54,578 nucleotides of DNA, taken from NCBI GenBank assembly GCA_964501965.1, contig CAZCVM010000002.1:1-54578 (forward strand). Reading direction: 5' to 3'. Both the position numbers and the translations under genes were made by a program. Source of the stretch: an uncultured Leptospiraceae bacterium. GTDB taxonomy: Bacteria > Spirochaetota > DYNZ01. The notes under the pieces are model-generated. The model was not told where the DNA came from. It made no database searches and saw only the letters and a program-made list of their open reading frames with translations. Every line of letters begins with the position of its first letter. Positions within the stretch are counted from its first letter, which is position 1. Positions 1 through 54,578 of the stretch are shown here, piece after piece.

Positions 1-472
1 CAACAATTAAATCCATTTTCGCGAATGCGCGGGCTACGATCAATCCAAATAGATGTGAATATTGAGAATCATGGCGTATTTTTTCCATCCTTTCATGGAT
101 TAAATAAACATTATTTAAGCCGATTCTTTTGGTAACGTTTTCTAAAAAAAATATCTTTTTCCCATTTGCTTCTATCAGATAAAAATCAACATCCGGGAAA
201 ACAATGGCCAATGGAATACCAGGCAAACCTCCACCCGTTCCAATATCTGCGACTTTTTGAATATTTGTAGGAAAAAACGGTAAAACAGAAAAAGAATCCA
301 ATAAATGTACCGTATCAAAATGATCAAGACTATTTTTAGATGCTAAATTTGTGTGCGCACTGAAATGTACAAACAACTGTTTGTACATTTCAATTTGGGC
401 AACTTTTTTTTCCAAATCAGATATACAATGCGCTTTCAGCCAATTGTGCCATTCCGGTTTTACAATTTGCAT
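1..472 (-). CDS. rsmG: 16S rRNA m7G527 methyltransferase RsmG/GidB; its 3' end runs off the window
   Basis: Absent from the ORF track because it is truncated by the window edge. Manual minus-strand translation from the ATG at 472-470 gives MQIVKPEWHNWLKAHC...NLASKNSLDHFDTVHLLDSFSVLPFF...VADIGTGGGLPGIPLAIVFPDVDFYLIEANGKKIFFLENV...FGLIVARAFAKMDLIV. The SAM-binding D-x-G-x-G-x-G-x-PG loop and the HxLDS motif are typical of RsmG. An in-frame TAG lies upstream of the ATG. Confidence 0.8.
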   Translation of the reverse strand, partial: MQIVKPEWHNWLKAHCISDLEKKVAQIEMYKQLFVHFSAHTNLASKNSLDHFDTVHLLDSFSVLPFFPTNIQKVADIGTGGGLPGIPLAIVFPDVDFYLIEANGKKIFFLENVTKRIGLNNVYLIHERMEKIRHDSQYSHLFGLIVARAFAKMDLIV

Positions 473-510
473 TGTTATTGTTTTTGTTATCCTTTTTGAT
501 ATCTATTTGA

Positions 511-1506
511 TTAATGAAGCACTCCCAGGGCTTTTAGCATGGACACAAAACTAGACAATGGCAAAGCTCCGGAAACAAAATGCCCATTAATAAAAAATGC
601 AGGCGTCCCTTGAACTCCCAAAGTGTTTCCGTATTTGATATTTTTTTCGATTTCTTGCCAATGCTTCTTATTTTTAAAACAAGTGGTAAATTTATTATTA
701 TGGATTCCTAAAACGGACGCAATACGAAAAAAATCACTTTCATTTTTTACTTGGTTTAAATAGAAAAGAGCATCATGGTATTGCCAAAATTTATTCTGAT
801 CTCCGGCACATCGAGCAGCCAAAGAAGCGTATTTGCCCTGTTTATGAAAATGGAGCGGAAAATCCGCGTAAATAAATTTGATTTTATTTTTATATATTCT
901 TTGCAATTCTCTCATTGTAAAAAAGGATTTTTTACAGTAGGGGCATTGGAAATCCGTAAAAGATACAATCGTAATAGGCGCATCACTTGGGCCAACAAAA
1001 GGCAAATCCTTAGTGTCGATTTTTTGGGGTTGCTGATCCAGGATTGTGCTTTCCCGAATTGTGGCCTGGTATTGCTTTTTTAGTTGGTAAAACAATAAAT
1101 CGCGATACAATTCCATATTGCCAGATGCGTACTGAGATTTGTATTTATGGATATCTTCCTTGGATGGAGTTTCATTGATATTGATAATACCATTGACCCG
1201 AAGATAAAAAATTATCTCTTCGTCCGATATTGCATCCCTTTGCTTGGAAACAAAATCTGAAAAATATTTTTGAATACCCTGATCTCCTGCTGCTAAATCC
1301 AATAATTCGCGAAAAAGAACCTGTTCTCCAGCCCTTTTTTTTACATTTTCAATTTCCTGTTGCAGTTTTGCTATACGCGTGGAAGCCAGTTTATCAATTT
1401 CATCTTGTGTTACTTCTCCGCCCTTATATTCTGCATAATGAGGTTTGCATGATAAAAAACCAAAACTTATAGATAGCGTTATCAACAATATCAGTATTTT
1501 TTTCAT
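511..1506 (-). CDS. DsbA-family thiol:disulfide oxidoreductase, probable lipoprotein
   Basis: 331-aa ORF. The N-terminal signal ends in the lipobox-like GFLSC. It has the thioredoxin-fold active site FTDFQCPYCKK and the cis-Pro loop region GVQGTPAFFING. Confidence 0.8.
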   Translation of the reverse strand: MKKILILLITLSISFGFLSCKPHYAEYKGGEVTQDEIDKLASTRIAKLQQEIENVKKRAGEQVLFRELLDLAAGDQGIQKYFSDFVSKQRDAISDEEIIFYLRVNGIININETPSKEDIHKYKSQYASGNMELYRDLLFYQLKKQYQATIRESTILDQQPQKIDTKDLPFVGPSDAPITIVSFTDFQCPYCKKSFFTMRELQRIYKNKIKFIYADFPLHFHKQGKYASLAARCAGDQNKFWQYHDALFYLNQVKNESDFFRIASVLGIHNNKFTTCFKNKKHWQEIEKNIKYGNTLGVQGTPAFFINGHFVSGALPLSSFVSMLKALGVLH

Positions 1507-1605
1507 TATTTATTTCCCTTCATCTATCAACAATGCTTAAAATGAATAAAGTACATATTTTCTACATAAAGAATTTTTATAGCAACAATAATGTCAATTC
1601 ATATT

Positions 1606-2247
1606 TCAATCCACTTCATTCGATAAAACAATAAGGCTAAACTGAGCAAAAAGATTGGGATAAATTTTACCCAACAAGTTACATATAAATGATTTTTCAC
1701 AATAATAAACTTTCTGAACTATTTTTATTTTTTGTTCATGACAGAAATACAAAAAATCTGAAATGGAAAAAAAATGTACATTTGGAGAACGATACCACAC
1801 ATAAGGAAGATTTGCAGTTACAGGTGATTTGCCTTGAAAAAACAAAATAAACCTGTTTGCCATAAAAGCAAAATTGGGAAACGTAACGATTACTTTTTTA
1901 CCGATTCGAACTGCTTCCAGTATTAAGCGTTCCAAAGAACGAATTTCCTGCATGGTTTGACTAATGATAACATAATCATACAAGTCTTTTCTAAAATCTT
2001 TCAACCCTTCTTCAATATCTCCTTGAAACACAGAAATACCTCGCTGGATGCAACACAAAACATTATTGTAATCTATTTCCACACCCCAGCCTTTTACCTG
2101 TTTGTCCCGTTGCAAATACTCCAAAAGAGTGCCATCACCGCAACCTAAATCCAAAACTTTGCTGCCCGGTTCGATCAAATCAAATATTGGGCGAAGTCCA
2201 AAACTTAAATCACTCTTTTTCAAACAAGTTTTCTTATCTTCCTTCAT
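1606..2247 (-). CDS. metW: Methionine biosynthesis protein MetW (SAM-methyltransferase fold)
   Basis: 213-aa ORF containing VLDLGCGDGTLL. It overlaps the 3' end of the metX homologue by 14 nt, which is the classic metXW arrangement. Confidence 0.8.
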   Translation of the reverse strand: MKEDKKTCLKKSDLSFGLRPIFDLIEPGSKVLDLGCGDGTLLEYLQRDKQVKGWGVEIDYNNVLCCIQRGISVFQGDIEEGLKDFRKDLYDYVIISQTMQEIRSLERLILEAVRIGKKVIVTFPNFAFMANRFILFFQGKSPVTANLPYVWYRSPNVHFFSISDFLYFCHEQKIKIVQKVYYCEKSFICNLLGKIYPNLFAQFSLIVLSNEVD

Positions 2248-3397
2248 ATAAATATTCTCTTATTAAATTTGGTAAATAATCTTGATCCAATAAAAAAGAA
2301 TCATGGCCGTACATATAGGTGATATTTGCATAAGAAACATCTAGCCCATTATTTCTAATAGCATTCACAATTTCCTTTCCTTGAACAGACGGAAAAAGCC
2401 AATCTGTTGTGTAAGATACAATTAAAAATTTTGCACTGGCTTTGGAAAAAGCCTGGCTCAAATCTCCGTTTCCTCTACTATGTAAATCAAAGTAATCCAT
2501 AGCTTTAGTCATAAACAAATAACTATTTGCGTCAAAACGACTCACAAATTTTTCTCCTTGGTATTTCAAATAACTTTCTAGTTGGAATTCTGTATCAAAA
2601 TTGAATCGCAAACGATCAATATCCTGCAATCTCCGTCCAAATTTGTAATTCAATGAATCTTCACTTAAATATGTTATATGGGCAATCATTCGGGCCACAG
2701 ATAAGCCCGCGATATAAGTTTCCTTTTCATTGCAATAATAATTTCCATTGTTGAAATCTGGATCAGACATAATAGCTTGACGACCAACAACATCAAAAGC
2801 CATAGATTGTGGAGACAAACGTGCAGTGGTGGCTATACCTATGACCTTATGCACTAAATCAGGATAAGTGATACTCCATTCCAACGCTTGCATACCGCCC
2901 ATAGATCCGCCAATTACCGCATAAAGTTTTTTTATTCCAAGATAATCAATTAACTGTTTTTGTGCTTTTACCATATCACGGATTGTTACCACTGGAAAAT
3001 CCATAGCATAGGGTTGACCATTTTTTTTATTAATAGAAGCTGGGCCTTGAGAACCTCGGCAACCTCCCAATACATTGGAACAAATAACAAAAAAATTATT
3101 TGTATCTATAGCCTTCTGCGGGCCCACAAATTTTTCCCACCAACCTTTGATATCCTCTTTATCATGTTTCGCAACATGAGAATCCCCGCTCAGGGCATGC
3201 AAAATCAAAATAGCATTGTCCTTTTGCGCATTCAACTGTCCATAAGTTTCATAAGCAATTTCTAATCGATCAAACGAAGTGCCTTGTTCGACCTTAAAAA
3301 CAGAACCTTTTTCCAACACATTAACAATTTTTGTCCATTTGCTTAATGGCTGCAATGTGTTGATACTGTTTTTATCATAAGAATGTGCTTTATTCAT
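2234..3397 (-). CDS. metX: Homoserine O-acetyltransferase (alpha/beta hydrolase)
   Basis: 387-aa ORF with NAILILHALSGDSH and the nucleophile elbow IGGSMGGMQALEW. The C-terminal GHDSFLL carries the catalytic His region. Confidence 0.9.
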   Translation of the reverse strand: MNKAHSYDKNSINTLQPLSKWTKIVNVLEKGSVFKVEQGTSFDRLEIAYETYGQLNAQKDNAILILHALSGDSHVAKHDKEDIKGWWEKFVGPQKAIDTNNFFVICSNVLGGCRGSQGPASINKKNGQPYAMDFPVVTIRDMVKAQKQLIDYLGIKKLYAVIGGSMGGMQALEWSITYPDLVHKVIGIATTARLSPQSMAFDVVGRQAIMSDPDFNNGNYYCNEKETYIAGLSVARMIAHITYLSEDSLNYKFGRRLQDIDRLRFNFDTEFQLESYLKYQGEKFVSRFDANSYLFMTKAMDYFDLHSRGNGDLSQAFSKASAKFLIVSYTTDWLFPSVQGKEIVNAIRNNGLDVSYANITYMYGHDSFLLDQDYLPNLIREYLYEGR

Positions 3398-5019
3398 GAA
3401 TTATTCCCTTGTATCTTTTCTGCGATATGAATTCTTTTATTCCATAAATCTTCAGCAAATTGCTTTTTTCTTTCCACGCTCCATTTTTCTAAAGTCAAAT
3501 CTACCTTAGCCTTTGAATAAACAATCATTTCTATCTGATCATCGCGCAAATGGCATTCGACTTTTTCAATATTTTTTTCATAACTTTGATCCAAGGCATC
3601 AGCAATACGCAAAATCGCTGCCAAGTGCATTACCTCGTTTCTTCTAACTCCAGATAAATCTTGAAATATTTCATGGTTATTCTTAGGTGTACTTTTTCGA
3701 TGATATCTGGCAGCCAAGCCAATCACTTCTTTTTCTTCCTGAGTAAAACCTGCTAAAGAAGATTGACTGATCAAATAATACGAATGCTTGTGGTGATCTT
3801 TATAATTAATAGCCATGCCCACATCGTGCAAATATGATACGGCCTGCAATAAAGCGAGATTTTCTTCCGGCAAACCGTGTATTTCTTTTAGCTGTAAAAA
3901 AATCTGTTGTGATATTTTATCTACTTGTTGAGCATGTTCCAAACGAAAATTGAATTTTTCTCCTAGACTAATAATAGAATCCAACCGGAAATCATTTTGT
4001 TTTTGTTTATAAATATTTGGATTAATTTTCTTGAACATATACTCCATCATAATGCCTTCACGCAAACCCTTGGAAGAAGTCATTATTTCTAGCTGACCAG
4101 AATAATGTGATATATATTTGAGAATTAATGTTCCAGCCAAAATAATATCAGCACGCTTAGGATCCAGGCCCTTGATTTTGGATATTTTTGCGGGGTTTGA
4201 TTTGCGAAAAGTCTGATACAATTCTAACAATTGATTGAAATCTACCCCTAAGCAACCTTCCTTTTCCATGCCCATACTATTTTTGACTGCTGTTTCCGCT
4301 AAATTGTAAGGAGTACCTCCAAAAGCTAAAATTGACGCAGGTTTATATTTGTTGAAATATTCGGCCAACGGTTTTATTTTTTTCTCGCAATACGCTTCAA
4401 GAATTCTTAAAGCATCGTGACTATAGTCTTTCGTCGGATCAAGACCTGCCAAAAATATTTCTTTTAACCGCACTGTTCCCAGTGGAAGACTTTCCGAATA
4501 CAATATTTTATTTTCATTGGCTATACAGACCTCTGTGCTTCCTCCGCCAATATCAATGAGCAACAAAATACGTTCATTGTATTCGATTGTGCTCAATGAC
4601 GCTAAATAGACAAAATTGGCCTCTTCCAGTCCGGATAAAACATCAATGACAATATTTGTTTTTTTATATATATAATCCACAAATTCCGCTACATTTTGCG
4701 CTTCACGAACTGCGGAGGTGGCTTTTACAACAATATCTTTCGTTTCAAACTTTACAAGCAATTTTTGATAAGAATTAATGGTTTCAGCAGATTTCTCAAA
4801 AGCAGAAAAAGGCAATTTCTGGGTGATAAAAACTTCTTCTCCCAAGCGTATCATATTTCTATCTTCATACAAAATTTTATGATTGGACAAAGAAATTATT
4901 TCATATATTCTCAACTTAATAGAATTGCTACCAATATCAATAATTCCTACACGATAAGGAAAAGCCATTTTTTTTCCTGAATTTCTACTTCCCAGCAACT
5001 TAGAAAAATTGAATTTCAA
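3394..5019 (-). CDS. ppx: Exopolyphosphatase / guanosine pentaphosphate phosphohydrolase (Ppx/GppA) with a C-terminal HD domain
   Basis: 541-aa ORF with ASKHA-fold motifs (IIDIGSNSIKL, IDIGGGSTE) and the HD region LHDVGMAINYKDHHKHS. Its stop overlaps the metX start by 4 nt. The true start may be the internal Met at 4968. Confidence 0.85.
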   Translation of the reverse strand: MKFNFSKLLGSRNSGKKMAFPYRVGIIDIGSNSIKLRIYEIISLSNHKILYEDRNMIRLGEEVFITQKLPFSAFEKSAETINSYQKLLVKFETKDIVVKATSAVREAQNVAEFVDYIYKKTNIVIDVLSGLEEANFVYLASLSTIEYNERILLLIDIGGGSTEVCIANENKILYSESLPLGTVRLKEIFLAGLDPTKDYSHDALRILEAYCEKKIKPLAEYFNKYKPASILAFGGTPYNLAETAVKNSMGMEKEGCLGVDFNQLLELYQTFRKSNPAKISKIKGLDPKRADIILAGTLILKYISHYSGQLEIMTSSKGLREGIMMEYMFKKINPNIYKQKQNDFRLDSIISLGEKFNFRLEHAQQVDKISQQIFLQLKEIHGLPEENLALLQAVSYLHDVGMAINYKDHHKHSYYLISQSSLAGFTQEEKEVIGLAARYHRKSTPKNNHEIFQDLSGVRRNEVMHLAAILRIADALDQSYEKNIEKVECHLRDDQIEMIVYSKAKVDLTLEKWSVERKKQFAEDLWNKRIHIAEKIQGNNS

Positions 5020-5144
5020 AATAATCTCCTATGGACAATTAATACTTTGACTCTATGATTTCTCATTGGTTCTTAATGAATTTTGAATTTACTTTTTAAT
5101 GGTATACAAAGATTGTTAAAAAAAATACATCAGCAATAAAGAAT

Positions 5145-5516
5145 CTATTTTTCTATTAACTGTTTTATAAATTCTTTTTGTTCATCATTGATATTGAAGA
5201 AAGCAACACCTACTTCATATTTCTCATACGCTTCGATTTCTTCTACGCGAACAACCCGCGCCATAAGTCTTTTAGGTTTTTCAAAACCGGGCAAGGCCAG
5301 TTCTACTTTGAGAATAGTCCCGACTTGAAGCAATTCCATTCCCTCAAACAATATACCGCCCGCACTTATATCCTGAGTTTTCATTTTTCCCGCAGTATTT
5401 ATATCATCAGGCGACTGTATCACCTCAAAATAGGAAACGACTTCCTTAGAATAACGTTTATAATTTCTTCGTTCCCTACCAGAACCAGGTTTATCCAAAT
5501 TTTGGTTTTCAGACAT
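5145..5516 (-). CDS. Single-domain PilZ protein, a putative c-di-GMP receptor
   Basis: 123-aa ORF with both PilZ signature motifs: RRNYKR (RxxxR) and DISAGG (DxSxxG). Confidence 0.75.
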   Translation of the reverse strand: MSENQNLDKPGSGRERRNYKRYSKEVVSYFEVIQSPDDINTAGKMKTQDISAGGILFEGMELLQVGTILKVELALPGFEKPKRLMARVVRVEEIEAYEKYEVGVAFFNINDEQKEFIKQLIEK

Positions 5517-5590
5517 AGTATTTCTCCGCTAATTTTTGATTAATATTCCAATTTATTGCAAATTGTAGCAATTTTTATTGCCATAAAATG

Positions 5591-5618
5591 GACAATGTTA
5601 TATTTCGTCAACATTGTC
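5591..5618. promoter_or_regulatory. Perfect 9-bp inverted repeat GACAATGTT-N10-AACATTGTC in the pilZ/gltB divergent intergenic region; candidate operator
   Basis: Read directly: gacaatgtt at 5591-5599 and aacattgtc at 5610-5618, about 170 nt upstream of the gltB start. Its function is inferred only from symmetry and position. Confidence 0.3.
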
Positions 5619-5789
5619 TATTTTAAATCTTTACAAATCCGCGCCAATTACTTTTTTGGGTCTAAAAATAAAAAGATTTTTTTCCAAAAATCTTTTCAAC
5701 TTTTGCGCCACAATAGTTGCCATAAACCTTTGCAGTATTTTGGAATAATAAAAAAAGCCGATTCTGATCGGTGATAGAAGAGGTAGCTT

Positions 5790-8700
5790 ATGAACAATAT
5801 CTTTCGTCCCAATAAACAAGGACTCTATGAGCCATCATTAGAACACGATGCGTGTGGTGTTGGTATGGTTTGCAATCTAAAAGGAAAAAAATCCCATGAA
5901 ATTGTACAAAATGGCCTACAAATCCTTCAAAATCTTACTCACCGTGGCGCAGCTGCGAGCGATGGAAAAACAGGTGATGGAGCTGGTATTCTTACTCAAA
6001 TACCACATGATTTTTTTGTAGACAAAGCAAAAGAAAACAAAATAAAACTTCCACCGGAAAAAGAATATGGATCAGGATTATTTTTTCTACCTCCTGAAAA
6101 AACGGAACAAAAAAAATGTATGGAAATCACTGAGCAAATAATTCGTCAGGAAGGGCAGGTTTTTTTAGGATGGCGTGATATTCCTATACAAAACGACATG
6201 ATAGGTGAAATCGCCAGAAAAAGTCAACCCGATATCAAACAAGTTTTCATTGGCCGTGGAAAGGGTCTTAACAATGAAAAGGATTTTGAACGAAAATTAT
6301 ATATTATTCGCAAAGTCATTGAAAAAAATATCAAAAACAGTGATTTACAGCAAAAGCATTATTTTTATATACCTAGTTTATCTAGCCAAACAATCGTATA
6401 TAAAGGAATGTTTCTGGCTGAACAGGTAAGTCAATTTTATACAGACCTCAACAATCCTCTTTTCAAAAGCGGATTAGCTATTGTACACCAAAGATACAGT
6501 ACAAACACATTTCCTAGCTGGGATCTTGCCCAGCCATTTCGTTTTTTAAGCCACAATGGTGAAATTAATACTCTTCGAGGAAATGTCAACTGGATGATAG
6601 CCAGAGAAAACATATTGCAATCCCCTATATTTGGAGATGATATCAAAAAAATACTACCTATTATATCGCCTGGGGCTAGTGATTCTGCAAGCTTAGACAA
6701 TGCTGTAGAGCTTCTTTATCATACGGGCCGAAGTCTGCCCCATGCCATTATGATGCTCATTCCCGAAGCATGGCAAAACCATGACACCATGAAAGATGAA
6801 AAAAAAGCTTTCTATGAATATCACTCCCATTTAATGGAACCATGGGATGGTCCGGCATCCATACCATTTTCTGATGGAAAGGTCATAGGGGCAGTACTGG
6901 ATAGAAACGGGCTTAGACCATCAAGGTATTTAGTTACTACAGATGATATTGTAATCATGGGTTCTGAAACCGGTGTACTCGATGTAGACCCTTCCAAAGT
7001 AAAAAGCAAAGGAAGACTACAACCGGGACGTATGTTTTTAGTAGATACAGAAAAAGGTGAAATTATTAATGATGATACGATAAAAACAGAAATCACGCAA
7101 CAAAAATCCTACAGGCTTTGGCTCAAAAAAAATCAAGTTAGATTGCACAAATTGCCCAAACCACAAAATTACCATAAAGTTCCTGACAAAGATTTAGAAA
7201 TAACCCAACGTTTTTTTGGATACACTTTAGAGGATTATAAATATATACTTATGCCCATGGCTTCCAAAGGCATGGAAGCAGTTGGTTCTATGGGGACAGA
7301 TATTCCTCTCGCAGTTTTTTCAAAAAAACCGCAATTGCTATACAATTACTTCAAACAATTATTTGCTCAAGTAACCAATCCTCCACTGGATGCTATTCGA
7401 GAAAAAATGGTAACTTCTTTGATAACAAACGCAGGTCCAGAAAAATCTTTGTTCGAAGAGACCCCTGAACATTGCCAACAAATACGATTGGATCAGCCTA
7501 TTTTGACAAATGAAGAATTGGAAAAAATTAGAGAAATTCAAACTGGAAACCTAAAAGCAAAGACCATTTATATGCATTATAAAGTCCAGGATGGCGGTAA
7601 AGGCCTGGAAAAAGGATTAAACACCCTTTTTGAGCAAGTAGAAGCTGCAGTGAATGATGGTTATTCCTTAATAATTTTATCAGATAGAAATATGACAAAA
7701 GAATTTGTGGCTATTCCCGCATTATTGGCATCAGCAGGGGTACACCACTATTTGATTCGAAAAGGAATTCGCACCAAATGCGCACTCATAATAGAAAGCG
7801 GAGAACCAAGAGAAGTTCATCACTTTGCGGTTCTTTTCGGCTATGGCATTGCTGCTGTAAATCCATACCTGGCTTTTGAATCCATAGAATTAATGATTCA
7901 TAAGCACTATTTGAAAGATACAACCCTGGAAACAGAGATTGAAAATTATATGAGAGCTGTTGGTCAACAGCACATGATCCGTAAAAATTTTCTCAAAGAT
8001 ATCAACCTTGAAACAGCAATAGACAACTATATCAAAGCCATTGGCAAAGGAATACTGAAAGTCATGTCCAAAATGGGCATTTCAACTTTACACAGCTATC
8101 GAGGTGCTCAAATATTTGAAGCTATTGGAATTGACCAAAACATTATCGACAAATATTTCACATGGACCGTTTCTAGGATTGAAGGCATAGGTTTGAACGA
8201 TATTGCCCATGAAATTGCAATGCGATACAACAAGGCCTATGGCAAAGCGAGGTTAGGAAGTATCCCCTCATTGGATGTAGGTGGCATATACCAATGGCGA
8301 AGAAAAGGAGAATACCATTTATTCAACCCATTAACCATTGCGAAGCTCCAACAGGCTGCCCGAGAAAACGATCCAGAAATTTACAAAGAATACGCTAAAC
8401 TAATCAATGACCAAGAAAAGTTTTTAGTAACTTTACGCGGATTGATGGAGTTTACCAATAAAAAACCAATCCCTATCGAAGAAGTAGAACCCATAGAAAA
8501 CATTGTTAAAAGATTCAAAACAGGTGCCATGTCTTATGGTTCATTGAGTCAAGAAGCACATGAAACATTAGCTATAGCAATGAACCGTATGGGCGCAAAA
8601 AGTAATAGTGGTGAAGGCGGAGAAGATTCTGAACGATTTATTCGTATGCACAATGGCGATAGCCGCAGAAGCGCAATAAAGCAAATTGCATCAGGCCGAT

Positions 8701-10409
8701 TTGGAGTAACCAGCAATTATCTCATTCACGCAGAAGAACTGCAAATTAAAATGGCCCAGGGAGCAAAACCAGGAGAAGGCGGTCAATTGCCCGGAGAAAA
8801 AGTTTTACCCTGGATAGCCACCACAAGGCATTCGACGCCTTATGTTAGCTTAATATCACCGCCGCCGCATCACGACATATATTCTATCGAAGATATGGCG
8901 CAATTAATTCATGATTTAAAAAATGCAAACCCTAACGCACGGATCAATGTAAAGCTTGTATCTGAAGCTGGAGTGGGAACTGTAGCAGCTGGAGTGGCAA
9001 AAGGAAAAGCAGATGTTATTTTGGTTAGCGGTTGGGATGGCGGAACCGGAGCTTCACCTCAAACCTCATTGAAACATGCCGGCTTACCATGGGAACTGGG
9101 AATCAGCGAAACACACCAAACATTGGTAAAAAATAACTTACGGGATAGAGTAGTTATCGAAGCAGATGGTCAAATGAAAACTGGAAGAGATGTGGCTATT
9201 GCATGCTTACTCGGAGCCGAAGAATTTGGCTTCGGCACTGCACCATTGGTTGTTAGTGGCTGTATTATGATGCGAGTGTGCCATCTCAACACTTGTCCTG
9301 CCGGCGTTGCTACACAGGATCCAGCATTAAGAGAAAAATTTACCGGAAAAGCAGAGCACATTATCAATTTTTTTCATTTTGTGGCCCAAGAGTTAAGAGT
9401 AATCATGGCCCAGTTAGGTTTTCGCACTATGAACGAAATGGTCGGGCAAGTCGATAAATTGAAAAAACGTGACAATGTAGCGTCCTGGAAAGCAAAGCAA
9501 GTTAACTTAAACCAGATTCTTCTCAAAGCAAAAGTTTCAGAAGGTTATGCCGCATACAATACAAAAAAGCAAGACCATCTTTTAGAAAAGGCTTTGGATG
9601 TAGATTTGATAAACAAATGTCAAAAATCTTTAGATGAAGGTAAAAAAATAACTTTAAAGCAAAAAATTCGCAATATCAATCGAACTGTAGGAACAATGCT
9701 AAGCAGTGAAATATCCAAACGATACGGAGACGAAGGCTTGCCAGAAGACACAATTACAATTCAATGCAGTGGCTCTGCAGGCCAAAGCTTTGGTGCTTTT
9801 GCTGCCCCTGGGCTCACCTTTTATATTGAAGGCGATGCAAATGATTATTTAGGGAAAGGTTTATCAGGAGGAAAAATCATTATTTATCCGCCCAAAGAAT
9901 CCAATTTTGATTCACAAGAAAATATATTGATTGGCAATGTAGCTTTGTATGGTGCGACATCAGGAGAATTGTATGTCCGAGGCAAAGCCGGGGAACGTTT
10001 CTGTGTAAGAAATAGCGGCGCAATAGCGGTAGTAGAAGGGGTAGGGGACCATGGGTGTGAATATATGACTGGAGGACGAGCCATTATACTTGGCCCAACC
10101 GGAAGAAATTTTGCGGCTGGTATGAGTGGCGGAATCGCCTATGTTTATGACAAGGATGGAGAATTCACAAAACATAAATGCAACAAAGAAATGGTAGAAT
10201 TGGAAGGGTTGGTTCGCCCATTGGAAATTGCAGAATTGCACGAAATTGTACTCAACCATTACAAATTTACTGGCAGTGAAATAGCAAAAGAATTAATAGA
10301 TGAGTGGAATCAGAAATTTCACAGGTTTGTAAAAGTTATGCCCATTGAATACAAAAAAGCATTGGAAAGATTGGCAAACGAAAAGAAAGAACCTATGTCC
10401 GTTGCATAA
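5790..10409 (+). CDS. gltB: Glutamate synthase large subunit
   Basis: 1539-aa ORF. It has the Ntn-amidotransferase Cys ([11 protein letters not shown]), the FMN/3Fe-4S domain ([22 protein letters not shown]) and the C-terminal GXGXG beta-helix domain. Confidence 0.95.
7908..8069 (+). repeat. Diverged in-frame tandem duplication (2 x 81 nt, 27 aa) inside gltB
   Basis: Unit 1 (7908-7988) encodes [27 protein letters not shown]. Unit 2 (7989-8069) encodes [27 protein letters not shown]. The offset is exactly 81 nt. Confidence 0.6.
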
Positions 10410-10439
10410 ACAGGTACATAGCAAAAAAGGAGAGATTAA

Positions 10440-11900
10440 ATGGGAAAACCAACTGGATTCAAAGAATTTGATCGAGAATTGCCTGGAAAAAAAACTGTAG
10501 AAGAAAGAATTCGAGACTTTAATGAATTTATTAAACCTTTTCCAGAAGAAAAAATAACTCAACAAACTGCACGCTGCATGGACTGTGGTGTGCCTTTTTG
10601 CCATGCTGGTTGTCCACTTGGCAATATTATTCCTGATTGGAATGATCTAGTTTATCTAGGTCTTTGGAAAGAAGCTTTGCATCGACTCTTGGCAACAAAC
10701 AATTTCCCAGAATTCACAGGCAGAATATGTCCAGCACCCTGTGAAGAAGCTTGTGTCTTAGGAATTACAAACCCTCCCGTTACAATAGAAAACATTGAAT
10801 ATACCATTATCGAACAAGCTTTTGAACAAGGCTGGATATCTCCGAATAAACCTCTACAAAGAACAAAAAAAAATGTAGCTGTTATAGGATCAGGCCCAGC
10901 CGGCCTTGCGGTGGCTCAACAATTAAATCTAGCTGGTCACAATGTCACAGTGTTTGAAAAAAATAAAAATGCCGGTGGGCTATTGCGATATGGCATACCG
11001 GACTTCAAATTGGAAAAATGGGTGGTTGAACGACGTATCAACCTTTTATTACAAGAAGGTATAGAAATTAAGACAAACATACATGTTGGCTTCAATTATC
11101 CCACTGAAAAATTAATGGAATATGATGCAGTAGTGTTAGCTGGTGGCGCAAGAAAACCACGGGACTTAAATATTCCAGGCAGGGAACTGGAAGGAGTTCA
11201 TTTTGCGATGGAATTTCTTTCTCAGCAAAACCGCTTAGTTTCTGGAGAAGATTTGGGAACCACACAAATACGGGCAGATAAAAAAAATGTCATTGTTATA
11301 GGCGGAGGTGACACTGGCAGTGACTGTATCGGAACATCTATCCGACAAGGCGCAAAAAAAATCCTCAATTTTGAATTGTTTCCTCAGCCCACCAATGAAA
11401 GACCTGAAAATCAACCTTGGCCTTATTATCCAAATATTCTAAGAACAAGTTCTTCCCATAAAGAGGGATGTCACCGTGAATGGGGCATCAACACTAAAGA
11501 ATTTATTGGCTCCAGCGGCAAAGTAGAGCAAATAAAAACAGTGAAAGTTGAATTTATTGCTAATGAACAAGGAAAAATGCAAATGCATGAAAAACCTGGC
11601 ACAGAACAAATCTGGCCAGCAGATTTAGTTCTATTAGCAATGGGCTTTACCGGGCCCATCAAAGAAGGATTGCTCACGGATTTAAACATCAAACTTGATG
11701 AACGAGGAAATATTAAAACCAATAATGAATATATGACAAATCGACCTGGCTTTTTTGCAGCAGGCGATATGCGCCGAGGTCAATCTCTGATTGTTTGGGC
11801 GATTTCGGAAGGACGGGAAGTTGCTTATCAAGTAGACAAATTTTTAATGGGGTCATCCAAATTGCCAAGAAAGGGTAGGGGAGACTTGCCTCGAGCTTAA
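10440..11900 (+). CDS. gltD: Glutamate synthase small subunit (NADPH)
   Basis: 486-aa ORF with Fe-S cysteines (CMDCGVPFCH, CPAPCEEAC) and dinucleotide folds (VAVIGSGPAGLA, VIGGGDTGSDC). A GGAGA ribosome-binding site precedes the start. Confidence 0.95.
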   Translation: MGKPTGFKEFDRELPGKKTVEERIRDFNEFIKPFPEEKITQQTARCMDCGVPFCHAGCPLGNIIPDWNDLVYLGLWKEALHRLLATNNFPEFTGRICPAPCEEACVLGITNPPVTIENIEYTIIEQAFEQGWISPNKPLQRTKKNVAVIGSGPAGLAVAQQLNLAGHNVTVFEKNKNAGGLLRYGIPDFKLEKWVVERRINLLLQEGIEIKTNIHVGFNYPTEKLMEYDAVVLAGGARKPRDLNIPGRELEGVHFAMEFLSQQNRLVSGEDLGTTQIRADKKNVIVIGGGDTGSDCIGTSIRQGAKKILNFELFPQPTNERPENQPWPYYPNILRTSSSHKEGCHREWGINTKEFIGSSGKVEQIKTVKVEFIANEQGKMQMHEKPGTEQIWPADLVLLAMGFTGPIKEGLLTDLNIKLDERGNIKTNNEYMTNRPGFFAAGDMRRGQSLIVWAISEGREVAYQVDKFLMGSSKLPRKGRGDLPRA

Positions 11901-11936
11901 TTGATCAAAAAAAAAGATGTTACAAAGGACGCTACA

Positions 11937-12350
11937 ATGATAAACAAAATTGACCATATTGGCATAGCAGTGGAGAGCATTGAAAAAGAATTGCCTTATT
12001 ATCAAAACATTTTGGGTTTGGAATTAGTTGGAATAGAACAAATTGAAAGAGAAAATGTACGTGTAGCTATACTTAAAATTGGAGAAAGCTATATTGAATT
12101 GTTGGAAAGCACAGACCCGTCAAGCGCAATTGCCAGACATATACAACAACGAGGTCAGGGCATTGCACATATCGCATTGAATGTAAACAATGCTGCGCAA
12201 AGCCTCAATAAATTAAAAGAAAACAATGTGCGCCCCCTGAGCGAGACCCCTATGAACGGAGCACATAATTCAAAAATATTTTTTACACATCCCAAAGATA
12301 CTGGCAATGTATTGTATGAATATTGCGAAAAATCCGACAAATTAATTTAG
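11937..12350 (+). CDS. mce: Methylmalonyl-CoA epimerase (VOC/glyoxalase fold)
   Basis: IDHIGIAV...YIELLE...GIAHIAL...FFTHPKDT is the VOC metal-ligand pattern of the epimerase family. The track ORF opens at a TTG (11901). The ATG at 11937, preceded by AAAGGA, is the more likely start. Confidence 0.75.
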   Translation: MINKIDHIGIAVESIEKELPYYQNILGLELVGIEQIERENVRVAILKIGESYIELLESTDPSSAIARHIQQRGQGIAHIALNVNNAAQSLNKLKENNVRPLSETPMNGAHNSKIFFTHPKDTGNVLYEYCEKSDKLI

Positions 12351-12385
12351 CGACAAAAAAAAGCAAATAGCAAAAAGAACATAAT

Positions 12386-13378
12386 ATGCAATATCCAGAA
12401 AAAAGAATGCGGCGACTACGTCGCAGCCAAGCACTACGCAAACTAAATCAAGATATCTATATAACTCCCAGTGATCTTATATTACCAATTTTTTTGGACG
12501 AAAACCTCCCTAATAGGAAGGCCGCTTGCAAAGAAGTGGTATCAATGCCAGGCGTATTTGTTCACAACATAGAAAGTGCCAAAAAAATATGCGAACAAGC
12601 AATAAAATACGGCATTCCGGGGGTAATTCTTTTTGGTATTCCTAAATACAAGGATGAAAGCGGCTCATCCGGTGATAATGAAAGCGCAATAGTTGTAAAA
12701 TTTATTCAGGAAATGAAAAAAAATTTTGGTAATGATCTGGTAACAATAGCGGATTTGTGTCTATGCGAATATACTTCACATGGACATTGCGGCATTTTGA
12801 CAGCTTCGGGAGAAGTTGACAATGACTTGACATTGAACCGTTTAGCTCAATTCACATCTTTGTACGCAAATACAGGTGTAGATATTATTGCTCCATCCGG
12901 TATGATGGACGGTATGATCCAAACCATTCGTAAAACATTAGACAAAAGCAATTTTATTCACACATCTATTTTATCCTATGCTGTCAAATATGCTTCTGCC
13001 TTTTATGGACCATTTCGGGATGCAGCTCAATCCACCCCATCTTTTGGTGATCGAAAAAGCTATCAAATGCCCTTCAATAGACGATGGGAAGCAATGGCAG
13101 AAGCAGAATTGGATGTCATGGAAGGAGCGGATATACTCATGGTTAAGCCAGCCATGCCGTATATTGATATTGTCCAGCAATTATCCCAATCATTTTCTAT
13201 GCCTGTCTATGCGTATCAGGTCAGTGGAGAATATTCAATGATCAAATACGCTGGCAAGCAAAATGTCATTGATGAAAAATTAGTAATGATAGAAAGCCTA
13301 TACAGTATTAAACGTGCCGGGGCCACAGCCATTATCACCTACGCAGCCCTGGAAATTGCTTCAGAAATTACATCTTAA
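12386..13378 (+). CDS. hemB: Porphobilinogen synthase (delta-aminolevulinate dehydratase), Zn type
   Basis: 330-aa ORF with the Cys-rich Zn site DLCLCEYTSHGHCG and the Schiff-base lysine regions (VKPAMPYIDI, YQVSGEY). Confidence 0.9.
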   Translation: MQYPEKRMRRLRRSQALRKLNQDIYITPSDLILPIFLDENLPNRKAACKEVVSMPGVFVHNIESAKKICEQAIKYGIPGVILFGIPKYKDESGSSGDNESAIVVKFIQEMKKNFGNDLVTIADLCLCEYTSHGHCGILTASGEVDNDLTLNRLAQFTSLYANTGVDIIAPSGMMDGMIQTIRKTLDKSNFIHTSILSYAVKYASAFYGPFRDAAQSTPSFGDRKSYQMPFNRRWEAMAEAELDVMEGADILMVKPAMPYIDIVQQLSQSFSMPVYAYQVSGEYSMIKYAGKQNVIDEKLVMIESLYSIKRAGATAIITYAALEIASEITS

Positions 13379-14174
13379 TAATGAAAGCACTGTTATACGG
13401 CGTTTTCTTTCGTATTGTTGATAAATTTTTCTCCAAATATTTCATAGATTTTCCTGCTCCCACAGAAACACGATATATTATTCTACCAGTTTCATTTTTT
13501 TTGGCAGATATATGTCCCGAATATCCAATTTTTTTCAACTCTGCGACAACCTTTCTGGCTCTTTTGGTATCCTGAAACGAAGCCAATTGTATTTGATACC
13601 CTCTTTTTATTGGATATTTTTTTTGTGCATTATTCTTTTCGCTATCCATTTTTTTTCTGGTAGTTTTATTGTTTGTTTTTCTCGATGTGCCAATTACCTG
13701 ATTGGAAGATTTATTTTTTTTGGGTCGCGTAACTAAATTTTCTTTTTTAAATTCATAAATCGGCAAATCGGATCCATTATTATTTTTTAAATAAGTTTTA
13801 TTTTTTTGCTTCGAATTGCTTCTTTTATCAGAATCTATCGAAGAATTTTGAATCAAATCAGTTTCGGATTTTGAATCTTTATTTTCTGGTAACTGCACCT
13901 GAAATAAATCTTGATTTTGATTTGGTTCCTTTGCATTATTTGCTGTCATTGTATTCAAATTTGTTTGTGTTGAATTTACCCCAATATTTTCATATACTTT
14001 TTCTTTTGACTCTCCTACAAATAATCCAATAAAAAAAGTACCGGAAATTATTATTATGGCGGCAAAACCAACAATAACCAATCTTAAATTGTCCAAATGC
14101 AAAGAATAGACATTCTTTTCTGCTGCTTCCTTATCTGCATCAAAATCATTATAATGGGACATTGTTTTCTCCAA
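13368..14174 (-). CDS. Membrane-anchored SPOR-domain protein (septal peptidoglycan binding)
   Basis: 268-aa ORF with an N-terminal TM (LVIVGFAAIIIISGTFFIGLFVG) and a low-complexity N/K/S-rich linker. The C-terminal segment YQIQLASFQDTKRARKVVAELKKIGYSG...YRVSVG is typical of SPOR. Confidence 0.7.
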   Translation of the reverse strand: MEKTMSHYNDFDADKEAAEKNVYSLHLDNLRLVIVGFAAIIIISGTFFIGLFVGESKEKVYENIGVNSTQTNLNTMTANNAKEPNQNQDLFQVQLPENKDSKSETDLIQNSSIDSDKRSNSKQKNKTYLKNNNGSDLPIYEFKKENLVTRPKKNKSSNQVIGTSRKTNNKTTRKKMDSEKNNAQKKYPIKRGYQIQLASFQDTKRARKVVAELKKIGYSGHISAKKNETGRIIYRVSVGAGKSMKYLEKNLSTIRKKTPYNSAFIIKM

Positions 14175-14191
14175 GTTTTGAAAATATATTA

Positions 14192-14812
14192 CTACGATTC
14201 GTTGATTTTTTCCCAGATTCTTGTTACCTGTTGTTGCAAATCAGACAAAGAACCATGGTTATCTATAATATAATCGGCTAAAGGTATTTTTTCATTAAGA
14301 GGAATTTGTTTTTCTATCCGACTTTTAATTTCCTGTATTGTCAAATTATCTCGCTGCATGCCCCTTTGAATACAAATTTCTTTGGAGGTATTAACAACGA
14401 CAACAATATCAACCCATTTTTCCAATTTTGCCTCAAACAACAAAGGAATATTCAAAGCAAATTTTGTATCAGGATTGCTTTTATTTTCTCGTTCCATAAT
14501 TTTCTTTGCCGCAGATACTATTTCAGGATGAGTAATCGCATTCAATTTTGCCAATTTTTTTTGATCTTGAAAAACGATATTTGCCAATTTTTTGCGGTCA
14601 ATGGTATCATTTTTGTTCAAAATTGAGAAACCAAATTGATCAATAATTTTTTGGTAAGCTGTATTGCCAGGTTGCACAATTTGTCTAGCTACAATATCAA
14701 AATCAATGGCAAAAGCACCCAATTGAACAAATTCATTTGTCACTGTACCTTTTCCGCCTGCATATAATGAGGTTATTCCAATTTTCGTGATTTTGCCCAT
14801 TTTTTCTTCCAT
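14192..14812 (-). CDS. coaE: Dephospho-CoA kinase
   Basis: 206-aa ORF with a P-loop-like GITSLYAGGKGTV and CoaE-like blocks (FDIVARQIV, ITHPEI, PLLFEAKLEKWVD). The P-loop carries an unusual insertion relative to GITGGIGSGKS. Confidence 0.7.
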   Translation of the reverse strand: MEEKMGKITKIGITSLYAGGKGTVTNEFVQLGAFAIDFDIVARQIVQPGNTAYQKIIDQFGFSILNKNDTIDRKKLANIVFQDQKKLAKLNAITHPEIVSAAKKIMERENKSNPDTKFALNIPLLFEAKLEKWVDIVVVVNTSKEICIQRGMQRDNLTIQEIKSRIEKQIPLNEKIPLADYIIDNHGSLSDLQQQVTRIWEKINES

Positions 14813-14928
14813 TTTTATGCCCTGAAAATTGTCTTAAAAATAATTTGTTGTTGCCATCAAATCTTACTTCTTCAGATACTTCAAAAATCATTCCATTAAA
14901 AAAAATTAAAAAAGTGTAATTAGCATAA

Positions 14929-16110
14929 ATGAAAATTGAACAATCATCTGAAAATGTTACAATTATCGAATTTGAAAACAAAACAATTCATTTAATTGGC
15001 ACAGCCCATATATCACAACAATCGGTAGATTTAGTTAAAAAGACTATTACAAAAATCAACCCCGATAAAATATGTATTGAATTGGACCAAAGCCGGTATA
15101 CCAACCTTACCAATGAATCAAAATTTGAAAATATGGATATTTTCAAAATAATCAAAGAAAAAAAAATGCCTTTATTCATTTCACAATTCTTTCTCTCGAT
15201 ATTTCAAAAAAAAATGTCCGAAAAAACAAATAGTAAACCTGGACAAGAATTTATCACAGCGATAGAAATTGCACAGTCGCAAAACATTGATATTGAATTA
15301 ATCGACCGCGATATATCCATCACATTAAAACGTTTATGGAGATTATTATCATTATGGCGCAAAATGAGATTATTTTTTTCAATGTTTCTTTTCGAAGATG
15401 AAGACATAACTGAGACAAAAATCGAAGAACTCAAAAAAGAAGACATGTTAAATGAATTGATTCTTGAACTTGGTAAAGATTTCCCTGAAATAAAAAAAAC
15501 TCTTATTGAAGAACGAGATTTATTTATGACACATCAAATACAAAAATCCACAGGTCAAGTTATTGTTGCCGTAGTGGGAGCCGGACATGTTCCGGGAATG
15601 TTAGCATTATTTCAAAATAAAAAAAATATTGCTTCTGAAGAAGTTGACAATATTAGTCTTGTTCCGGCACGTTCCATTGCGTCTAAAACCATACCCTGGC
15701 TTATACCTCTACTCATTTTTAGCATCTTTGCTTGGGGGTTTTCACGGGGAGATTATAATAAAGCATTGGATGCCATGTATGCTTGGATTATAATCAATGG
15801 CACGCTTTCTGCCATAGGATGTGCTTTAGCATTGGCCCACCCATTAACAATATTGATTGGTTTTATTGCAGCTCCCATCACCAGTCTCAATCCAACGATC
15901 GGAGCAGGTTTTGTTACTTCCATTGTGCAGACATTTTTAGTCAAACCTAGAGTCAAAGATTTTCTTGAAATCAAAGAATCCAGTTTTTCCTTACGCCAAT
16001 GGTGGAAAAACAGATTAACAAGAATTTTTTTAGTTTTTATATTTTCTTCTTTAGGATCTGCTGTGGGCACATGGATAGCATTGCCTTATTTGACACAAAT
16101 ATTTAAGTAA
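14929..16110 (+). CDS. TraB/PrgY-family (Tiki-superfamily) protein with a C-terminal multi-pass membrane domain
   Basis: 393-aa ORF with HLIGTAHISQQSVDLV...ICIELD and VVGAGHVPGM, followed by several hydrophobic helices. Confidence 0.7.
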   Translation: MKIEQSSENVTIIEFENKTIHLIGTAHISQQSVDLVKKTITKINPDKICIELDQSRYTNLTNESKFENMDIFKIIKEKKMPLFISQFFLSIFQKKMSEKTNSKPGQEFITAIEIAQSQNIDIELIDRDISITLKRLWRLLSLWRKMRLFFSMFLFEDEDITETKIEELKKEDMLNELILELGKDFPEIKKTLIEERDLFMTHQIQKSTGQVIVAVVGAGHVPGMLALFQNKKNIASEEVDNISLVPARSIASKTIPWLIPLLIFSIFAWGFSRGDYNKALDAMYAWIIINGTLSAIGCALALAHPLTILIGFIAAPITSLNPTIGAGFVTSIVQTFLVKPRVKDFLEIKESSFSLRQWWKNRLTRIFLVFIFSSLGSAVGTWIALPYLTQIFK

Positions 16111-16231
16111 TTTTTCATTACATTTTCAATAACTATTACCAAGAAATAAAAAGCGGGAACAAGCATCACTACCGTGGATAAACAAAAAAAAGATGTTCTT
16201 AATATATCACGGATATACATTAAAATATTAA

Positions 16232-16903
16232 TCAACGTAAAATATTCCATATACTAGAAAAAACATCTAAACTCTGATTATTTACTGCTTCAATTTCCAA
16301 CAAATCTGTGGAAAAGACACCGATTGTTGTCATTGTAAGCACATTGCTTTTGCCGATAATATTTAGATAATTGCGTTCAAAGAAAACTCCTTCTATAGCA
16401 GTATTGCCCATAATATCCGGCACATCCTTTAAAAAATAATTTAAATCCAAATACAATGTTTCTCGCGATAAATCTGAAAAAAAAGGCGCATTGCTTTTAT
16501 TGAACTCATCAAGAACTTTATTTCGTACTCGCTTAGTCCATTTTGAAAAAATATTGAGCCAATCAATTTTTCTTTTATTTCTTTCTTTGATAATAAAATC
16601 ATCTACAGAAAAACCAATGTATTGCCCATTTATATGTTTCATTCTTAGCTTAAAAGCAAAATCTGCATCTTTAATATGCAAAAAATTTTTGAAATACTTT
16701 TTATTGACAGTGGCTTTACCCCGCACAAATCCATATTTGGGACTTATATGAATTCTTAAAAATTTCAATTTTCCCGGTTTATTTTGAATTTTTTTCTCGA
16801 TAATTGCATTGATTTTTTTTTCAGAAATCCTTATTTTATATGTATGCTTATACAAAGACCCTAAAGGATTGAAAAAAACATTGCCTATTTCAGGAATTAT
16901 CAT
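16232..16903 (-). CDS. Hypothetical protein, 223 aa
   Basis: Long ORF in an AT-rich background, with no motif I recognise. Confidence 0.5.
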   Translation of the reverse strand: MIIPEIGNVFFNPLGSLYKHTYKIRISEKKINAIIEKKIQNKPGKLKFLRIHISPKYGFVRGKATVNKKYFKNFLHIKDADFAFKLRMKHINGQYIGFSVDDFIIKERNKRKIDWLNIFSKWTKRVRNKVLDEFNKSNAPFFSDLSRETLYLDLNYFLKDVPDIMGNTAIEGVFFERNYLNIIGKSNVLTMTTIGVFSTDLLEIEAVNNQSLDVFSSIWNILR

Positions 16904-16921
16904 AATAAATTTTTAAAATTA

Positions 16922-17548
16922 TCAAATTTTTTTAACAAACGCAATTTGACTCAAAAAATTATTTTTTTTTGTTTCTGATCTTTGCACCTTGTTTTCAAAT
17001 GCTTTTGTATTCAACCCACATTGAATTGCCACGCCATGAAATGCAATAATTGTCGACATTAATATGGACGAAGAACCCAACATCGCCCAATGTGGAGCTC
17101 TAAATTTCGTAGCATCTGCTGAAACTCCATTCAAAACATAGTACAAAGAAACCCCTGTGTAACTAATTATGAATGTAAATGGTAAAGAAATAAAAAACAT
17201 TATTTCAAATCTTCTAACTGTAGATTCTTTTTGTTCCTTTACATGGCTAAATTGAAAAGAACTCATTGAAAGCAAACCATCATCTACATTTTGTGAATAA
17301 AATGAAAACAACGGGTCCAATGCAATAAAACCCTTACCTGGATATCTATTATATGTATAAGATGTATCAGCAAAATTCATAGAAAGTGTCCCTAGTTTAG
17401 TGAAAAAAAATTGCATTGAATAGCTAAGTCTTCTTTGTTTTAAGCCAAAAGCATCTGCCTGAGCATACCCATCAGACACCAAAACAATAAACAAAAAAAA
17501 TATAAAAAAAATAGAAAAAAGTGTTTTTTTGTGCATTTTGATTTCCAA
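16922..17548 (-). CDS. Hypothetical membrane protein with a signal peptide
   Basis: 208-aa ORF with a signal-like N-terminus (FSIFFIFFLFIVLVSDGYAQA) and two internal hydrophobic helices. An alternative start is the Met at 17536. Confidence 0.55.
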   Translation of the reverse strand: MEIKMHKKTLFSIFFIFFLFIVLVSDGYAQADAFGLKQRRLSYSMQFFFTKLGTLSMNFADTSYTYNRYPGKGFIALDPLFSFYSQNVDDGLLSMSSFQFSHVKEQKESTVRRFEIMFFISLPFTFIISYTGVSLYYVLNGVSADATKFRAPHWAMLGSSSILMSTIIAFHGVAIQCGLNTKAFENKVQRSETKKNNFLSQIAFVKKI

Positions 17549-17663
17549 AAAAATTTATCTAAAATAATTATATATTTCTTATCATGCCTAGCGTTCACGA
17601 ATAATCCAAATAACGATCTAAACTTTTGTACAAAATTGAATATTCTGCACAAAACACATACAA

Positions 17664-18536
17664 TCAATGCGAATCCAAAATACTTGGATGCAAAAAAGCA
17701 ATCTTTTTGACCACATTATTGTCTCTTTTTGCAGGCTCCGTCATAAAAGAAGTCAAAACATCAGTCTGACATTCACAAGGTCTGGTCTGAACAAGTTTCA
17801 TTATTTCCAGTACCAATTTCTGCGCGTTTTGTGAATTTTGAGATAAATAATATATTACTTTTTCCGTTGTAACGACCTCTTCTGTTTCACGCCAACAATC
17901 ATAATCTGTTACCATGCAAATAGTATTGTAGCAGATTCCTGCCTCTCTAGCCAATTTTGCCTCAGGCAAAACTGTCATATTAATAACACCTGCACCCCAA
18001 GAGCGGTACAAATGACTCTCCGCACGAGTGGAAAACGCAGGTCCTTCCATGCAGACAGATGTTTCATTTGTGTGCATCTTCAATCCTGCGTTCTGAGCAG
18101 CCTTTACCACCAAATGACTATTTTTTGCACAAAAAGGATCGGCAAAACTAATATGCCCCACCATTCCCTGGGAAAAATATGAAGCATCTCGCAATTTTGT
18201 ACGATCAATAATTTGATCTATTAAAACGAAATCCATGGGCATCAATTCTTCTTTCAAGGACCCCACTGCACTAAAAGCAAATATTTGCTCCACGCCAAGA
18301 CTTTTCATTGCCGCCAAATTTGCTTTGTATGGAACATCTGTTGGCGTAAAAAAATGTCCTTTTCCATGGCGTGCTAAAAATGCAACTTGTTGGTTTTGTA
18401 TTTCAACGACTTGAATACTGGCTGATGGTTTTCCCCATGGCGTATCAATTTCCAACGATTCTATTTCTGATGCACCAGCAAAATTATAAAAACCACTGCC
18501 ACCAATTATGCCTATTTTAATTTTATTCTTTTTCAT
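17664..18536 (-). CDS. mtnP: S-methyl-5'-thioadenosine phosphorylase
   Basis: 290-aa ORF with IGIIGGSGFY, FLARHGKGH, VCMEGPAFSTRAES and INMTVLPEAKLAREAGICY, which are PNP/MTAP family blocks. Confidence 0.85.
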   Translation of the reverse strand: MKKNKIKIGIIGGSGFYNFAGASEIESLEIDTPWGKPSASIQVVEIQNQQVAFLARHGKGHFFTPTDVPYKANLAAMKSLGVEQIFAFSAVGSLKEELMPMDFVLIDQIIDRTKLRDASYFSQGMVGHISFADPFCAKNSHLVVKAAQNAGLKMHTNETSVCMEGPAFSTRAESHLYRSWGAGVINMTVLPEAKLAREAGICYNTICMVTDYDCWRETEEVVTTEKVIYYLSQNSQNAQKLVLEIMKLVQTRPCECQTDVLTSFMTEPAKRDNNVVKKIAFLHPSILDSH

Positions 18537-18569
18537 ACTCTTCCTTCATAACAAATATCATTTATTGAA

Positions 18570-19382
18570 TCATCCATTTGATTGATAGACTTCTTTTTCA
18601 GTGGGAAAGTCAGATTTTTGAACATCTTGAATATAATTTGAAATTGCCTGTTGAGTTTTCTCATAAAAATTGTCATATTTTTTTACAAATTTAGGAGGAT
18701 TTTTCGAATACCCTAAAAGATCATGCAATACCAATATCTGTCCATCAGTATATCGACCTGCACCAATGCCAATTGTAGGGATCATAATTGACTCTGTGAT
18801 ATCTTTAGCAAGTGATTCCGGCATGCCTTCCAATACTATCGCAAAAGCACCTGCTTCCTGGAGATAATGCGCATCATTCTTAATCTCATCATATCTAGCA
18901 GATTCTTTTCCCTGAACCTTATAACCACCAAAAACATTTATCGATTGAGGAGTTAATCCCAAATGTCCCATAAAAGGTATTTGGGCTTGTTGCAATGCTG
19001 GCAATATTTTAGATAAATTCTTTTCGCCACCCTCCAATTTAATTGCTTTTGCGCCGCCTTGCTGGATCAACCGCCCTGCATTTTCAATTGTTTTTTCTAT
19101 GGATATATGATAACTCAAATACGGCATATCTGCTATTAATAATGCTCTATGAATGCCTCTTGACACAATCTTTGTATGATAAACCATTTGATCCATTGTA
19201 ACAGGTAAAGTGTTGGGTAGGCCTGCAATTACATTACCCAAGCTATCGCCAACCAAAACTCCATCAATACCGGCTTCATCCACCAGACAAGCATGATTAT
19301 AATCATAAGCAGTAACCAGGCATATTTTTCTGCCTTGATTTTTCATTTCAATTAAATTTGTTGGCCACACCATTTTACCCAT
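18570..19382 (-). CDS. panB: 3-methyl-2-oxobutanoate hydroxymethyltransferase
   Basis: 270-aa ORF with VTAYDY, DGVLVGDSLGNV, ADMPYLSY, KLEGG, GHLGLTPQS and IGIGAG. Confidence 0.9.
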   Translation of the reverse strand: MGKMVWPTNLIEMKNQGRKICLVTAYDYNHACLVDEAGIDGVLVGDSLGNVIAGLPNTLPVTMDQMVYHTKIVSRGIHRALLIADMPYLSYHISIEKTIENAGRLIQQGGAKAIKLEGGEKNLSKILPALQQAQIPFMGHLGLTPQSINVFGGYKVQGKESARYDEIKNDAHYLQEAGAFAIVLEGMPESLAKDITESIMIPTIGIGAGRYTDGQILVLHDLLGYSKNPPKFVKKYDNFYEKTQQAISNYIQDVQKSDFPTEKEVYQSNG

Positions 19383-19484
19383 TGTTTATTAACCTATTTC
19401 AAATACGATTTACTTAAAAAGGCACTCAGCCTGAATACCTTTCCATGAATCAAGATATTCAAACTGAGTTCAAGCGAAATATTT

Positions 19485-19916
19485 CTAATGCACGGATTCT
19501 GTGCTATTTGCATTCGCTGACGGACCCTGCCTTTTGGGTATAAAGATAATATTTTGCGCAACTATCTTCACTCTAGATTTTTTTTCTCCAGAATCATTGA
19601 CCCATCTGTCCTGCCTTAACTTGCCTACAACAATCACCCTGCTTCCCTTATCCAAATACTTTGAGCTGGATATTGCTTGCCCTTCCCATGCTTCCACATC
19701 AAAAAAGCTAACACTTTCTTCACTGTGATTGCTTGCTAAAGCGAAATGAGCAACACTTTTTCCGCTCTTTGTTGTATTAAGCTTTGGTTTTGCCACCAAA
19801 TGTCCTTCTAGTGTTATGCTATCCAAAGCCGGAAACACCCTACCTGGACGATTTTTTTTATCATCCACTGCAGGTTCTTGTTGATTCCAATCCATTTGAG
19901 ACTCGTATGCTTTCAT
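19485..19916 (-). CDS. ssb: Single-stranded DNA-binding (OB-fold) protein, atypical
   Basis: 143-aa ORF with an OB-fold core: ITLEGHLVAKPKLNTTKSGKSVAHFALA...FFDVEAWEGQA...YLDKGSRVIVVGKLRQDRW. It has an N-terminal extension of about 35 aa and no acidic DDDIPF-type C-terminus. Confidence 0.7.
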   Translation of the reverse strand: MKAYESQMDWNQQEPAVDDKKNRPGRVFPALDSITLEGHLVAKPKLNTTKSGKSVAHFALASNHSEESVSFFDVEAWEGQAISSSKYLDKGSRVIVVGKLRQDRWVNDSGEKKSRVKIVAQNIIFIPKRQGPSANANSTESVH

Positions 19917-20026
19917 TGTTTTTTCCTTATCACATTTTTTTTTACTTTATGTTATATTATTAATAAATCTTCTTGTACCTTGTTTTGTCCCAATTTTTAC
20001 AAAAAAAAATTTTTTTTCGAGGATAT

Positions 20027-20686
20027 ATGCACAAAAAGTCACATTTAATTTCTTTTGGAATAGTTATTTTTATATCTTGGGCATTATTAATACAAAAAGG
20101 CTGGTCTGCTTCAAAAAATTTAGATTCTGAGACCAATGGCTTTTTTATTGGCATTTCACAAAATACTTACAAATTTAAAAACACAGAATCAGCTACTGGA
20201 ACAGGCTGGCAAGCAGGCATCATCCAAAAAACAGAAAAAAGACCCTATGGCTATTTAACTGGATTATTGTATTTCGAGCACATCAAAACTACGGGAAACA
20301 TACCAACATTGGGCCAAACGGAAATTGTCTCGAATGATATTGTATTTTCGTTATGGTTAACCCATATTTTTTTAAAAAACAGTATGATTTCTCCGACAAT
20401 TAGTGTTGGCCCGGGATTCATTTTCAAAATCAAATCATCACTAACTCCAATAACAACAGAAATTGTCGAAACAAATAAATATGAATACAATGAAGTAATG
20501 TTTGATTTAAAAGCTCAATTGGCATTAGGTGCTTATATCAAAATAAACAAAGGTTTGTATCTCAATCCTCATATTGTTGGGAGTTACAATCTTTTGAACA
20601 ACAATAAACTGGCTGAACTCTGGGGCCTGAAAGAAGAATACAATTTTAATTTTTTAATTGGTTTAGTTTATTCGGTGCAGTATTAA
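20027..20686 (+). CDS. Small outer-membrane beta-barrel protein (putative)
   Basis: Signal peptide from the Met at 20027 (MHKKSHLISFGIVIFISWALL), alternating hydrophobic strands and a C-terminal aromatic residue (VYSVQY). The track ORF begins 54 nt earlier. Confidence 0.55.
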   Translation: MHKKSHLISFGIVIFISWALLIQKGWSASKNLDSETNGFFIGISQNTYKFKNTESATGTGWQAGIIQKTEKRPYGYLTGLLYFEHIKTTGNIPTLGQTEIVSNDIVFSLWLTHIFLKNSMISPTISVGPGFIFKIKSSLTPITTEIVETNKYEYNEVMFDLKAQLALGAYIKINKGLYLNPHIVGSYNLLNNNKLAELWGLKEEYNFNFLIGLVYSVQY

Positions 20687-20815
20687 TCTATCAACATTTC
20701 ATAATACTCAATAGAGAATATTTTACAGCACTTGTTTTTTAATAGGCATTTTTCATATTCATGCCGAAAATATGCCTAAAGGTATAAAAACAAGAACATT
20801 ATACAGGATTTTTTA

Positions 20816-21379
20816 ATGGGCGATATAGCATTATCTCAAGAAGATATTGACAACCTGCTAGGCGGAGGCGGTCTAGATGATGAAACAGATTCATCTACAG
20901 ATGCTCCTGACAGCGGATTGAATTTAGGTGGTGAAACTGATCCTGACAGTGGGGGTTCCGACAATGTTTTTGAAGGATTGGACGCCCTTTTACCATCAGG
21001 TGATGAAGAAAACGTAAATACAGAAAATTCTTCTCAAAATACGCCGTCAAGTGGTGGGTCTGCAAATGCGAACACATCCGCCTCTTTGCAGACTAGCACT
21101 CAAGGTTATGACAGTTATGGCAACCTCAGTGCATTAATGCTAGTCAATATTGACATCAACGTTGTTTTGGGCAAAAAAAAGACTATGATCAAAGATATCC
21201 TATCTTTAGGGGAAGGGTCCATCATAGAACTTGATAAATCTGCAAGTGCTCCGGTAGACATATTGGCAAATAACCGGCCACTGGCAAGAGGAGAAGTTGT
21301 CGTAGTTGACGAACAATTTGGTGTTCGAATAACAGAAAAAGTCAACCCGTCAGATCCGTTATATCAAGATAATGAATGA
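20816..21379 (+). CDS. fliN: Flagellar motor switch protein FliN (SpoA domain) with an N-terminal [10 protein letters not shown] peptide
   Basis: 187-aa ORF. The C-terminal SpoA block reads [47 protein letters not shown]. The N-terminus carries an EIDAL-type motif, followed by an acidic, S/G-rich linker. Confidence 0.85.
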
Positions 21380-21380
21380 T

Positions 21381-22319
21381 CTACTGATACTTGATATCAA
21401 CATCTGTTGTTTTACGGTACAAACAAAGATTGAATAACTCACATTGCCTACAATAAGAATCTTTTTCAGAAAAATCCTCTGATTCACACATATAGATTCT
21501 TTGATCTGCATCAATACTTTCCATCAATGATTGTAAAAATTTTTTTTCTGAATCTGTTCGTTGATCAGATCCTTTTTTTTGGATAATGGTTGCTTTTTGA
21601 ATGTATTCATTTCGCGAATTTTCAAAAGCTTTATCCTTAATTTTTTCGACCTTTTGATTAATATCTCGTAACAGATTAAAAGCTTCGTTTACCTTTTTAT
21701 TCGGAAATAAATAGATGCGCTTAAAAAAAACAAAATACAAAAAACCGAAAAACAATCCTCCTAAATGTCCGATATGGGATATATTACTTCCAGGCGAAGA
21801 AAACATAAGCATCAATTCCAATACTCCATACAAAACTACCAAATATTTTGCTTTTAGAGGAATTACAAAAAAAAGTAAAATCTTATGATCTGGATAAACT
21901 AAACCATAAGCTAATAACAACGCAAAAACAGCTCCGGAAGCTCCAATGGTATAACTAAAGGGAGCCTGAAAATAATTCAGTAACAAAATAGATAAACCTG
22001 CTCCAATGCCGCTAAAGAAATAATATTTCAAAAAAGTTTTATTGCCCCATGCTTCTTCCACTGGAGCACCAAACATCCACAACAAATACATGTTAAATAA
22101 TATATGAAAAAAATTCACAGGGCTATGTAGAAACATATATGTTACTATTTGCCACAACCAGTATTTTTCAACAATTTTTAATGGATTGAGAGCAAAAAAT
22201 CTTTCTATATGCAAATTAAAATAAGATAAAAAAAATAACTGAAAAACAAAGATAACAATATTTATGGTCAAAAGAATTAATACAACGCTTTGTTTGTTCG
22301 AACTTTCTCTATGGTACAT
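21381..22319 (-). CDS. Rhomboid-family intramembrane serine protease with a Cys-rich cytoplasmic tail
   Basis: 312-aa ORF with HSPVNFFHILFNM, the catalytic GASGAVFALL and HIGHLGGLFFG. The C-terminal tail holds C-x11-C-x2-C-x5-C. Confidence 0.85.
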   Translation of the reverse strand: MYHRESSNKQSVVLILLTINIVIFVFQLFFLSYFNLHIERFFALNPLKIVEKYWLWQIVTYMFLHSPVNFFHILFNMYLLWMFGAPVEEAWGNKTFLKYYFFSGIGAGLSILLLNYFQAPFSYTIGASGAVFALLLAYGLVYPDHKILLFFVIPLKAKYLVVLYGVLELMLMFSSPGSNISHIGHLGGLFFGFLYFVFFKRIYLFPNKKVNEAFNLLRDINQKVEKIKDKAFENSRNEYIQKATIIQKKGSDQRTDSEKKFLQSLMESIDADQRIYMCESEDFSEKDSYCRQCELFNLCLYRKTTDVDIKYQ

Positions 22320-22343
22320 ATTTTTTTCCTAAAGATATATTGG

Positions 22344-23456
22344 TTACAAGCTATTTAGAAAATAGCTCTCTAAAAAACTAAACCCAGCGGCTGAGGAAAT
22401 TTCTTCTCTATTTTTTTTCGAAATATATAAAGATACCTTGCCAATTTTGTTCAACCTATGTTCTATCAATTGGATTAATGACGGAATCATTCCTTTTTCT
22501 AAATTCACATCATCTGTCAAAAAAATCGAAATAGGCATTCGTTTATTTTTTGCGTCAGGAATTTCCTGTTCCCAAACAGGCTTAATTTTTTTTTCAAAAA
22601 AAGATGCGATTTTATCAGCGACTTCCATTTGATTGACAGAAACCCAATCTCCTGAAACATATAAAGTATCATTCAACATTTCAACATTTTTATCGCTTTG
22701 AATGGTATTGTTTGAAGCTTCCAAATTCGAGTCTTGTTCAGAAGTTATTCCATCGCGCACCATTTTACCATTTGCAAACTTATATTCTAAATTTATGTTG
22801 GCAGGGTTTTGAACCAACTTCTTAGCGGAAATCAAATCATTGTGTTTTATTTGTACAGACTCATTGTTCACCCGCAAAGCCATTGTAGCGATATCGCCAA
22901 TTTGGTTCAATTGACCTGTTATCACCCCTCCTTCAGGTTTAAATAAATATTCTACACGAAAATTATTTTTGGCCAATTCTGGATTATTTGCATACATATC
23001 CAAAAATTTATTTACTTTAACATTGCTCACCTTCACCAATTTGAACAATAGATGCGGCTTTTTTTGAAACAACTGAAAATGTTTTGTCATTCGTTCATCG
23101 CCTATTAAAACAATAATATTTTTACTTTGATTGTAACCTTTTCCTTGAAGTAAAATCGCATAAGCAATGATAAAAGTCCGTAAAAGCTTTCTATGGTCCG
23201 GATCAGATTCTTTGTCAAGCCCAAGATTTATCATATAATCTAAAACTAAAATTAAGGGAAGTCCAAATTTTTTTATGTGTTCTCCAAATTTGTTTCTGAT
23301 TTCTGATGTATTTTTGTTGTCTTTTATGCTATTTTTAATAGTTTCAATATCGTACAACAATGGCTCTTCTACAAATTCTAAACCCTTTTGTTTTAGAATA
23401 GACTTGAAATATTTTTGTATATTTTTAGATTCAGTGATAATAATGCTTTTGCTCAT
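22344..23456 (-). CDS. Hypothetical protein, 370 aa; possibly a degenerate receiver-like N-terminus and a STAS-like C-terminus
   Basis: Long ORF. The N-terminus has a receiver-like strand pattern (SIIITES...LILVLDYM...IIVLIGDE). The C-terminal 100 aa resembles a STAS fold pattern (LYVSGDW...ISIFLTDDVNLEKGMIPSLIQLIEH). Both domain calls are weak. Confidence 0.5.
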   Translation of the reverse strand: MSKSIIITESKNIQKYFKSILKQKGLEFVEEPLLYDIETIKNSIKDNKNTSEIRNKFGEHIKKFGLPLILVLDYMINLGLDKESDPDHRKLLRTFIIAYAILLQGKGYNQSKNIIVLIGDERMTKHFQLFQKKPHLLFKLVKVSNVKVNKFLDMYANNPELAKNNFRVEYLFKPEGGVITGQLNQIGDIATMALRVNNESVQIKHNDLISAKKLVQNPANINLEYKFANGKMVRDGITSEQDSNLEASNNTIQSDKNVEMLNDTLYVSGDWVSVNQMEVADKIASFFEKKIKPVWEQEIPDAKNKRMPISIFLTDDVNLEKGMIPSLIQLIEHRLNKIGKVSLYISKKNREEISSAAGFSFLESYFLNSL

Positions 23457-23609
23457 AAAAAACCACAGTCTTGCAATTTTATAATAGTTAGAAAGAAATC
23501 CTTATATGCCCTGGCCGTTATGCTTTTCAGGTATCCTTTCTTAAAAAAAAACTGAAATAAATATTACTGCCTGGCATTAACGAAAATACCAAAGGGTTCT
23601 TAGTATATT

Positions 23610-25664
23610 ATGTCAAAAAAAATATCTCCTCTTACGCCTGTCCAGCAAATACCTAATATTGGCCCCGTGAAAATGAAAATATTGAAGGAAATGGGAATAC
23701 AAACAGCATGGAATCTATTATTTCTTTTTCCTTCCAGGTATTTTGATAGAACAAATAGACAAACCCTAGATCAATGCAAAAATGATCAATACATTCATAG
23801 TATAGTAAGCATTGATTCAATCGAACCATACAATACCTCAAAGAAAAAAATTACACATATCCACGTTTATGATTCAAAAGGTCAGGCTCAACTTATTTTT
23901 TATCAAAACTATTCTTTTTTTAAAAATCGATTTCAACCAGGTCAAACAATTTTCATTTCGGGAAAATGTAAATTGCTTGGCAATAAAAAACATATTATTC
24001 ATCCAGATATTGATTCTGACAAAAACACCACTTTATCTCAATTTTTTTGCATTACTCCGCATTATCCGACTGCTCAAATACCAAATAAATTGATGCGAAA
24101 AATTATGCAATATATTCTTCATAATATGGAACATGTATCAGATCCTAGGCCTTCACAAATACAAATAACCTACAAATTAATGCCGTTAATAGATTGTCTG
24201 CAACAATTGCATTTGCCTGAATCACAAATAAAAATTGACAAAGCAAAAAAAAGCGTCGCTTTTTTGGAACTTTTTTTATGGCAATTGAAAATTCAAAAGC
24301 ATGTTACAACAATTCAAAATATTAACAAAATGCGCCATTACCCTTTGGCATTGAATCAATTGAGTTCCTATAAAGATAAATTGCCTTTTCAACTATCACT
24401 TAGCCAAAACAAAGCATTGCTGCAAATCATAAATGATTTGCAGCAAAAGCACCCGATGAGAAGATTGATCCATGGAGATGTAGGATCCGGTAAATCTATC
24501 ATAGCATTTTTATCATTGATTTATGCGGCATTGAACAATTACCAGACGGCATTAATAGCGCCAACAGAAATACTAGCAAAACAACATTATAACAATTTTT
24601 GTCAGTTGTTTCCAAATTTTTCAGATATTTGCTTTGTATCTTCTCATTCAAAAAAATTACAAATAATCGAAAAAATAACTATTGGCACTCATAGTGCGTT
24701 TCAACCCAATGTTTTTTATACAAATCTTGGGTTAGTTGTTATAGACGAACAACATAAATTTGGAGTAGCACAAAAAGCAAAATTGTTAAACAAGGGGAAA
24801 AATCCTGATTTATTAATGATGAGTGCCACACCAATCCCGCGAAGCTTAGCCTGGACTAGTTTTGGACACTTAAAAAAATCAAAAATTTTAGGGTCATCAA
24901 ATACGGGCAATATTAAAACTTTGATCCTGCATCACAATCAGATCGAAGGAATCATCAAATCTATAAAAAAATACCTATCACAAGGCAGGCAAGGGTATTG
25001 GGTGTTTCCAACCATCCATCAAAGCGACTCTATGCCAAACACAATCCCAGTAACGGAAGGATATGAAAACTACAGTACAAAACTTTTACCCTTTCAATCT
25101 GAAATTTTGCATGGACAAATGACACCCGAAAATAAAAGTAAAATTGTCCAAAGGTTTTCCACAAATAACATTCAACTTTTATTTACAACATCCATTATTG
25201 AAGTAGGTATTCACAATCAAAACGCAACTATCATGGTAATTCAAAACCCTGAAAGATTTGGCTTATCTCAATTGCATCAAATTCGAGGACGGATCGGCAG
25301 AGGCCCCCACCCTTCTTTTTGCATTCTATTAGTAAACAATCAAACACCAAAATCTGCGGCAAAAAGACTCCATGTTCTGACAGAAATAAATAATGGTTTT
25401 AAGATTGCAGATCAAGACTTGATATTGCGAGGACCGGGAGATTTTTTAGGAACTCGTCAGCATGGAATTCCTCGTTTTATTTTGGCAGATATAACAAACA
25501 CTGAGTCAGTAATGCAAAGCCAAAAAAGCATTTTTCAATTATTAAAAAAAGAAATGCCAAAAGAAATCGAAAAATTATTTTATCTTGGCTTTCATATAAA
25601 CTCAAATCTTTGGTTTGCACGATGGCAAAAACTTATGAATGTTTCACGTGAAACAAAAAACTGA
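23610..25664 (+). CDS. recG: ATP-dependent DNA helicase RecG
   Basis: 684-aa ORF with helicase motifs GDVGSGKS, DEQHKFG, MSATPIPRS and QLHQIRGRIGRG, plus the TRG-type GTRQHG. Confidence 0.9.
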   Translation: MSKKISPLTPVQQIPNIGPVKMKILKEMGIQTAWNLLFLFPSRYFDRTNRQTLDQCKNDQYIHSIVSIDSIEPYNTSKKKITHIHVYDSKGQAQLIFYQNYSFFKNRFQPGQTIFISGKCKLLGNKKHIIHPDIDSDKNTTLSQFFCITPHYPTAQIPNKLMRKIMQYILHNMEHVSDPRPSQIQITYKLMPLIDCLQQLHLPESQIKIDKAKKSVAFLELFLWQLKIQKHVTTIQNINKMRHYPLALNQLSSYKDKLPFQLSLSQNKALLQIINDLQQKHPMRRLIHGDVGSGKSIIAFLSLIYAALNNYQTALIAPTEILAKQHYNNFCQLFPNFSDICFVSSHSKKLQIIEKITIGTHSAFQPNVFYTNLGLVVIDEQHKFGVAQKAKLLNKGKNPDLLMMSATPIPRSLAWTSFGHLKKSKILGSSNTGNIKTLILHHNQIEGIIKSIKKYLSQGRQGYWVFPTIHQSDSMPNTIPVTEGYENYSTKLLPFQSEILHGQMTPENKSKIVQRFSTNNIQLLFTTSIIEVGIHNQNATIMVIQNPERFGLSQLHQIRGRIGRGPHPSFCILLVNNQTPKSAAKRLHVLTEINNGFKIADQDLILRGPGDFLGTRQHGIPRFILADITNTESVMQSQKSIFQLLKKEMPKEIEKLFYLGFHINSNLWFARWQKLMNVSRETKN
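25640..25655. other. parS centromere-like site (perfect palindrome TGTTTCACGTGAAACA)
   Basis: Exact 16/16 match to the widely conserved chromosomal parS consensus. It is embedded in the last recG codons (MNVSRETKN) and lies about 5 kb from the DnaA-box cluster. Confidence 0.8.
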
Positions 25665-25669
25665 AAAAC

Positions 25670-27628
<1,959 letters not shown>

Positions 27629-27886
27629 TCATGATCGACGAATTAATGTCTCTGGTTTTATTTTTGATTTTTCATAAAAACCATCTATGTATAAAACTAT
27701 TGTTTGACTATCCTTAAATAAAATCTCATCATCTTCATCAAAAATATCAGGAAAAACTCCTTCATTTTCATCTATATTGATTAATGACTTAATGTTAAAT
27801 ATTCCGATGATGTCATTTTTCGATACAATTTTATTGTATCCGATATGAATAAATTGTTTTAATAATTTTCTATGTTGTTTCATCAT
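27629..27886 (-). CDS. DUF370 / RemB-like small protein
   Basis: 85-aa ORF. FIHIGYNKIVSKNDIIGIFNIKSL resembles the N-terminus of RemA/RemB-family proteins. The position between recF and gyrB matches that of yaaB/remB in Bacillus, as I recall it. Confidence 0.55.
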   Translation of the reverse strand: MMKQHRKLLKQFIHIGYNKIVSKNDIIGIFNIKSLINIDENEGVFPDIFDEDDEILFKDSQTIVLYIDGFYEKSKIKPETLIRRS

Positions 27887-27904
27887 CTTGCTATTCTTTG
27901 CAGA

Positions 27905-28426
27905 TTATTTTAATCGTTTAGCAATTTCCAATAAAGTTCTTTTTAATGTATTGTCCTGGAGTTTATCCAACTCGGTCAATATAGAATCATTTATATTTTT
28001 TTCCAATAAATGCGAGTCTATATTTGGATTTTTTTTTATTGATTGTGATTCATCTTCAATTTTTTGCCAGTTGTGATCCACTTTATAACTTAGATTTTCT
28101 ACAGAAAAATTCACCCAATTCAATAAATTGTTAATTTTTATTAATAATTCTTCTTTTTTCCAATTTATTTCATTAGACCATGCAGAGTGATTTGTCACAA
28201 TGATTAATGTATTTTTTTTTGATTTTTCAAAGCCTATTGGCAAAGATTTATCTGCCGCATCTAATGCAACATGTTTCCAATTTTTTTTTATGTATTCTAG
28301 TATAATATCTTTATATTCAGAAATATTATTTATTTGCAAAGAAAATTCTTTTGGTGTGTGAAAAGATTGATCTGTATTCATATTTATTTCTTTTTCATAA
28401 ATTTTTATTGTTTTGCATTGTTTCAA
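27905..28426 (-). CDS. DUF721 / DciA-like protein
   Basis: 173-aa ORF whose start overlaps the recF stop by 4 nt. Size, position in the dnaA-dnaN-recF-gyrB block and the WKHV...LIIVTNHSAWSNEINWKKEELLIKIN pattern fit DUF721. Confidence 0.55.
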   Translation of the reverse strand: MKQCKTIKIYEKEINMNTDQSFHTPKEFSLQINNISEYKDIILEYIKKNWKHVALDAADKSLPIGFEKSKKNTLIIVTNHSAWSNEINWKKEELLIKINNLLNWVNFSVENLSYKVDHNWQKIEDESQSIKKNPNIDSHLLEKNINDSILTELDKLQDNTLKRTLLEIAKRLK

Positions 28427-29592
28427 GTACTTTTGTAAATAGAATTGCTTTGAACCTTATATACGCTATATGATGAACATCCAAGATTATTGGCTATTGA
28501 AGGTAAATTGTTATCCGTTGTTGCTATAAAGCTTTGTTCAGATTTACAAATTACCTGAATCATATTCACATATTTTTCTTTGTCCAATTCATTCATAATA
28601 TCATCTATTAAAATGATTGGGGATATCATTAATGTTTCCTTTAACAACTCCAATTCTGCTAGTTTAATTGCTATGGACACAATTCTTTTTTGTCCTTGAG
28701 ATAAAATATTGTTTGCCTTTTGATTGTTTATTCGAATAAGCATATCTTCTCTATGCGGACCAAATAATGTCATTCCAAGTTGTTTTTCTTTATCAAATGA
28801 CTTTATTGCCAATTCATAAAAATATTTTTTTATGGAATCATAAACAATGTCTATAGAATTTTTTTTATTTTGCATTAAATCATTAAATGTTTCTAAAAAA
28901 ATTGAATATGCAAAATCTATCTGAAAAGGAAAATTGTCCAATTGACCAAGAATTTTTTGAATTTTGGGAAATAATAAAACATATAACACATAAACACGAA
29001 AAAAAACTATTTGAATGGATTTCTCAATGTATATTTCGTTATAAGAATCAAATATTTTTGATTCTTTTTTTAGCAAGAAGTTTCTTTGTTTAAGGATCGA
29101 ATAAAAATCAATAATATGAGTCAAATAATTTCCCTGAATTTTAGTTTGTACTGAATTGACAAAAATTTGAGATAATAAATTGTCAATAAACTGGCGTCGG
29201 ACTGAAGGGCTGCCAGATATTAAAAAAATATCCTCTGGTAAAAATGTTACCGTCCGCATCAGCCCAAAAAAATCTTTTGCTTTTTGAATTTTTGTGTTGT
29301 TGTATTTGAAATATTTTTTTTTCGTTAAACTGTATACTGTACTTAATTTTTGCATATTGTTTTTAGCGTACAATGATGCTTGAATAAAAAAAAAATCTCT
29401 ATTCCAATTAATAAGAATAGAATCAGATACTTTACGAAAAGACCTAGTAGAACTTAAAAAATTAATGGCTTCTAAAATATTTGTTTTTCCGACTCCATTC
29501 TTTCCAGTTATTATTTGCAATCCTTTGTCAAAGGATATATCCAGTGATTCATAATTGCGATAATTTTTTAATGTTAAATTGTTCAAATACAT
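28423..29592 (-). CDS. recF: DNA replication and repair protein RecF
   Basis: 389-aa ORF with the Walker A ITGKNGVGKTNILEAI, the signature LSQGQKR and the Walker B ILIDDIMNELD. Confidence 0.9.
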   Translation of the reverse strand: MYLNNLTLKNYRNYESLDISFDKGLQIITGKNGVGKTNILEAINFLSSTRSFRKVSDSILINWNRDFFFIQASLYAKNNMQKLSTVYSLTKKKYFKYNNTKIQKAKDFFGLMRTVTFLPEDIFLISGSPSVRRQFIDNLLSQIFVNSVQTKIQGNYLTHIIDFYSILKQRNFLLKKESKIFDSYNEIYIEKSIQIVFFRVYVLYVLLFPKIQKILGQLDNFPFQIDFAYSIFLETFNDLMQNKKNSIDIVYDSIKKYFYELAIKSFDKEKQLGMTLFGPHREDMLIRINNQKANNILSQGQKRIVSIAIKLAELELLKETLMISPIILIDDIMNELDKEKYVNMIQVICKSEQSFIATTDNNLPSIANNLGCSSYSVYKVQSNSIYKST

Positions 29593-29633
29593 GCATTTTA
29601 TAAAAAAAATAATTCAAAAATTATCTAATTGCC

Positions 29634-30743
29634 TTAATTGATTTTCAATGGCATTATTACTGAAATATAATTATCATTGTCAATGGCTTTTACTATTGCT
29701 GGCATTTCAGAATCAGAAAATTTAAATTCTATGTTTTCTGTTTCAATCTCTTTTATAGCATCCAATAAATAATTGCTATTAAATCCCATCTCATTTGCTT
29801 CCAAAGCTTTTTCTATTGTTAAATCTTCTTGAGCTGAACCAATATCCGGTGTCTGAGCTTCAATACGCAAATTGTTTTTATTGAATGACAATTTGACTTG
29901 ATGGGCAGCATCGCTGGCCATTAAAGATACTCTTTTGAGTGCTCCGATAAATTGGCTTCTTTCAATTGATACTGAATGAATAGTTTTATTTGGTATTACT
30001 TTTTTGTAATCCGGAAATTTGCCTTGAATCAACCGACAGGATATTTCTATATTGTTTAGTTTAAAATATATTTGATTTTGTGCAATATTGAATAATATTT
30101 CATTATCTGAAATCAATAATTTGTGAAGTTCGCTGATAATCTTACTAGGTATAATAACTCCTTCTTCCAGGTTAACTTTGTATATATTTGAATTCTGGAT
30201 ATAAGCCAAGCGTTTTCCATCGGTAGCAACAAATACAAGATTTTCTTCGTTTGCTTCAAAAAAAACGCCATTAAAAACAAATCTTGAATCATCATTATTT
30301 GCGGCAGCAAAAAATGTTTTTTGCATCATTGATTTGAATAATGGCTGCGGCAAAGAAAATAATTCTATTTGAGGCATTTGCATACGATTTGGATATTCAT
30401 TACTTTCTGAACCAACAATAGTAAAATTAGTTTTATTGTCAGGTGTTGCAATTTTTACTGAATAATTTTCATTAAGCTTCACTGTGATAGGTCCAGGGTT
30501 TAATGAACGAATGATGTTAGCGAATTTTTTCGCTGGCAACATTACAGCTCCTGGTGCAATTATTTCACTCTCTGCGTAACTTTTTATGTTAATATCAGAA
30601 TCAGAAGTTGTTAAAAATATTTTGTTGCTTTTTGCTTCTAACAATACATTGGCCAAAACAGTATCGCTGTTTTTAGGATTAATAATTCCTTCTACAGATA
30701 ATAATGATTTTTGCAAAATATCTTTATCTATTTTGAATTCCAT
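29634..30743 (-). CDS. dnaN: DNA polymerase III beta sliding clamp
   Basis: 369-aa ORF with the three-domain clamp pattern (VLANVLLEA, FVATDGKRLA, IQGKFPDYKKVIP, MPLKI at the C-terminus). It sits immediately downstream of dnaA/oriC. Confidence 0.9.
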   Translation of the reverse strand: MEFKIDKDILQKSLLSVEGIINPKNSDTVLANVLLEAKSNKIFLTTSDSDINIKSYAESEIIAPGAVMLPAKKFANIIRSLNPGPITVKLNENYSVKIATPDNKTNFTIVGSESNEYPNRMQMPQIELFSLPQPLFKSMMQKTFFAAANNDDSRFVFNGVFFEANEENLVFVATDGKRLAYIQNSNIYKVNLEEGVIIPSKIISELHKLLISDNEILFNIAQNQIYFKLNNIEISCRLIQGKFPDYKKVIPNKTIHSVSIERSQFIGALKRVSLMASDAAHQVKLSFNKNNLRIEAQTPDIGSAQEDLTIEKALEANEMGFNSNYLLDAIKEIETENIEFKFSDSEMPAIVKAIDNDNYISVIMPLKIN

Positions 30744-31182
30744 GGAATAACCTCAATTGAAAAAATTTCTTTAGCACTGAAGAAATACTAAATTCTAAAA
30801 GTACACAAAAGATTTCAAGCAAAATGCATTTTATCCACAATATTTCTTTTATTCTATTAATATAATTAATGAAATAAAATAAATATATATAGTAGTTGTC
30901 ATAGTAATTGAGTGGATAAGTGGAAAGTTCATTTTGTTTGATCAATAGTATAATGAAAATATAGAAATAAATAATGATGGAGTGTTAATAACTTTGGGAT
31001 TAATTGTGGGTGTGGTGTTAATACTGAATCCAAAATGTGAATAAGAAAAAATAAGAGATTTTATCCAGATGAATCCATAATTTATTCACAGTTTATTCAC
31101 ATTTTATGTTATAAGATTTGAGCTAAATATGGAGTTTTTTTATTAATTGGTTTTAGTTTTAAATTGAAAAATTAAAAATGAT
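30744..31182. other. Chromosomal replication origin (oriC): DnaA-box cluster plus AT-rich unwinding tracts in the dnaA-dnaN spacer
   Basis: DnaA boxes read directly: TTATCCACA at 30831-30839 (9/9). Five 8/9 boxes follow: agtggataa at 30911-30919 (minus strand TTATCCACT), tgtgaataa at 31035-31043 (minus strand TTATTCACA), ttatccaga at 31059-31067, and ttattcaca at 31082-31090 and 31093-31101. Nearly pure A/T runs lie at 30841-30900 and 31130-31180. Confidence 0.8.
30831..30839 (+). promoter_or_regulatory. Perfect consensus DnaA box TTATCCACA
   Basis: Exact 9-mer match, located inside the oriC spacer. Confidence 0.8.
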
Positions 31183-32571
31183 TTATAGTGAGGATTTGAT
31201 GGATTCTAGTATAGAATGGAAATCTTTATCATTTGTTAATTTTTTATCAATTTCTTTGCGAGCATTAATGATTGTTGAATGATCTCTTCCTCCTAAGTGA
31301 TATCCAATTTCTTTGGTAGTTAAGGAAGTCATTTCAGATATTAAATAAATAGATATAAATCGTGGAATAATCAATTTGTTAATGCGACTTTTTGAGGTTA
31401 TTTCTTTGGCAGAAATGCTATAATGCTTGGCTACTTTTTCAATAATTTCTGAGGCAGAATACTGTTTTTTAATTTCATTTGTTTGGATATATTCTCTTAA
31501 TATGCTATCAATATTGCTGAGGCTGGGGGTGAGGCCATATTGATTTTGGTGCAGTTTGATAGTCAAGATAGCACCTTCTAAGGAACGAATGTTTCCTTTA
31601 ATATTTTTTGCAATATAATACATAATTTCATCAGGAATAGAAATATTCTGATTTTTCGCTTTTTGTTTTATAATTTCTTTTCTGGTTTCTAAATCAGGAG
31701 GTGATATTTTTGTAATCAATCCCCATTGAAAACGATTGCTGATCCTATCAGTCAAATACAATAGCTGATTGGGAGGGCGATCACTCGATATAACGATTTG
31801 ACGCCCGGATTCATATAAAGCATTGAAGGTATGAAAAAATTCTGTTTGGGTTTTTTCTTTGCCTTGAATAAATTGGATATCATCGATTAATAGGATATCC
31901 ACATATCGATATTTGAGTTTGAAATGAGTCGTTTGATTTTTTAATATTGCATCGACAATTTCATTAATAAAAGTTTCTGAATGAACATACAAAACTTTTA
32001 GGTATTCCTTTTCTTTTTGCAATTTTTGAGCAATAGCTTGTAATAAATGTGTTTTTCCAAGTCCTACACCACCCCAAATAAAAAGAGGATTGAATTCTAA
32101 ACCGGGATTTTGAGCTACAGATAAAGCGGCAGCATGCGCATAGTCATTGTGGCTACCAACAACAAAATTGGGGAATGTAAAATTTGGATTTGTTTGGGTT
32201 GAAGGAAATGTTTGGGTTGGTTGATTAAGAGAATAATCCTTTTTTGTTTTTTGCATTACCAAAGGCTTTGAAGAAGGGATATCCGCAGACAATGTTTTGT
32301 TCTTGTCGTAGCTGTTGCTATAAGGAAAACCATCGTAGGAAACTAAATCTATTTTGATCTCTTTGCCAATGATTTCATATATTGCATGAGTAAGTTTTGG
32401 GAAAAAGTGATTTTCCACATGAGTTTTTTTGCGGCTATCATCAAATTCTATTAATATTCTTTCTTTTGTAGAAGAAATTATATTGCTGCCACCAAACCAA
32501 ATATCCACATCTTGTGGATTTATCGAAATTTTTAGATTATTTATAATGTTATTCCATAAATTATCTGACAT
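31183..32571 (-). CDS. dnaA: Chromosomal replication initiator DnaA
   Basis: 462-aa ORF with FTFPNFVVGSHN, the Walker A GGVGLGKTHLLQAI, LLIDDIQF, the sensor regions and the C-terminal DNA-binding block (IAMYL-like ISIYLISEMTSLTTKEIGYHLGGRDHSTIINA). Confidence 0.95.
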   Translation of the reverse strand: MSDNLWNNIINNLKISINPQDVDIWFGGSNIISSTKERILIEFDDSRKKTHVENHFFPKLTHAIYEIIGKEIKIDLVSYDGFPYSNSYDKNKTLSADIPSSKPLVMQKTKKDYSLNQPTQTFPSTQTNPNFTFPNFVVGSHNDYAHAAALSVAQNPGLEFNPLFIWGGVGLGKTHLLQAIAQKLQKEKEYLKVLYVHSETFINEIVDAILKNQTTHFKLKYRYVDILLIDDIQFIQGKEKTQTEFFHTFNALYESGRQIVISSDRPPNQLLYLTDRISNRFQWGLITKISPPDLETRKEIIKQKAKNQNISIPDEIMYYIAKNIKGNIRSLEGAILTIKLHQNQYGLTPSLSNIDSILREYIQTNEIKKQYSASEIIEKVAKHYSISAKEITSKSRINKLIIPRFISIYLISEMTSLTTKEIGYHLGGRDHSTIINARKEIDKKLTNDKDFHSILESIKSSL

Positions 32572-32763
32572 GCTTTGAAAACCTAATCCATTTTATGTTA
32601 ATATTTATCTGAAACCGGCATTCTAAAGGTCAGGCCATAAGATTACCAAATTTTTGATTTTATATGACCAATACTTGGCCTAAAAACAAGCAAGGATTAA
32701 TTTTTTTTGGAGTTGAAAAAATAAAAAAAACGTTCCAAGCAAAAAATAATGAGCTGGTTTTTT

Positions 32764-33375
32764 TTATCGAATTTGTGGGGGTTGATTAAAAACGGGAAGA
32801 TTTTTTAAATCGTTTAAAGCTAATACAAAATTGTCAGGAATTTTTATTTTCATTTCGTTGAAAGATGAAAAATAATAGGAACGGGCCAATTGAAATGTGC
32901 GGATGGATAACATAAAATGATTAATTCGTTTGTAAGATAGAGCACGGTTTTCTTCTTGCAGAGCCAGTCTGAAATATCTCAATGCCTTTTGGTTTTTAGA
33001 TAATTTGTTGTAATATTTTTTTGCCAAATCTTTTCGGATTTTCTGAGTATGTTCATAATAAACATTTACTAATCCTTGAAGAATGATTTTTTGATTCCTA
33101 TTAATGCTGCGTAGCAATATGTAACTTTTTCTTTTGTTTTGATTTTTTTCATGTTTTTGAGCTAAATTAATATCACTTTGCGTCGCATTAATGATTTTTT
33201 GCATTTTATGTCTTTTAACTCCATTCAATACATATTGAAATTTATCTTGAATATACTGCTGGGTGGTTATCGCTTTTTGTAGTTTTGTTGACCATTGGTT
33301 AGCGAATAATGATTGAATGGACATAAAAAAAACCAATATAAAAAAAATATATTTGATATTATTTTGTTTTTTCAT
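32764..33375 (-). CDS. Hypothetical secreted, basic, all-helical protein
   Basis: Start taken at the Met at 33375 (MKKQNNIKYIFFILVFFMSIQSLFA, a signal peptide). The protein is K/Q/N/R-rich with helical periodicity. The track ORF begins at 33429. Confidence 0.55.
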   Translation of the reverse strand: MKKQNNIKYIFFILVFFMSIQSLFANQWSTKLQKAITTQQYIQDKFQYVLNGVKRHKMQKIINATQSDINLAQKHEKNQNKRKSYILLRSINRNQKIILQGLVNVYYEHTQKIRKDLAKKYYNKLSKNQKALRYFRLALQEENRALSYKRINHFMLSIRTFQLARSYYFSSFNEMKIKIPDNFVLALNDLKNLPVFNQPPQIR

Positions 33376-34171
33376 TTTTGATATCAATTCTTTCTTTTTT
33401 GGATAAATTTTCTTTGGACCCCTGAACAAGAAAAGATTCAGATGCCTTATCTTTTACTGTTTTTGAAGCAGTAGTTTTTTGATTGTTGTCCACATGGTGT
33501 AAAATAATATTGTATTCAGGCCGAAGTTCTTTGTCGCCGCCTTGTTGCAATTCTTTAATTTTTGCGCCAATTTCTTCATAGGTTAGATTTTCTATGGCAA
33601 GTTTTTTGTCTCTTGGAGTTCGTGCTTGAATAATGGCCAAAATCGCATATCTCTTACTGCGTCTGCTGAGTTTGATTGCTTCAATGTATCTTTTTATTTT
33701 ATAAGAATAAAGCCGTTTGGAAGAATGATGCGCAATGACCTGCTGGCTTTTTGATTCTGTTAGATCACGGTATCCTAATGATAAATAAAGTCTAGCCTTG
33801 CTGTCTTTTGAACGAATAATGGTCGGAGCTATACGATCCAGGAGTTTTTTGGCATTACTTAAATAAATATCAATGGTTCGCGCGTATAAATCTACTTGCG
33901 TTTCCTGGGATTTTCGAATTTCAGTGTATGTTCTTTTGTAGTTGCTTTGCAAATAAGCGACCTGAGCCCAAAAATCATGCATGGCAGCTTTGTTGAATAA
34001 TTCAATTTCTTTTTTAGTACCAAAATTGGTTATGGCAATATTGATGTAATTAATAAAGTATTTGTTTTCTTGTAAAAAGCGGTCGGATGAAATTTGATCC
34101 GCAAAGCTCATTAATGCGTATATGGAGAAAAAATGGAGATATATCATTAATATAATTATTTTATATTTCAT
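33359..34171 (-). CDS. Hypothetical secreted helical protein
   Basis: 270-aa ORF with a signal peptide (MKYKIIILMIYLHFFSIYALMSFA). Its composition and R/K-Y-rich helices are similar to those of the downstream neighbour. No family recognised. Confidence 0.55.
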   Translation of the reverse strand: MKYKIIILMIYLHFFSIYALMSFADQISSDRFLQENKYFINYINIAITNFGTKKEIELFNKAAMHDFWAQVAYLQSNYKRTYTEIRKSQETQVDLYARTIDIYLSNAKKLLDRIAPTIIRSKDSKARLYLSLGYRDLTESKSQQVIAHHSSKRLYSYKIKRYIEAIKLSRRSKRYAILAIIQARTPRDKKLAIENLTYEEIGAKIKELQQGGDKELRPEYNIILHHVDNNQKTTASKTVKDKASESFLVQGSKENLSKKERIDIKNEKTK

Positions 34172-34444
34172 AAAGACCTCTTTGGTTTGTAATATGATAC
34201 CATGCGATACAATTATTAATGGTTTTCATAGAATGTATCGGTTTTTGTACCAAAGCAGCTATAATCGTATATAGTATCGTCTAAAATGAAAAAAAATTCA
34301 CTAAAAAACACTTAAAGAAAGTGTGTTGGAGGTGTATGTCCTAGCCGTTATATTTGTCTTTGGTAAAAAAGGCTGGAATAAACATTACGACAAGCACAAC
34401 CAAAAACCAAAGTTTTTTGTATGGGTATTGCTGTATTAATAAGA

Positions 34445-34482
34445 ATTCACAAGTTTTATTTGTTTTATTAAAACTTGTGAAT
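34445..34482 (-). terminator. Hairpin (14-bp perfect stem, 10-nt loop) just downstream of the 34513-35340 gene; probable terminator
   Basis: attcacaagtttta (34445-34458) pairs with taaaacttgtgaat (34469-34482). It lies 31 nt past the stop codon. The trailing U-tract on the minus strand is poor (TCTTATTAAT). Confidence 0.45.
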
Positions 34483-34512
34483 GTAGATAAATGAATAAAA
34501 GGTTTTTTAGGG

Positions 34513-35340
34513 TTATTGTTTTATCGTAAATGTGGATTGTGTCGCCAGTTTTCGATCTTTATTTTCACCCAAAAAGACTTTTATTTTGTATTCGCCCGGA
34601 TCTTTGAAAAAATCAGGTCTAAGCATATAGGAGAAAGACTTTGATTGTGGGTCTATATTGTTTTCTATTTGTTTTCTAAACAATGTTTCATTATTGTTTT
34701 GTATTTTAAAAATTTCTAATGAAATGGTTTGAGTGTTAAATGGTTGATTTTGCGAAATTTTGTAAAAAATTTCACTTTGTGGAGCAAAATTGGTTATATT
34801 GTCTGGAGTTCCGGCAGAAAAAGATGAATTGCTCATAATCATAGATGTTGTTAAACCGCCTGTTTTACCCCATGGAGACCAATAGTATAAAAAAAGCGCA
34901 ACTACGCCGACTAAAATAAGTAAAGATACAATACGTTTCATATTTCCCTCTTTATTGTTTGATTTATCTAATTCTCTATTTGATTTTTCAGTGGTTTTAT
35001 CAGTAAAGCTATTTTTATTTTCAGCTTTAGCTGATGGTGAAAATTTTTCCCAACTCGCATTTTCAGATGTATTCCATGAAGCTGAAGCAGCTCCTGTCAA
35101 TCTAGTTTCTTTTTTTTTCTGTTTTGTTAGTTCTTCTTTTTTTTCTGTTTTTGGGTCTTCGGTTTGTTCGCTAGGTTTTTCATTTTCCATGCTTATTGTC
35201 CTTTCTTCCGATGAAATTGGTTTATTTTTTTGATCTTGCATGTCTTCTACAAGTTCAGATAATATATTTTGTCTTTTTTCCAGACCTTGCTTTATTGATT
35301 CATCAATAGCCTTATTAAATTTATCCTTTGATGACGGCAT
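34513..35340 (-). CDS. Hypothetical bitopic membrane protein: charged K/E-rich N-terminus, one TM, C-terminal domain of about 115 aa
   Basis: 275-aa ORF with the TM IVSLLILVGVVALFLYYW. Its start overlaps the stop of the ParA-like gene by 20 nt, so co-transcription is inferred. Confidence 0.6.
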   Translation of the reverse strand: MPSSKDKFNKAIDESIKQGLEKRQNILSELVEDMQDQKNKPISSEERTISMENEKPSEQTEDPKTEKKEELTKQKKKETRLTGAASASWNTSENASWEKFSPSAKAENKNSFTDKTTEKSNRELDKSNNKEGNMKRIVSLLILVGVVALFLYYWSPWGKTGGLTTSMIMSNSSFSAGTPDNITNFAPQSEIFYKISQNQPFNTQTISLEIFKIQNNNETLFRKQIENNIDPQSKSFSYMLRPDFFKDPGEYKIKVFLGENKDRKLATQSTFTIKQ

Positions 35341-36103
35341 TTAATAACTCCTGTACTAGTTGCTTGTATTCTGTTGCTGGTTTACTTGTTGTTTTGTATA
35401 AATAGAGAGTCTTTTTTAATAAATGCGCCTCTTCAACAGCTACGGATTGAGAAATTTTAGTTTCAAAAACCGGCAAATATTGCTTTATGGTAGGTAATAC
35501 AGCCTGAGCTATTGTTGTTCTTGGATTGTAAAATGTTACCAGAGCACCCAGGATATGCAATTCTTTATTGTATCTTTTTTTTACACTTCCAATAGCATCT
35601 AATATGCTTTGAATGCCGTCAATAGAAAATTTTGATATTTGGATGGGTACTATGATGCCATGACTGGCAACAAGAGCGTTGATCGTTAACATTGATAACG
35701 ACGGCGGGCAATCAATAATGGCAATATCGAAATCAATATTGACTAGACTGTCTGATAATTTAAAAAAACCGTTGATGTTTCCTGCCAGTAAACTTTCTGT
35801 TTCAGCCAATTGAATGCTAGAAGGAATAAAATAAAGGTTTACGTCAAAGGAGGACTGATATGCCAATTCATTTGCTTTGGCTTGATTCGCAAAGATTTGG
35901 TAAACTGTGTTTTTATTGTTTGCATCTTTTTGTAAAATGGATGTTGCGTTTCCTTGGGGATCTATATCAATAAAAAGTACTTTTTGCCCCTCTAAAGCAA
36001 GGCCATGTGCTAAATTGATTGCAGTGGTGGTTTTGGCTACACCTCCTTTTTGATTAATGATGCTAAGAATGTATGGTTTGTGCAATGTATTTGTTTTTTC
36101 CAT
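35321..36103 (-). CDS. ParA/Soj-family P-loop ATPase, orphan (no adjacent parB)
   Basis: Has the deviant Walker A ILSIINQKGGVAKTTTAINLA, FIDIDPQGNATS and IAIIDCPPSL. The start was chosen at the Met at 36103 (MEKTNTLHKPYIL). The 65 extra N-terminal residues in the track ORF (to 36298) look non-coding and overlap the divergent gene. Confidence 0.85.
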   Translation of the reverse strand: MEKTNTLHKPYILSIINQKGGVAKTTTAINLAHGLALEGQKVLFIDIDPQGNATSILQKDANNKNTVYQIFANQAKANELAYQSSFDVNLYFIPSSIQLAETESLLAGNINGFFKLSDSLVNIDFDIAIIDCPPSLSMLTINALVASHGIIVPIQISKFSIDGIQSILDAIGSVKKRYNKELHILGALVTFYNPRTTIAQAVLPTIKQYLPVFETKISQSVAVEEAHLLKKTLYLYKTTSKPATEYKQLVQELLNAVIKG

Positions 36104-36225
36104 ATTATTTGCTACAATATTTACTTGATTTATTTTTTTTGTAATAATGAAAGTTGCAAGACAAAAAGCCAAGTACATTTTTTTTTGTAAGTAAGTTATT
36201 TTGCAAGTAGGGAATTTTTTAAATA

Positions 36226-38379
36226 ATGGTAGCATTTCAAATCTTTCGGCGAAAAAAACACAGACAAACGTACCCTTTTGCGTCCTCCCGGGGGTCAATA
36301 TTACTAGTTACGCTATCTGCTGTTGTATTATTGCTGTTTTTTGCTATTGCAATTTACAATATTTATAAAAATTATCATTATTTGCGTATCAGAGATCATC
36401 GGTTAACTCAATTGCAGTGGCAATCTCGGTCTTTGCTAAGTCTATTGGCTCATCAAGTGACTTCTTCTCCGGATTTTTTCTATAAATTGATAGATAGAAA
36501 GAAAATAAATTTGAAACAATTGTTTATAAATTCTGATGAAAATAATAATGATGTGAAAAAACAAAGTAGTCTTTACTCTCAAAAAGCTCAGCAAATCTTG
36601 AACCAAAAACATGGTGTTGTATTTTTAGAAAAAACCCAGGATGCAAACATTTTTGAATTGAAGGTTGAACTATCGCAATACAATTTAAAGGTAGAGTCAA
36701 GTTTAATATTAAAAAAATTTAGTTATAGTGATTATCTATTTTATTTCAATAAAAATTTACAGCTTATAGCCGTTGAAGAGCCTTTGAGGTTTTATGGACC
36801 GATTTTTGTTTCTGGCAATTTAGAGCTGGGGGCTTATATGGGAAATATTTATTTTTATAAATCAAATAATGTTATCACGCCCTTACTGTATAGTGAAGGA
36901 AAGATTTCAGAATTTCGTGGATTGAAGAATCCGCAAGGGATTATATTTGGTATTGGCACAATAGATTTGGATAAAGACAATCCGATTCGGTCTATTTCCA
37001 AAGAAACCAGTTGGCAGGCTTTAAATCAGAGCGATGGTTCGACATGGTTTATGGATCAGAGTAATGGCGCATCTCAAATTGCGTTTTTGACTTATGGTGA
37101 CATGGTTCAACATGTTCAAAAAAATAGAAAAAAAATTCAAAAGTATTCTTTAGGAAAACGAGGAGGATTTTCGGAAATTAGCATTGTCAATCCAAAATTG
37201 TTACGAAAACAGTTTTTAGGCTTTGGTACTGGAAGCAAGTCATTTTTCAATCATAATGCTGGTTATATACCAAATCGAGTTTATGTTGCGCGTATCGTGG
37301 ATAATCAGAAGGCTTCTAGTCAACATATTCATCCTATAGAAGCATTGGACAATTCAAAAAAGCCTGATCAAAATGTTTCGTATGGATCTATTCAGTTTCT
37401 GAAAGATATTGTGCCGTTGGATTTGCCGGATCAAGCATTTGCGGATTTTGGCGTTATTCGATTGGGCGGACGCGGTTGGAGCAGGATAGCCAGAGATTTG
37501 CCTATCAGAGATTTGTATCTCAATGGAAAAACAAAAGAAAACCAATTGAAAGGTAATGATTTTTTTTATGACGCAACAAAAAAGGAATTGCGATTTTTTA
37601 ATGAATACCACAATAGTTATTATAAAATATTAGATGATGCTAAGCCGGATGGAAAAAAACGGGATTTTCCCATGATGAAATATTTTCCTGCTTATGGTTA
37701 TGTGAATGGAAAAAAGAAAAATATGACAGCCATAAAAGGAAGAATAATTTTTGATGTGGCGCCCCCTGCGGGATCAACTATAGGGATACTCACTCAAAAA
37801 CCTGATATATATATCCGCAAAGAAATGCCCGAAACTGGTATGGGTGTATTTGTTGATAAACCAATATATGCTTTGCATGTGGATTTGGGACAGCTCGCGG
37901 ATCCGGATTCAATAATTGTTTATCATTTTTTTTGTCCAATTTATGTAACCGGAAATGCTGCCACAAAAATTGTTATTGTTAGTGAACATGATGTTTATTT
38001 GGGAGATATAAATAATTCTAATAATGCATCTGAAAATAAAGCAGTAACAATTGTATCTAAGGGCGTAGTATGGGCGTTGAACAAAAATGGAAAAACTTTG
38101 TCGATAAAAAATGTATGGCTGCATTCTGCTGGGGATCAGTTGTTTTCTGTATATGCGCAAAACCCGGAAGCCAAAAAGAAAAATCTATTTTTAGGTTCTG
38201 CAACGTTTAGTGGATTGTTGACCAATGCTTTTGTTGAACAATCCCTTGTTTCCAGTTATTTGTATACTATTGAATATTTTGATGGATGGAATTTTGTATA
38301 CGATTCAAGTTTTATTGAGCCAGATGGCCAGCCTGATGGTGTACCGGTGACATATACTATAGAAGGTGTGAATTGGTAA
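36226..38379 (+). CDS. Large hypothetical protein with a PilX-N-like (pseudopilin-like) N-terminal anchor
   Basis: 717-aa ORF. The N-terminus RGSILLVTLSAVVLLLFFAIAIYNIY resembles the PilX_N / minor-pilin type hydrophobic segment. The rest is beta-rich and N/G/Y-rich, with no motif I recognise. Confidence 0.65.
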   Translation: MVAFQIFRRKKHRQTYPFASSRGSILLVTLSAVVLLLFFAIAIYNIYKNYHYLRIRDHRLTQLQWQSRSLLSLLAHQVTSSPDFFYKLIDRKKINLKQLFINSDENNNDVKKQSSLYSQKAQQILNQKHGVVFLEKTQDANIFELKVELSQYNLKVESSLILKKFSYSDYLFYFNKNLQLIAVEEPLRFYGPIFVSGNLELGAYMGNIYFYKSNNVITPLLYSEGKISEFRGLKNPQGIIFGIGTIDLDKDNPIRSISKETSWQALNQSDGSTWFMDQSNGASQIAFLTYGDMVQHVQKNRKKIQKYSLGKRGGFSEISIVNPKLLRKQFLGFGTGSKSFFNHNAGYIPNRVYVARIVDNQKASSQHIHPIEALDNSKKPDQNVSYGSIQFLKDIVPLDLPDQAFADFGVIRLGGRGWSRIARDLPIRDLYLNGKTKENQLKGNDFFYDATKKELRFFNEYHNSYYKILDDAKPDGKKRDFPMMKYFPAYGYVNGKKKNMTAIKGRIIFDVAPPAGSTIGILTQKPDIYIRKEMPETGMGVFVDKPIYALHVDLGQLADPDSIIVYHFFCPIYVTGNAATKIVIVSEHDVYLGDINNSNNASENKAVTIVSKGVVWALNKNGKTLSIKNVWLHSAGDQLFSVYAQNPEAKKKNLFLGSATFSGLLTNAFVEQSLVSSYLYTIEYFDGWNFVYDSSFIEPDGQPDGVPVTYTIEGVNW

Positions 38380-38390
38380 TGAAAGGGTAA

Positions 38391-40499
38391 ATGATGTCTA
38401 AAAAAAATTTTTATCATATTGCTGAAAAGAAAAAATTGTTAATTATTGACGCGCATGATACAATTTTCAAACGCGATTTGAGCCGGTCTACCCAAAATAT
38501 ATTTTTAAATCCTGATCAAAAAGACAAAGTAGAATGGCGATTGCGTTCTGGTTTTACAAATTTTTTGGATTTTTTTAAGGGAATACGAAAAGCAAAAATT
38601 GTTATTAGTTCTGATGGCGATCAGGATCGATTGCATGATTTATGTACTCGATTTGGCATAATTAAACAGATTGATGCTATTTATGGCTACAATCATATTC
38701 ATAAAGAAACTTTTTTAAAGCAATTGGATTTAATTTTGAATGATTTGAATGTTTTACCGGAAGAAGCGGTTTTTATTGGAGATGGAAAAATTGATGAGTA
38801 TTCGGCAAAAAAATATGGTGTTCAATATATAAAAGTTCCCAATACTCTAGAAGATTTAACTTTTTCATTCAACGTTTTTTTTCCCCAGGAAGAATATGGC
38901 ACAGGGCCAAATTTGGAACTGCAAAATTTAGTGAATTTTAAAAAGGTTTATCACAACTGTACATCTCCTTGTTTGGTAGAATTTTCTATCAAACAAAATG
39001 AAGGCAAACTGGCGCATCTTGGAGCTTTAGCTGTAGATAGCGGAAACTTCCATAAGCATTTGGGGCATGGACGATACATTGTGAAAGAGCCGTCTAGTGA
39101 GAATCGTATAGATTGGCAAAACCCTGCATTTGAACCATTTGATGCTCAGCATTTTCATTTGCTTCAATTGAGACTTCAGGCCTTTTTACAGGATAGAGAA
39201 ATTTTTGTGCAGGATTGCTATGTAGGGTCTCAATCTCAACATCAAAAACCTTTGCGCATAATTACCCAAACCGCATGGCATAGTCTTTTCGCTCGAAATA
39301 TGTTTGTTCAAGGAAGCATAACACAGTTGCAATCGTTTTTTCCCGAATTTACTGTGATTCATGTTCCATTTTTCAAGGCAATACCGGATTTGGATGGTAC
39401 CAAGACCGAAGAGTTTGTCATTATTAATCTTTTGAAAAAAATTGCGTTGATTGGCGGTACAAGCTATGCAGGAGAGATTCGACGTGCTATTTATATGCTC
39501 ATGGGATATTTTTATTTGGAAGAAGATGTTTTGCCGGTTAAATGCTCGTCCAATCAAGGAAAGAATAATGGTGATACAGCGTTTTATTATGGTGAAGCAA
39601 GTACTACAAAAAGCAGCATAACTTTGAACAAAGATCGGTTTTTTTTGGGAGATGCTTTTCATGGTTGGAGCAATACTGAGGTGTTCAATTTAGAATGGGG
39701 AAGCTATTTGCCAGTATCCAATTTATCTATGGAAAAGAGTGAAATAATTTTTGAATCATGTCATAAATTTGCCACAATATTGGAAAATACGCATATTACA
39801 GATGAGCGCAGAATAAATTTTAATGAGCCATATAGTGATAGCAATGCCAGAGCTAGTTTTCCAATAACCCATATTGATGACGCTGTACGTTCTGGCATAG
39901 GACAAAGGCCTCAAAATGTTTTTATTATAATAAAAGATGGACTGGGAATTTTGCCACCATTGGTTCAATTGAGCCGGGAACAAGCAATCGTTTTTTTGCT
40001 TTTAGGGTATAATTCTGAGATGATGCATGATTATTCTGAGTCCATTTTTTCTGAAAATGCTCGTTTTTTTCCATTTTTTAAGGATCATCCCTTTGTGTTG
40101 AAGCCTTCTGTTTACGCGCTGTACTTGTGGGAAAAATTGGAATCATCGCAAAGCAAATGTTGGTTGCTAAATAAATCACATTTTGGCAGTCTAAAAGCTG
40201 GAACCGGTTGGTTTACAAAGTCTTATAGTTTACGTTTAGTAAACTTTGTTTTTGAAAATAGTCAAATCGATCTGACGGACAATTTAAACTGGGGATTTAG
40301 ATATTTGAATCATTCTCCTTTTCCAAAAGAATTGGAAGACTATCATTTCAATATTACTAATGTCTGGCCGGACTATGATGAATACTTAGTTCGCGAGAAA
40401 GCTTTGATTTTGAAAATAAACGAAATAATGGAGCCATATATAAAGGATTTGGATCCTCCGATTGTAAATTCTATACCAAAACTTATAAAGAAAATGTAG
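38391..40499 (+). CDS. Fusion protein: N-terminal HAD-like hydrolase domain plus C-terminal ATP-type PEP carboxykinase-like domain with a degenerate active site
   Basis: 702-aa ORF. HAD blocks: LLIIDAHDTIF (motif I with His at the Asp+2 position), VISSDG and FIGDGKIDEYSA. PEPCK_ATP-like blocks: LGALAVDSGNF, ITQTAWHSLFARNMFV, LIGGTSYAGEIRRAIYMLMGY, FYYGEASTTKSSIT, LGDAFHGW, NARASFPITHID and GILPPLVQLS. Confidence 0.75.
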   Translation: MMSKKNFYHIAEKKKLLIIDAHDTIFKRDLSRSTQNIFLNPDQKDKVEWRLRSGFTNFLDFFKGIRKAKIVISSDGDQDRLHDLCTRFGIIKQIDAIYGYNHIHKETFLKQLDLILNDLNVLPEEAVFIGDGKIDEYSAKKYGVQYIKVPNTLEDLTFSFNVFFPQEEYGTGPNLELQNLVNFKKVYHNCTSPCLVEFSIKQNEGKLAHLGALAVDSGNFHKHLGHGRYIVKEPSSENRIDWQNPAFEPFDAQHFHLLQLRLQAFLQDREIFVQDCYVGSQSQHQKPLRIITQTAWHSLFARNMFVQGSITQLQSFFPEFTVIHVPFFKAIPDLDGTKTEEFVIINLLKKIALIGGTSYAGEIRRAIYMLMGYFYLEEDVLPVKCSSNQGKNNGDTAFYYGEASTTKSSITLNKDRFFLGDAFHGWSNTEVFNLEWGSYLPVSNLSMEKSEIIFESCHKFATILENTHITDERRINFNEPYSDSNARASFPITHIDDAVRSGIGQRPQNVFIIIKDGLGILPPLVQLSREQAIVFLLLGYNSEMMHDYSESIFSENARFFPFFKDHPFVLKPSVYALYLWEKLESSQSKCWLLNKSHFGSLKAGTGWFTKSYSLRLVNFVFENSQIDLTDNLNWGFRYLNHSPFPKELEDYHFNITNVWPDYDEYLVREKALILKINEIMEPYIKDLDPPIVNSIPKLIKKM

Positions 40500-40504
40500 C
40501 TTTC

Positions 40505-41989
40505 ATGCAAAGGATATCTTTTGTGCAAAATAAAATCACAGATGATTGGCTAAAAAAAATACAAAGCAAAGAAAAACAAGCACTCAAGCAGGTGAAAAAG
40601 GTATTCGATTTAGATCAATCTGATTGGCAGGTTGTTGACTTTTGGCAAAATTGCAAAAACGATAGGCAACAGAGTTGTTTTGTCCATGATATCTGGATTT
40701 ATCGATTGGGTAATTCTGTGTATGTAGCAAAAAATGAGGAGGTCTTTGAGGAGTTAGATCAATGCGCAAGCCGTGATTATCAGAATTTTGCAAGTTTTGT
40801 GCAGTCATTATTTCAATATGAAGAATCCTGCGTGCCGGTGAATACATTTTCATTCTTAGATGAACCAGAACAAAAGCCTGTTACTTTTTATCGCTCCTAT
40901 TTTTTGGGTAAATGGGACATAGTCATGAGTATTCAAGATTGTACAAAAATTTCGAATGTGACAGATGCAAAGATTCGAGAGCTTTTTGTTTTATACTGCA
41001 AAGAAAAAGAAAGTATCATTCAATATCAGAATAAACAATTGGTAAATATTTACAATAGGCATGGTCGTGATGTTATCAATGAAGTGTTGGCTTCTGTATT
41101 CGGATTTTTGTTGAATGTTCGTGTCCCTCAGAATTATTTTGGCTACAAAAAATTTCAATATACTCGGGCGTATTCAGAAAAGCCAAGTAATGGTTTGGAA
41201 CGATTTGTTGTTTCTAAAGCTTTGTGCGAAAGAATGCCCTGTCTTGACTTAAAGCAGGCTATGCAAAATGTTTTGGACCAGCAACATAAAGATAAAATTA
41301 TCGAAGAAGATAACCAATTTAGTGTTGGTACACAGAAAATGGCAAAAGAAGATTTTGTGGATTTTAAAAATTTGCTGCAATTGAATTGGCATAACGCAAA
41401 TCCATTTCAAATATGTTTCAAAAAGTCAGGTATGAATTATGCAAATACGACTTTGTTAAGAAATTTTATTGAAAAGAACTTTGTCCATTACAAAGATATG
41501 ATTCAATCCCATGTTTTGGATCAAATATTTGGTGCTTCTAAGGATAGGAAAATTGAGGAGTTTGTTTTGCCTGAAGGAAATACTGGCCGCATTTTTACAG
41601 TGGATTATGGAGAGATTCTTTTTCCAGAATTGAGTATGCCTCAAGATGAACCCCATTATCAATTTAGAAAGAAATCTGAATGGCACAGAATCAAACTTTT
41701 TTTGCAAAATGTAACGATGGAAAATAAAATATACAAACAGGCTGTAGCAGAAACAATTCTTAATCTTGCTTTTATTTCAAAAGATTTTGTTTTGCAATTT
41801 GTGCATAGTATTCCGGATGTATTTTTTAAGTACTATTGGGATGAGAATCGCTTTTGTTATTTTTCACAAACTTTAGCGGATTATTTATTATCTTTAATTG
41901 CGCAGGTTAGGTATTTTTTTATGATTGACAAGGATTGCGATTTTGTTCAAGCAAAAGAATACATTTGGGCTTATTATTGTTTGGATTGA
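40505..41989 (+). CDS. Hypothetical protein, 494 aa (third gene of the operon)
   Basis: The ORF begins 5 nt after the preceding stop. Composition is cytoplasmic. The only motif-like stretch is [31 protein letters not shown]. Confidence 0.6.
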
Positions 41990-44136
41990 TTTTTTATAAG
42001 TCTTTGCAATATTTGGATGGCTGATTCTACGATAGGAGTGCCTGGCCCAAAAATAAAATCAACGCCTTTTTCAAATAAATACGGGTAATCCTGGCTGGGA
42101 ATGACTCCTCCGGCAACGACTATTGCTTCATATAGACCCATTTGGTGCATTTGATCGATTGTCTCAGGAATCAGTGTTTTGTGCCCACCAGCTAAACTGG
42201 ATATGCCCAGGATATGAACATCGCTTTCAATTGCCTGGCGTGCGACTTCGGTGGGCGTTTGAAAAAGTGGGGCTAAATCCACATCAAAACCCATATCCGC
42301 AAAGCTTGAAGCAACAACTTTTGCTCCTCGGTCGTGACCGTCTTGACCTAATTTAGCTATGAGTATGCGAGGCCGTCTTCCTTCTGTTTCTGAAAACTTA
42401 TTTGCTAAATCCATTGCTTGCGCAAAGCTTTTGTTGTCTGTCATTGCTTTTTTATAAATACCTGTATTTATTTTCGATTGGTTTTCAAAGCGAGTGAAAA
42501 TAGTTTCACATGCGCTAGAAATTTCCCCTATTGTGGCTCTATGTTGGGCTGCAATTATGGCATATTCGAGTAGGTTGTTTGTTTTGTCTCGGCACGCCTG
42601 AGTCAAGTTGTTAAGTGCTTTTGCTACTTCTGGGGCATCACGCTCCTTTTTTATTTCAGTCAATTTTTCTATTTGTTTTTTTCGCACAAGGTAGTTGTCC
42701 ACTTCCAAAATTTCAATGTCATAATTGGGTTCATTGTGGGACACCATATATTCATTGACTCCGACAATGATATCTTGTTTCGAGTCAATACGCGCCTGCC
42801 GCTTGGCTGATGCTTCTTCAATTTTTCCTTGAGGTATTCCCAGTTCAATGGCTTTGGCCATGCCGCCATGCTTTTCGATTTCAGATATATGATGCCAAGC
42901 TTTTTCCATCAATTTATTGCTAAGGTTTTCAATATAATAAGAACCTGCTACCGGATCTATACAGTCTAAAAGATCGGTTTCGTTTTGTAAAAACAATTGC
43001 GTATTGCGCGCAATTCGCGCAGAAAAGTCAGTTGGTAAGGCAATGGCTTCATCCAGGGCGTTGGTGTGCAAAGATTGAGTGTGTCCCAAGACCGCAGCCA
43101 GTGCTTCGAGGTTGGTACGAGTGATATTGTTGAATGGGTCTTGTTCTGTAAGACTATAACCAGATGTCTGACAATGCGTTCTAAGTGCCATGGATTTGTT
43201 GTTTTGCGGATTAAATTGTTTAACAATTTTTGCCCACAAAGCTCTCCCTGCACGCAGTTTGGCTATTTCGGTAAATATATTCATGCCAATGCCCCAAAAA
43301 AAAGACAGTCTGGGCGCAAATTGATCAATATTTAATCCAACAGAAACACCTTTGCGCAAATATTCCAATCCATCTGCTAATGTATAAGCTAGTTCTAAAT
43401 CTGCGGTAGCACCAGCTTCTTGAATATGGTATCCGCTAATACTAATAGAATTGAAACGCGGCATTTTTTTCGCTGTAAAGGAAAAAATATCTCCAATAAT
43501 CCTCATGGATGGCTCCGGTGGATATATATATGTGTTCCGAACCATAAATTCTTTGAGTATATCGTTTTGAATGGTACCTGAGAGTTTGTTGGTATCTACA
43601 TTTTGTTCCATTGCCGCGACGATATAAAATGCCAGTATAGGCAATACGGCTCCGTTCATAGTCATAGAAACAGATATTTTCTCCAAGGGGATGCCCTGGA
43701 ACAGGTCCTTCATATCTTCAACTGTGTCGATCGCAACACCTGCTTTGCCCACATCACCCAGAACCCGTTCATGATCTGAGTCATAGCCTCGATGAGTCGC
43801 TAAATCAAAAGCAACAGATAATCCTTTTTGTCCGGCCTGTAAATTTTTGTGATAAAAGGCATTGGATTCTTCTGCTGTAGAAAAACCAGCATATTGGCGG
43901 ATTGTCCAAGGCCGATTGAGGTACATAGAAATATATGGGCCGCGAAAAAATGGAGGATATCCGGACAAACCAGAATGAAGATCAAAATCGTCTTTTTCCG
44001 GTGATGAATATGTGTTTTTGATTACAAACTCTTCTGGACTTATCCAGTTGTTTGTTTTTAGATTTGAGATTGTCGCATTGTTTTGCTTGATTTTTTTATA
44101 ATAATCAAATGGAATTTTATTAAATAGATTTCTCAT
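41974..44136 (-). CDS. mutB: Methylmalonyl-CoA mutase large (catalytic, B12-binding) subunit
   Basis: 720-aa ORF with [29 protein letters not shown] and RIARNTQ. The C-terminal cobalamin domain carries [13 protein letters not shown] (DxHxxG). Confidence 0.9.
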
Positions 44137-44159
44137 TATATATATCCTTGAATATTTGC

Positions 44160-46229
44160 TTATACTATTCCAATTATTTTTTGTATTTTTTTGATGACCT
44201 CAACAATGTTTGACTCATTATTTAGATAAATAATGAATTCATTGGGATTTTCTTTATCCGTCAACGCAGCCTGTTTATTGTCATTACTCTCTTGAGCTTC
44301 CGGTTTCTTGGATACTATCAACCAATATGTTGTGTTTGATTTTTGCCTTTTAGCGAATTGTAGATATATGTCCTCATTGTTGCCAATTATCGCGATTATC
44401 GGGTTATTTGTTGCCTGGATTTTTTTTTCTAAATTTGTATCATCCTCGTTGTGATTTATAATCTCATAAGGAAGCATGGCCATGTTTAGAAAACCAGTCA
44501 ATAAATTTTTTTGTTGAGTATTTGTGCTGCCCGGATCTAACAAAATAATTGGTATATTACAAGAATTTTGTGATTCCAGAAAGATTTCTGTTTTTAGACG
44601 TAAATATTCTAAATATTGGGCCAATCTAAATGGAGTTTGATTGCCCAAAAAACCCTCTAAGGATTCGCTGAAAGATTCTGTTAAGAAATTTTCTTTGACT
44701 GCATTTTCTAATGATTTTAATACAAATTCTTTTGAAAAATTGTTTAAATTTTTTTGAATTATTTGTGTTATGGTTTCTTGTTTTTGAGAATAAGCATTGG
44801 CTCCGATTAGCAGAAGCTGTGATGTGTGAAAAGAATCTATAAGCTTTTTTCTGGATTCAAATATTTTTTGTGGAATATATAGATTTTGCACAGCTTCAAG
44901 GTATCCTCCTTGTTTTTCGATTTCCTGAAACAAGGTCCAGCTTTGTTTGCAATTTTTTTCTGTGAGATCTTCGATAGCGTATGTTCCCCGAAAAGGATCC
45001 AAAACCTTTTGTGCAAAGCCTTCATGGCTTAGCAATAAAAATTGATTTAATGCTATTCTATGTCCAAATGGATCCAATGGCGCGTACAATTGATTGTATG
45101 GCGCAGTTGAAACAGCGTCTGCAGTGCCCCAAATTGCAATGGCACTTTCTAATGAATTGCGTAAAATATTGACGTAAGGATCAAAAAGTGTTTTGTTCCA
45201 TGAAGCATTTTTTGTGTAAACAATTGCTTTATCCAAATCACTGGTTACGAGATTTGGGTATTGTGAAATAATATTTATCCATAGAAGGCGTAACGCGCGA
45301 ATTTTGGCAATTTCATGCAACATGAAACTGCTGACTGATATGGAAAAATGCCATTCATTAAAATAGTGATTTATAGAATTTTTGCTGTCTGATATCGCTT
45401 GCAAATAATCATTGGCTTTGTTGAGTAAAAAGGCCAATTCCTGAATAGAATTTCCTCCATTGTTGTGGAATTCATGTCCATTGATTTGTAAGCCATTTTG
45501 AATTTGATCGTCTGTGTTGTTTGTTAATTGCCTGAGCCATTTATTCATTTCTGTGTTTTTTTTGTTATTTAGAATAAAGTCTTGCTGTGCCAGGGGATCA
45601 AAAAAAAGTACAATTTTTATTTGTTTGTTGGGTAAATTGACAAAGCTTGGATCAAGTTGCAACCATTGATTTTTGTCTACTAATTTGTAATGCACATTTT
45701 CGATTTGTATTTTTTTAATGCTGTTATTTTTTAAAGATAGTATGTGTTGGATGATTTCTTTGGTTCGTTTTTTTATGCTGCTGTCCATATTAAAGTTCAT
45801 GTCCAAAGAAATGTGCGAAATATTGCGCTGTTCTAATAATCTTATTAACGGAAAATACTCTTGAATTGGTCGGTCCAATATTGGCAAACAATGACATTGA
45901 TAAATATCTCTAGTTTTTTTTTGCCAACCTGTGTTTATTGTGTCCCGTTGTTCCTTTATTCTGCTTTGTGGTTTTGTCGTATACAAAGGAGAATAAATTG
46001 GATTTATGGGAATGGGATTGAGGTAGTCTTTTGGATGGATCAGGCTAAACTCAGCCAATATGGAAGAAATATCTATTGAAGTGTCTGTTTGTGTCTTTTC
46101 TAATAAATATTCTTTTGCGCATTCTATGCAAAAATTTGTGATCCAATCTTGCGGATTGACAGTATTAAATTCTTCAAAGCTTAGTTTTTGTTTGATGTTG
46201 TCGTCTGACACAGTATTTAGATGATTCAT
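44160..46229 (-). CDS. mutA: Methylmalonyl-CoA mutase small subunit (MutA-like, no B12 His motif)
   Basis: 689-aa ORF, paralogous to the barrel region of the neighbour: [14 protein letters not shown]...[13 protein letters not shown]...IEKQGGY versus [14 protein letters not shown]...[13 protein letters not shown]...IEKHGGM. The C-terminal Rossmann-like part lacks DxHxxG. Confidence 0.75.
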
Positions 46230-46248
46230 TGAAAAACCCCGAATTTTA

Positions 46249-47307
46249 TTACATTTCTATAGAACGTATCATGTCTACCAAGATTGCCACATTTTTTTCA
46301 GGCGTCTGGGGCAGAACCCCATGTCCCAAATTGAATATATGTCCAGTCTGATCTAGCGATTTAGCTAATTGGGCAATTGTTTTTTTTAACTGGTCAGGCG
46401 ATTTGAACAATTCATACGGAGAAAGATTTCCTTGCAATGGGTAGTTGAGTTTTTTTCTAACATCCATCAATGGAGTATTTTCATCTACACTGATAATATC
46501 CGCATTGGAATTTCGCAGTTTATCCCATGGATGCTGAAAATTTTTTATAAACAATATCGTAAAATAGTCTTTTCCTTTGATAATACTAGGCTTTTGTTTT
46601 TGTACGATTTCTTCCATTGTATTCATTGTTATTTTTTGGTATGGAAGTACAAATTGATCAAAAATTTCGGCTGGGAGGTTGCCAGCCCATGAATCAAACA
46701 TTTGCACTGCGTCTGCGCCGGCCAGGATTTGAGTTGCTAGGTATTGCCCCATCTGGTTTGCCAGTGTTGTCAGCATTGTTTTCAATTTATCTGGTTCTTG
46801 CGCAATGGCGATACGAATAGCGTGAAATGATTTTTTGTGGCTTTGATCCAAAATATATGTGGCCAAAGTGAAAGGTGCTCCACAAAATCCCAATACTGCT
46901 TTTTGGGGCAATTGTTGCCTGATCAGGCGTATTGTTTGGGGTACATAAGATAGCTTTTCCATTGTCTCATACGTCTTTAAATTAAAAACAGAATCAGGAA
47001 CACTAAGTGCTGGCCCTTTATCATCAGAAAATTTCAAATTTATGCCCATGGGTTCTAATGGGGTAAGGATATCTGAAAATAATATCGCAGCGTCCATATC
47101 AAATTTATGAATAGGTTGCAATGTTACTTGTAGAGCTAACTCAGGGGTCTTGCATAGTGTCAAAAAATCATATTTTTCTTTCAATTGCCGATAATCCTTC
47201 ATATAACGACCTGCTTGGCGCATCAGCCATATAGGCAACCGATATGTTTTTTGATTTTTACATGCAGCCAAAAACAATTCTCTGGAGGAAATATTGGATA
47301 TTATCAT
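46249..47307 (-). CDS. hemE: Uroporphyrinogen decarboxylase
   Basis: 352-aa ORF with the signature PIWLMRQAGRYM, FSDILTPL, FDSWAG and NLGHGV. Confidence 0.9.
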   Translation of the reverse strand: MIISNISSRELFLAACKNQKTYRLPIWLMRQAGRYMKDYRQLKEKYDFLTLCKTPELALQVTLQPIHKFDMDAAILFSDILTPLEPMGINLKFSDDKGPALSVPDSVFNLKTYETMEKLSYVPQTIRLIRQQLPQKAVLGFCGAPFTLATYILDQSHKKSFHAIRIAIAQEPDKLKTMLTTLANQMGQYLATQILAGADAVQMFDSWAGNLPAEIFDQFVLPYQKITMNTMEEIVQKQKPSIIKGKDYFTILFIKNFQHPWDKLRNSNADIISVDENTPLMDVRKKLNYPLQGNLSPYELFKSPDQLKKTIAQLAKSLDQTGHIFNLGHGVLPQTPEKNVAILVDMIRSIEM

Positions 47308-47450
47308 AGTATTTGTTGCCAGTTATCTATTCATTTTCATTTTTTTTGACGTTATTATTAATTTTTTGATTTTTTTTTGTCAATATATATTTATGCTTAC
47401 ATTTATAAATGAAATCTACAAATAAAATTGCATAATTGAAAGAGTTTATT

Positions 47451-48428
47451 ATGAAAAAAGGTATTTTGTTGTATCACCCAAAAAGCAGCAAAGGAAAAGC
47501 TGGGAGCAAAGCAAATTTTTTTCAAAAAGAATGGCAAAAACGCCTAGATATTCCACTGGTTCTCCAACCTTTTCTAAGTCTGTCTGATTTGCGTCAAAAA
47601 ATTCGATCCTTTCATTTGCAAAAATCCATTCTAGTTTTAATGGGCGGAGATGGTACTATTTCTGAGGGATTGGATGAAATTTTTCATATTTACAATTTTG
47701 ATAATATTGATTTTCCTATTGGACTTTTACCAGCCGGTTCTGGCAATAGTTTTTTAGAAGAGTTTGGTTTAGCCAAATTTAAAGATGCTGTTCAAGATTT
47801 ACTGATAGCTATCCAGCAAAATGATTATTTATCTGTGGATGCTGGTTTTCTCAAATTTGAGTCTCCAATATCGACGAAAGCTGGCAGTGGTATATATTCT
47901 GGTCAAGTACACCAAAAGGTCGTGATAAATATCTGGGGCATTGGATTTGTTTCCTATGTTGCCCGTATGGCTATGAAAATGCGCTTTGTCGGAAAATGGA
48001 ATTATACTTTGGCTACGATTTTGCATGTATTCTTTTTTCATAAGCCTAAGTATTGTACGATGATACTTGATGATGGTAGGGAGTTTACTGAAAAATTGGA
48101 TTTTTTAACTGTTTCCAATTCAAAATTTACAGGAGGCAAAATGAAAATGGCACCATATATAAATGTAAATGACGGCAAGATGTTTTTGGTGCGAGTAAGA
48201 TTGTTTCGTAAACTCAAAATTCTATCATTTTTTCCAAAAATTTTTTTTGGATCGCATTTAAAATTGACCGGAGTAGACGGAATGTTTTTGCATAAAAAAA
48301 TTAGATTCACTGATGCTAAAGAGTATTTAATGCTAGTAGATGGCGAGGTTGTTTTGGGAAAAAATCCGCAAATCAACATTAAAAGCCAATGCTGGAAAAT
48401 GTTTTTGTCCAAAGAAAAACATCCTTGA
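47451..48428 (+). CDS. Diacylglycerol-kinase-family lipid kinase (YegS/LCB5-like)
   Basis: Has the DAGK catalytic-domain motifs VLMGGDGTISEGL and GLLPAGSGNSF. The start is taken at the ATG at 47451; the track ORF opens at a TTG at 47436. Confidence 0.8.
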   Translation: MKKGILLYHPKSSKGKAGSKANFFQKEWQKRLDIPLVLQPFLSLSDLRQKIRSFHLQKSILVLMGGDGTISEGLDEIFHIYNFDNIDFPIGLLPAGSGNSFLEEFGLAKFKDAVQDLLIAIQQNDYLSVDAGFLKFESPISTKAGSGIYSGQVHQKVVINIWGIGFVSYVARMAMKMRFVGKWNYTLATILHVFFFHKPKYCTMILDDGREFTEKLDFLTVSNSKFTGGKMKMAPYINVNDGKMFLVRVRLFRKLKILSFFPKIFFGSHLKLTGVDGMFLHKKIRFTDAKEYLMLVDGEVVLGKNPQINIKSQCWKMFLSKEKHP

Positions 48429-48463
48429 TTTTCTTTAGCACAAGGAACGCATTTAGCCTATGG

Positions 48464-48503
48464 AACATATTGAAAAAAACTTTGCTTTTCAATATGTTTT
48501 ATT
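48464..48503 (+). terminator. Rho-independent terminator between convergent genes
   Basis: Perfect 13-bp stem: aacatattgaaaa (48464-48476) pairs with ttttcaatatgtt (48486-48498). The loop is 9 nt and the stem is followed by ttattttatt. Confidence 0.65.
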
Positions 48504-49388
48504 TTATTGGGGGAGCATTTCCCAGGCTGTGACCCAAATAGTATTTGTTTTTTTGAAGCCATAAACTTGAATGAGTCTTTTTTCAAAATCTGGCATGTGT
48601 ATCGCGCCATAAAATATCGCGATTTTCTTTTTGTTTTTTTTTAGTTCTTGCGCGAGTATGTTCATGGCTTTGTCATTGCGGCGAGTGATAATCACTGTGG
48701 GCTTATTGGTCAAAAAAGATGCGTTGAAGTTGTGGGCAAAATGATAAGCCAATTTGGTTTTTAACCTATCTGCGTATTTTTTGTAAAATAGGTATCCAAA
48801 TATATCAGACCATCCTAGCGCGTACTTAGAATCTATTTTCTTTTGTGATGCCATGCTCTGATCCCAGGATTCCTGCCAGATCATCTCCCAAATATTTTCT
48901 TTGTGTTTTTTTGTATAATATTGATAGGTGTGCCAATCCATGTCTGCATGCACAAAATTTGATGCATGATAATTGATCCATTGCAATTGCATTTGTAAAT
49001 CCAGCATAGAAGCCAATTTGTTTTGCAATTGGCCGATACGGCTACGATTTGTGAGTTGCTTAAACTTGTTTTGTGGCAACGAGTCTTTGGTGCCCACAAG
49101 CTCAAAAAGCACTGCATCGTATTGCTTAAAAATTTGATTCAGGTTTTGATAGTATTTTTTATCAGCTATATGGACCGCAGCCACTAAATCAATTTGGATA
49201 TTGTTTTTTTGATATTGAATGATCGCTGTTTGCATTTTGTTGAAAGAAGTGACGCCAATATTCTTCGCAGGTACAAAACGGATAAATTGACTGGCATTTG
49301 ATGTTTGTAATATATCCCAGGCACTTAAAGAAAACGGCAATACAAGCCAAATTGCTATCAGATAGATTATGTACTGAAAATACTTCAT
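48504..49388 (-). CDS. Secreted TraB/GumN (Tiki-superfamily)-like protein
   Basis: 294-aa ORF with a signal peptide (YIIYLIAIWLVLPFSLSA). IDLVAAVHIADKKYY...AVLFELV matches the GxxH...E pattern seen in the TraB paralogue at 14929. FYGAIHMPDF resembles the second His motif. Confidence 0.5.
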   Translation of the reverse strand: MKYFQYIIYLIAIWLVLPFSLSAWDILQTSNASQFIRFVPAKNIGVTSFNKMQTAIIQYQKNNIQIDLVAAVHIADKKYYQNLNQIFKQYDAVLFELVGTKDSLPQNKFKQLTNRSRIGQLQNKLASMLDLQMQLQWINYHASNFVHADMDWHTYQYYTKKHKENIWEMIWQESWDQSMASQKKIDSKYALGWSDIFGYLFYKKYADRLKTKLAYHFAHNFNASFLTNKPTVIITRRNDKAMNILAQELKKNKKKIAIFYGAIHMPDFEKRLIQVYGFKKTNTIWVTAWEMLPQ

Positions 49389-49430
49389 TATTTTTTTGCT
49401 TTGTTATGATTCATATTATTTGGCACAGAT

Positions 49431-50303
49431 CTAATCGTTATTTTCTGGAGACATTTTTGCTATTACATCATCATAGAAAACTTTTTCATTGATTTTTATT
49501 TCTAAAAGATTTTTAGTTTTTAGAATATTTATCCATTGATCCAAAACTTGCTTTTTATTGCTATTTTTTTTTATTTGTAAAGCAAAGGTTTTGTCATGTA
49601 TGGCAATGTGACTAAGGAACCATTCATTGGTTTGTTCATACATTTTATTTAGCATATATTTGTACTTTACTGGATCTGAAAAGCTGGAATCACTGATGCG
49701 TGCCAGTATGGCTCTTTGTTGTGTAATAAATTTTTGATGCATGATTTGGTGAATTTCAAAGTCTTTTTTTATTAATTGTATTAGACTTTCTTCCACCTCA
49801 AAATGTCTTTGACCATAATCTATCAATTCACGACAAACCATTAGCATATCTTCTTTTTGGATCTTTCTATTTTTGTCGGAAACAATAAGCAAAATATATT
49901 CTAAAACAGTAATGAACCAGCAGTGTTGAATATCCAGTACAATGATGCCGGTCGATAGATTGTAATGAGAAAATTTATCTTTGACCTTTGCTATCAATTG
50001 ATCACGCCAATTATCAAAAGACAATGTTTCTGTAATTTGTTGAATCTGTTTTTGATTTTTTGGTACAGAATCCTGTTCATTGGTCAAACCGGCTATTTTT
50101 TTTTGATAGCTTATAAAATTTGCATTGTGTTCTTTTAAGTATTGATTCAATTCTGAAATTTTTAGGTAATTCAGGTGTACCAATATTTCTCCAATTTGAT
50201 TTTTATTTTTTTCTTGGATTTTTAATGCTTCATTGAGTTGTTCTTGAGATATCACATCTTTAGATACTAGATAATCTCCAAACAATATTGATACTTCACT
50301 CAT
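49431..50303 (-). CDS. Hemerythrin-domain protein with an N-terminal MshEN-like (T2SSE_N-type) tandem 24-residue motif
   Basis: 290-aa ORF. Hemerythrin ligand pattern: DIQH, LIDYGQRHFEVEE, HQIMHQKF and WFLSHIAIHD. The N-terminus has LFGDYLVSKDVISQEQLNEALKIQ, a 5-aa spacer, then QIGEILVHLNYLKISELNQYLKEH. Confidence 0.7.
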   Translation of the reverse strand: MSEVSILFGDYLVSKDVISQEQLNEALKIQEKNKNQIGEILVHLNYLKISELNQYLKEHNANFISYQKKIAGLTNEQDSVPKNQKQIQQITETLSFDNWRDQLIAKVKDKFSHYNLSTGIIVLDIQHCWFITVLEYILLIVSDKNRKIQKEDMLMVCRELIDYGQRHFEVEESLIQLIKKDFEIHQIMHQKFITQQRAILARISDSSFSDPVKYKYMLNKMYEQTNEWFLSHIAIHDKTFALQIKKNSNKKQVLDQWINILKTKNLLEIKINEKVFYDDVIAKMSPENND

Positions 50304-50463
50304 AGTTTTTCTCCCCTACTTTTTTTATTGGCCATATTGGTTGCAACATGTAATGTGGTTCAATCGAGCTTAAAGTAATAGTACCAAAATTGTAAAAAAA
50401 TGGAAGTTGATCCAATTTTTGTCGACAACATAGATACCTCGGATAGAAATTTAAAAATTTAAT

Positions 50464-51552
50464 ATGCAATATAACTTCAATCACAAAAAAATAACAATAA
50501 ATGGTAGTCGTTATCTCACGGCAAATGATTTTTTTTTCTGTCAATGGGGTCATAAAATTCGAAAAATATCTGTTGATATCGGCAGAACTTGCCCCAATCG
50601 GGACGGTCGAAAAAGCAACGGAGGCTGTGTTTTTTGTTCAGAAACAGGGTCTGGTTCACGAAATAGTGATATTGCCGGTTGCTTTGATTTGCGGTCGGCC
50701 ACAATGCAAACTAAATTGGTTGCTCAAATCGAACAAGGCGTATCTTTTTATAAAAAAAGATACGCGCAAGAAAAGTTTTTGGTCTATTTCCAGGCTTTTA
50801 CCCCTACTTATGGTCCGATACACGAACTTGTGAATGCACTGGAAATATGTCTTGCGCATCCCCAAATTCATGGCTTTGTTGTTGCAAGCCGAGCGGACTG
50901 TTTTACCCTGGAAATAGCTAAAGCTCTTCGGGACATGGGGCGGCATTGTCTTTATTGGGTGGAATTGGGGTTGCAGTCTATCCATGATAAGTCTCTTTCT
51001 TGGATGAATCGGCAAGAAACACATTCGGATTATTTGCTTGCCCAAAGTATAGCAGATCAATTCCAAATACCTACGATTGCTCATTTAATATTAGGATTGC
51101 CAACGGAAACCAAACAGGATTTGATTCAAACAGCGCGTTTTGTGAACCAATCCTCTAGCTGGGGAGTCAAAATACATCAATTGCATCCCATTCCGGGAAC
51201 ACCTCTCTGGCCGGACAAAAATAAGCAACCAATATTGCCATTGTGGTCATTGGAAGACTATTTAGAGTGGACCATAGGCTTTTTGGAATACTTGCGTTCT
51301 GATATTGTTGTTCATAGAGTTGTGGGTGACTACAAGCGCCATACCGGAGTTTACTGTGAAAAATCAAATACACAAAAAAAAAGCCAGCATCTTTCAGAAA
51401 AGGAACTAACCAAAGACCAAATAATTTCTGCTTTGAGTAAAAGGATGCAAGAAGCAGATTCTTTCCAGGGAAAACAAATTGATAATGAGTGCCAAGCGCA
51501 AAAGAATCGTTGTAATCAGGTCAATCCAAAATATTTTCCAAAATATTTTTGA
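50464..51552 (+). CDS. Radical SAM protein, TIGR01212 family
   Basis: 362-aa ORF with the characteristic Cys cluster CPNRDGRKSNGGCVFC and WVELGLQS. The N-terminal start is uncertain. Confidence 0.75.
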   Translation: MQYNFNHKKITINGSRYLTANDFFFCQWGHKIRKISVDIGRTCPNRDGRKSNGGCVFCSETGSGSRNSDIAGCFDLRSATMQTKLVAQIEQGVSFYKKRYAQEKFLVYFQAFTPTYGPIHELVNALEICLAHPQIHGFVVASRADCFTLEIAKALRDMGRHCLYWVELGLQSIHDKSLSWMNRQETHSDYLLAQSIADQFQIPTIAHLILGLPTETKQDLIQTARFVNQSSSWGVKIHQLHPIPGTPLWPDKNKQPILPLWSLEDYLEWTIGFLEYLRSDIVVHRVVGDYKRHTGVYCEKSNTQKKSQHLSEKELTKDQIISALSKRMQEADSFQGKQIDNECQAQKNRCNQVNPKYFPKYF

Positions 51553-53731
51553 TTTCTTGTACTTCAAAGGGTTTTGCTAGATAAGCATTCATGCCATGAT
51601 CTAAAAATTTTCCTTTGTCCCCTATCATAGCGTGGGCAGTTACCGCAACAATGGGAACATTGTGATTCAGTACTTGGGATTTTGAATCACGGATAATTTT
51701 TGTTGTTTCCATGCCATCCATTTCAGGCATTTGGATATCCATTAACACGAGTGCCGGATTGTTTTTTGCCAGATATTCTATCGCAAAGATTCCGTTTGTC
51801 ACTATGTCGCAATTGTAACCCAATTTGCGCAACATTTTTTGCAATACCATTTGATTGACTGGATTGTCTTCTACTATTAGAATAGTACGTTTATCCTTAT
51901 TTTTGATTGTGTTCAAGGTGGCAGGATCAATGCTGCCATAGTGTTGTTCTTGACCACATTGTTTGGTTGTGCTATTGTTTTCATTCATTCGATTGACGCA
52001 TTTTTTTATAAATTGATAATGTATGGGGCGTTCTAAATAGGAGATCGTTGATTGAGAGAAAATTTGATCTACATTTTTTTGATTTTCTGTATCAAATATA
52101 AGCATTTTTTTGGCAATATTTTTTTGTTCTAACCATTGAACCAGTTTAGATATGTTTTGCTGTGTATTATCAATATTTGATTTTTTTTTATTGGTCAATT
52201 CAAAAGGCAATGGCATTTTGAGAGCAGTCAAATCAAAAACTAGAGACAATTCATTGTTTTCATGAAGCATATCGTGAAATTTTTGCCAGGATTGAATTTG
52301 CTCTGGATAAAGACCTTCAAAGAGTAGGTATTCTTTCATTGTTTTCGATTCGAGTTCGTTGGTCACAAACAAGGCAACATTTTTAGGATTTGAGTTTAGG
52401 TCAATTCTTGATTTTTGCTCAATTTTATTTTTCAAGGGTAGGCTAAAGACAAAAATACTGCCTTTGTTTTCTTTACTTGTTAACTCAATCTGGCCTTGCA
52501 TGAGATCAGCTAATTTTTTTGATAATGTCAAACCCAATCCAACGCCAGGTTGTTCTCGTGATATTGAATCATCTAGTTGAGTAAAGTTGTGGAAAATATA
52601 ATCCCTATCTTTGTCTGCAATACCAGTCCCGGTATCATGTATCCGAAAAAAAATATGATTTTTTCCCAAAAAAGAAGAATCAAATGAATCCGCATTGTTC
52701 ATTGTGTTTACAGTGATCCAAACGCTGCCGGTCCGGGTAAATTTAATGGCATTGCTCAATAAATTCATTAGTATTTGGCGTATTTTACCTGGATCACCGG
52801 TGATAAATTCTGGGACTCGATGATCCACAATAGTAAAAAAAGCTAGGCCTTTTTCCTTTGCCTGTGGGGCATATAGATCAACCATATCGTCTATCATTAA
52901 GCGGATATTTATTTTGACAATATCGAGATGTACTAGACCGGATTCCAATTTGGATAGATCTAATAATTCATTGAGTAATGTTAACAATTGATGACCGGAT
53001 TTTTTTATGGTAGCAACGAATCTTTCACGTTCAGCACGGTCGTCCGTTAAAAAATATAGATCCGACAACCCTATGACAGCGTTCAATGGTGTACGCATTT
53101 CGTGACTGATATTGGTAAGAAAGATGTCTTTGGCACGATTGGCAATTTCCGCCTTTTGATTGGCTTTGGAAATATTCTTTTCTTGTTCGATACGTTCAGA
53201 AATGTCTGTTATTGTGCTCCAACAATACGGAAGGTGATTTATTTTGTTGTATTTATATGTGCTAGCAAGTAAACCATGAAAACTTGTTCCGTTTTTGTTA
53301 ATAAATTTTAATATAGATTTTTGTGTTTTTTTTTCTTTGAAAACAAATTCTATGTGGGAGAAAAGTATGTTGTGGTCCTGGTGGTCCACATGAAGTATCA
53401 AAGGTTTGTTGACCAAATATATGCGGTCTATTTGCAGCATTTGACTACCGGTGAGATTGATTTGTTTGATGATACCTTTTTCATCCAAGGTAAGATATGC
53501 CATAGGGGCAAAATCATACAATTCCATGTACCGATTGCGGGATTGAATGAGATCATCCTGCAATTTAATCATTTCTTCATTTTGTAAATCCAATTCGATT
53601 TGATGTACTTGCAATTCATGGAATATTTTGTCCAGTACATCTGTATCCAAAGTTCGTTCTGGAACTCCGTTATTTTTTTCTTGTTGTATGATATCTTCCG
53701 CTTTTTGCCGTATTTTGTGCCAATCCATCAT
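51521..53731 (-). CDS. Hybrid sensor histidine kinase (coiled coil, PAS, HisKA, HATPase, degenerate receiver-like linker, REC)
   Basis: 736-aa ORF with the H-box SHEMRTPLNAVIG, the N/G boxes (LMNLLSNAIKFT, DTGTGI, GVGLGLTLSKKL) and the C-terminal receiver ILIVEDNPVNQ...LMDIQMPEMDG...AYLAKPF. Confidence 0.9.
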   Translation of the reverse strand: MMDWHKIRQKAEDIIQQEKNNGVPERTLDTDVLDKIFHELQVHQIELDLQNEEMIKLQDDLIQSRNRYMELYDFAPMAYLTLDEKGIIKQINLTGSQMLQIDRIYLVNKPLILHVDHQDHNILFSHIEFVFKEKKTQKSILKFINKNGTSFHGLLASTYKYNKINHLPYCWSTITDISERIEQEKNISKANQKAEIANRAKDIFLTNISHEMRTPLNAVIGLSDLYFLTDDRAERERFVATIKKSGHQLLTLLNELLDLSKLESGLVHLDIVKINIRLMIDDMVDLYAPQAKEKGLAFFTIVDHRVPEFITGDPGKIRQILMNLLSNAIKFTRTGSVWITVNTMNNADSFDSSFLGKNHIFFRIHDTGTGIADKDRDYIFHNFTQLDDSISREQPGVGLGLTLSKKLADLMQGQIELTSKENKGSIFVFSLPLKNKIEQKSRIDLNSNPKNVALFVTNELESKTMKEYLLFEGLYPEQIQSWQKFHDMLHENNELSLVFDLTALKMPLPFELTNKKKSNIDNTQQNISKLVQWLEQKNIAKKMLIFDTENQKNVDQIFSQSTISYLERPIHYQFIKKCVNRMNENNSTTKQCGQEQHYGSIDPATLNTIKNKDKRTILIVEDNPVNQMVLQKMLRKLGYNCDIVTNGIFAIEYLAKNNPALVLMDIQMPEMDGMETTKIIRDSKSQVLNHNVPIVAVTAHAMIGDKGKFLDHGMNAYLAKPFEVQEIKNILENILD

Positions 53732-53886
53732 TACCCATCCTTGCGGCTATTTGCATTTTCTATTTTTGATTGAAGTAACAACAGACAGGATCGAATAATT
53801 TGGCAATCAAGAAAACCTGGTTTATGAAAAAAAGATTTGATATGGGCAGGAAAATCGGCCAGGACGAGCATTAAGGCTTCATCCAT
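53731..53886 (-). CDS. Possible 51-codon upstream small ORF, translationally coupled to the histidine kinase (TAATG overlap)
   Basis: Manual translation: MDEALMLVLADFPAHIKSFFHKPGFLDCQIIRSCLLLLQSKIENANSRKDG. Its stop (TAA) shares one nucleotide with the kinase ATG at 53731. It is below the ORF-track size cut-off. The ribosome-binding site is weak and distant, so this could be chance. Confidence 0.25.
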   Translation of the reverse strand: MDEALMLVLADFPAHIKSFFHKPGFLDCQIIRSCLLLLQSKIENANSRKDG

Positions 53887-54045
53887 AATTGTTTAGGATT
53901 CCCTTTATTTCTAAAATATCCTGGGATAAATAATTTATCAATTTTATTCCCCAATTTACTGTTAAATTTTTTTTTGTTGCACATTTTTTGCTTTTATATA
54001 AATTATTATCAATTAGATCACTATTAACATAAAGGAAAGCATATC

Positions 54046-54578
54046 ATGGGATTGGCACTGAAGGTTTATGAAGCATTTCAGGATGATAAGGCCAAAGCAA
54101 CAGCTTTGGCGGACGTGATAGATACTTTGGAGCAACAGAAAGCTCGGCGAGAAGACGTTACCACAAAACGCGATCTGTCCGAAACCGAGCTTCGCCTACA
54201 AAAAGAGATCGAAATAGTGCGCTCTGATTTGTCCGAAACCGAGCTTCGCTTGCAAAAAGAGATCGAACAAGTGCGCGGTGATTTGAAAATTGAGATCGAA
54301 CAAGTTCGCGGTGATTTAAAAATCGAGCTTGAGCAAATGCGCGGTGAATTTCAAATTGAGCTTGAGCAAGTCCGCTCTGATCTGAAACAAACAGAAAGCC
54401 GGCTTCAGTTAGAAATTGAAAAGACCCGCAATGAATTGCAAAAAGAGCTAGAGCAAGTCCGCTCTGACTTGAGACAAACAGAAAGTCGTTTGCAAAAGGA
54501 AATTGAGCAAGTCCGCTCTGATCTGAGGCAAACGGAAAGTCGTCTTCAAATAGATATTGAAAAAAGCAAAGTGGAGCT
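54046..54578 (+). CDS. Repetitive coiled-coil protein (DUF1640-like by resemblance); its 3' end runs off the window
   Basis: Not in the ORF track. ATG at 54046, preceded by AAAGGAAAG. Translation: MGLALKVYEAFQDDKAKATALADVIDTLEQQKARREDVTTKR, then DLSETELRLQKEIEIVRS, DLSETELRLQKEIEQVRG, DLKIEIEQVRG, DLKIELEQMRG, EFQIELEQVRS, DLKQTESRLQLEIEKTRN, ELQKELEQVRS, DLRQTESRLQKEIEQVRS, DLRQTESRLQIDIEKSK... Confidence 0.7.
   Translation, partial: MGLALKVYEAFQDDKAKATALADVIDTLEQQKARREDVTTKRDLSETELRLQKEIEIVRSDLSETELRLQKEIEQVRGDLKIEIEQVRGDLKIELEQMRGEFQIELEQVRSDLKQTESRLQLEIEKTRNELQKELEQVRSDLRQTESRLQKEIEQVRSDLRQTESRLQIDIEKSKVE
54172..54578 (+). repeat. In-frame tandem array of 54-nt and 33-nt modules (18-aa and 11-aa units)
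   Basis: 54172-54225 and 54226-54279 are near-identical 54-mers. 33-mers lie at 54280, 54313, 54346 and 54433. Further 54-mers lie at 54379, 54466 and 54520. Unit boundaries were read directly from the sequence. Confidence 0.85.

Follow-up and report, generated by a model that had tools for sequence, protein, structure and literature searches.

Organization of the Locus

The window analysed here is a 54,578-nucleotide stretch of DNA from an uncultured Leptospiraceae bacterium (GCA_964501965.1, CAZCVM010000002.1:1-54578). Three long genes of the positive strand lie beside the replication origin, as the original prediction had placed them; gyrB, recF, dnaN and dnaA are found between 25.7 and 32.6 kb, and the minimum of the window's cumulative GC-skew falls at approximately 28-30 kb. 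The genes and the spacer that precedes them are as follows:

36104-36225, AT-rich spacer of 122 nt between the divergent ParA-like gene and gene 1, read directly from the sequence
36226-38379, positive strand, gene 1 (717 aa)
38391-40499, positive strand, gene 2 (702 aa)
40505-41989, positive strand, gene 3 (494 aa)

The three open reading frames (ORFs), the gaps of 11 nt and 5 nt that separate them, the 122-nt spacer from the ParA-like gene and the 16-nt overlap with mutB had all been predicted, and each matched when re-read from the sequence, bearing out that these are real genes in a tight arrangement. Gene 1 ends with a TAA codon at 38377-38379 and is followed by 11 nt (tgaaagggtaa), holding a Shine-Dalgarno-like AAGGG, before the ATG of gene 2 at 38391; gene 2 ends with a TAG codon at 40497-40499, 5 nt ahead of the ATG of gene 3 at 40505. 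Downstream lies the convergent mutB ORF (41974-44136, minus strand), the 3′ end of which overlaps the end of gene 3 (stop at 41989) by 16 nt. Since each of the three ORFs exceeds 490 codons in sequence of 34% G+C, and since each has homologues elsewhere, they are more than chance occurrences. The narrow gap between genes 1 and 2 suggests that these two are co-transcribed, and genes 1 to 3 are probably expressed as one transcript.

On the upstream side, the ParA-like gene is encoded on the minus strand with its start at 36103; the ORF extends to a TTG at 36298, but it is from the ATG at 36103 that the N-terminus of ParA is obtained. The 122-nt spacer is presumed to be the promoter region of genes 1 to 3. 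Sigma-70-like hexamers are present in this region at 36120-36148 and 36200-36227, found in a scan whose 34 sites are not above the shuffled background of 27.1 ± 5.8.

A Conserved Two-Gene Cassette

Genes 2 and 3 together make up a conserved cassette that occurs in several bacterial phyla. Their homologues are adjacent in 13 of 13 loci outside the window that were fetched before a metagenome scan, and in that scan gene 2 was present at every locus with sequence beyond gene 3 (20/20). When neighbouring genes were clustered, the gene 2 and gene 3 families alone were common to all 13 sources, the window included, and the two families comprise nearly equal numbers of homologue clusters, approximately 46 for gene 2 and 45 for gene 3, the latter having been described as an orphan of 494 aa, which these homologues contradict. 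The pair is distributed over about six deep lineages, including Spirochaetales and several Gammaproteobacteria. Gene 3 homologues with 29-35% identity lie directly beside homologues of gene 2, a HAD-PEPCK fusion described below, at loci L001, L003/L005 (Spirochaetales) and L004, and a search using just gene 3 returned eight loci from Gammaproteobacteria/Pseudomonadota MAGs, in which a HAD-PEPCK homologue is again adjacent. Both gene orders are found, and among the loci with gene calls read the spacing ranges from an overlap of 8-14 nt to a gap of 81 nt. That at least the last two genes would co-occur in other genomes had been offered as a fallback, and at each informative locus examined the two do adjoin each other. 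The pair, which is probably cytoplasmic, is undescribed.

Gene 1 Encodes a Pilin-Like Neighbour

One feature of gene 1 is marked by its translation, by the N-termini of its family and by a modelled helix:

36295-36363, positive strand, hydrophobic pilin-like N-terminal segment of gene 1 (aa 24-46)

The gene 1 product begins with a basic leader that runs to SSRG, directly followed by SILLVTLSAVVLLLFFAIAIY, and consists of a long helix spanning aa 21-80 and, beyond it, a body rich in beta structure. An exhaustive HMMER search with this protein yielded 44 proteins at E <= 0.001, counting the query, mostly of about 650 aa, and the family has in common an N-terminal (K/R)(G/A)S with approximately 20 hydrophobic residues after it. 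The N-terminus of gene 1 is class III signal-like in its basic leader, Gly and run of about 20 hydrophobic residues, as it is in most of 30 aligned members; it has no Glu at +5, a residue likewise absent in PilX/GspK-type minor pilins. No Pfam or NCBIfam family was found for gene 1, and the Pfam pilin models PilX_N and N_methyl gave no match at E <= 1 for gene 1 itself or at E <= 0.1 for 30 homologues. The AF2 model (pLDDT 83.5) has as its best fold match in the PDB the competence pilin ComZ, a weak match (6qvi; E 2e-3, prob 0.63, TM ~0.2). The predicted PilX-type N-terminus and the beta-rich body after it are upheld, the resemblance being one of residue pattern, fold and genomic context; the Pfam PilX_N model itself gives no score.

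Gene 1 shares its large size, N-terminal hydrophobic helix and beta-rich body with ComZ of Thermus thermophilus (6qvi; PMC6561018) and with the PilX/GspK minor pilins. Two of its distant homologues occur in secretin/PilM/T2SSF clusters: PilM and secretin genes adjoin homologue P0170, and secretin and T2SSF genes adjoin homologue P0171. It differs from the ComZ/PilX pilins in its weak fold match, in having no Pfam match and in its surroundings, no type IV filament genes being found in the window or in L004. Gene 1 is best read as a minor (pseudo)pilin of large size, similar to ComZ, PilX and GspK, from a type IV filament system.

The original prediction had joined all three genes in one envelope-linked system, composed of a membrane-anchored 717-aa protein and two cytoplasmic proteins. 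Genes 1 and 2 do share a strand and are only 11 nt apart, and in L004, the closest relative, a gene 1 homologue with 40% identity lies within the same operon-like string. However, of the fetched loci with the pair, L004 is the only one where a gene 1 homologue stands beside it, and there a LigT gene is inserted between this homologue and gene 2; gene 1 homologues are absent at L001, at L003/L005, at the gammaproteobacterial genome loci and at 28 metagenome loci. Among four distant gene 1 homologues with contexts read, two are surrounded by secretin/PilM/T2SSF clusters and none is near the pair. The window and L004 also have mutB-mutA-hemE synteny in common, so the adjacency may be inherited gene order. 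A single system of three genes is therefore unlikely, and gene 1 is a lineage-specific neighbour outside the conserved cassette. A functional link restricted to this lineage is possible, the adjacency being kept in L004 as well as in the window and the gap in the window being 11 nt.

Gene 2 Fuses a HAD Domain to a Degenerate PEPCK

Gene 2 consists of a HAD domain fused to an ATP-type PEPCK fold, an architecture repeated in approximately 45 homologue clusters:

38436-38840, positive strand, HAD domain of gene 2 (aa 16-150)
38910-40481, positive strand, pseudo-PEPCK domain of gene 2 (aa 174-697)

Pfam HAD_2 matches aa 67-149 with 33.5 bits (gathering cut-off 23.8), covering only profile positions 95-178, and PEPCK_ATP (PF01293) matches aa 185-600 with 363 bits (E 3e-108). 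These matches and the active-site alignments bear out the prediction that the middle gene joins a HAD module to a catalytically degenerate PEPCK; no description of such a fusion was found in the literature.

Gene 2 was aligned residue by residue with 1j3b, the PEPCK of T. thermophilus (311 bits), and with 1ygg. The whole fold of PckA (PF01293; 1j3b of T. thermophilus, 1aq2 of E. coli) is recognisable in aa 174-697, with shared structural residues including GDxxHGW, Q-D-C and W-x-x-L-F-x-R-N-M-F; unlike PckA, gene 2 has a HAD domain at its N-terminus and replacements in the P-loop, the Mn ligands and the R65 equivalent. Its P-loop reads GEASTTKSS, against GLSGTGKTT in eight canonical PckAs, and relative to canonical PEPCK, KK is changed to RR, MHCSAN to VKCSSN, GDDEHGW to GDAFHGW and FEGGCYAK to LEWGSYLP. 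In E. coli PckA numbering, the equivalents of R65, K213, H232, the P-loop and D269 are all replaced and those of Y207 and R333 are kept; K213, H232 and D269 are the Mn2+ ligands of the E. coli enzyme, and R65 and R333 are Arg residues that bind PEP/oxaloacetate.

Similar losses extend across the fusion family. Of 45 fusions, 43 have a degenerate P-loop GxxGxGK(T/S), and most members have lost the equivalents of R65 (His in gene 2, mostly Ala across the family), Y207, H232 and R333 (Ile, Val or Met in most members), the Mn-ligand His being changed to R/K/L/N; the D269 equivalent is retained by many. The positions for substrate, metal and nucleotide binding vary within the family and are not re-fixed to a new set, while the conserved parts of the cleft comprise GDxxHGW, N-x-E-W-G, R364 and, mostly, K407. 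Judged by these residues, the PEPCK fold of gene 2 has lost its catalytic capacity as a PEPCK.

Gene 2 could be regarded as the working PckA of the organism with an extra N-terminal domain, since the PEPCK_ATP match of 363 bits is strong and homologues are annotated as phosphoenolpyruvate carboxykinase (ATP) at source. This is extremely improbable in view of gene 2 itself, in which the P-loop glycines, the R65 equivalent and every one of the three Mn ligands are replaced, and of the loss of the same sites in most family members, though many keep the D269 equivalent. None of the NCBIfam PckA equivalog cut-offs is reached, the scores of gene 2 being about half of them (286.5 vs 590 for TIGR00224, 334 vs 806 for NF006822 and 380.7 vs 636 for NF006820). 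Moreover, the fusion coexists with canonical PckA in other genomes, an intact PckA lying directly beside it in two separate clades, with the order g3-g2-pckA in one gammaproteobacterial clade and pckA-g2′ in the P0016 clade. No adjoining pckA is found within the available DNA of the window or of L004.

The HAD domain, by comparison, has kept its motifs: D20-A-H22-D-T24 (motif I), S73 (II), K110 (III) and G-D131-x-x-x-D135 (IV), with D20, H22, T24, S73/S74, K110, D131 and D135 conserved at 93% or more in 45 fusion proteins. The nucleophile Asp and the Thr of motif I are invariant, and the Asp+2 position is His in 45/45 aligned fusions. The nearest sequence relatives are small-molecule phosphatases of subfamily IA, and the region of motifs II to IV aligns with HAD phosphatases (Pfam HAD_2; PDB 4rn3, 2om6, 2ah5), query residue 52 falling opposite chain residue 97 in the alignment to 4rn3. 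Features shared with these enzymes are the Asp nucleophile, Thr+4, Ser, Lys and GDxxxD; features that set gene 2 apart are the D-A-H-D-T form of motif I, in which His replaces the Asp+2 general acid/base, a short cap insert, which at approximately 50 aa between motifs I and II is about half as long as usual, and the fusion to a pseudoenzyme domain of about 525 aa. With its Asp nucleophile, His at Asp+2 and reduced cap, the HAD domain looks active, and the His in place of Asp at the general acid/base position may indicate chemistry other than that of a simple phosphatase.

Gene 3 Represents a Predicted Kinase-Like Family

No Pfam or NCBIfam family was found for gene 3, nor any Pfam domain in its homologue clusters; the kinase families Pkinase, HipA_C, PI3_PI4_kinase and APH of Pfam gave no match in 41 + 10 family members, and PDB profile searches with gene 3 were empty. 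The protein had been predicted to contain no recognisable domain, a view not supported by its single, confident AF2 model (pLDDT 87.1, pTM 0.84), which best matches protein kinases. The top four Foldseek matches in the PDB are chains of the Helicobacter pylori kinase CtkA (prob 0.97-0.99), the best of them weak (E 0.02, TM 0.30/0.48), and lower-ranked, weaker matches include NahK, LYK3, mTOR, SMG1, PINK1 and ATM. The residues of interest lie in the following segment:

41543-41614, positive strand, putative catalytic loop and DFG-like motif of gene 3 (D347-R-K349-I-E-E352 ... T365-V-D367-Y-G-E370)

Within it, D347, R348, K349, T365, D367, G369 and E370 are invariant in 11 sequences from about six deep lineages, position 352 being E or D; K76/E78 and G187-R-D189 are also invariant in this set, and K76 is, from sequence only, the candidate N-lobe Lys. 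In kinases, the catalytic-loop Asp and the DFG-type Asp are spaced by approximately 20 residues. In gene 3 the invariant D-x-K-x-x-(E/D) and D-x-G, candidates for these motifs, stand at a similar distance of 20 residues. Gene 3 departs from CtkA (PDB 3akl/3akk) and the wider protein-kinase-like fold (HipA, PI3K/PIKK and APH-type kinases) in the acidic residue at the Mg-binding Asn position and in TM-scores of only 0.3-0.5, and its sequence could be linked by homology neither to a kinase family nor to a solved structure. Gene 3 belongs to an unnamed new family that is predicted to adopt a protein-kinase-like fold, with a catalytic loop (D-R-K-x-x-E/D) and D-x-G-E motif that look intact, and we infer that it is an active kinase.

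CtkA itself is a secreted effector associated with a mobile element (PMC5536186), unlike the gene 3 family, whose members are chromosomal and have the HAD/dead-PEPCK gene as their partner. The structural match to this atypical bacterial Ser/Thr kinase, the tight coupling of genes 2 and 3 and a weak HipA_2 match (E 0.1) in one family member could be taken to indicate a toxin-antitoxin or defence module, with gene 3 as a HipA-like kinase toxin and gene 2 as the neutralising partner. There is very little to recommend such a module when PADLOC returns 0 matches for all three proteins, hhalign of gene 3 against E. coli HipA is negative (probability 0.1) and no HTH antitoxin gene is adjacent. The gene 3 family is also absent from viral contigs, its neighbours are housekeeping genes and not defence islands, and its chromosomal context is stable within lineages, as between L003 and L005 (81% identity).

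Proposed Function of the Gene 2 and Gene 3 Pair

The best explanation of the locus, which we hold with about even confidence, is that gene 1 is a separate pilin-like neighbour and that genes 2 and 3 form a kinase/phosphatase switch built on a dead-PEPCK scaffold. Gene 3 would phosphorylate a target, the HAD domain of gene 2 would act as a phosphatase on that same target and take the phosphate off, and the dead PEPCK domain would serve as a docking, decoy or ligand-sensing scaffold.

A small-molecule pathway is a weaker contender, perhaps half as probable. Gene 3 would then phosphorylate a metabolite, as kinases of the APH, NahK or MtnK kind do, and the HAD domain would be a metabolite phosphatase or phosphomutase, with the PEPCK-derived domain repurposed as a ligand-binding or new catalytic module near PEP/oxaloacetate. 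The subfamily-IA small-molecule phosphatases among the HAD relatives, the N-acetylhexosamine kinase and aminopropanol kinase among the Foldseek matches of gene 3, the conserved parts of the PEPCK cleft, the pckA neighbours in two clades and an FBPase gene located two genes upstream in L004 are consistent with such a pathway. Against it, the HAD cap that normally encloses small substrates is cut to about 50 aa, the PEPCK pocket positions vary in the family with no new fixed set, the best fold match of gene 3 is the protein kinase CtkA, and no conserved metabolic neighbour of the pair besides pckA was found.

For the kinase/phosphatase switch, the recurrent adjacency of a real pckA invites comparison with HprK/P, AceK and the PEP synthetase regulatory protein. 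These are single bifunctional kinase/phosphatase proteins from unrelated sequence families, each of which switches an enzyme where central metabolic pathways branch, and the catalytic domain of HprK/P has a PEPCK-like fold. Unlike these regulators, genes 2 and 3 would split the two activities over two proteins, and their PEPCK-like part lacks a P-loop. From the recurrence of pckA as a neighbour, though in two clades only, it is suggested that the target or signal of the switch would lie at the PEP-oxaloacetate (gluconeogenic) node.

Organization and chromosomal setting of the locus

Three ORFs occupy the plus strand of this region, with coordinates, strand and lengths exactly as in the original prediction:

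36226-38379, + strand, gene 1, ORF of 717 aa, pilin-like protein
38391-40499, + strand, gene 2, ORF of 702 aa, fusion of a HAD domain with a PEP carboxykinase (PEPCK)-derived domain
40505-41989, + strand, gene 3, ORF of 494 aa, predicted kinase-like protein

Read from the sequence, the junction of genes 1 and 2 consists of a TAA stop, 11 nt containing AAGGG, and an ATG start, and that of genes 2 and 3 of TAG, 5 nt and ATG. Gene 3 and a convergent gene for methylmalonyl-CoA mutase (41974-44136) overlap by 16 nt, the stop of gene 3 lying in the 3′ end of the mutase gene, and a spacer of 122 nt separates gene 1 from a divergent ParA-like gene starting at 36103. Co-transcription of genes 1 to 3 is suggested by this spacing; a consensus promoter and terminator scan did not rise above shuffled background and was uninformative on internal promoters. 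No RNA families or tRNAs were found in the window by Rfam and tRNA scans.

The predicted position next to the origin is borne out by gyrB, recF, dnaN and dnaA at 25.7-32.6 kb of the window, together with the cumulative GC-skew minimum, which place the chromosomal origin region here. This minimum and a G+C trough of 26-28% agree at ~28-31 kb (28000-31200), between recF/dnaN and dnaA, consistent with an oriC that precedes the three genes by ~5 kb. Three minus-strand ORFs that match no Pfam family (32764-35340; 221, 270 and 275 aa) separate dnaA from the ParA-like gene; the longest, of 275 aa, shares 20 nt with the end of the ParA-like gene and occupies the position expected for a ParB-like partner. 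The window also carries two TraB/PrgY/GumN-family genes, one with a strong score (14929-16110, 132 bits) and one just under the Pfam cut-off of 26.8 bits (48504-49388, 25.6 bits), as well as a solitary FliN-type flagellar switch gene (FliMN_C, 20816-21379), the scanned ORFs of the window containing no further flagellar gene.

Genes 2 and 3 form the conserved unit

Gene 3, described in the original prediction as an orphan, belongs to a family of 45 homologue clusters, every one annotated as hypothetical protein, and a Pfam scan of 51 members identified no domain. BLASTP and tblastn of loci fetched by means of gene 2 homologues (L001, L003 with L005/6 from Spirochaetales, L004, the closest relative, and L007/8) located a gene 3 homologue of 29-35% identity directly adjoining gene 2. 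The reverse search gave the same association: when genomes were scanned with an alignment of gene 3, eight loci from gammaproteobacterial and Pseudomonadota MAGs were recovered, all eight with gene 2 adjacent, and a metagenome scan recovered 28 loci, with gene 2 following gene 3 in all 20 that extend beyond it, the remaining eight contigs stopping within or just past gene 3. The order is gene 2-gene 3 in the window, L001, L003-6 and L004, and gene 3-gene 2 in the gammaproteobacterial loci, and the two genes are separated by short distances, from overlaps of 8-14 nt up to gaps of 81 nt in loci with gene calls read. Pairwise identities of 36-58% between groups of gene 2 proteins define about six deep lineages. 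When neighbouring ORFs were clustered, the gene 2 and gene 3 families alone were common to all 13 sources (window included), and no other conserved neighbour was found apart from pckA, the gene for the canonical ATP-dependent enzyme. The gene 3 family was absent from viral contigs. Genes 2 and 3 are the conserved unit of the locus; of the proposed trio, these two are adjacent elsewhere, but a gene 1 homologue lies near them only in L004.

Gene 1 encodes a probable ComZ-like pilin

A word-indexed search with gene 1 returned the query itself only, and an exhaustive HMMER search identified 44 proteins at E <= 0.001, query included, mostly of ~650 aa and with no Pfam domain. Their N-termini comprise a short basic leader, (K/R)(G/A)S and approximately 20 hydrophobic residues. 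In the gene 1 model (pLDDT 83.5), a helix over residues 21-80 leads into a beta-rich body, and among PDB structures the model matches ComZ of T. thermophilus best (E 2e-3, prob 0.63). ComZ is a large pilin associated with competence, for which a role as a DNA receptor at the pilus tip has been proposed (PMC6561018). Of the four distant homologues that could be placed, two lie beside PilM and secretin genes or between secretin and T2SSF genes. In L018 (2900-6457) the homologue directly follows the secretin gene, with a PilM_2 gene upstream, and in L022 (8575-13446) it directly follows the secretin gene and precedes a T2SSF gene; these loci define an unannotated family of 650-735-aa proteins tied to type IV filament clusters. 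A 466-aa gene following the gene 1 homologue in L021 was considered as a relative of gene 3 and proved unrelated to it.

The gene 1 homologue of L004 (40% identity) is separated from the pair by a gene for LigT, a 2H phosphoesterase/2′-5′ RNA ligase (4772-5329), which overlaps the start of the gene 2 homologue by 8 nt. L004 and the window have mutB-mutA-hemE synteny in common. Upstream in L004 there are also a poly(A) polymerase-like gene and, at a distance of two genes, an FBPase gene. Gene 1 is absent from all other fetched loci bearing the pair, and the original reading of the three genes as one envelope system is among the less likely ones.

Gene 2 fuses a HAD domain to a degenerate PEPCK

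Gene 2 matches Pfam PEPCK_ATP (363 bits, aa 185-600) and HAD_2 (33.5 bits, aa 67-149), and reaches approximately half of the cut-offs of the NCBIfam PckA models. Its active site was compared residue by residue with those of T. thermophilus PEPCK (1j3b) and 1ygg, and in a 53-sequence alignment including eight canonical PckAs.

Active-site motifs of canonical PckA and their counterparts in window gene 2
P-loop: GLSGTGKTT in canonical PckA, GEASTTKSS in gene 2
GEIKK in canonical PckA, GEIRR in gene 2
MHCSAN in canonical PckA, VKCSSN in gene 2
GDDEHGW in canonical PckA, GDAFHGW in gene 2
FEGGCYAK in canonical PckA, LEWGSYLP in gene 2

With the P-loop and Mn ligands replaced, the predicted catalytic degeneracy of the fused PEPCK is upheld. 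In most of 45 fusions, the P-loop and the residues corresponding to R65, Y207, H232 and R333 (E. coli PckA numbering) are lost or vary; an invariant Arg stands in place of K212, and many fusions have lost K213 and D269. The replaced catalytic residues and low NCBIfam scores essentially exclude an ordinary functional PckA, which the original prediction had given as an example of a refuting annotation. The HAD-PEPCK architecture is common to ~45 clusters. Some of them, with sources in Spirochaetales, Planctomycetes, Gammaproteobacteria and Pseudomonadota MAGs, carry the public name 'phosphoenolpyruvate carboxykinase (ATP)', which is almost certainly wrong for the fusion. Nothing relevant to PEPCK pseudoenzymes or HAD-PEPCK fusions was found in the searchable literature. 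A 158-aa ORF (39186-39662, minus strand) lies antisense within gene 2, like those opposite gene 2 homologues elsewhere; the simplest view is that such ORFs merely mirror the conserved coding strand and are not genes.

In the HAD part, residues D20, H22, T24, S73/S74, K110, D131 and D135 are at least 93% conserved in 45 fusions. Motif I reads D-A-H-D-T, with an unusual His at the Asp+2 position, and motifs I and II are unusually close, only ~50 residues apart. The cap appears to be reduced, because the HAD_2 match is confined to profile positions 95-178 and the alignment to 4rn3 sets gene 2 residue 52 against chain residue 97. The short cap insert is itself highly conserved (D29, S31, R32, W49, R52). 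In the HAD superfamily, cap loss tends to accompany macromolecular substrates.

Gene 3 has a predicted kinase-like fold

The AlphaFold2 model of gene 3, built from a 41-sequence alignment, is confident (pLDDT 87.1, pTM 0.84). Four chains of CtkA, a Ser/Thr kinase of H. pylori, head its Foldseek matches in the PDB (prob 0.97-0.99, E 0.02-0.06, TM 0.3/0.48), followed by weaker matches to N-acetylhexosamine kinase, LYK3, mTOR, aminopropanol kinase, SMG1, PINK1 and ATM, with unrelated helical-repeat proteins intermixed. Residues invariant in 11 sequences from all deep lineages include H61, K76/E78 (A-K-x-E, on a strand), G187-R-D189, D347-R-K349 (followed by E/D at 352) and T365-x-D367-x-G-E370. 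The D-x-K-x-x-(E/D) and D-x-G motifs, 20 residues apart, have the appearance expected of a kinase catalytic loop and a DFG-type motif. Searches of the PDB with gene 3, one by phmmer and two with profiles, gave only spurious ApoA-I or AMSH matches or nothing, and none of the sequence methods used (Pfam, PDB searches, hhalign) supported homology to any kinase; from the model, gene 3 is probably a kinase. A HipA-like toxin-antitoxin function for gene 3 and gene 2 is less likely; hhalign of gene 3 against E. coli HipA was negative, and PADLOC returned no matches to any of the three proteins.

Association with canonical pckA and proposed function

One gammaproteobacterial clade, whose gene 2 proteins are 78-96% identical to one another, has a canonical PckA gene with all motifs intact (GEMKK, HCSAN, GLSGTGKT, GDDEHGW, NTR) directly downstream of gene 3-gene 2, so that a real PEPCK and a dead one adjoin in these genomes. 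L009, L010, L012 (pckA at 13724-15337), L014 and L016 show this arrangement, as do 10 metagenome loci (L025, L027, L029, L031-L035, L038 and L048). Recent tandem duplication of the adjacent pckA is unlikely as the origin of the fusion, because the two are only ~23-28% identical and the fusion is closer by PDB score to the Thermus-type enzyme (1j3b, 311 bits) than to the E. coli type (187 bits).

In a different sub-group of fusions, P0016 (region 6027-9787 of L023 and 2198-5958 of L024) is encoded 60 nt downstream of a canonical pckA and is 43% identical to window gene 2. It retains an intact P-loop (GCSGAGKTS) and has lost the Mn ligands; the P-loop of fusion P0018 is likewise intact (GSTGAGKTS). 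No gene 3 was found near the P0016 fusion in L023 or L024, the only lineage seen to combine an intact P-loop with absence of gene 3, and fusions of this type may represent an evolutionary intermediate. A PPDK_N gene lies ~3 kb downstream in these loci.

The most economical reading is that genes 2 and 3 encode a kinase/phosphatase pair, with the kinase assigned from the predicted fold. The HAD domain, which appears to have lost most of its cap, is tethered to a large PEPCK-derived domain which, because it cannot catalyze the PEPCK reaction, would most plausibly dock a partner or sense a ligand. The main alternative is that the two proteins act in a small-molecule pathway and not on a protein: the nearest relatives of the HAD domain are metabolite phosphatases and some fold matches of gene 3 are metabolite kinases. 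For the kinase/phosphatase pair, the repeated adjacency to pckA points to a target or signal at the PEP-oxaloacetate node. A more specific proposal, which we consider rather improbable, is that the pair is a regulatory system of this node, in which the dead PEPCK would serve as decoy or sensor tethered to an unusual His-containing HAD phosphatase, gene 3 would be the founding member of a new protein-kinase-like family, and PckA or a related gluconeogenic target would be switched on and off by phosphorylation. Under this proposal the P0016-type fusions, with P-loop kept and beside pckA without gene 3, would be the evolutionary intermediate, from a stage at which the PEPCK-derived domain would have carried out the ATP-dependent step on its own, a task later passed to a separate kinase.

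Systems of the kinase/phosphatase type and pseudoenzymes as such are already known; the new elements, as far as found, are a pseudoenzyme derived from PEPCK, the joining of this pseudoenzyme to a HAD domain with the His variant, and a strictly co-occurring kinase-like family without an existing model. A PEPCK-derived pseudoenzyme is new as far as the literature search could find, and the public name of the fusion could put a false gluconeogenic step into metabolic reconstructions of the MAGs that bear it. The gene 3 family, with its predicted kinase fold and no Pfam model, would add a new branch to the bacterial kinase-like proteins, and gene 1 adds a family of ~650-720-aa putative ComZ-like minor pilins without a Pfam model. 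Genes 2 and 3 are strictly paired in several phyla and repeatedly adjoin a real pckA, which suggests that bacteria control the PEP-oxaloacetate node post-translationally.

Follow-up and report, generated by a model that had tools for sequence, protein, structure and literature searches.

Organization of the locus

The window (the whole stretch of DNA analyzed, 54,578 nt from an uncultured Leptospiraceae bacterium) carries a two-gene module in its oriC region. The first gene encodes a fusion protein, in which a HAD domain is followed by a domain derived from ATP-dependent phosphoenolpyruvate (PEP) carboxykinase (PEPCK; PckA). The second encodes the partner of the fusion. Coordinates for both genes and for the motifs discussed below are given in Table 1. 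A Leptospiraceae-like origin also fits an OmpL37-family match and the closest relatives. Scans for promoters and terminators around the operon gave matches at chance level only, and no Rfam match was found in the whole window. A 717-aa ORF upstream was considered as a module member and was rejected because it has no homologue in other loci. A gene for methylmalonyl-CoA mutase lies downstream in convergent orientation.

Table 1. Features of the two-gene module (window positions; motif residues are those of the window proteins, and K212, R65 and the like are E. coli PckA numbers).
Feature	Position	Strand	Basis
Fusion gene, 702 aa, HAD domain plus PEPCK-derived domain (predicted pseudoenzyme)	38391..40499	+	ORF and Pfam
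HAD domain, residues 1-172, no helical cap; motif II S73/S74, motif III K110, motif IV G130-D131...D135	38391..38906	+	AF2, Foldseek, conservation
HAD motif I, D20-A-H22-D23-T24, His at the Asp+2 acid/base position, Asp at +3	38448..38462	+	Family conservation
PEPCK-like domain, residues 174-697, fold kept, catalytic set lost	38910..40481	+	PF01293, NF006820, 1j3b alignment
Former PEP/OAA loop, FHKHLGHGR for (F/Y)TGRSPKDK, R65 to H223	39048..39074	+	Arg in 0/44 fusions and 71/71 canonical PckAs
R364-R365 for K212-K213	39480..39485	+	K212 to R in 43/44 fusions
K384 for H232	39540..39542	+	R 34/44, K 4/44, His 0/44 fusions
Degenerate P-loop, GEASTTKSSIT for GLSGTGKTTLS	39591..39623	+	Alignments; only G248 and K254 persist family-wide
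GDAFHGW for GDDEHGW; D269 to A422, E270 to F423; D268, H271, W273 kept	39648..39668	+	Alignment to 1j3b, conservation table
Partner gene, 494 aa, orphan family	40505..41989	+	Begins 5 nt past fusion stop codon; adjacency in relatives
Partner K76, invariant Lys in (F/Y)xxK beta-strand, candidate kinase beta-3 Lys	40730..40732	+	20/20 representatives; model strand 71-77
Partner D347-R-K349-I-E-E352, catalytic-loop-like D-x-K-x-x-[E/D]	41543..41560	+	D347, R348 20/20; K349 18/20; +5 always acidic
Partner D367-Y-G369-E370, DFG-like, 20 residues past D347	41603..41614	+	D367, G369 20/20; E370 19/20

The fusion family

The reading frame of the fusion gene is unbroken across 702 codons. In Pfam searches, PEPCK_ATP (PF01293) matched residues 185-600 (E=3e-108; 363 bits vs a 26.5-bit cut-off) and HAD_2 (PF13419) matched residues 67-149 (E=5.8e-8; 33.5 bits vs 23.8), which bears out the original prediction of a HAD domain fused to an ATP-PEPCK fold. 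When other genomes were searched for the fusion, the architecture was found to recur in about 47 protein clusters, drawn from several phyla and from assemblies that are independent of one another (one protein, P0001, is identical). Its distribution is patchy, taking in Leptospiraceae, Spirochaetales, several gammaproteobacterial orders and one MAG labeled Planctomycetes. The PEPCK domains of 44/44 fusions form a single, monophyletic clade, and all family residue counts reported here compare 44 full-length fusions with 71 canonical PckAs.

Public records name the fusion proteins “phosphoenolpyruvate carboxykinase (ATP)”. A literature search, with most subscription journals outside its reach, found no published description of the fusion family, nor of any PEPCK-derived pseudoenzyme. 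The fusions are an undescribed family that is mislabeled in databases as PEP carboxykinase. Due to this label, metabolic reconstructions from MAGs can miscredit a genome with gluconeogenic PEPCK, or count two.

Catalytic positions of the PEPCK-like domain

Residue numbers for E. coli PckA were assigned using a 540-aa sequence, on which all literature residues fell in their correct places. From E. coli PckA structures, we take K213, H232 and D269 to be the Mn2+ ligands, R65, R333 and Y207 to bind PEP and oxaloacetate (OAA), and K288, R449 and T455 to contact the phosphates and adenine of ATP. In the 71 canonical PckAs, R65, Y207, K212, K213, H232, S250, G251, G253, K254, T255, D269, E270, K288, E297, R333 and R449 are invariant.

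The register used in the original prediction had been set by eye. Every correspondence listed there was reproduced by HMMER alignment of the window protein to Thermus thermophilus PEPCK (1j3b; E=1.7e-91), including the loss of the second Walker glycine, the replacement of the Mn-ligand Asp by Ala and of the Mn-ligand His by Lys, and the rewritten substrate loop. The reading of GGEMKKG as AGEIRRA held only in part: both lysines are indeed arginines (K212R, K213R), but AGE for GGE is no departure, since the closest canonical PckAs read YAGEIKK. In the P-loop of the window protein, G251 is replaced by S, G253 by T and T255 by S, and K254 is retained; across the fusions, G248 is present in 42/44, residue 254 is Lys in 37 and Arg in 6, and G251 and G253 persist in 5/44 and 2/44. 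Two further changes, both absent from the original list, affect K288, which is P441 in the window protein and is present in 2/44 fusions, and R449, which is found in 1/44 fusions and aligns with W or F in the window protein, the alignment there being uncertain by ±1 residue and residues 606-609 containing no Arg or Lys. Y207 and R333 are kept in the window protein, and family-wide they are found in 8/44 and 13/44 fusions, respectively. Across the family, almost all of the positions that serve PEP/OAA, Mn, the P-loop and ATP/adenine are replaced.

Note that the scaffold is retained as originally described: 66 positions are common to fusions and canonical PckAs, among them the blocks LIGGT, CS(S/A)N, GD..HGW, A(S)FP..H and G.LPP. 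Another 27 positions are conserved specifically in fusions. Within the old active site, R212 (43/44), K/R254 (43/44), D268 (44/44), H271 (42/44), W273 (44/44) and R/K232 (38/44) are conserved, and the loop around R65 is hypervariable in both sequence and length. Mean identity over the PEPCK domain is 0.52 among fusions vs 0.70 among canonical PckAs, and dN/dS (omega), calculated from unsaturated pairs, is 0.04-0.13 for each of the two domains, HAD and PEPCK-like. A subclade represented by P0016 and P0018 has an intact, less degenerate P-loop.

The database label would be correct if the fusion were a working ATP-dependent PEPCK with an unusual active site. The PF01293 match is strong, the source annotation says as much, and the window protein keeps Y207, R333, K254 and D268. 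However, substitutions in the same protein affect all three Mn ligands (K213, H232 and D269) as well as R65, K288, R449 and two of the three P-loop glycines, and canonical PckA is encoded beside the fusion in relatives. The curated NCBIfam models cover residues 174-697, and every score lies far under its cut-off (NF006820, 380.7 vs 636 bits; TIGR00224, 286.5 vs 590; NF006822, 334 vs 806). The binding residues for PEP/oxaloacetate, Mn2+, Mg-ATP and adenine are gone, which argues that the domain cannot be a PEPCK, and we consider the label highly improbable.

The loss of so many catalytic residues would also be expected of a decaying pseudogene, or of an assembly or gene-calling artifact in which a HAD gene was merged with a broken copy of pckA. 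The probability of either is negligible: quite apart from the unbroken frame, both are refuted by the recurrence of the fusion in independent assemblies, by its omega values and by the monophyly of its PEPCK domains. The observation that the fold was conserved while the residues for its chemistry were lost thus extends from one protein to a clade of at least 44 fusions. Family-wide replacement of catalytic positions under strong purifying selection argues that the PEPCK-like part is kept as a pseudoenzyme domain, neither PEPCK nor decay. We infer for it, as had been proposed, a ligand-binding or regulatory role.

The HAD domain

The HAD domain is the most conserved and constrained part of the fusion. 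Motifs I-IV are all invariant, with 32 invariant columns in A2; within motif I, D20, A21, H22 and T24 are each found in 44/44 fusions and D23 in 43/44, so that the His noted at Asp+2 in the window protein is a property of the family. HAD_2 matched 18/18 fusion members tested. The Pfam NIF family matched 1/18 (E=0.013), and the sequence resembles HAD_2, in its C-terminal half, more closely. For motif IV, an alignment to 4rn3 was obtained. The AF2 model (pLDDT 87.5) is without a helical cap and has a beta-hairpin flap only. Foldseek assigned this model to the HAD fold (probability 1.0, best E=1.2e-6, TM 0.66), with neighbors that include the capless protein phosphatases SCP1-3, CTDNEP1, MDP-1 and UBLCP1, and also TIM50.

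We know of no characterized HAD protein with His at Asp+2, and this substitution might disable the phosphatase. In standalone relatives, motif I reads D-x-[F/Y]-[D/E]-T. The invariant His of the fusions thus falls in a broader clade that reads D-x-[H/F/Y]-[D/E]-T, and it represents an unstudied variant of the HAD catalytic motif. At position +2 the Mg2+ ligand is the backbone carbonyl (PMC10541634), and therefore a His there need not abolish metal binding. Based on its motifs, the HAD domain is probably the catalytic part of the fusion and an active phosphatase.

The partner gene

The original prediction dealt with the fusion gene; the constraint on the HAD domain, the near-obligate orphan partner downstream and the link to the PEP-pyruvate-oxaloacetate node had not been seen. 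The partner adjoins the fusion in 14/15 non-redundant loci, on either side and with gaps of -8 to about +130 nt. No second broadly recurring neighbor was found in the loci compared. In the P0016/P0018 subclade, no partner lies within the 5-7 kb examined and the P-loop is intact, so the module is not universal.

Partner proteins form a family of 420-490 aa orphans (45 clusters). A deep HMMER search of 1.84 billion representative proteins recovered only 21 homologues and no distant relatives that would link them to a known family. The partner has no Pfam, NCBIfam, PDB profile or PADLOC match, and its profile gave only spurious apolipoprotein A-I matches against PDB sequences. When Pfam was run on 23 and then on 10 members, one HipA_2 match was obtained (E=0.1). 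Sub-threshold Pfam matches to DUF4264 were seen in 16 members (best E=5e-5).

For the AF2 model of the partner (pLDDT 83), 17 of the 19 top Foldseek matches are protein-kinase-like, but the best E value is 0.17 and TM scores are 0.12-0.24, none being significant; NahK/APH, HipA, LxmK, PINK1, YihE, ATM, DNA-PK and mTOR are among them. Kinase-like motifs were matched by eye across 20 representatives down to 24 % identity, with an acidic residue in place of the metal-binding Asn. These similarities allow a weak assignment of the partner as possibly protein-kinase-like.

Genomic neighborhoods

A canonical pckA gene adjoins the fusion in loci L007, L009, L013 and L020/L021, and in L005 the copy is cut by the contig end. 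The separate canonical gene that had been suggested as a check is therefore present in relatives, often next to the fusion. This adjacency is seen in two separate clades. Recent tandem duplication was ruled out as its source, since the neighboring PckAs share 24-39 % identity with the fusion PEPCK domain, below the values for unlinked canonical PckAs. In L024 the gene order is pyruvate-phosphate dikinase (PPDK), partner, fusion, FeS protein and pyruvate:ferredoxin oxidoreductase (PFOR), and in L020 a PPDK-like gene is 3.3 kb away. In the window itself, as in the Leptospiraceae and Spirochaetales loci, the fusion has no PEP-node gene next to it.

The two genes make up a self-contained cassette whose order varies and whose distribution is patchy, and the module could also be a mobile toxin-antitoxin or defense system. 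In that case the partner would act as a kinase toxin of the HipA type, and the HAD fusion would be the antidote, undoing the phosphorylation. The weak structural matches of the partner include HipA, and one family member has the HipA_2 match at E=0.1. However, alignment of the partner profile to E. coli HipA with hhalign gave a probability of 0.1, in a test that is insensitive because the template is a single sequence. No HTH antitoxin is present, no integrases or transposases were found among the called genes of the inspected loci, and the base composition of the module is that of the surrounding window. PADLOC matched neither the fusion, the partner nor the upstream ORF, and so gives no support for a known defense system. 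The contexts are those of housekeeping and metabolism (the oriC region here; pckA, PPDK and PFOR elsewhere), and we regard such a cassette as improbable.

Proposed function

Our preferred reading, for which belief and doubt are about evenly balanced, is that the two genes specify a kinase/phosphatase module tied to the PEP-pyruvate-oxaloacetate node, with the dead PEPCK domain serving as a binding or targeting module. The phosphatase would be the open, capless HAD site, formed by Asp20, Thr24, Ser73, Lys110, Asp131, Asp135 and His22. The C-terminal 520 residues, as a descendant of ATP-PEPCK, would act as a non-catalytic domain. In its old phosphoryl-transfer site, conserved basic residues stand where the metal ligands were (R at 212, K/R at 213, R/K at 232 and K/R at 254). 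The resulting basic pocket, deduced from residue identities mapped on PckA structures from the literature rather than from a model of the domain, may bind a phosphate-bearing or other anionic ligand in a metal-free manner, and could thereby be a substrate-recruiting or cap module for the HAD active site. The fusion would work with the product of the translationally coupled partner gene, a putative kinase-like phosphotransferase with the pattern K ... D-x-K-x-x-[D/E] ... D-[F/Y]-G-E, and the pair would act on a common target. Because relatives are found repeatedly beside canonical pckA, PPDK and PFOR, this target would most likely be found among the enzymes or metabolites of the PEP-pyruvate-oxaloacetate node. 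A possible but doubtful form of the proposal is an undescribed bacterial phospho-regulatory module for this node, composed of a very divergent, orphan kinase-like enzyme, a capless HAD phosphatase with His as acid/base, and a PEPCK-derived pseudoenzyme domain that would either read a phospho-ligand or mimic or dock PckA/PPDK.

The same conserved pocket could instead belong to a neo-enzyme, in which case the PEPCK-like domain would act independently of metal on a phosphorylated or carboxylated small molecule, and the kinase and HAD domain would catalyze consecutive steps in a small-molecule pathway rather than form a regulatory switch. Pairs of a kinase and a HAD phosphatase are common in biosynthetic clusters, and the neighbors of the module are metabolic enzymes. 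The strong conservation of old-site residues, the 27 fusion-specific positions and an omega as low as in a working enzyme are also what a new activity would predict. Yet the conserved residues have no recognizable catalytic arrangement, a substrate-binding element would not usually be as hypervariable as the R65 loop, evolution of the PEPCK domain is faster than that of canonical PckA, and the module has no additional pathway genes as recurrent neighbors. We consider a neo-enzyme unlikely.

To our knowledge, few dedicated bacterial regulators act on the PEP-pyruvate-oxaloacetate node by phosphorylation. Pairing with an orphan kinase-like gene, together with proximity to pckA, PPDK and PFOR, makes phosphorylation control of this node by a kinase/phosphatase module a testable hypothesis. 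If true, the fusion would contain the first PEPCK-derived pseudoenzyme and would exert a new post-translational control of bacterial gluconeogenic entry. At the level of the whole family, the fusions offer a clean example of how the fold of a central metabolic enzyme has been taken over for a non-catalytic domain, with P0016/P0018 still carrying a P-loop.

Comparison with known systems

PckA (EC 4.1.1.49; structures 1j3b and, from E. coli, 1aq2) is homologous to the fusion over about 520 residues. The fusion differs in lacking R65, K213, H232, D269, E270, K288, R449 and the P-loop glycines, in its added N-terminal HAD domain, and in coexisting with true PckA in relatives. A precedent for the PEPCK fold in regulation is HPr kinase/phosphorylase (HprK/P), which has a P-loop domain structurally related to the PEPCK nucleotide-binding domain, takes a protein substrate and controls carbon metabolism. 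HprK/P has an intact Walker A motif and is catalytic, whereas the fusion P-loop is degenerate.

C0 HAD phosphatases (the SCP1/FCP1 NIF family, CTDNEP1-NEP1R1, MDP-1 and UBLCP1) resemble the HAD domain in their capless Rossmannoid core (Foldseek TM 0.5-0.6) and in an acidic residue at +3 of motif I (DLDET there, DAHDT in the fusion). These enzymes obtain their specificity from accessory domains or subunits. The fusion has His for Asp at +2, and its accessory module is a dead PEPCK. In polynucleotide kinase-phosphatase (PNKP; T4 and mammalian), a HAD phosphatase domain and a P-loop kinase-type domain are likewise combined in one polypeptide, but its kinase domain, which is active, shares no relationship with PEPCK, and the HAD motif is a canonical DxDGT.

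The logic proposed for the module is analogous to that of AceK (isocitrate dehydrogenase kinase/phosphatase) and of the PPDK/PEP-synthase regulatory proteins PDRP/PSRP (DUF299). In these bacterial systems, kinase and phosphatase activities serve a single enzyme of central carbon metabolism and are encoded next to its gene, much as the module neighbors pckA and PPDK. The known regulators are single bifunctional proteins, and no homology was detected between them and the module. Finally, TIM50 and other pseudo-HADs, as well as pseudokinases, share with the fusion an enzyme fold kept under selection after loss of catalytic residues. Unlike in TIM50 and pseudo-HADs, the HAD domain of the fusion keeps its catalytic motifs, and it is the PEPCK part that appears to be the pseudo-domain.

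Domain architecture and residue register

The original prediction described a HAD domain fused to an ATP-dependent PEP carboxykinase (PckA) fold in one gene, and this architecture holds. A single uninterrupted frame of 702 codons matches both PEPCK_ATP (PF01293, residues 185-600, E=3e-108) and HAD_2 (PF13419, residues 67-149, E=5.8e-8, over the gathering score) in Pfam. The NCBIfam PEPCK models cover residues 174-697, and all score far under their curated cut-offs (380.7 versus 636 bits for NF006820; 286.5 versus 590 for TIGR00224). The best solved relative is the Thermus thermophilus PEPCK (1j3b, E=1.7e-91). HMMER alignment to 1j3b gives the same residue pairing that had been made by eye, including the substitutions in the substrate loop (TGRSPKDK to HKHLGHGR), the P-loop (GLSGTGKTTLS to GEASTTKSSIT), and the motifs bearing the Mn-ligand His (MH(A/C)SAN to VKCSSN) and Asp (GDDEHGW to GDAFHGW). 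A further proposed change, GGEMKKG to AGEIRRA, stands only in part: EIKK reads EIRR, but “AGE” is normal in Thermus-type PckAs, which are the closest canonical relatives of the fusion.

The same fusion was sought in other genomes by searching 5.8 billion proteins. An identical NCBI protein (P0001) was recovered, together with about 47 clusters of 650-760 aa that have the identical HAD + PEPCK_ATP architecture and are 38-58% identical to the fusion; canonical PckAs (about 530 aa, 36-42% identity) ranked next. The nearest relatives are proteins of Leptospiraceae MAGs, and carriers, so far all of them MAGs, are labeled as Leptospiraceae, Spirochaetales, Gammaproteobacteria, Pseudomonadota and Planctomycetes. 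Where fusions are named at source, the label is “phosphoenolpyruvate carboxykinase (ATP)”.

Loss of PEPCK catalytic residues

For residue comparisons, 44 full-length fusions were aligned with 71 canonical PckAs. Numbering is that of a 540-aa E. coli PckA sequence, in which R65, Y207, K212, K213, H232, K254, T255, D268, D269, K288, R333 and R449 were all correctly placed. In structures of this enzyme, K213, H232 and D269 are the Mn2+ ligands and T255 the Mg2+ ligand, with R65, R333 and Y207 contacting substrate and K254, K288, R449 and T455 contacting ATP. Invariant in the 71 canonical PckAs are R65, Y207, K212, K213, H232, G248, S250, G251, G253, K254, T255, D268, D269, E270, H271, K288, E297, R333, R449 and R456.

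Neither Arg at position 65 nor His at position 232 (Arg in 34, Lys in 4) occurs in any of the 44 fusions, and the loop bearing position 65 varies in both sequence and length. Position 212 is Arg in 43/44; position 213 is Lys (26), Arg (7) or Thr (6); and position 255 is Asn (25) or Ser (13). G251, G253, K288, R333 and R449 are present in 5, 2, 2, 13 and 1 of the 44, respectively, while G248, K/R254, D268, H271 and W273 are retained. The complete catalytic set is found in no member. In a neighbor-joining tree of the PEPCK domain, the 44 fusions group together in a single clade that excludes every canonical PckA; mean identity in this domain is 0.52 among fusions (minimum 0.32) and 0.70 among the sampled canonical enzymes. 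The PEPCK-like domain is a PckA homolog without the PEPCK catalytic apparatus across a monophyletic family, and that the fusion is a working PEPCK, as its source label has it, is very improbable. The least degenerate members, clusters P0016 and P0018, are about 50% identical to canonical PckAs and keep GxGKT and K288, and their PEPCK-like domain may still bind nucleotide; H232, K213, D269, R65 and R449 are absent even here.

Values for dN/dS were calculated by codon-level Nei-Gojobori for the four fusion pairs with unsaturated dS (L007-L011, L011-L013, L007-L013 and L010-L012). The HAD domain gave 0.04-0.09 and the PEPCK-like core 0.04-0.13, with 0.08-0.16 over the C-terminal 100 residues. The PEPCK-like domain is under purifying selection and is not decaying; we give practically no weight to an artefact or pseudogene. 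Sixty-six of the positions conserved among fusions are common to canonical PckA and represent scaffold, and 27 more are conserved in fusions only. Because Arg/Lys is conserved at 212, 213, 232 and 254, the former metal site is predicted from sequence to bind a phosphate-bearing ligand independently of metal. Alternatively, the domain might have become a neo-enzyme within a small-molecule pathway; we consider this unlikely.

HAD domain

The HAD domain to which the PEPCK-like domain is fused lacks a cap and is highly conserved, more tightly constrained than any other part of the protein. Conservation reaches ≥88% at about 63 of positions 1-175, versus 93 of about 525 in the PEPCK-like part, and the four HAD motifs (D20-A-H22-D23-T24, S73-S74-D75-G76, K110 and G130-D131...D135) are each invariant. 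An AF2 model of residues 1-172 (pLDDT 87.5) has a Rossmannoid core in which motifs I and II are separated by only a beta-hairpin flap and a loop; a helical cap is lacking. Foldseek assigns the HAD fold at probability 1.0 (best match 2ybd, E=1.2e-6, TM 0.66), and the significant matches are mixed, comprising small HADs, TIM50, KDN9P and KDO8P phosphatases, and capless protein phosphatases (SCP1/2/3, CTDNEP1, MDP-1 and UBLCP1). The sequence match is limited to the C-terminal half of HAD_2, and a match to the NIF family is weak (E=0.013, one member).

The His that the original prediction placed at Asp+2 is H22, which is invariant in the fusion family. The Mg2+ ligand at this position is the backbone carbonyl, the side chain normally contacting substrate phosphate (PMC10541634), and metal binding therefore need not be lost. 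Judging from the motif, the acid/base chemistry must differ from that of usual HADs. Using only the HAD domain as the profile query, we recovered standalone HADs of 164-183 aa (24-33% identity) whose motif I reads D-C-F-E-T or, in P0199, P0203 and P0204, D-F-Y-D-T. These also lack Asp at +2 and carry an acidic residue at +3, and the trait is thus one of a wider small-HAD clade. For two standalone HADs (P0197 and P0202), the gene immediately downstream in three loci is a PlsC-type acyltransferase (PF01553), a neighbor that hints at a lipid-phosphate link for this clade.

Capless HADs generally need accessory modules. We infer that the HAD domain is the catalytic phosphatase of the fusion, with substrate or ligand binding provided by the dead PEPCK domain.

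Partner gene

An orphan protein, the partner, is genetically coupled to the fusion; no match to it was found in Pfam, NCBIfam or PADLOC. All loci of the first set have a partner homolog of 400-490 aa adjoining the fusion on one side or the other. Genome scanning seeded with the partner only yielded 10 loci (Gammaproteobacteria, Lysobacterales, Chromatiales, Pseudomonadota and Leptospiraceae), all with a fusion adjoining it. When flanking ORFs from 12 non-redundant loci were clustered, only fusion and partner recurred; in the P0045 and P0015 loci the partner overlaps the fusion start by 4 nt. The two genes adjoin in 14/15 non-redundant loci, the exception being the P0016 subclade, in which no partner gene was found within the locus stretch examined. 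The partner family comprises 45 clusters at 90% identity. A HMMER profile run against 1.84 billion proteins yielded just 21 representatives at the 50% identity level, each with E≤3e-18; nothing more distantly related was found.

Invariance was scored over 20 representatives, down to 24% identity. Invariant residues include H61, K76, E78, G187-R188-D189, N299-P300, S335...D339, G361, T365, E375 and D367-[F/Y]-G369-E370, as well as those of D347-R348-(K349)-x-x-[E/D]352, except that K349 is present in 18/20. The resulting pattern starts with the Lys of an N-terminal beta-strand, followed by D-x-K-x-x-(acidic) and, 20 residues on, D-[F/Y]-G. This D347-D367 spacing resembles that of the catalytic and DFG loops of protein-kinase-like folds (18 for eukaryotic-type kinases and for APH, 23 for HipA). 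In the AF2 model (pLDDT 83, pTM 0.81), the N-terminal part has a sheet of five strands and the C-terminal half is helical. Foldseek gave no significant match (best E=0.17, TM 0.12-0.24); 17 of the 19 top matches, none significant, are protein-kinase-like (NahK, APH(9), HipA, LxmK, PINK1, YihE, ATM, DNA-PK and mTOR). No kinase relation emerged from profile comparisons with Pfam or PDB, nor from hhalign alignment to E. coli HipA. “Kinase-like” is therefore a hypothesis, to which we give roughly even odds. If so, the partner would be a kinase opposing the HAD phosphatase. A HipA-like toxin-antidote cassette is quite improbable. Note also that weak Pfam matches to DUF4264 occur in 16/23 partner proteins (best E=5e-5), with the window partner below threshold.

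Genomic context

Coordinates and strands of window and locus features
Locus	Feature	Coordinates	Strand	Remarks
Window	gyrB	25670..27595	-	origin-region gene
Window	recF	28423..29592	-	origin-region gene
Window	dnaN	29634..30743	-	origin-region gene
Window	dnaA	31183..32571	-	origin-region gene
Window	ORF	32764..33429
Window	OmpL37-family adhesin	33359..34171	-	270 aa; NF047447, 178.5 versus cut-off 150 bits
Window	ParA-like gene	35321..36298		divergent from 717-aa ORF
Window	717-aa ORF	36226..38379	+	N-terminal hydrophobic segment; ends 11 nt before fusion
Window	fusion	38391..40499	+	702 codons
Window	partner	40505..41989	+	494 aa; start 5 nt past fusion stop codon
Window	two methylmalonyl-CoA mutase subunit genes	41974..46229	-	720 aa with B12-binding domain; 689 aa
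Window	uroporphyrinogen decarboxylase	46249..47307		next after mutase genes
L003	gyrB, a few kb from the module (Spirochaetales MAG)	2838..4787
L007	canonical pckA	3850..5472		downstream of fusion
L009	canonical pckA	13724..15337		downstream of fusion
L013	canonical pckA	13653..15275		downstream of fusion
L020	canonical pckA	3343..4941		upstream of fusion; P0016 clade
L020	P0016 fusion	5001..7103
L021	P0016 fusion	3856..5958
L024	pyruvate-phosphate dikinase (PPDK, 878 aa), partner (466 aa), fusion (646 aa), FeS protein, pyruvate:ferredoxin oxidoreductase	965..11941		one strand; small gaps/overlaps
L017	D-C-F-E-T HAD (172-176 aa), then PlsC-type acyltransferase	6001..7424
L018	as L017	6001..7196
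L019	as L017	1088..2283

The gyrB-recF-dnaN-dnaA stretch is the chromosomal replication origin region, as indicated by this gene order, by cumulative GC skew, which is minimal near 30 kb, and by G+C, which is lowest (0.26-0.28) at 28-32 kb. In L003 the module (fusion plus partner) likewise lies a few kb from gyrB, which may be residual origin synteny in spirochaetes. The OmpL37-family ORF and its neighbor overlap by 71 nt, and one of their start codons is therefore probably miscalled. Together with the Leptospiraceae affiliation of the nearest fusion relatives, the match of this ORF to the Leptospira OmpL37 subfamily makes a Leptospiraceae-like spirochaete the probable source of the window. 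Co-transcription of the 717-aa ORF with the module is probable. This ORF gave no match in Pfam, NCBIfam or PADLOC and, lacking a homolog in the related loci, was rejected as a module component. Its listed start overlaps the ParA-like gene. The methylmalonyl-CoA mutase genes are convergent with the partner, with a 16-nt overlap at its 3' end.

The module recurs beside enzymes of the PEP-pyruvate-oxaloacetate node (see also L024), and canonical pckA adjoins the fusion in two separate clades. In a gammaproteobacterial clade of 698-aa fusions, the order is partner, fusion, ∼290 nt, and an E. coli-type PckA with intact motifs (GRSPKDK, GGEMKK, MHCSAN, GLSGTGKT, GDDEHGW and NTRVSYP); the L005 locus of this clade is truncated by the contig boundary. 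The P0016 fusion instead follows a gene for a canonical 532-aa PckA at a distance of 59 nt, and 3.3 kb downstream of the fusion there is a PPDK-like gene. A separate canonical pckA is thus present in relatives' loci, but no second PEPCK was found within the window's 54.6 kb. Identity between the neighboring PckAs and the PEPCK domain of the fusion is only 24-39%, lower than for unlinked canonical PckAs; this rules out the adjacency as a remnant of recent tandem duplication.

Proposed role and relation to known systems

The target of the module would be a member of the PEP-pyruvate-oxaloacetate node. That fusion and partner together form a new regulatory module for central carbon metabolism is a tentative proposal, and we put it forward as a somewhat unlikely one. 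Full-text literature, in a coverage that takes in few subscription journals, yielded no description of the HAD-PEPCK architecture, the partner family or any pseudoenzyme derived from PEPCK. The architecture is already in public databases under a misleading name, and neither pseudoenzyme domains nor HAD phosphatases that carry targeting modules are new in kind.
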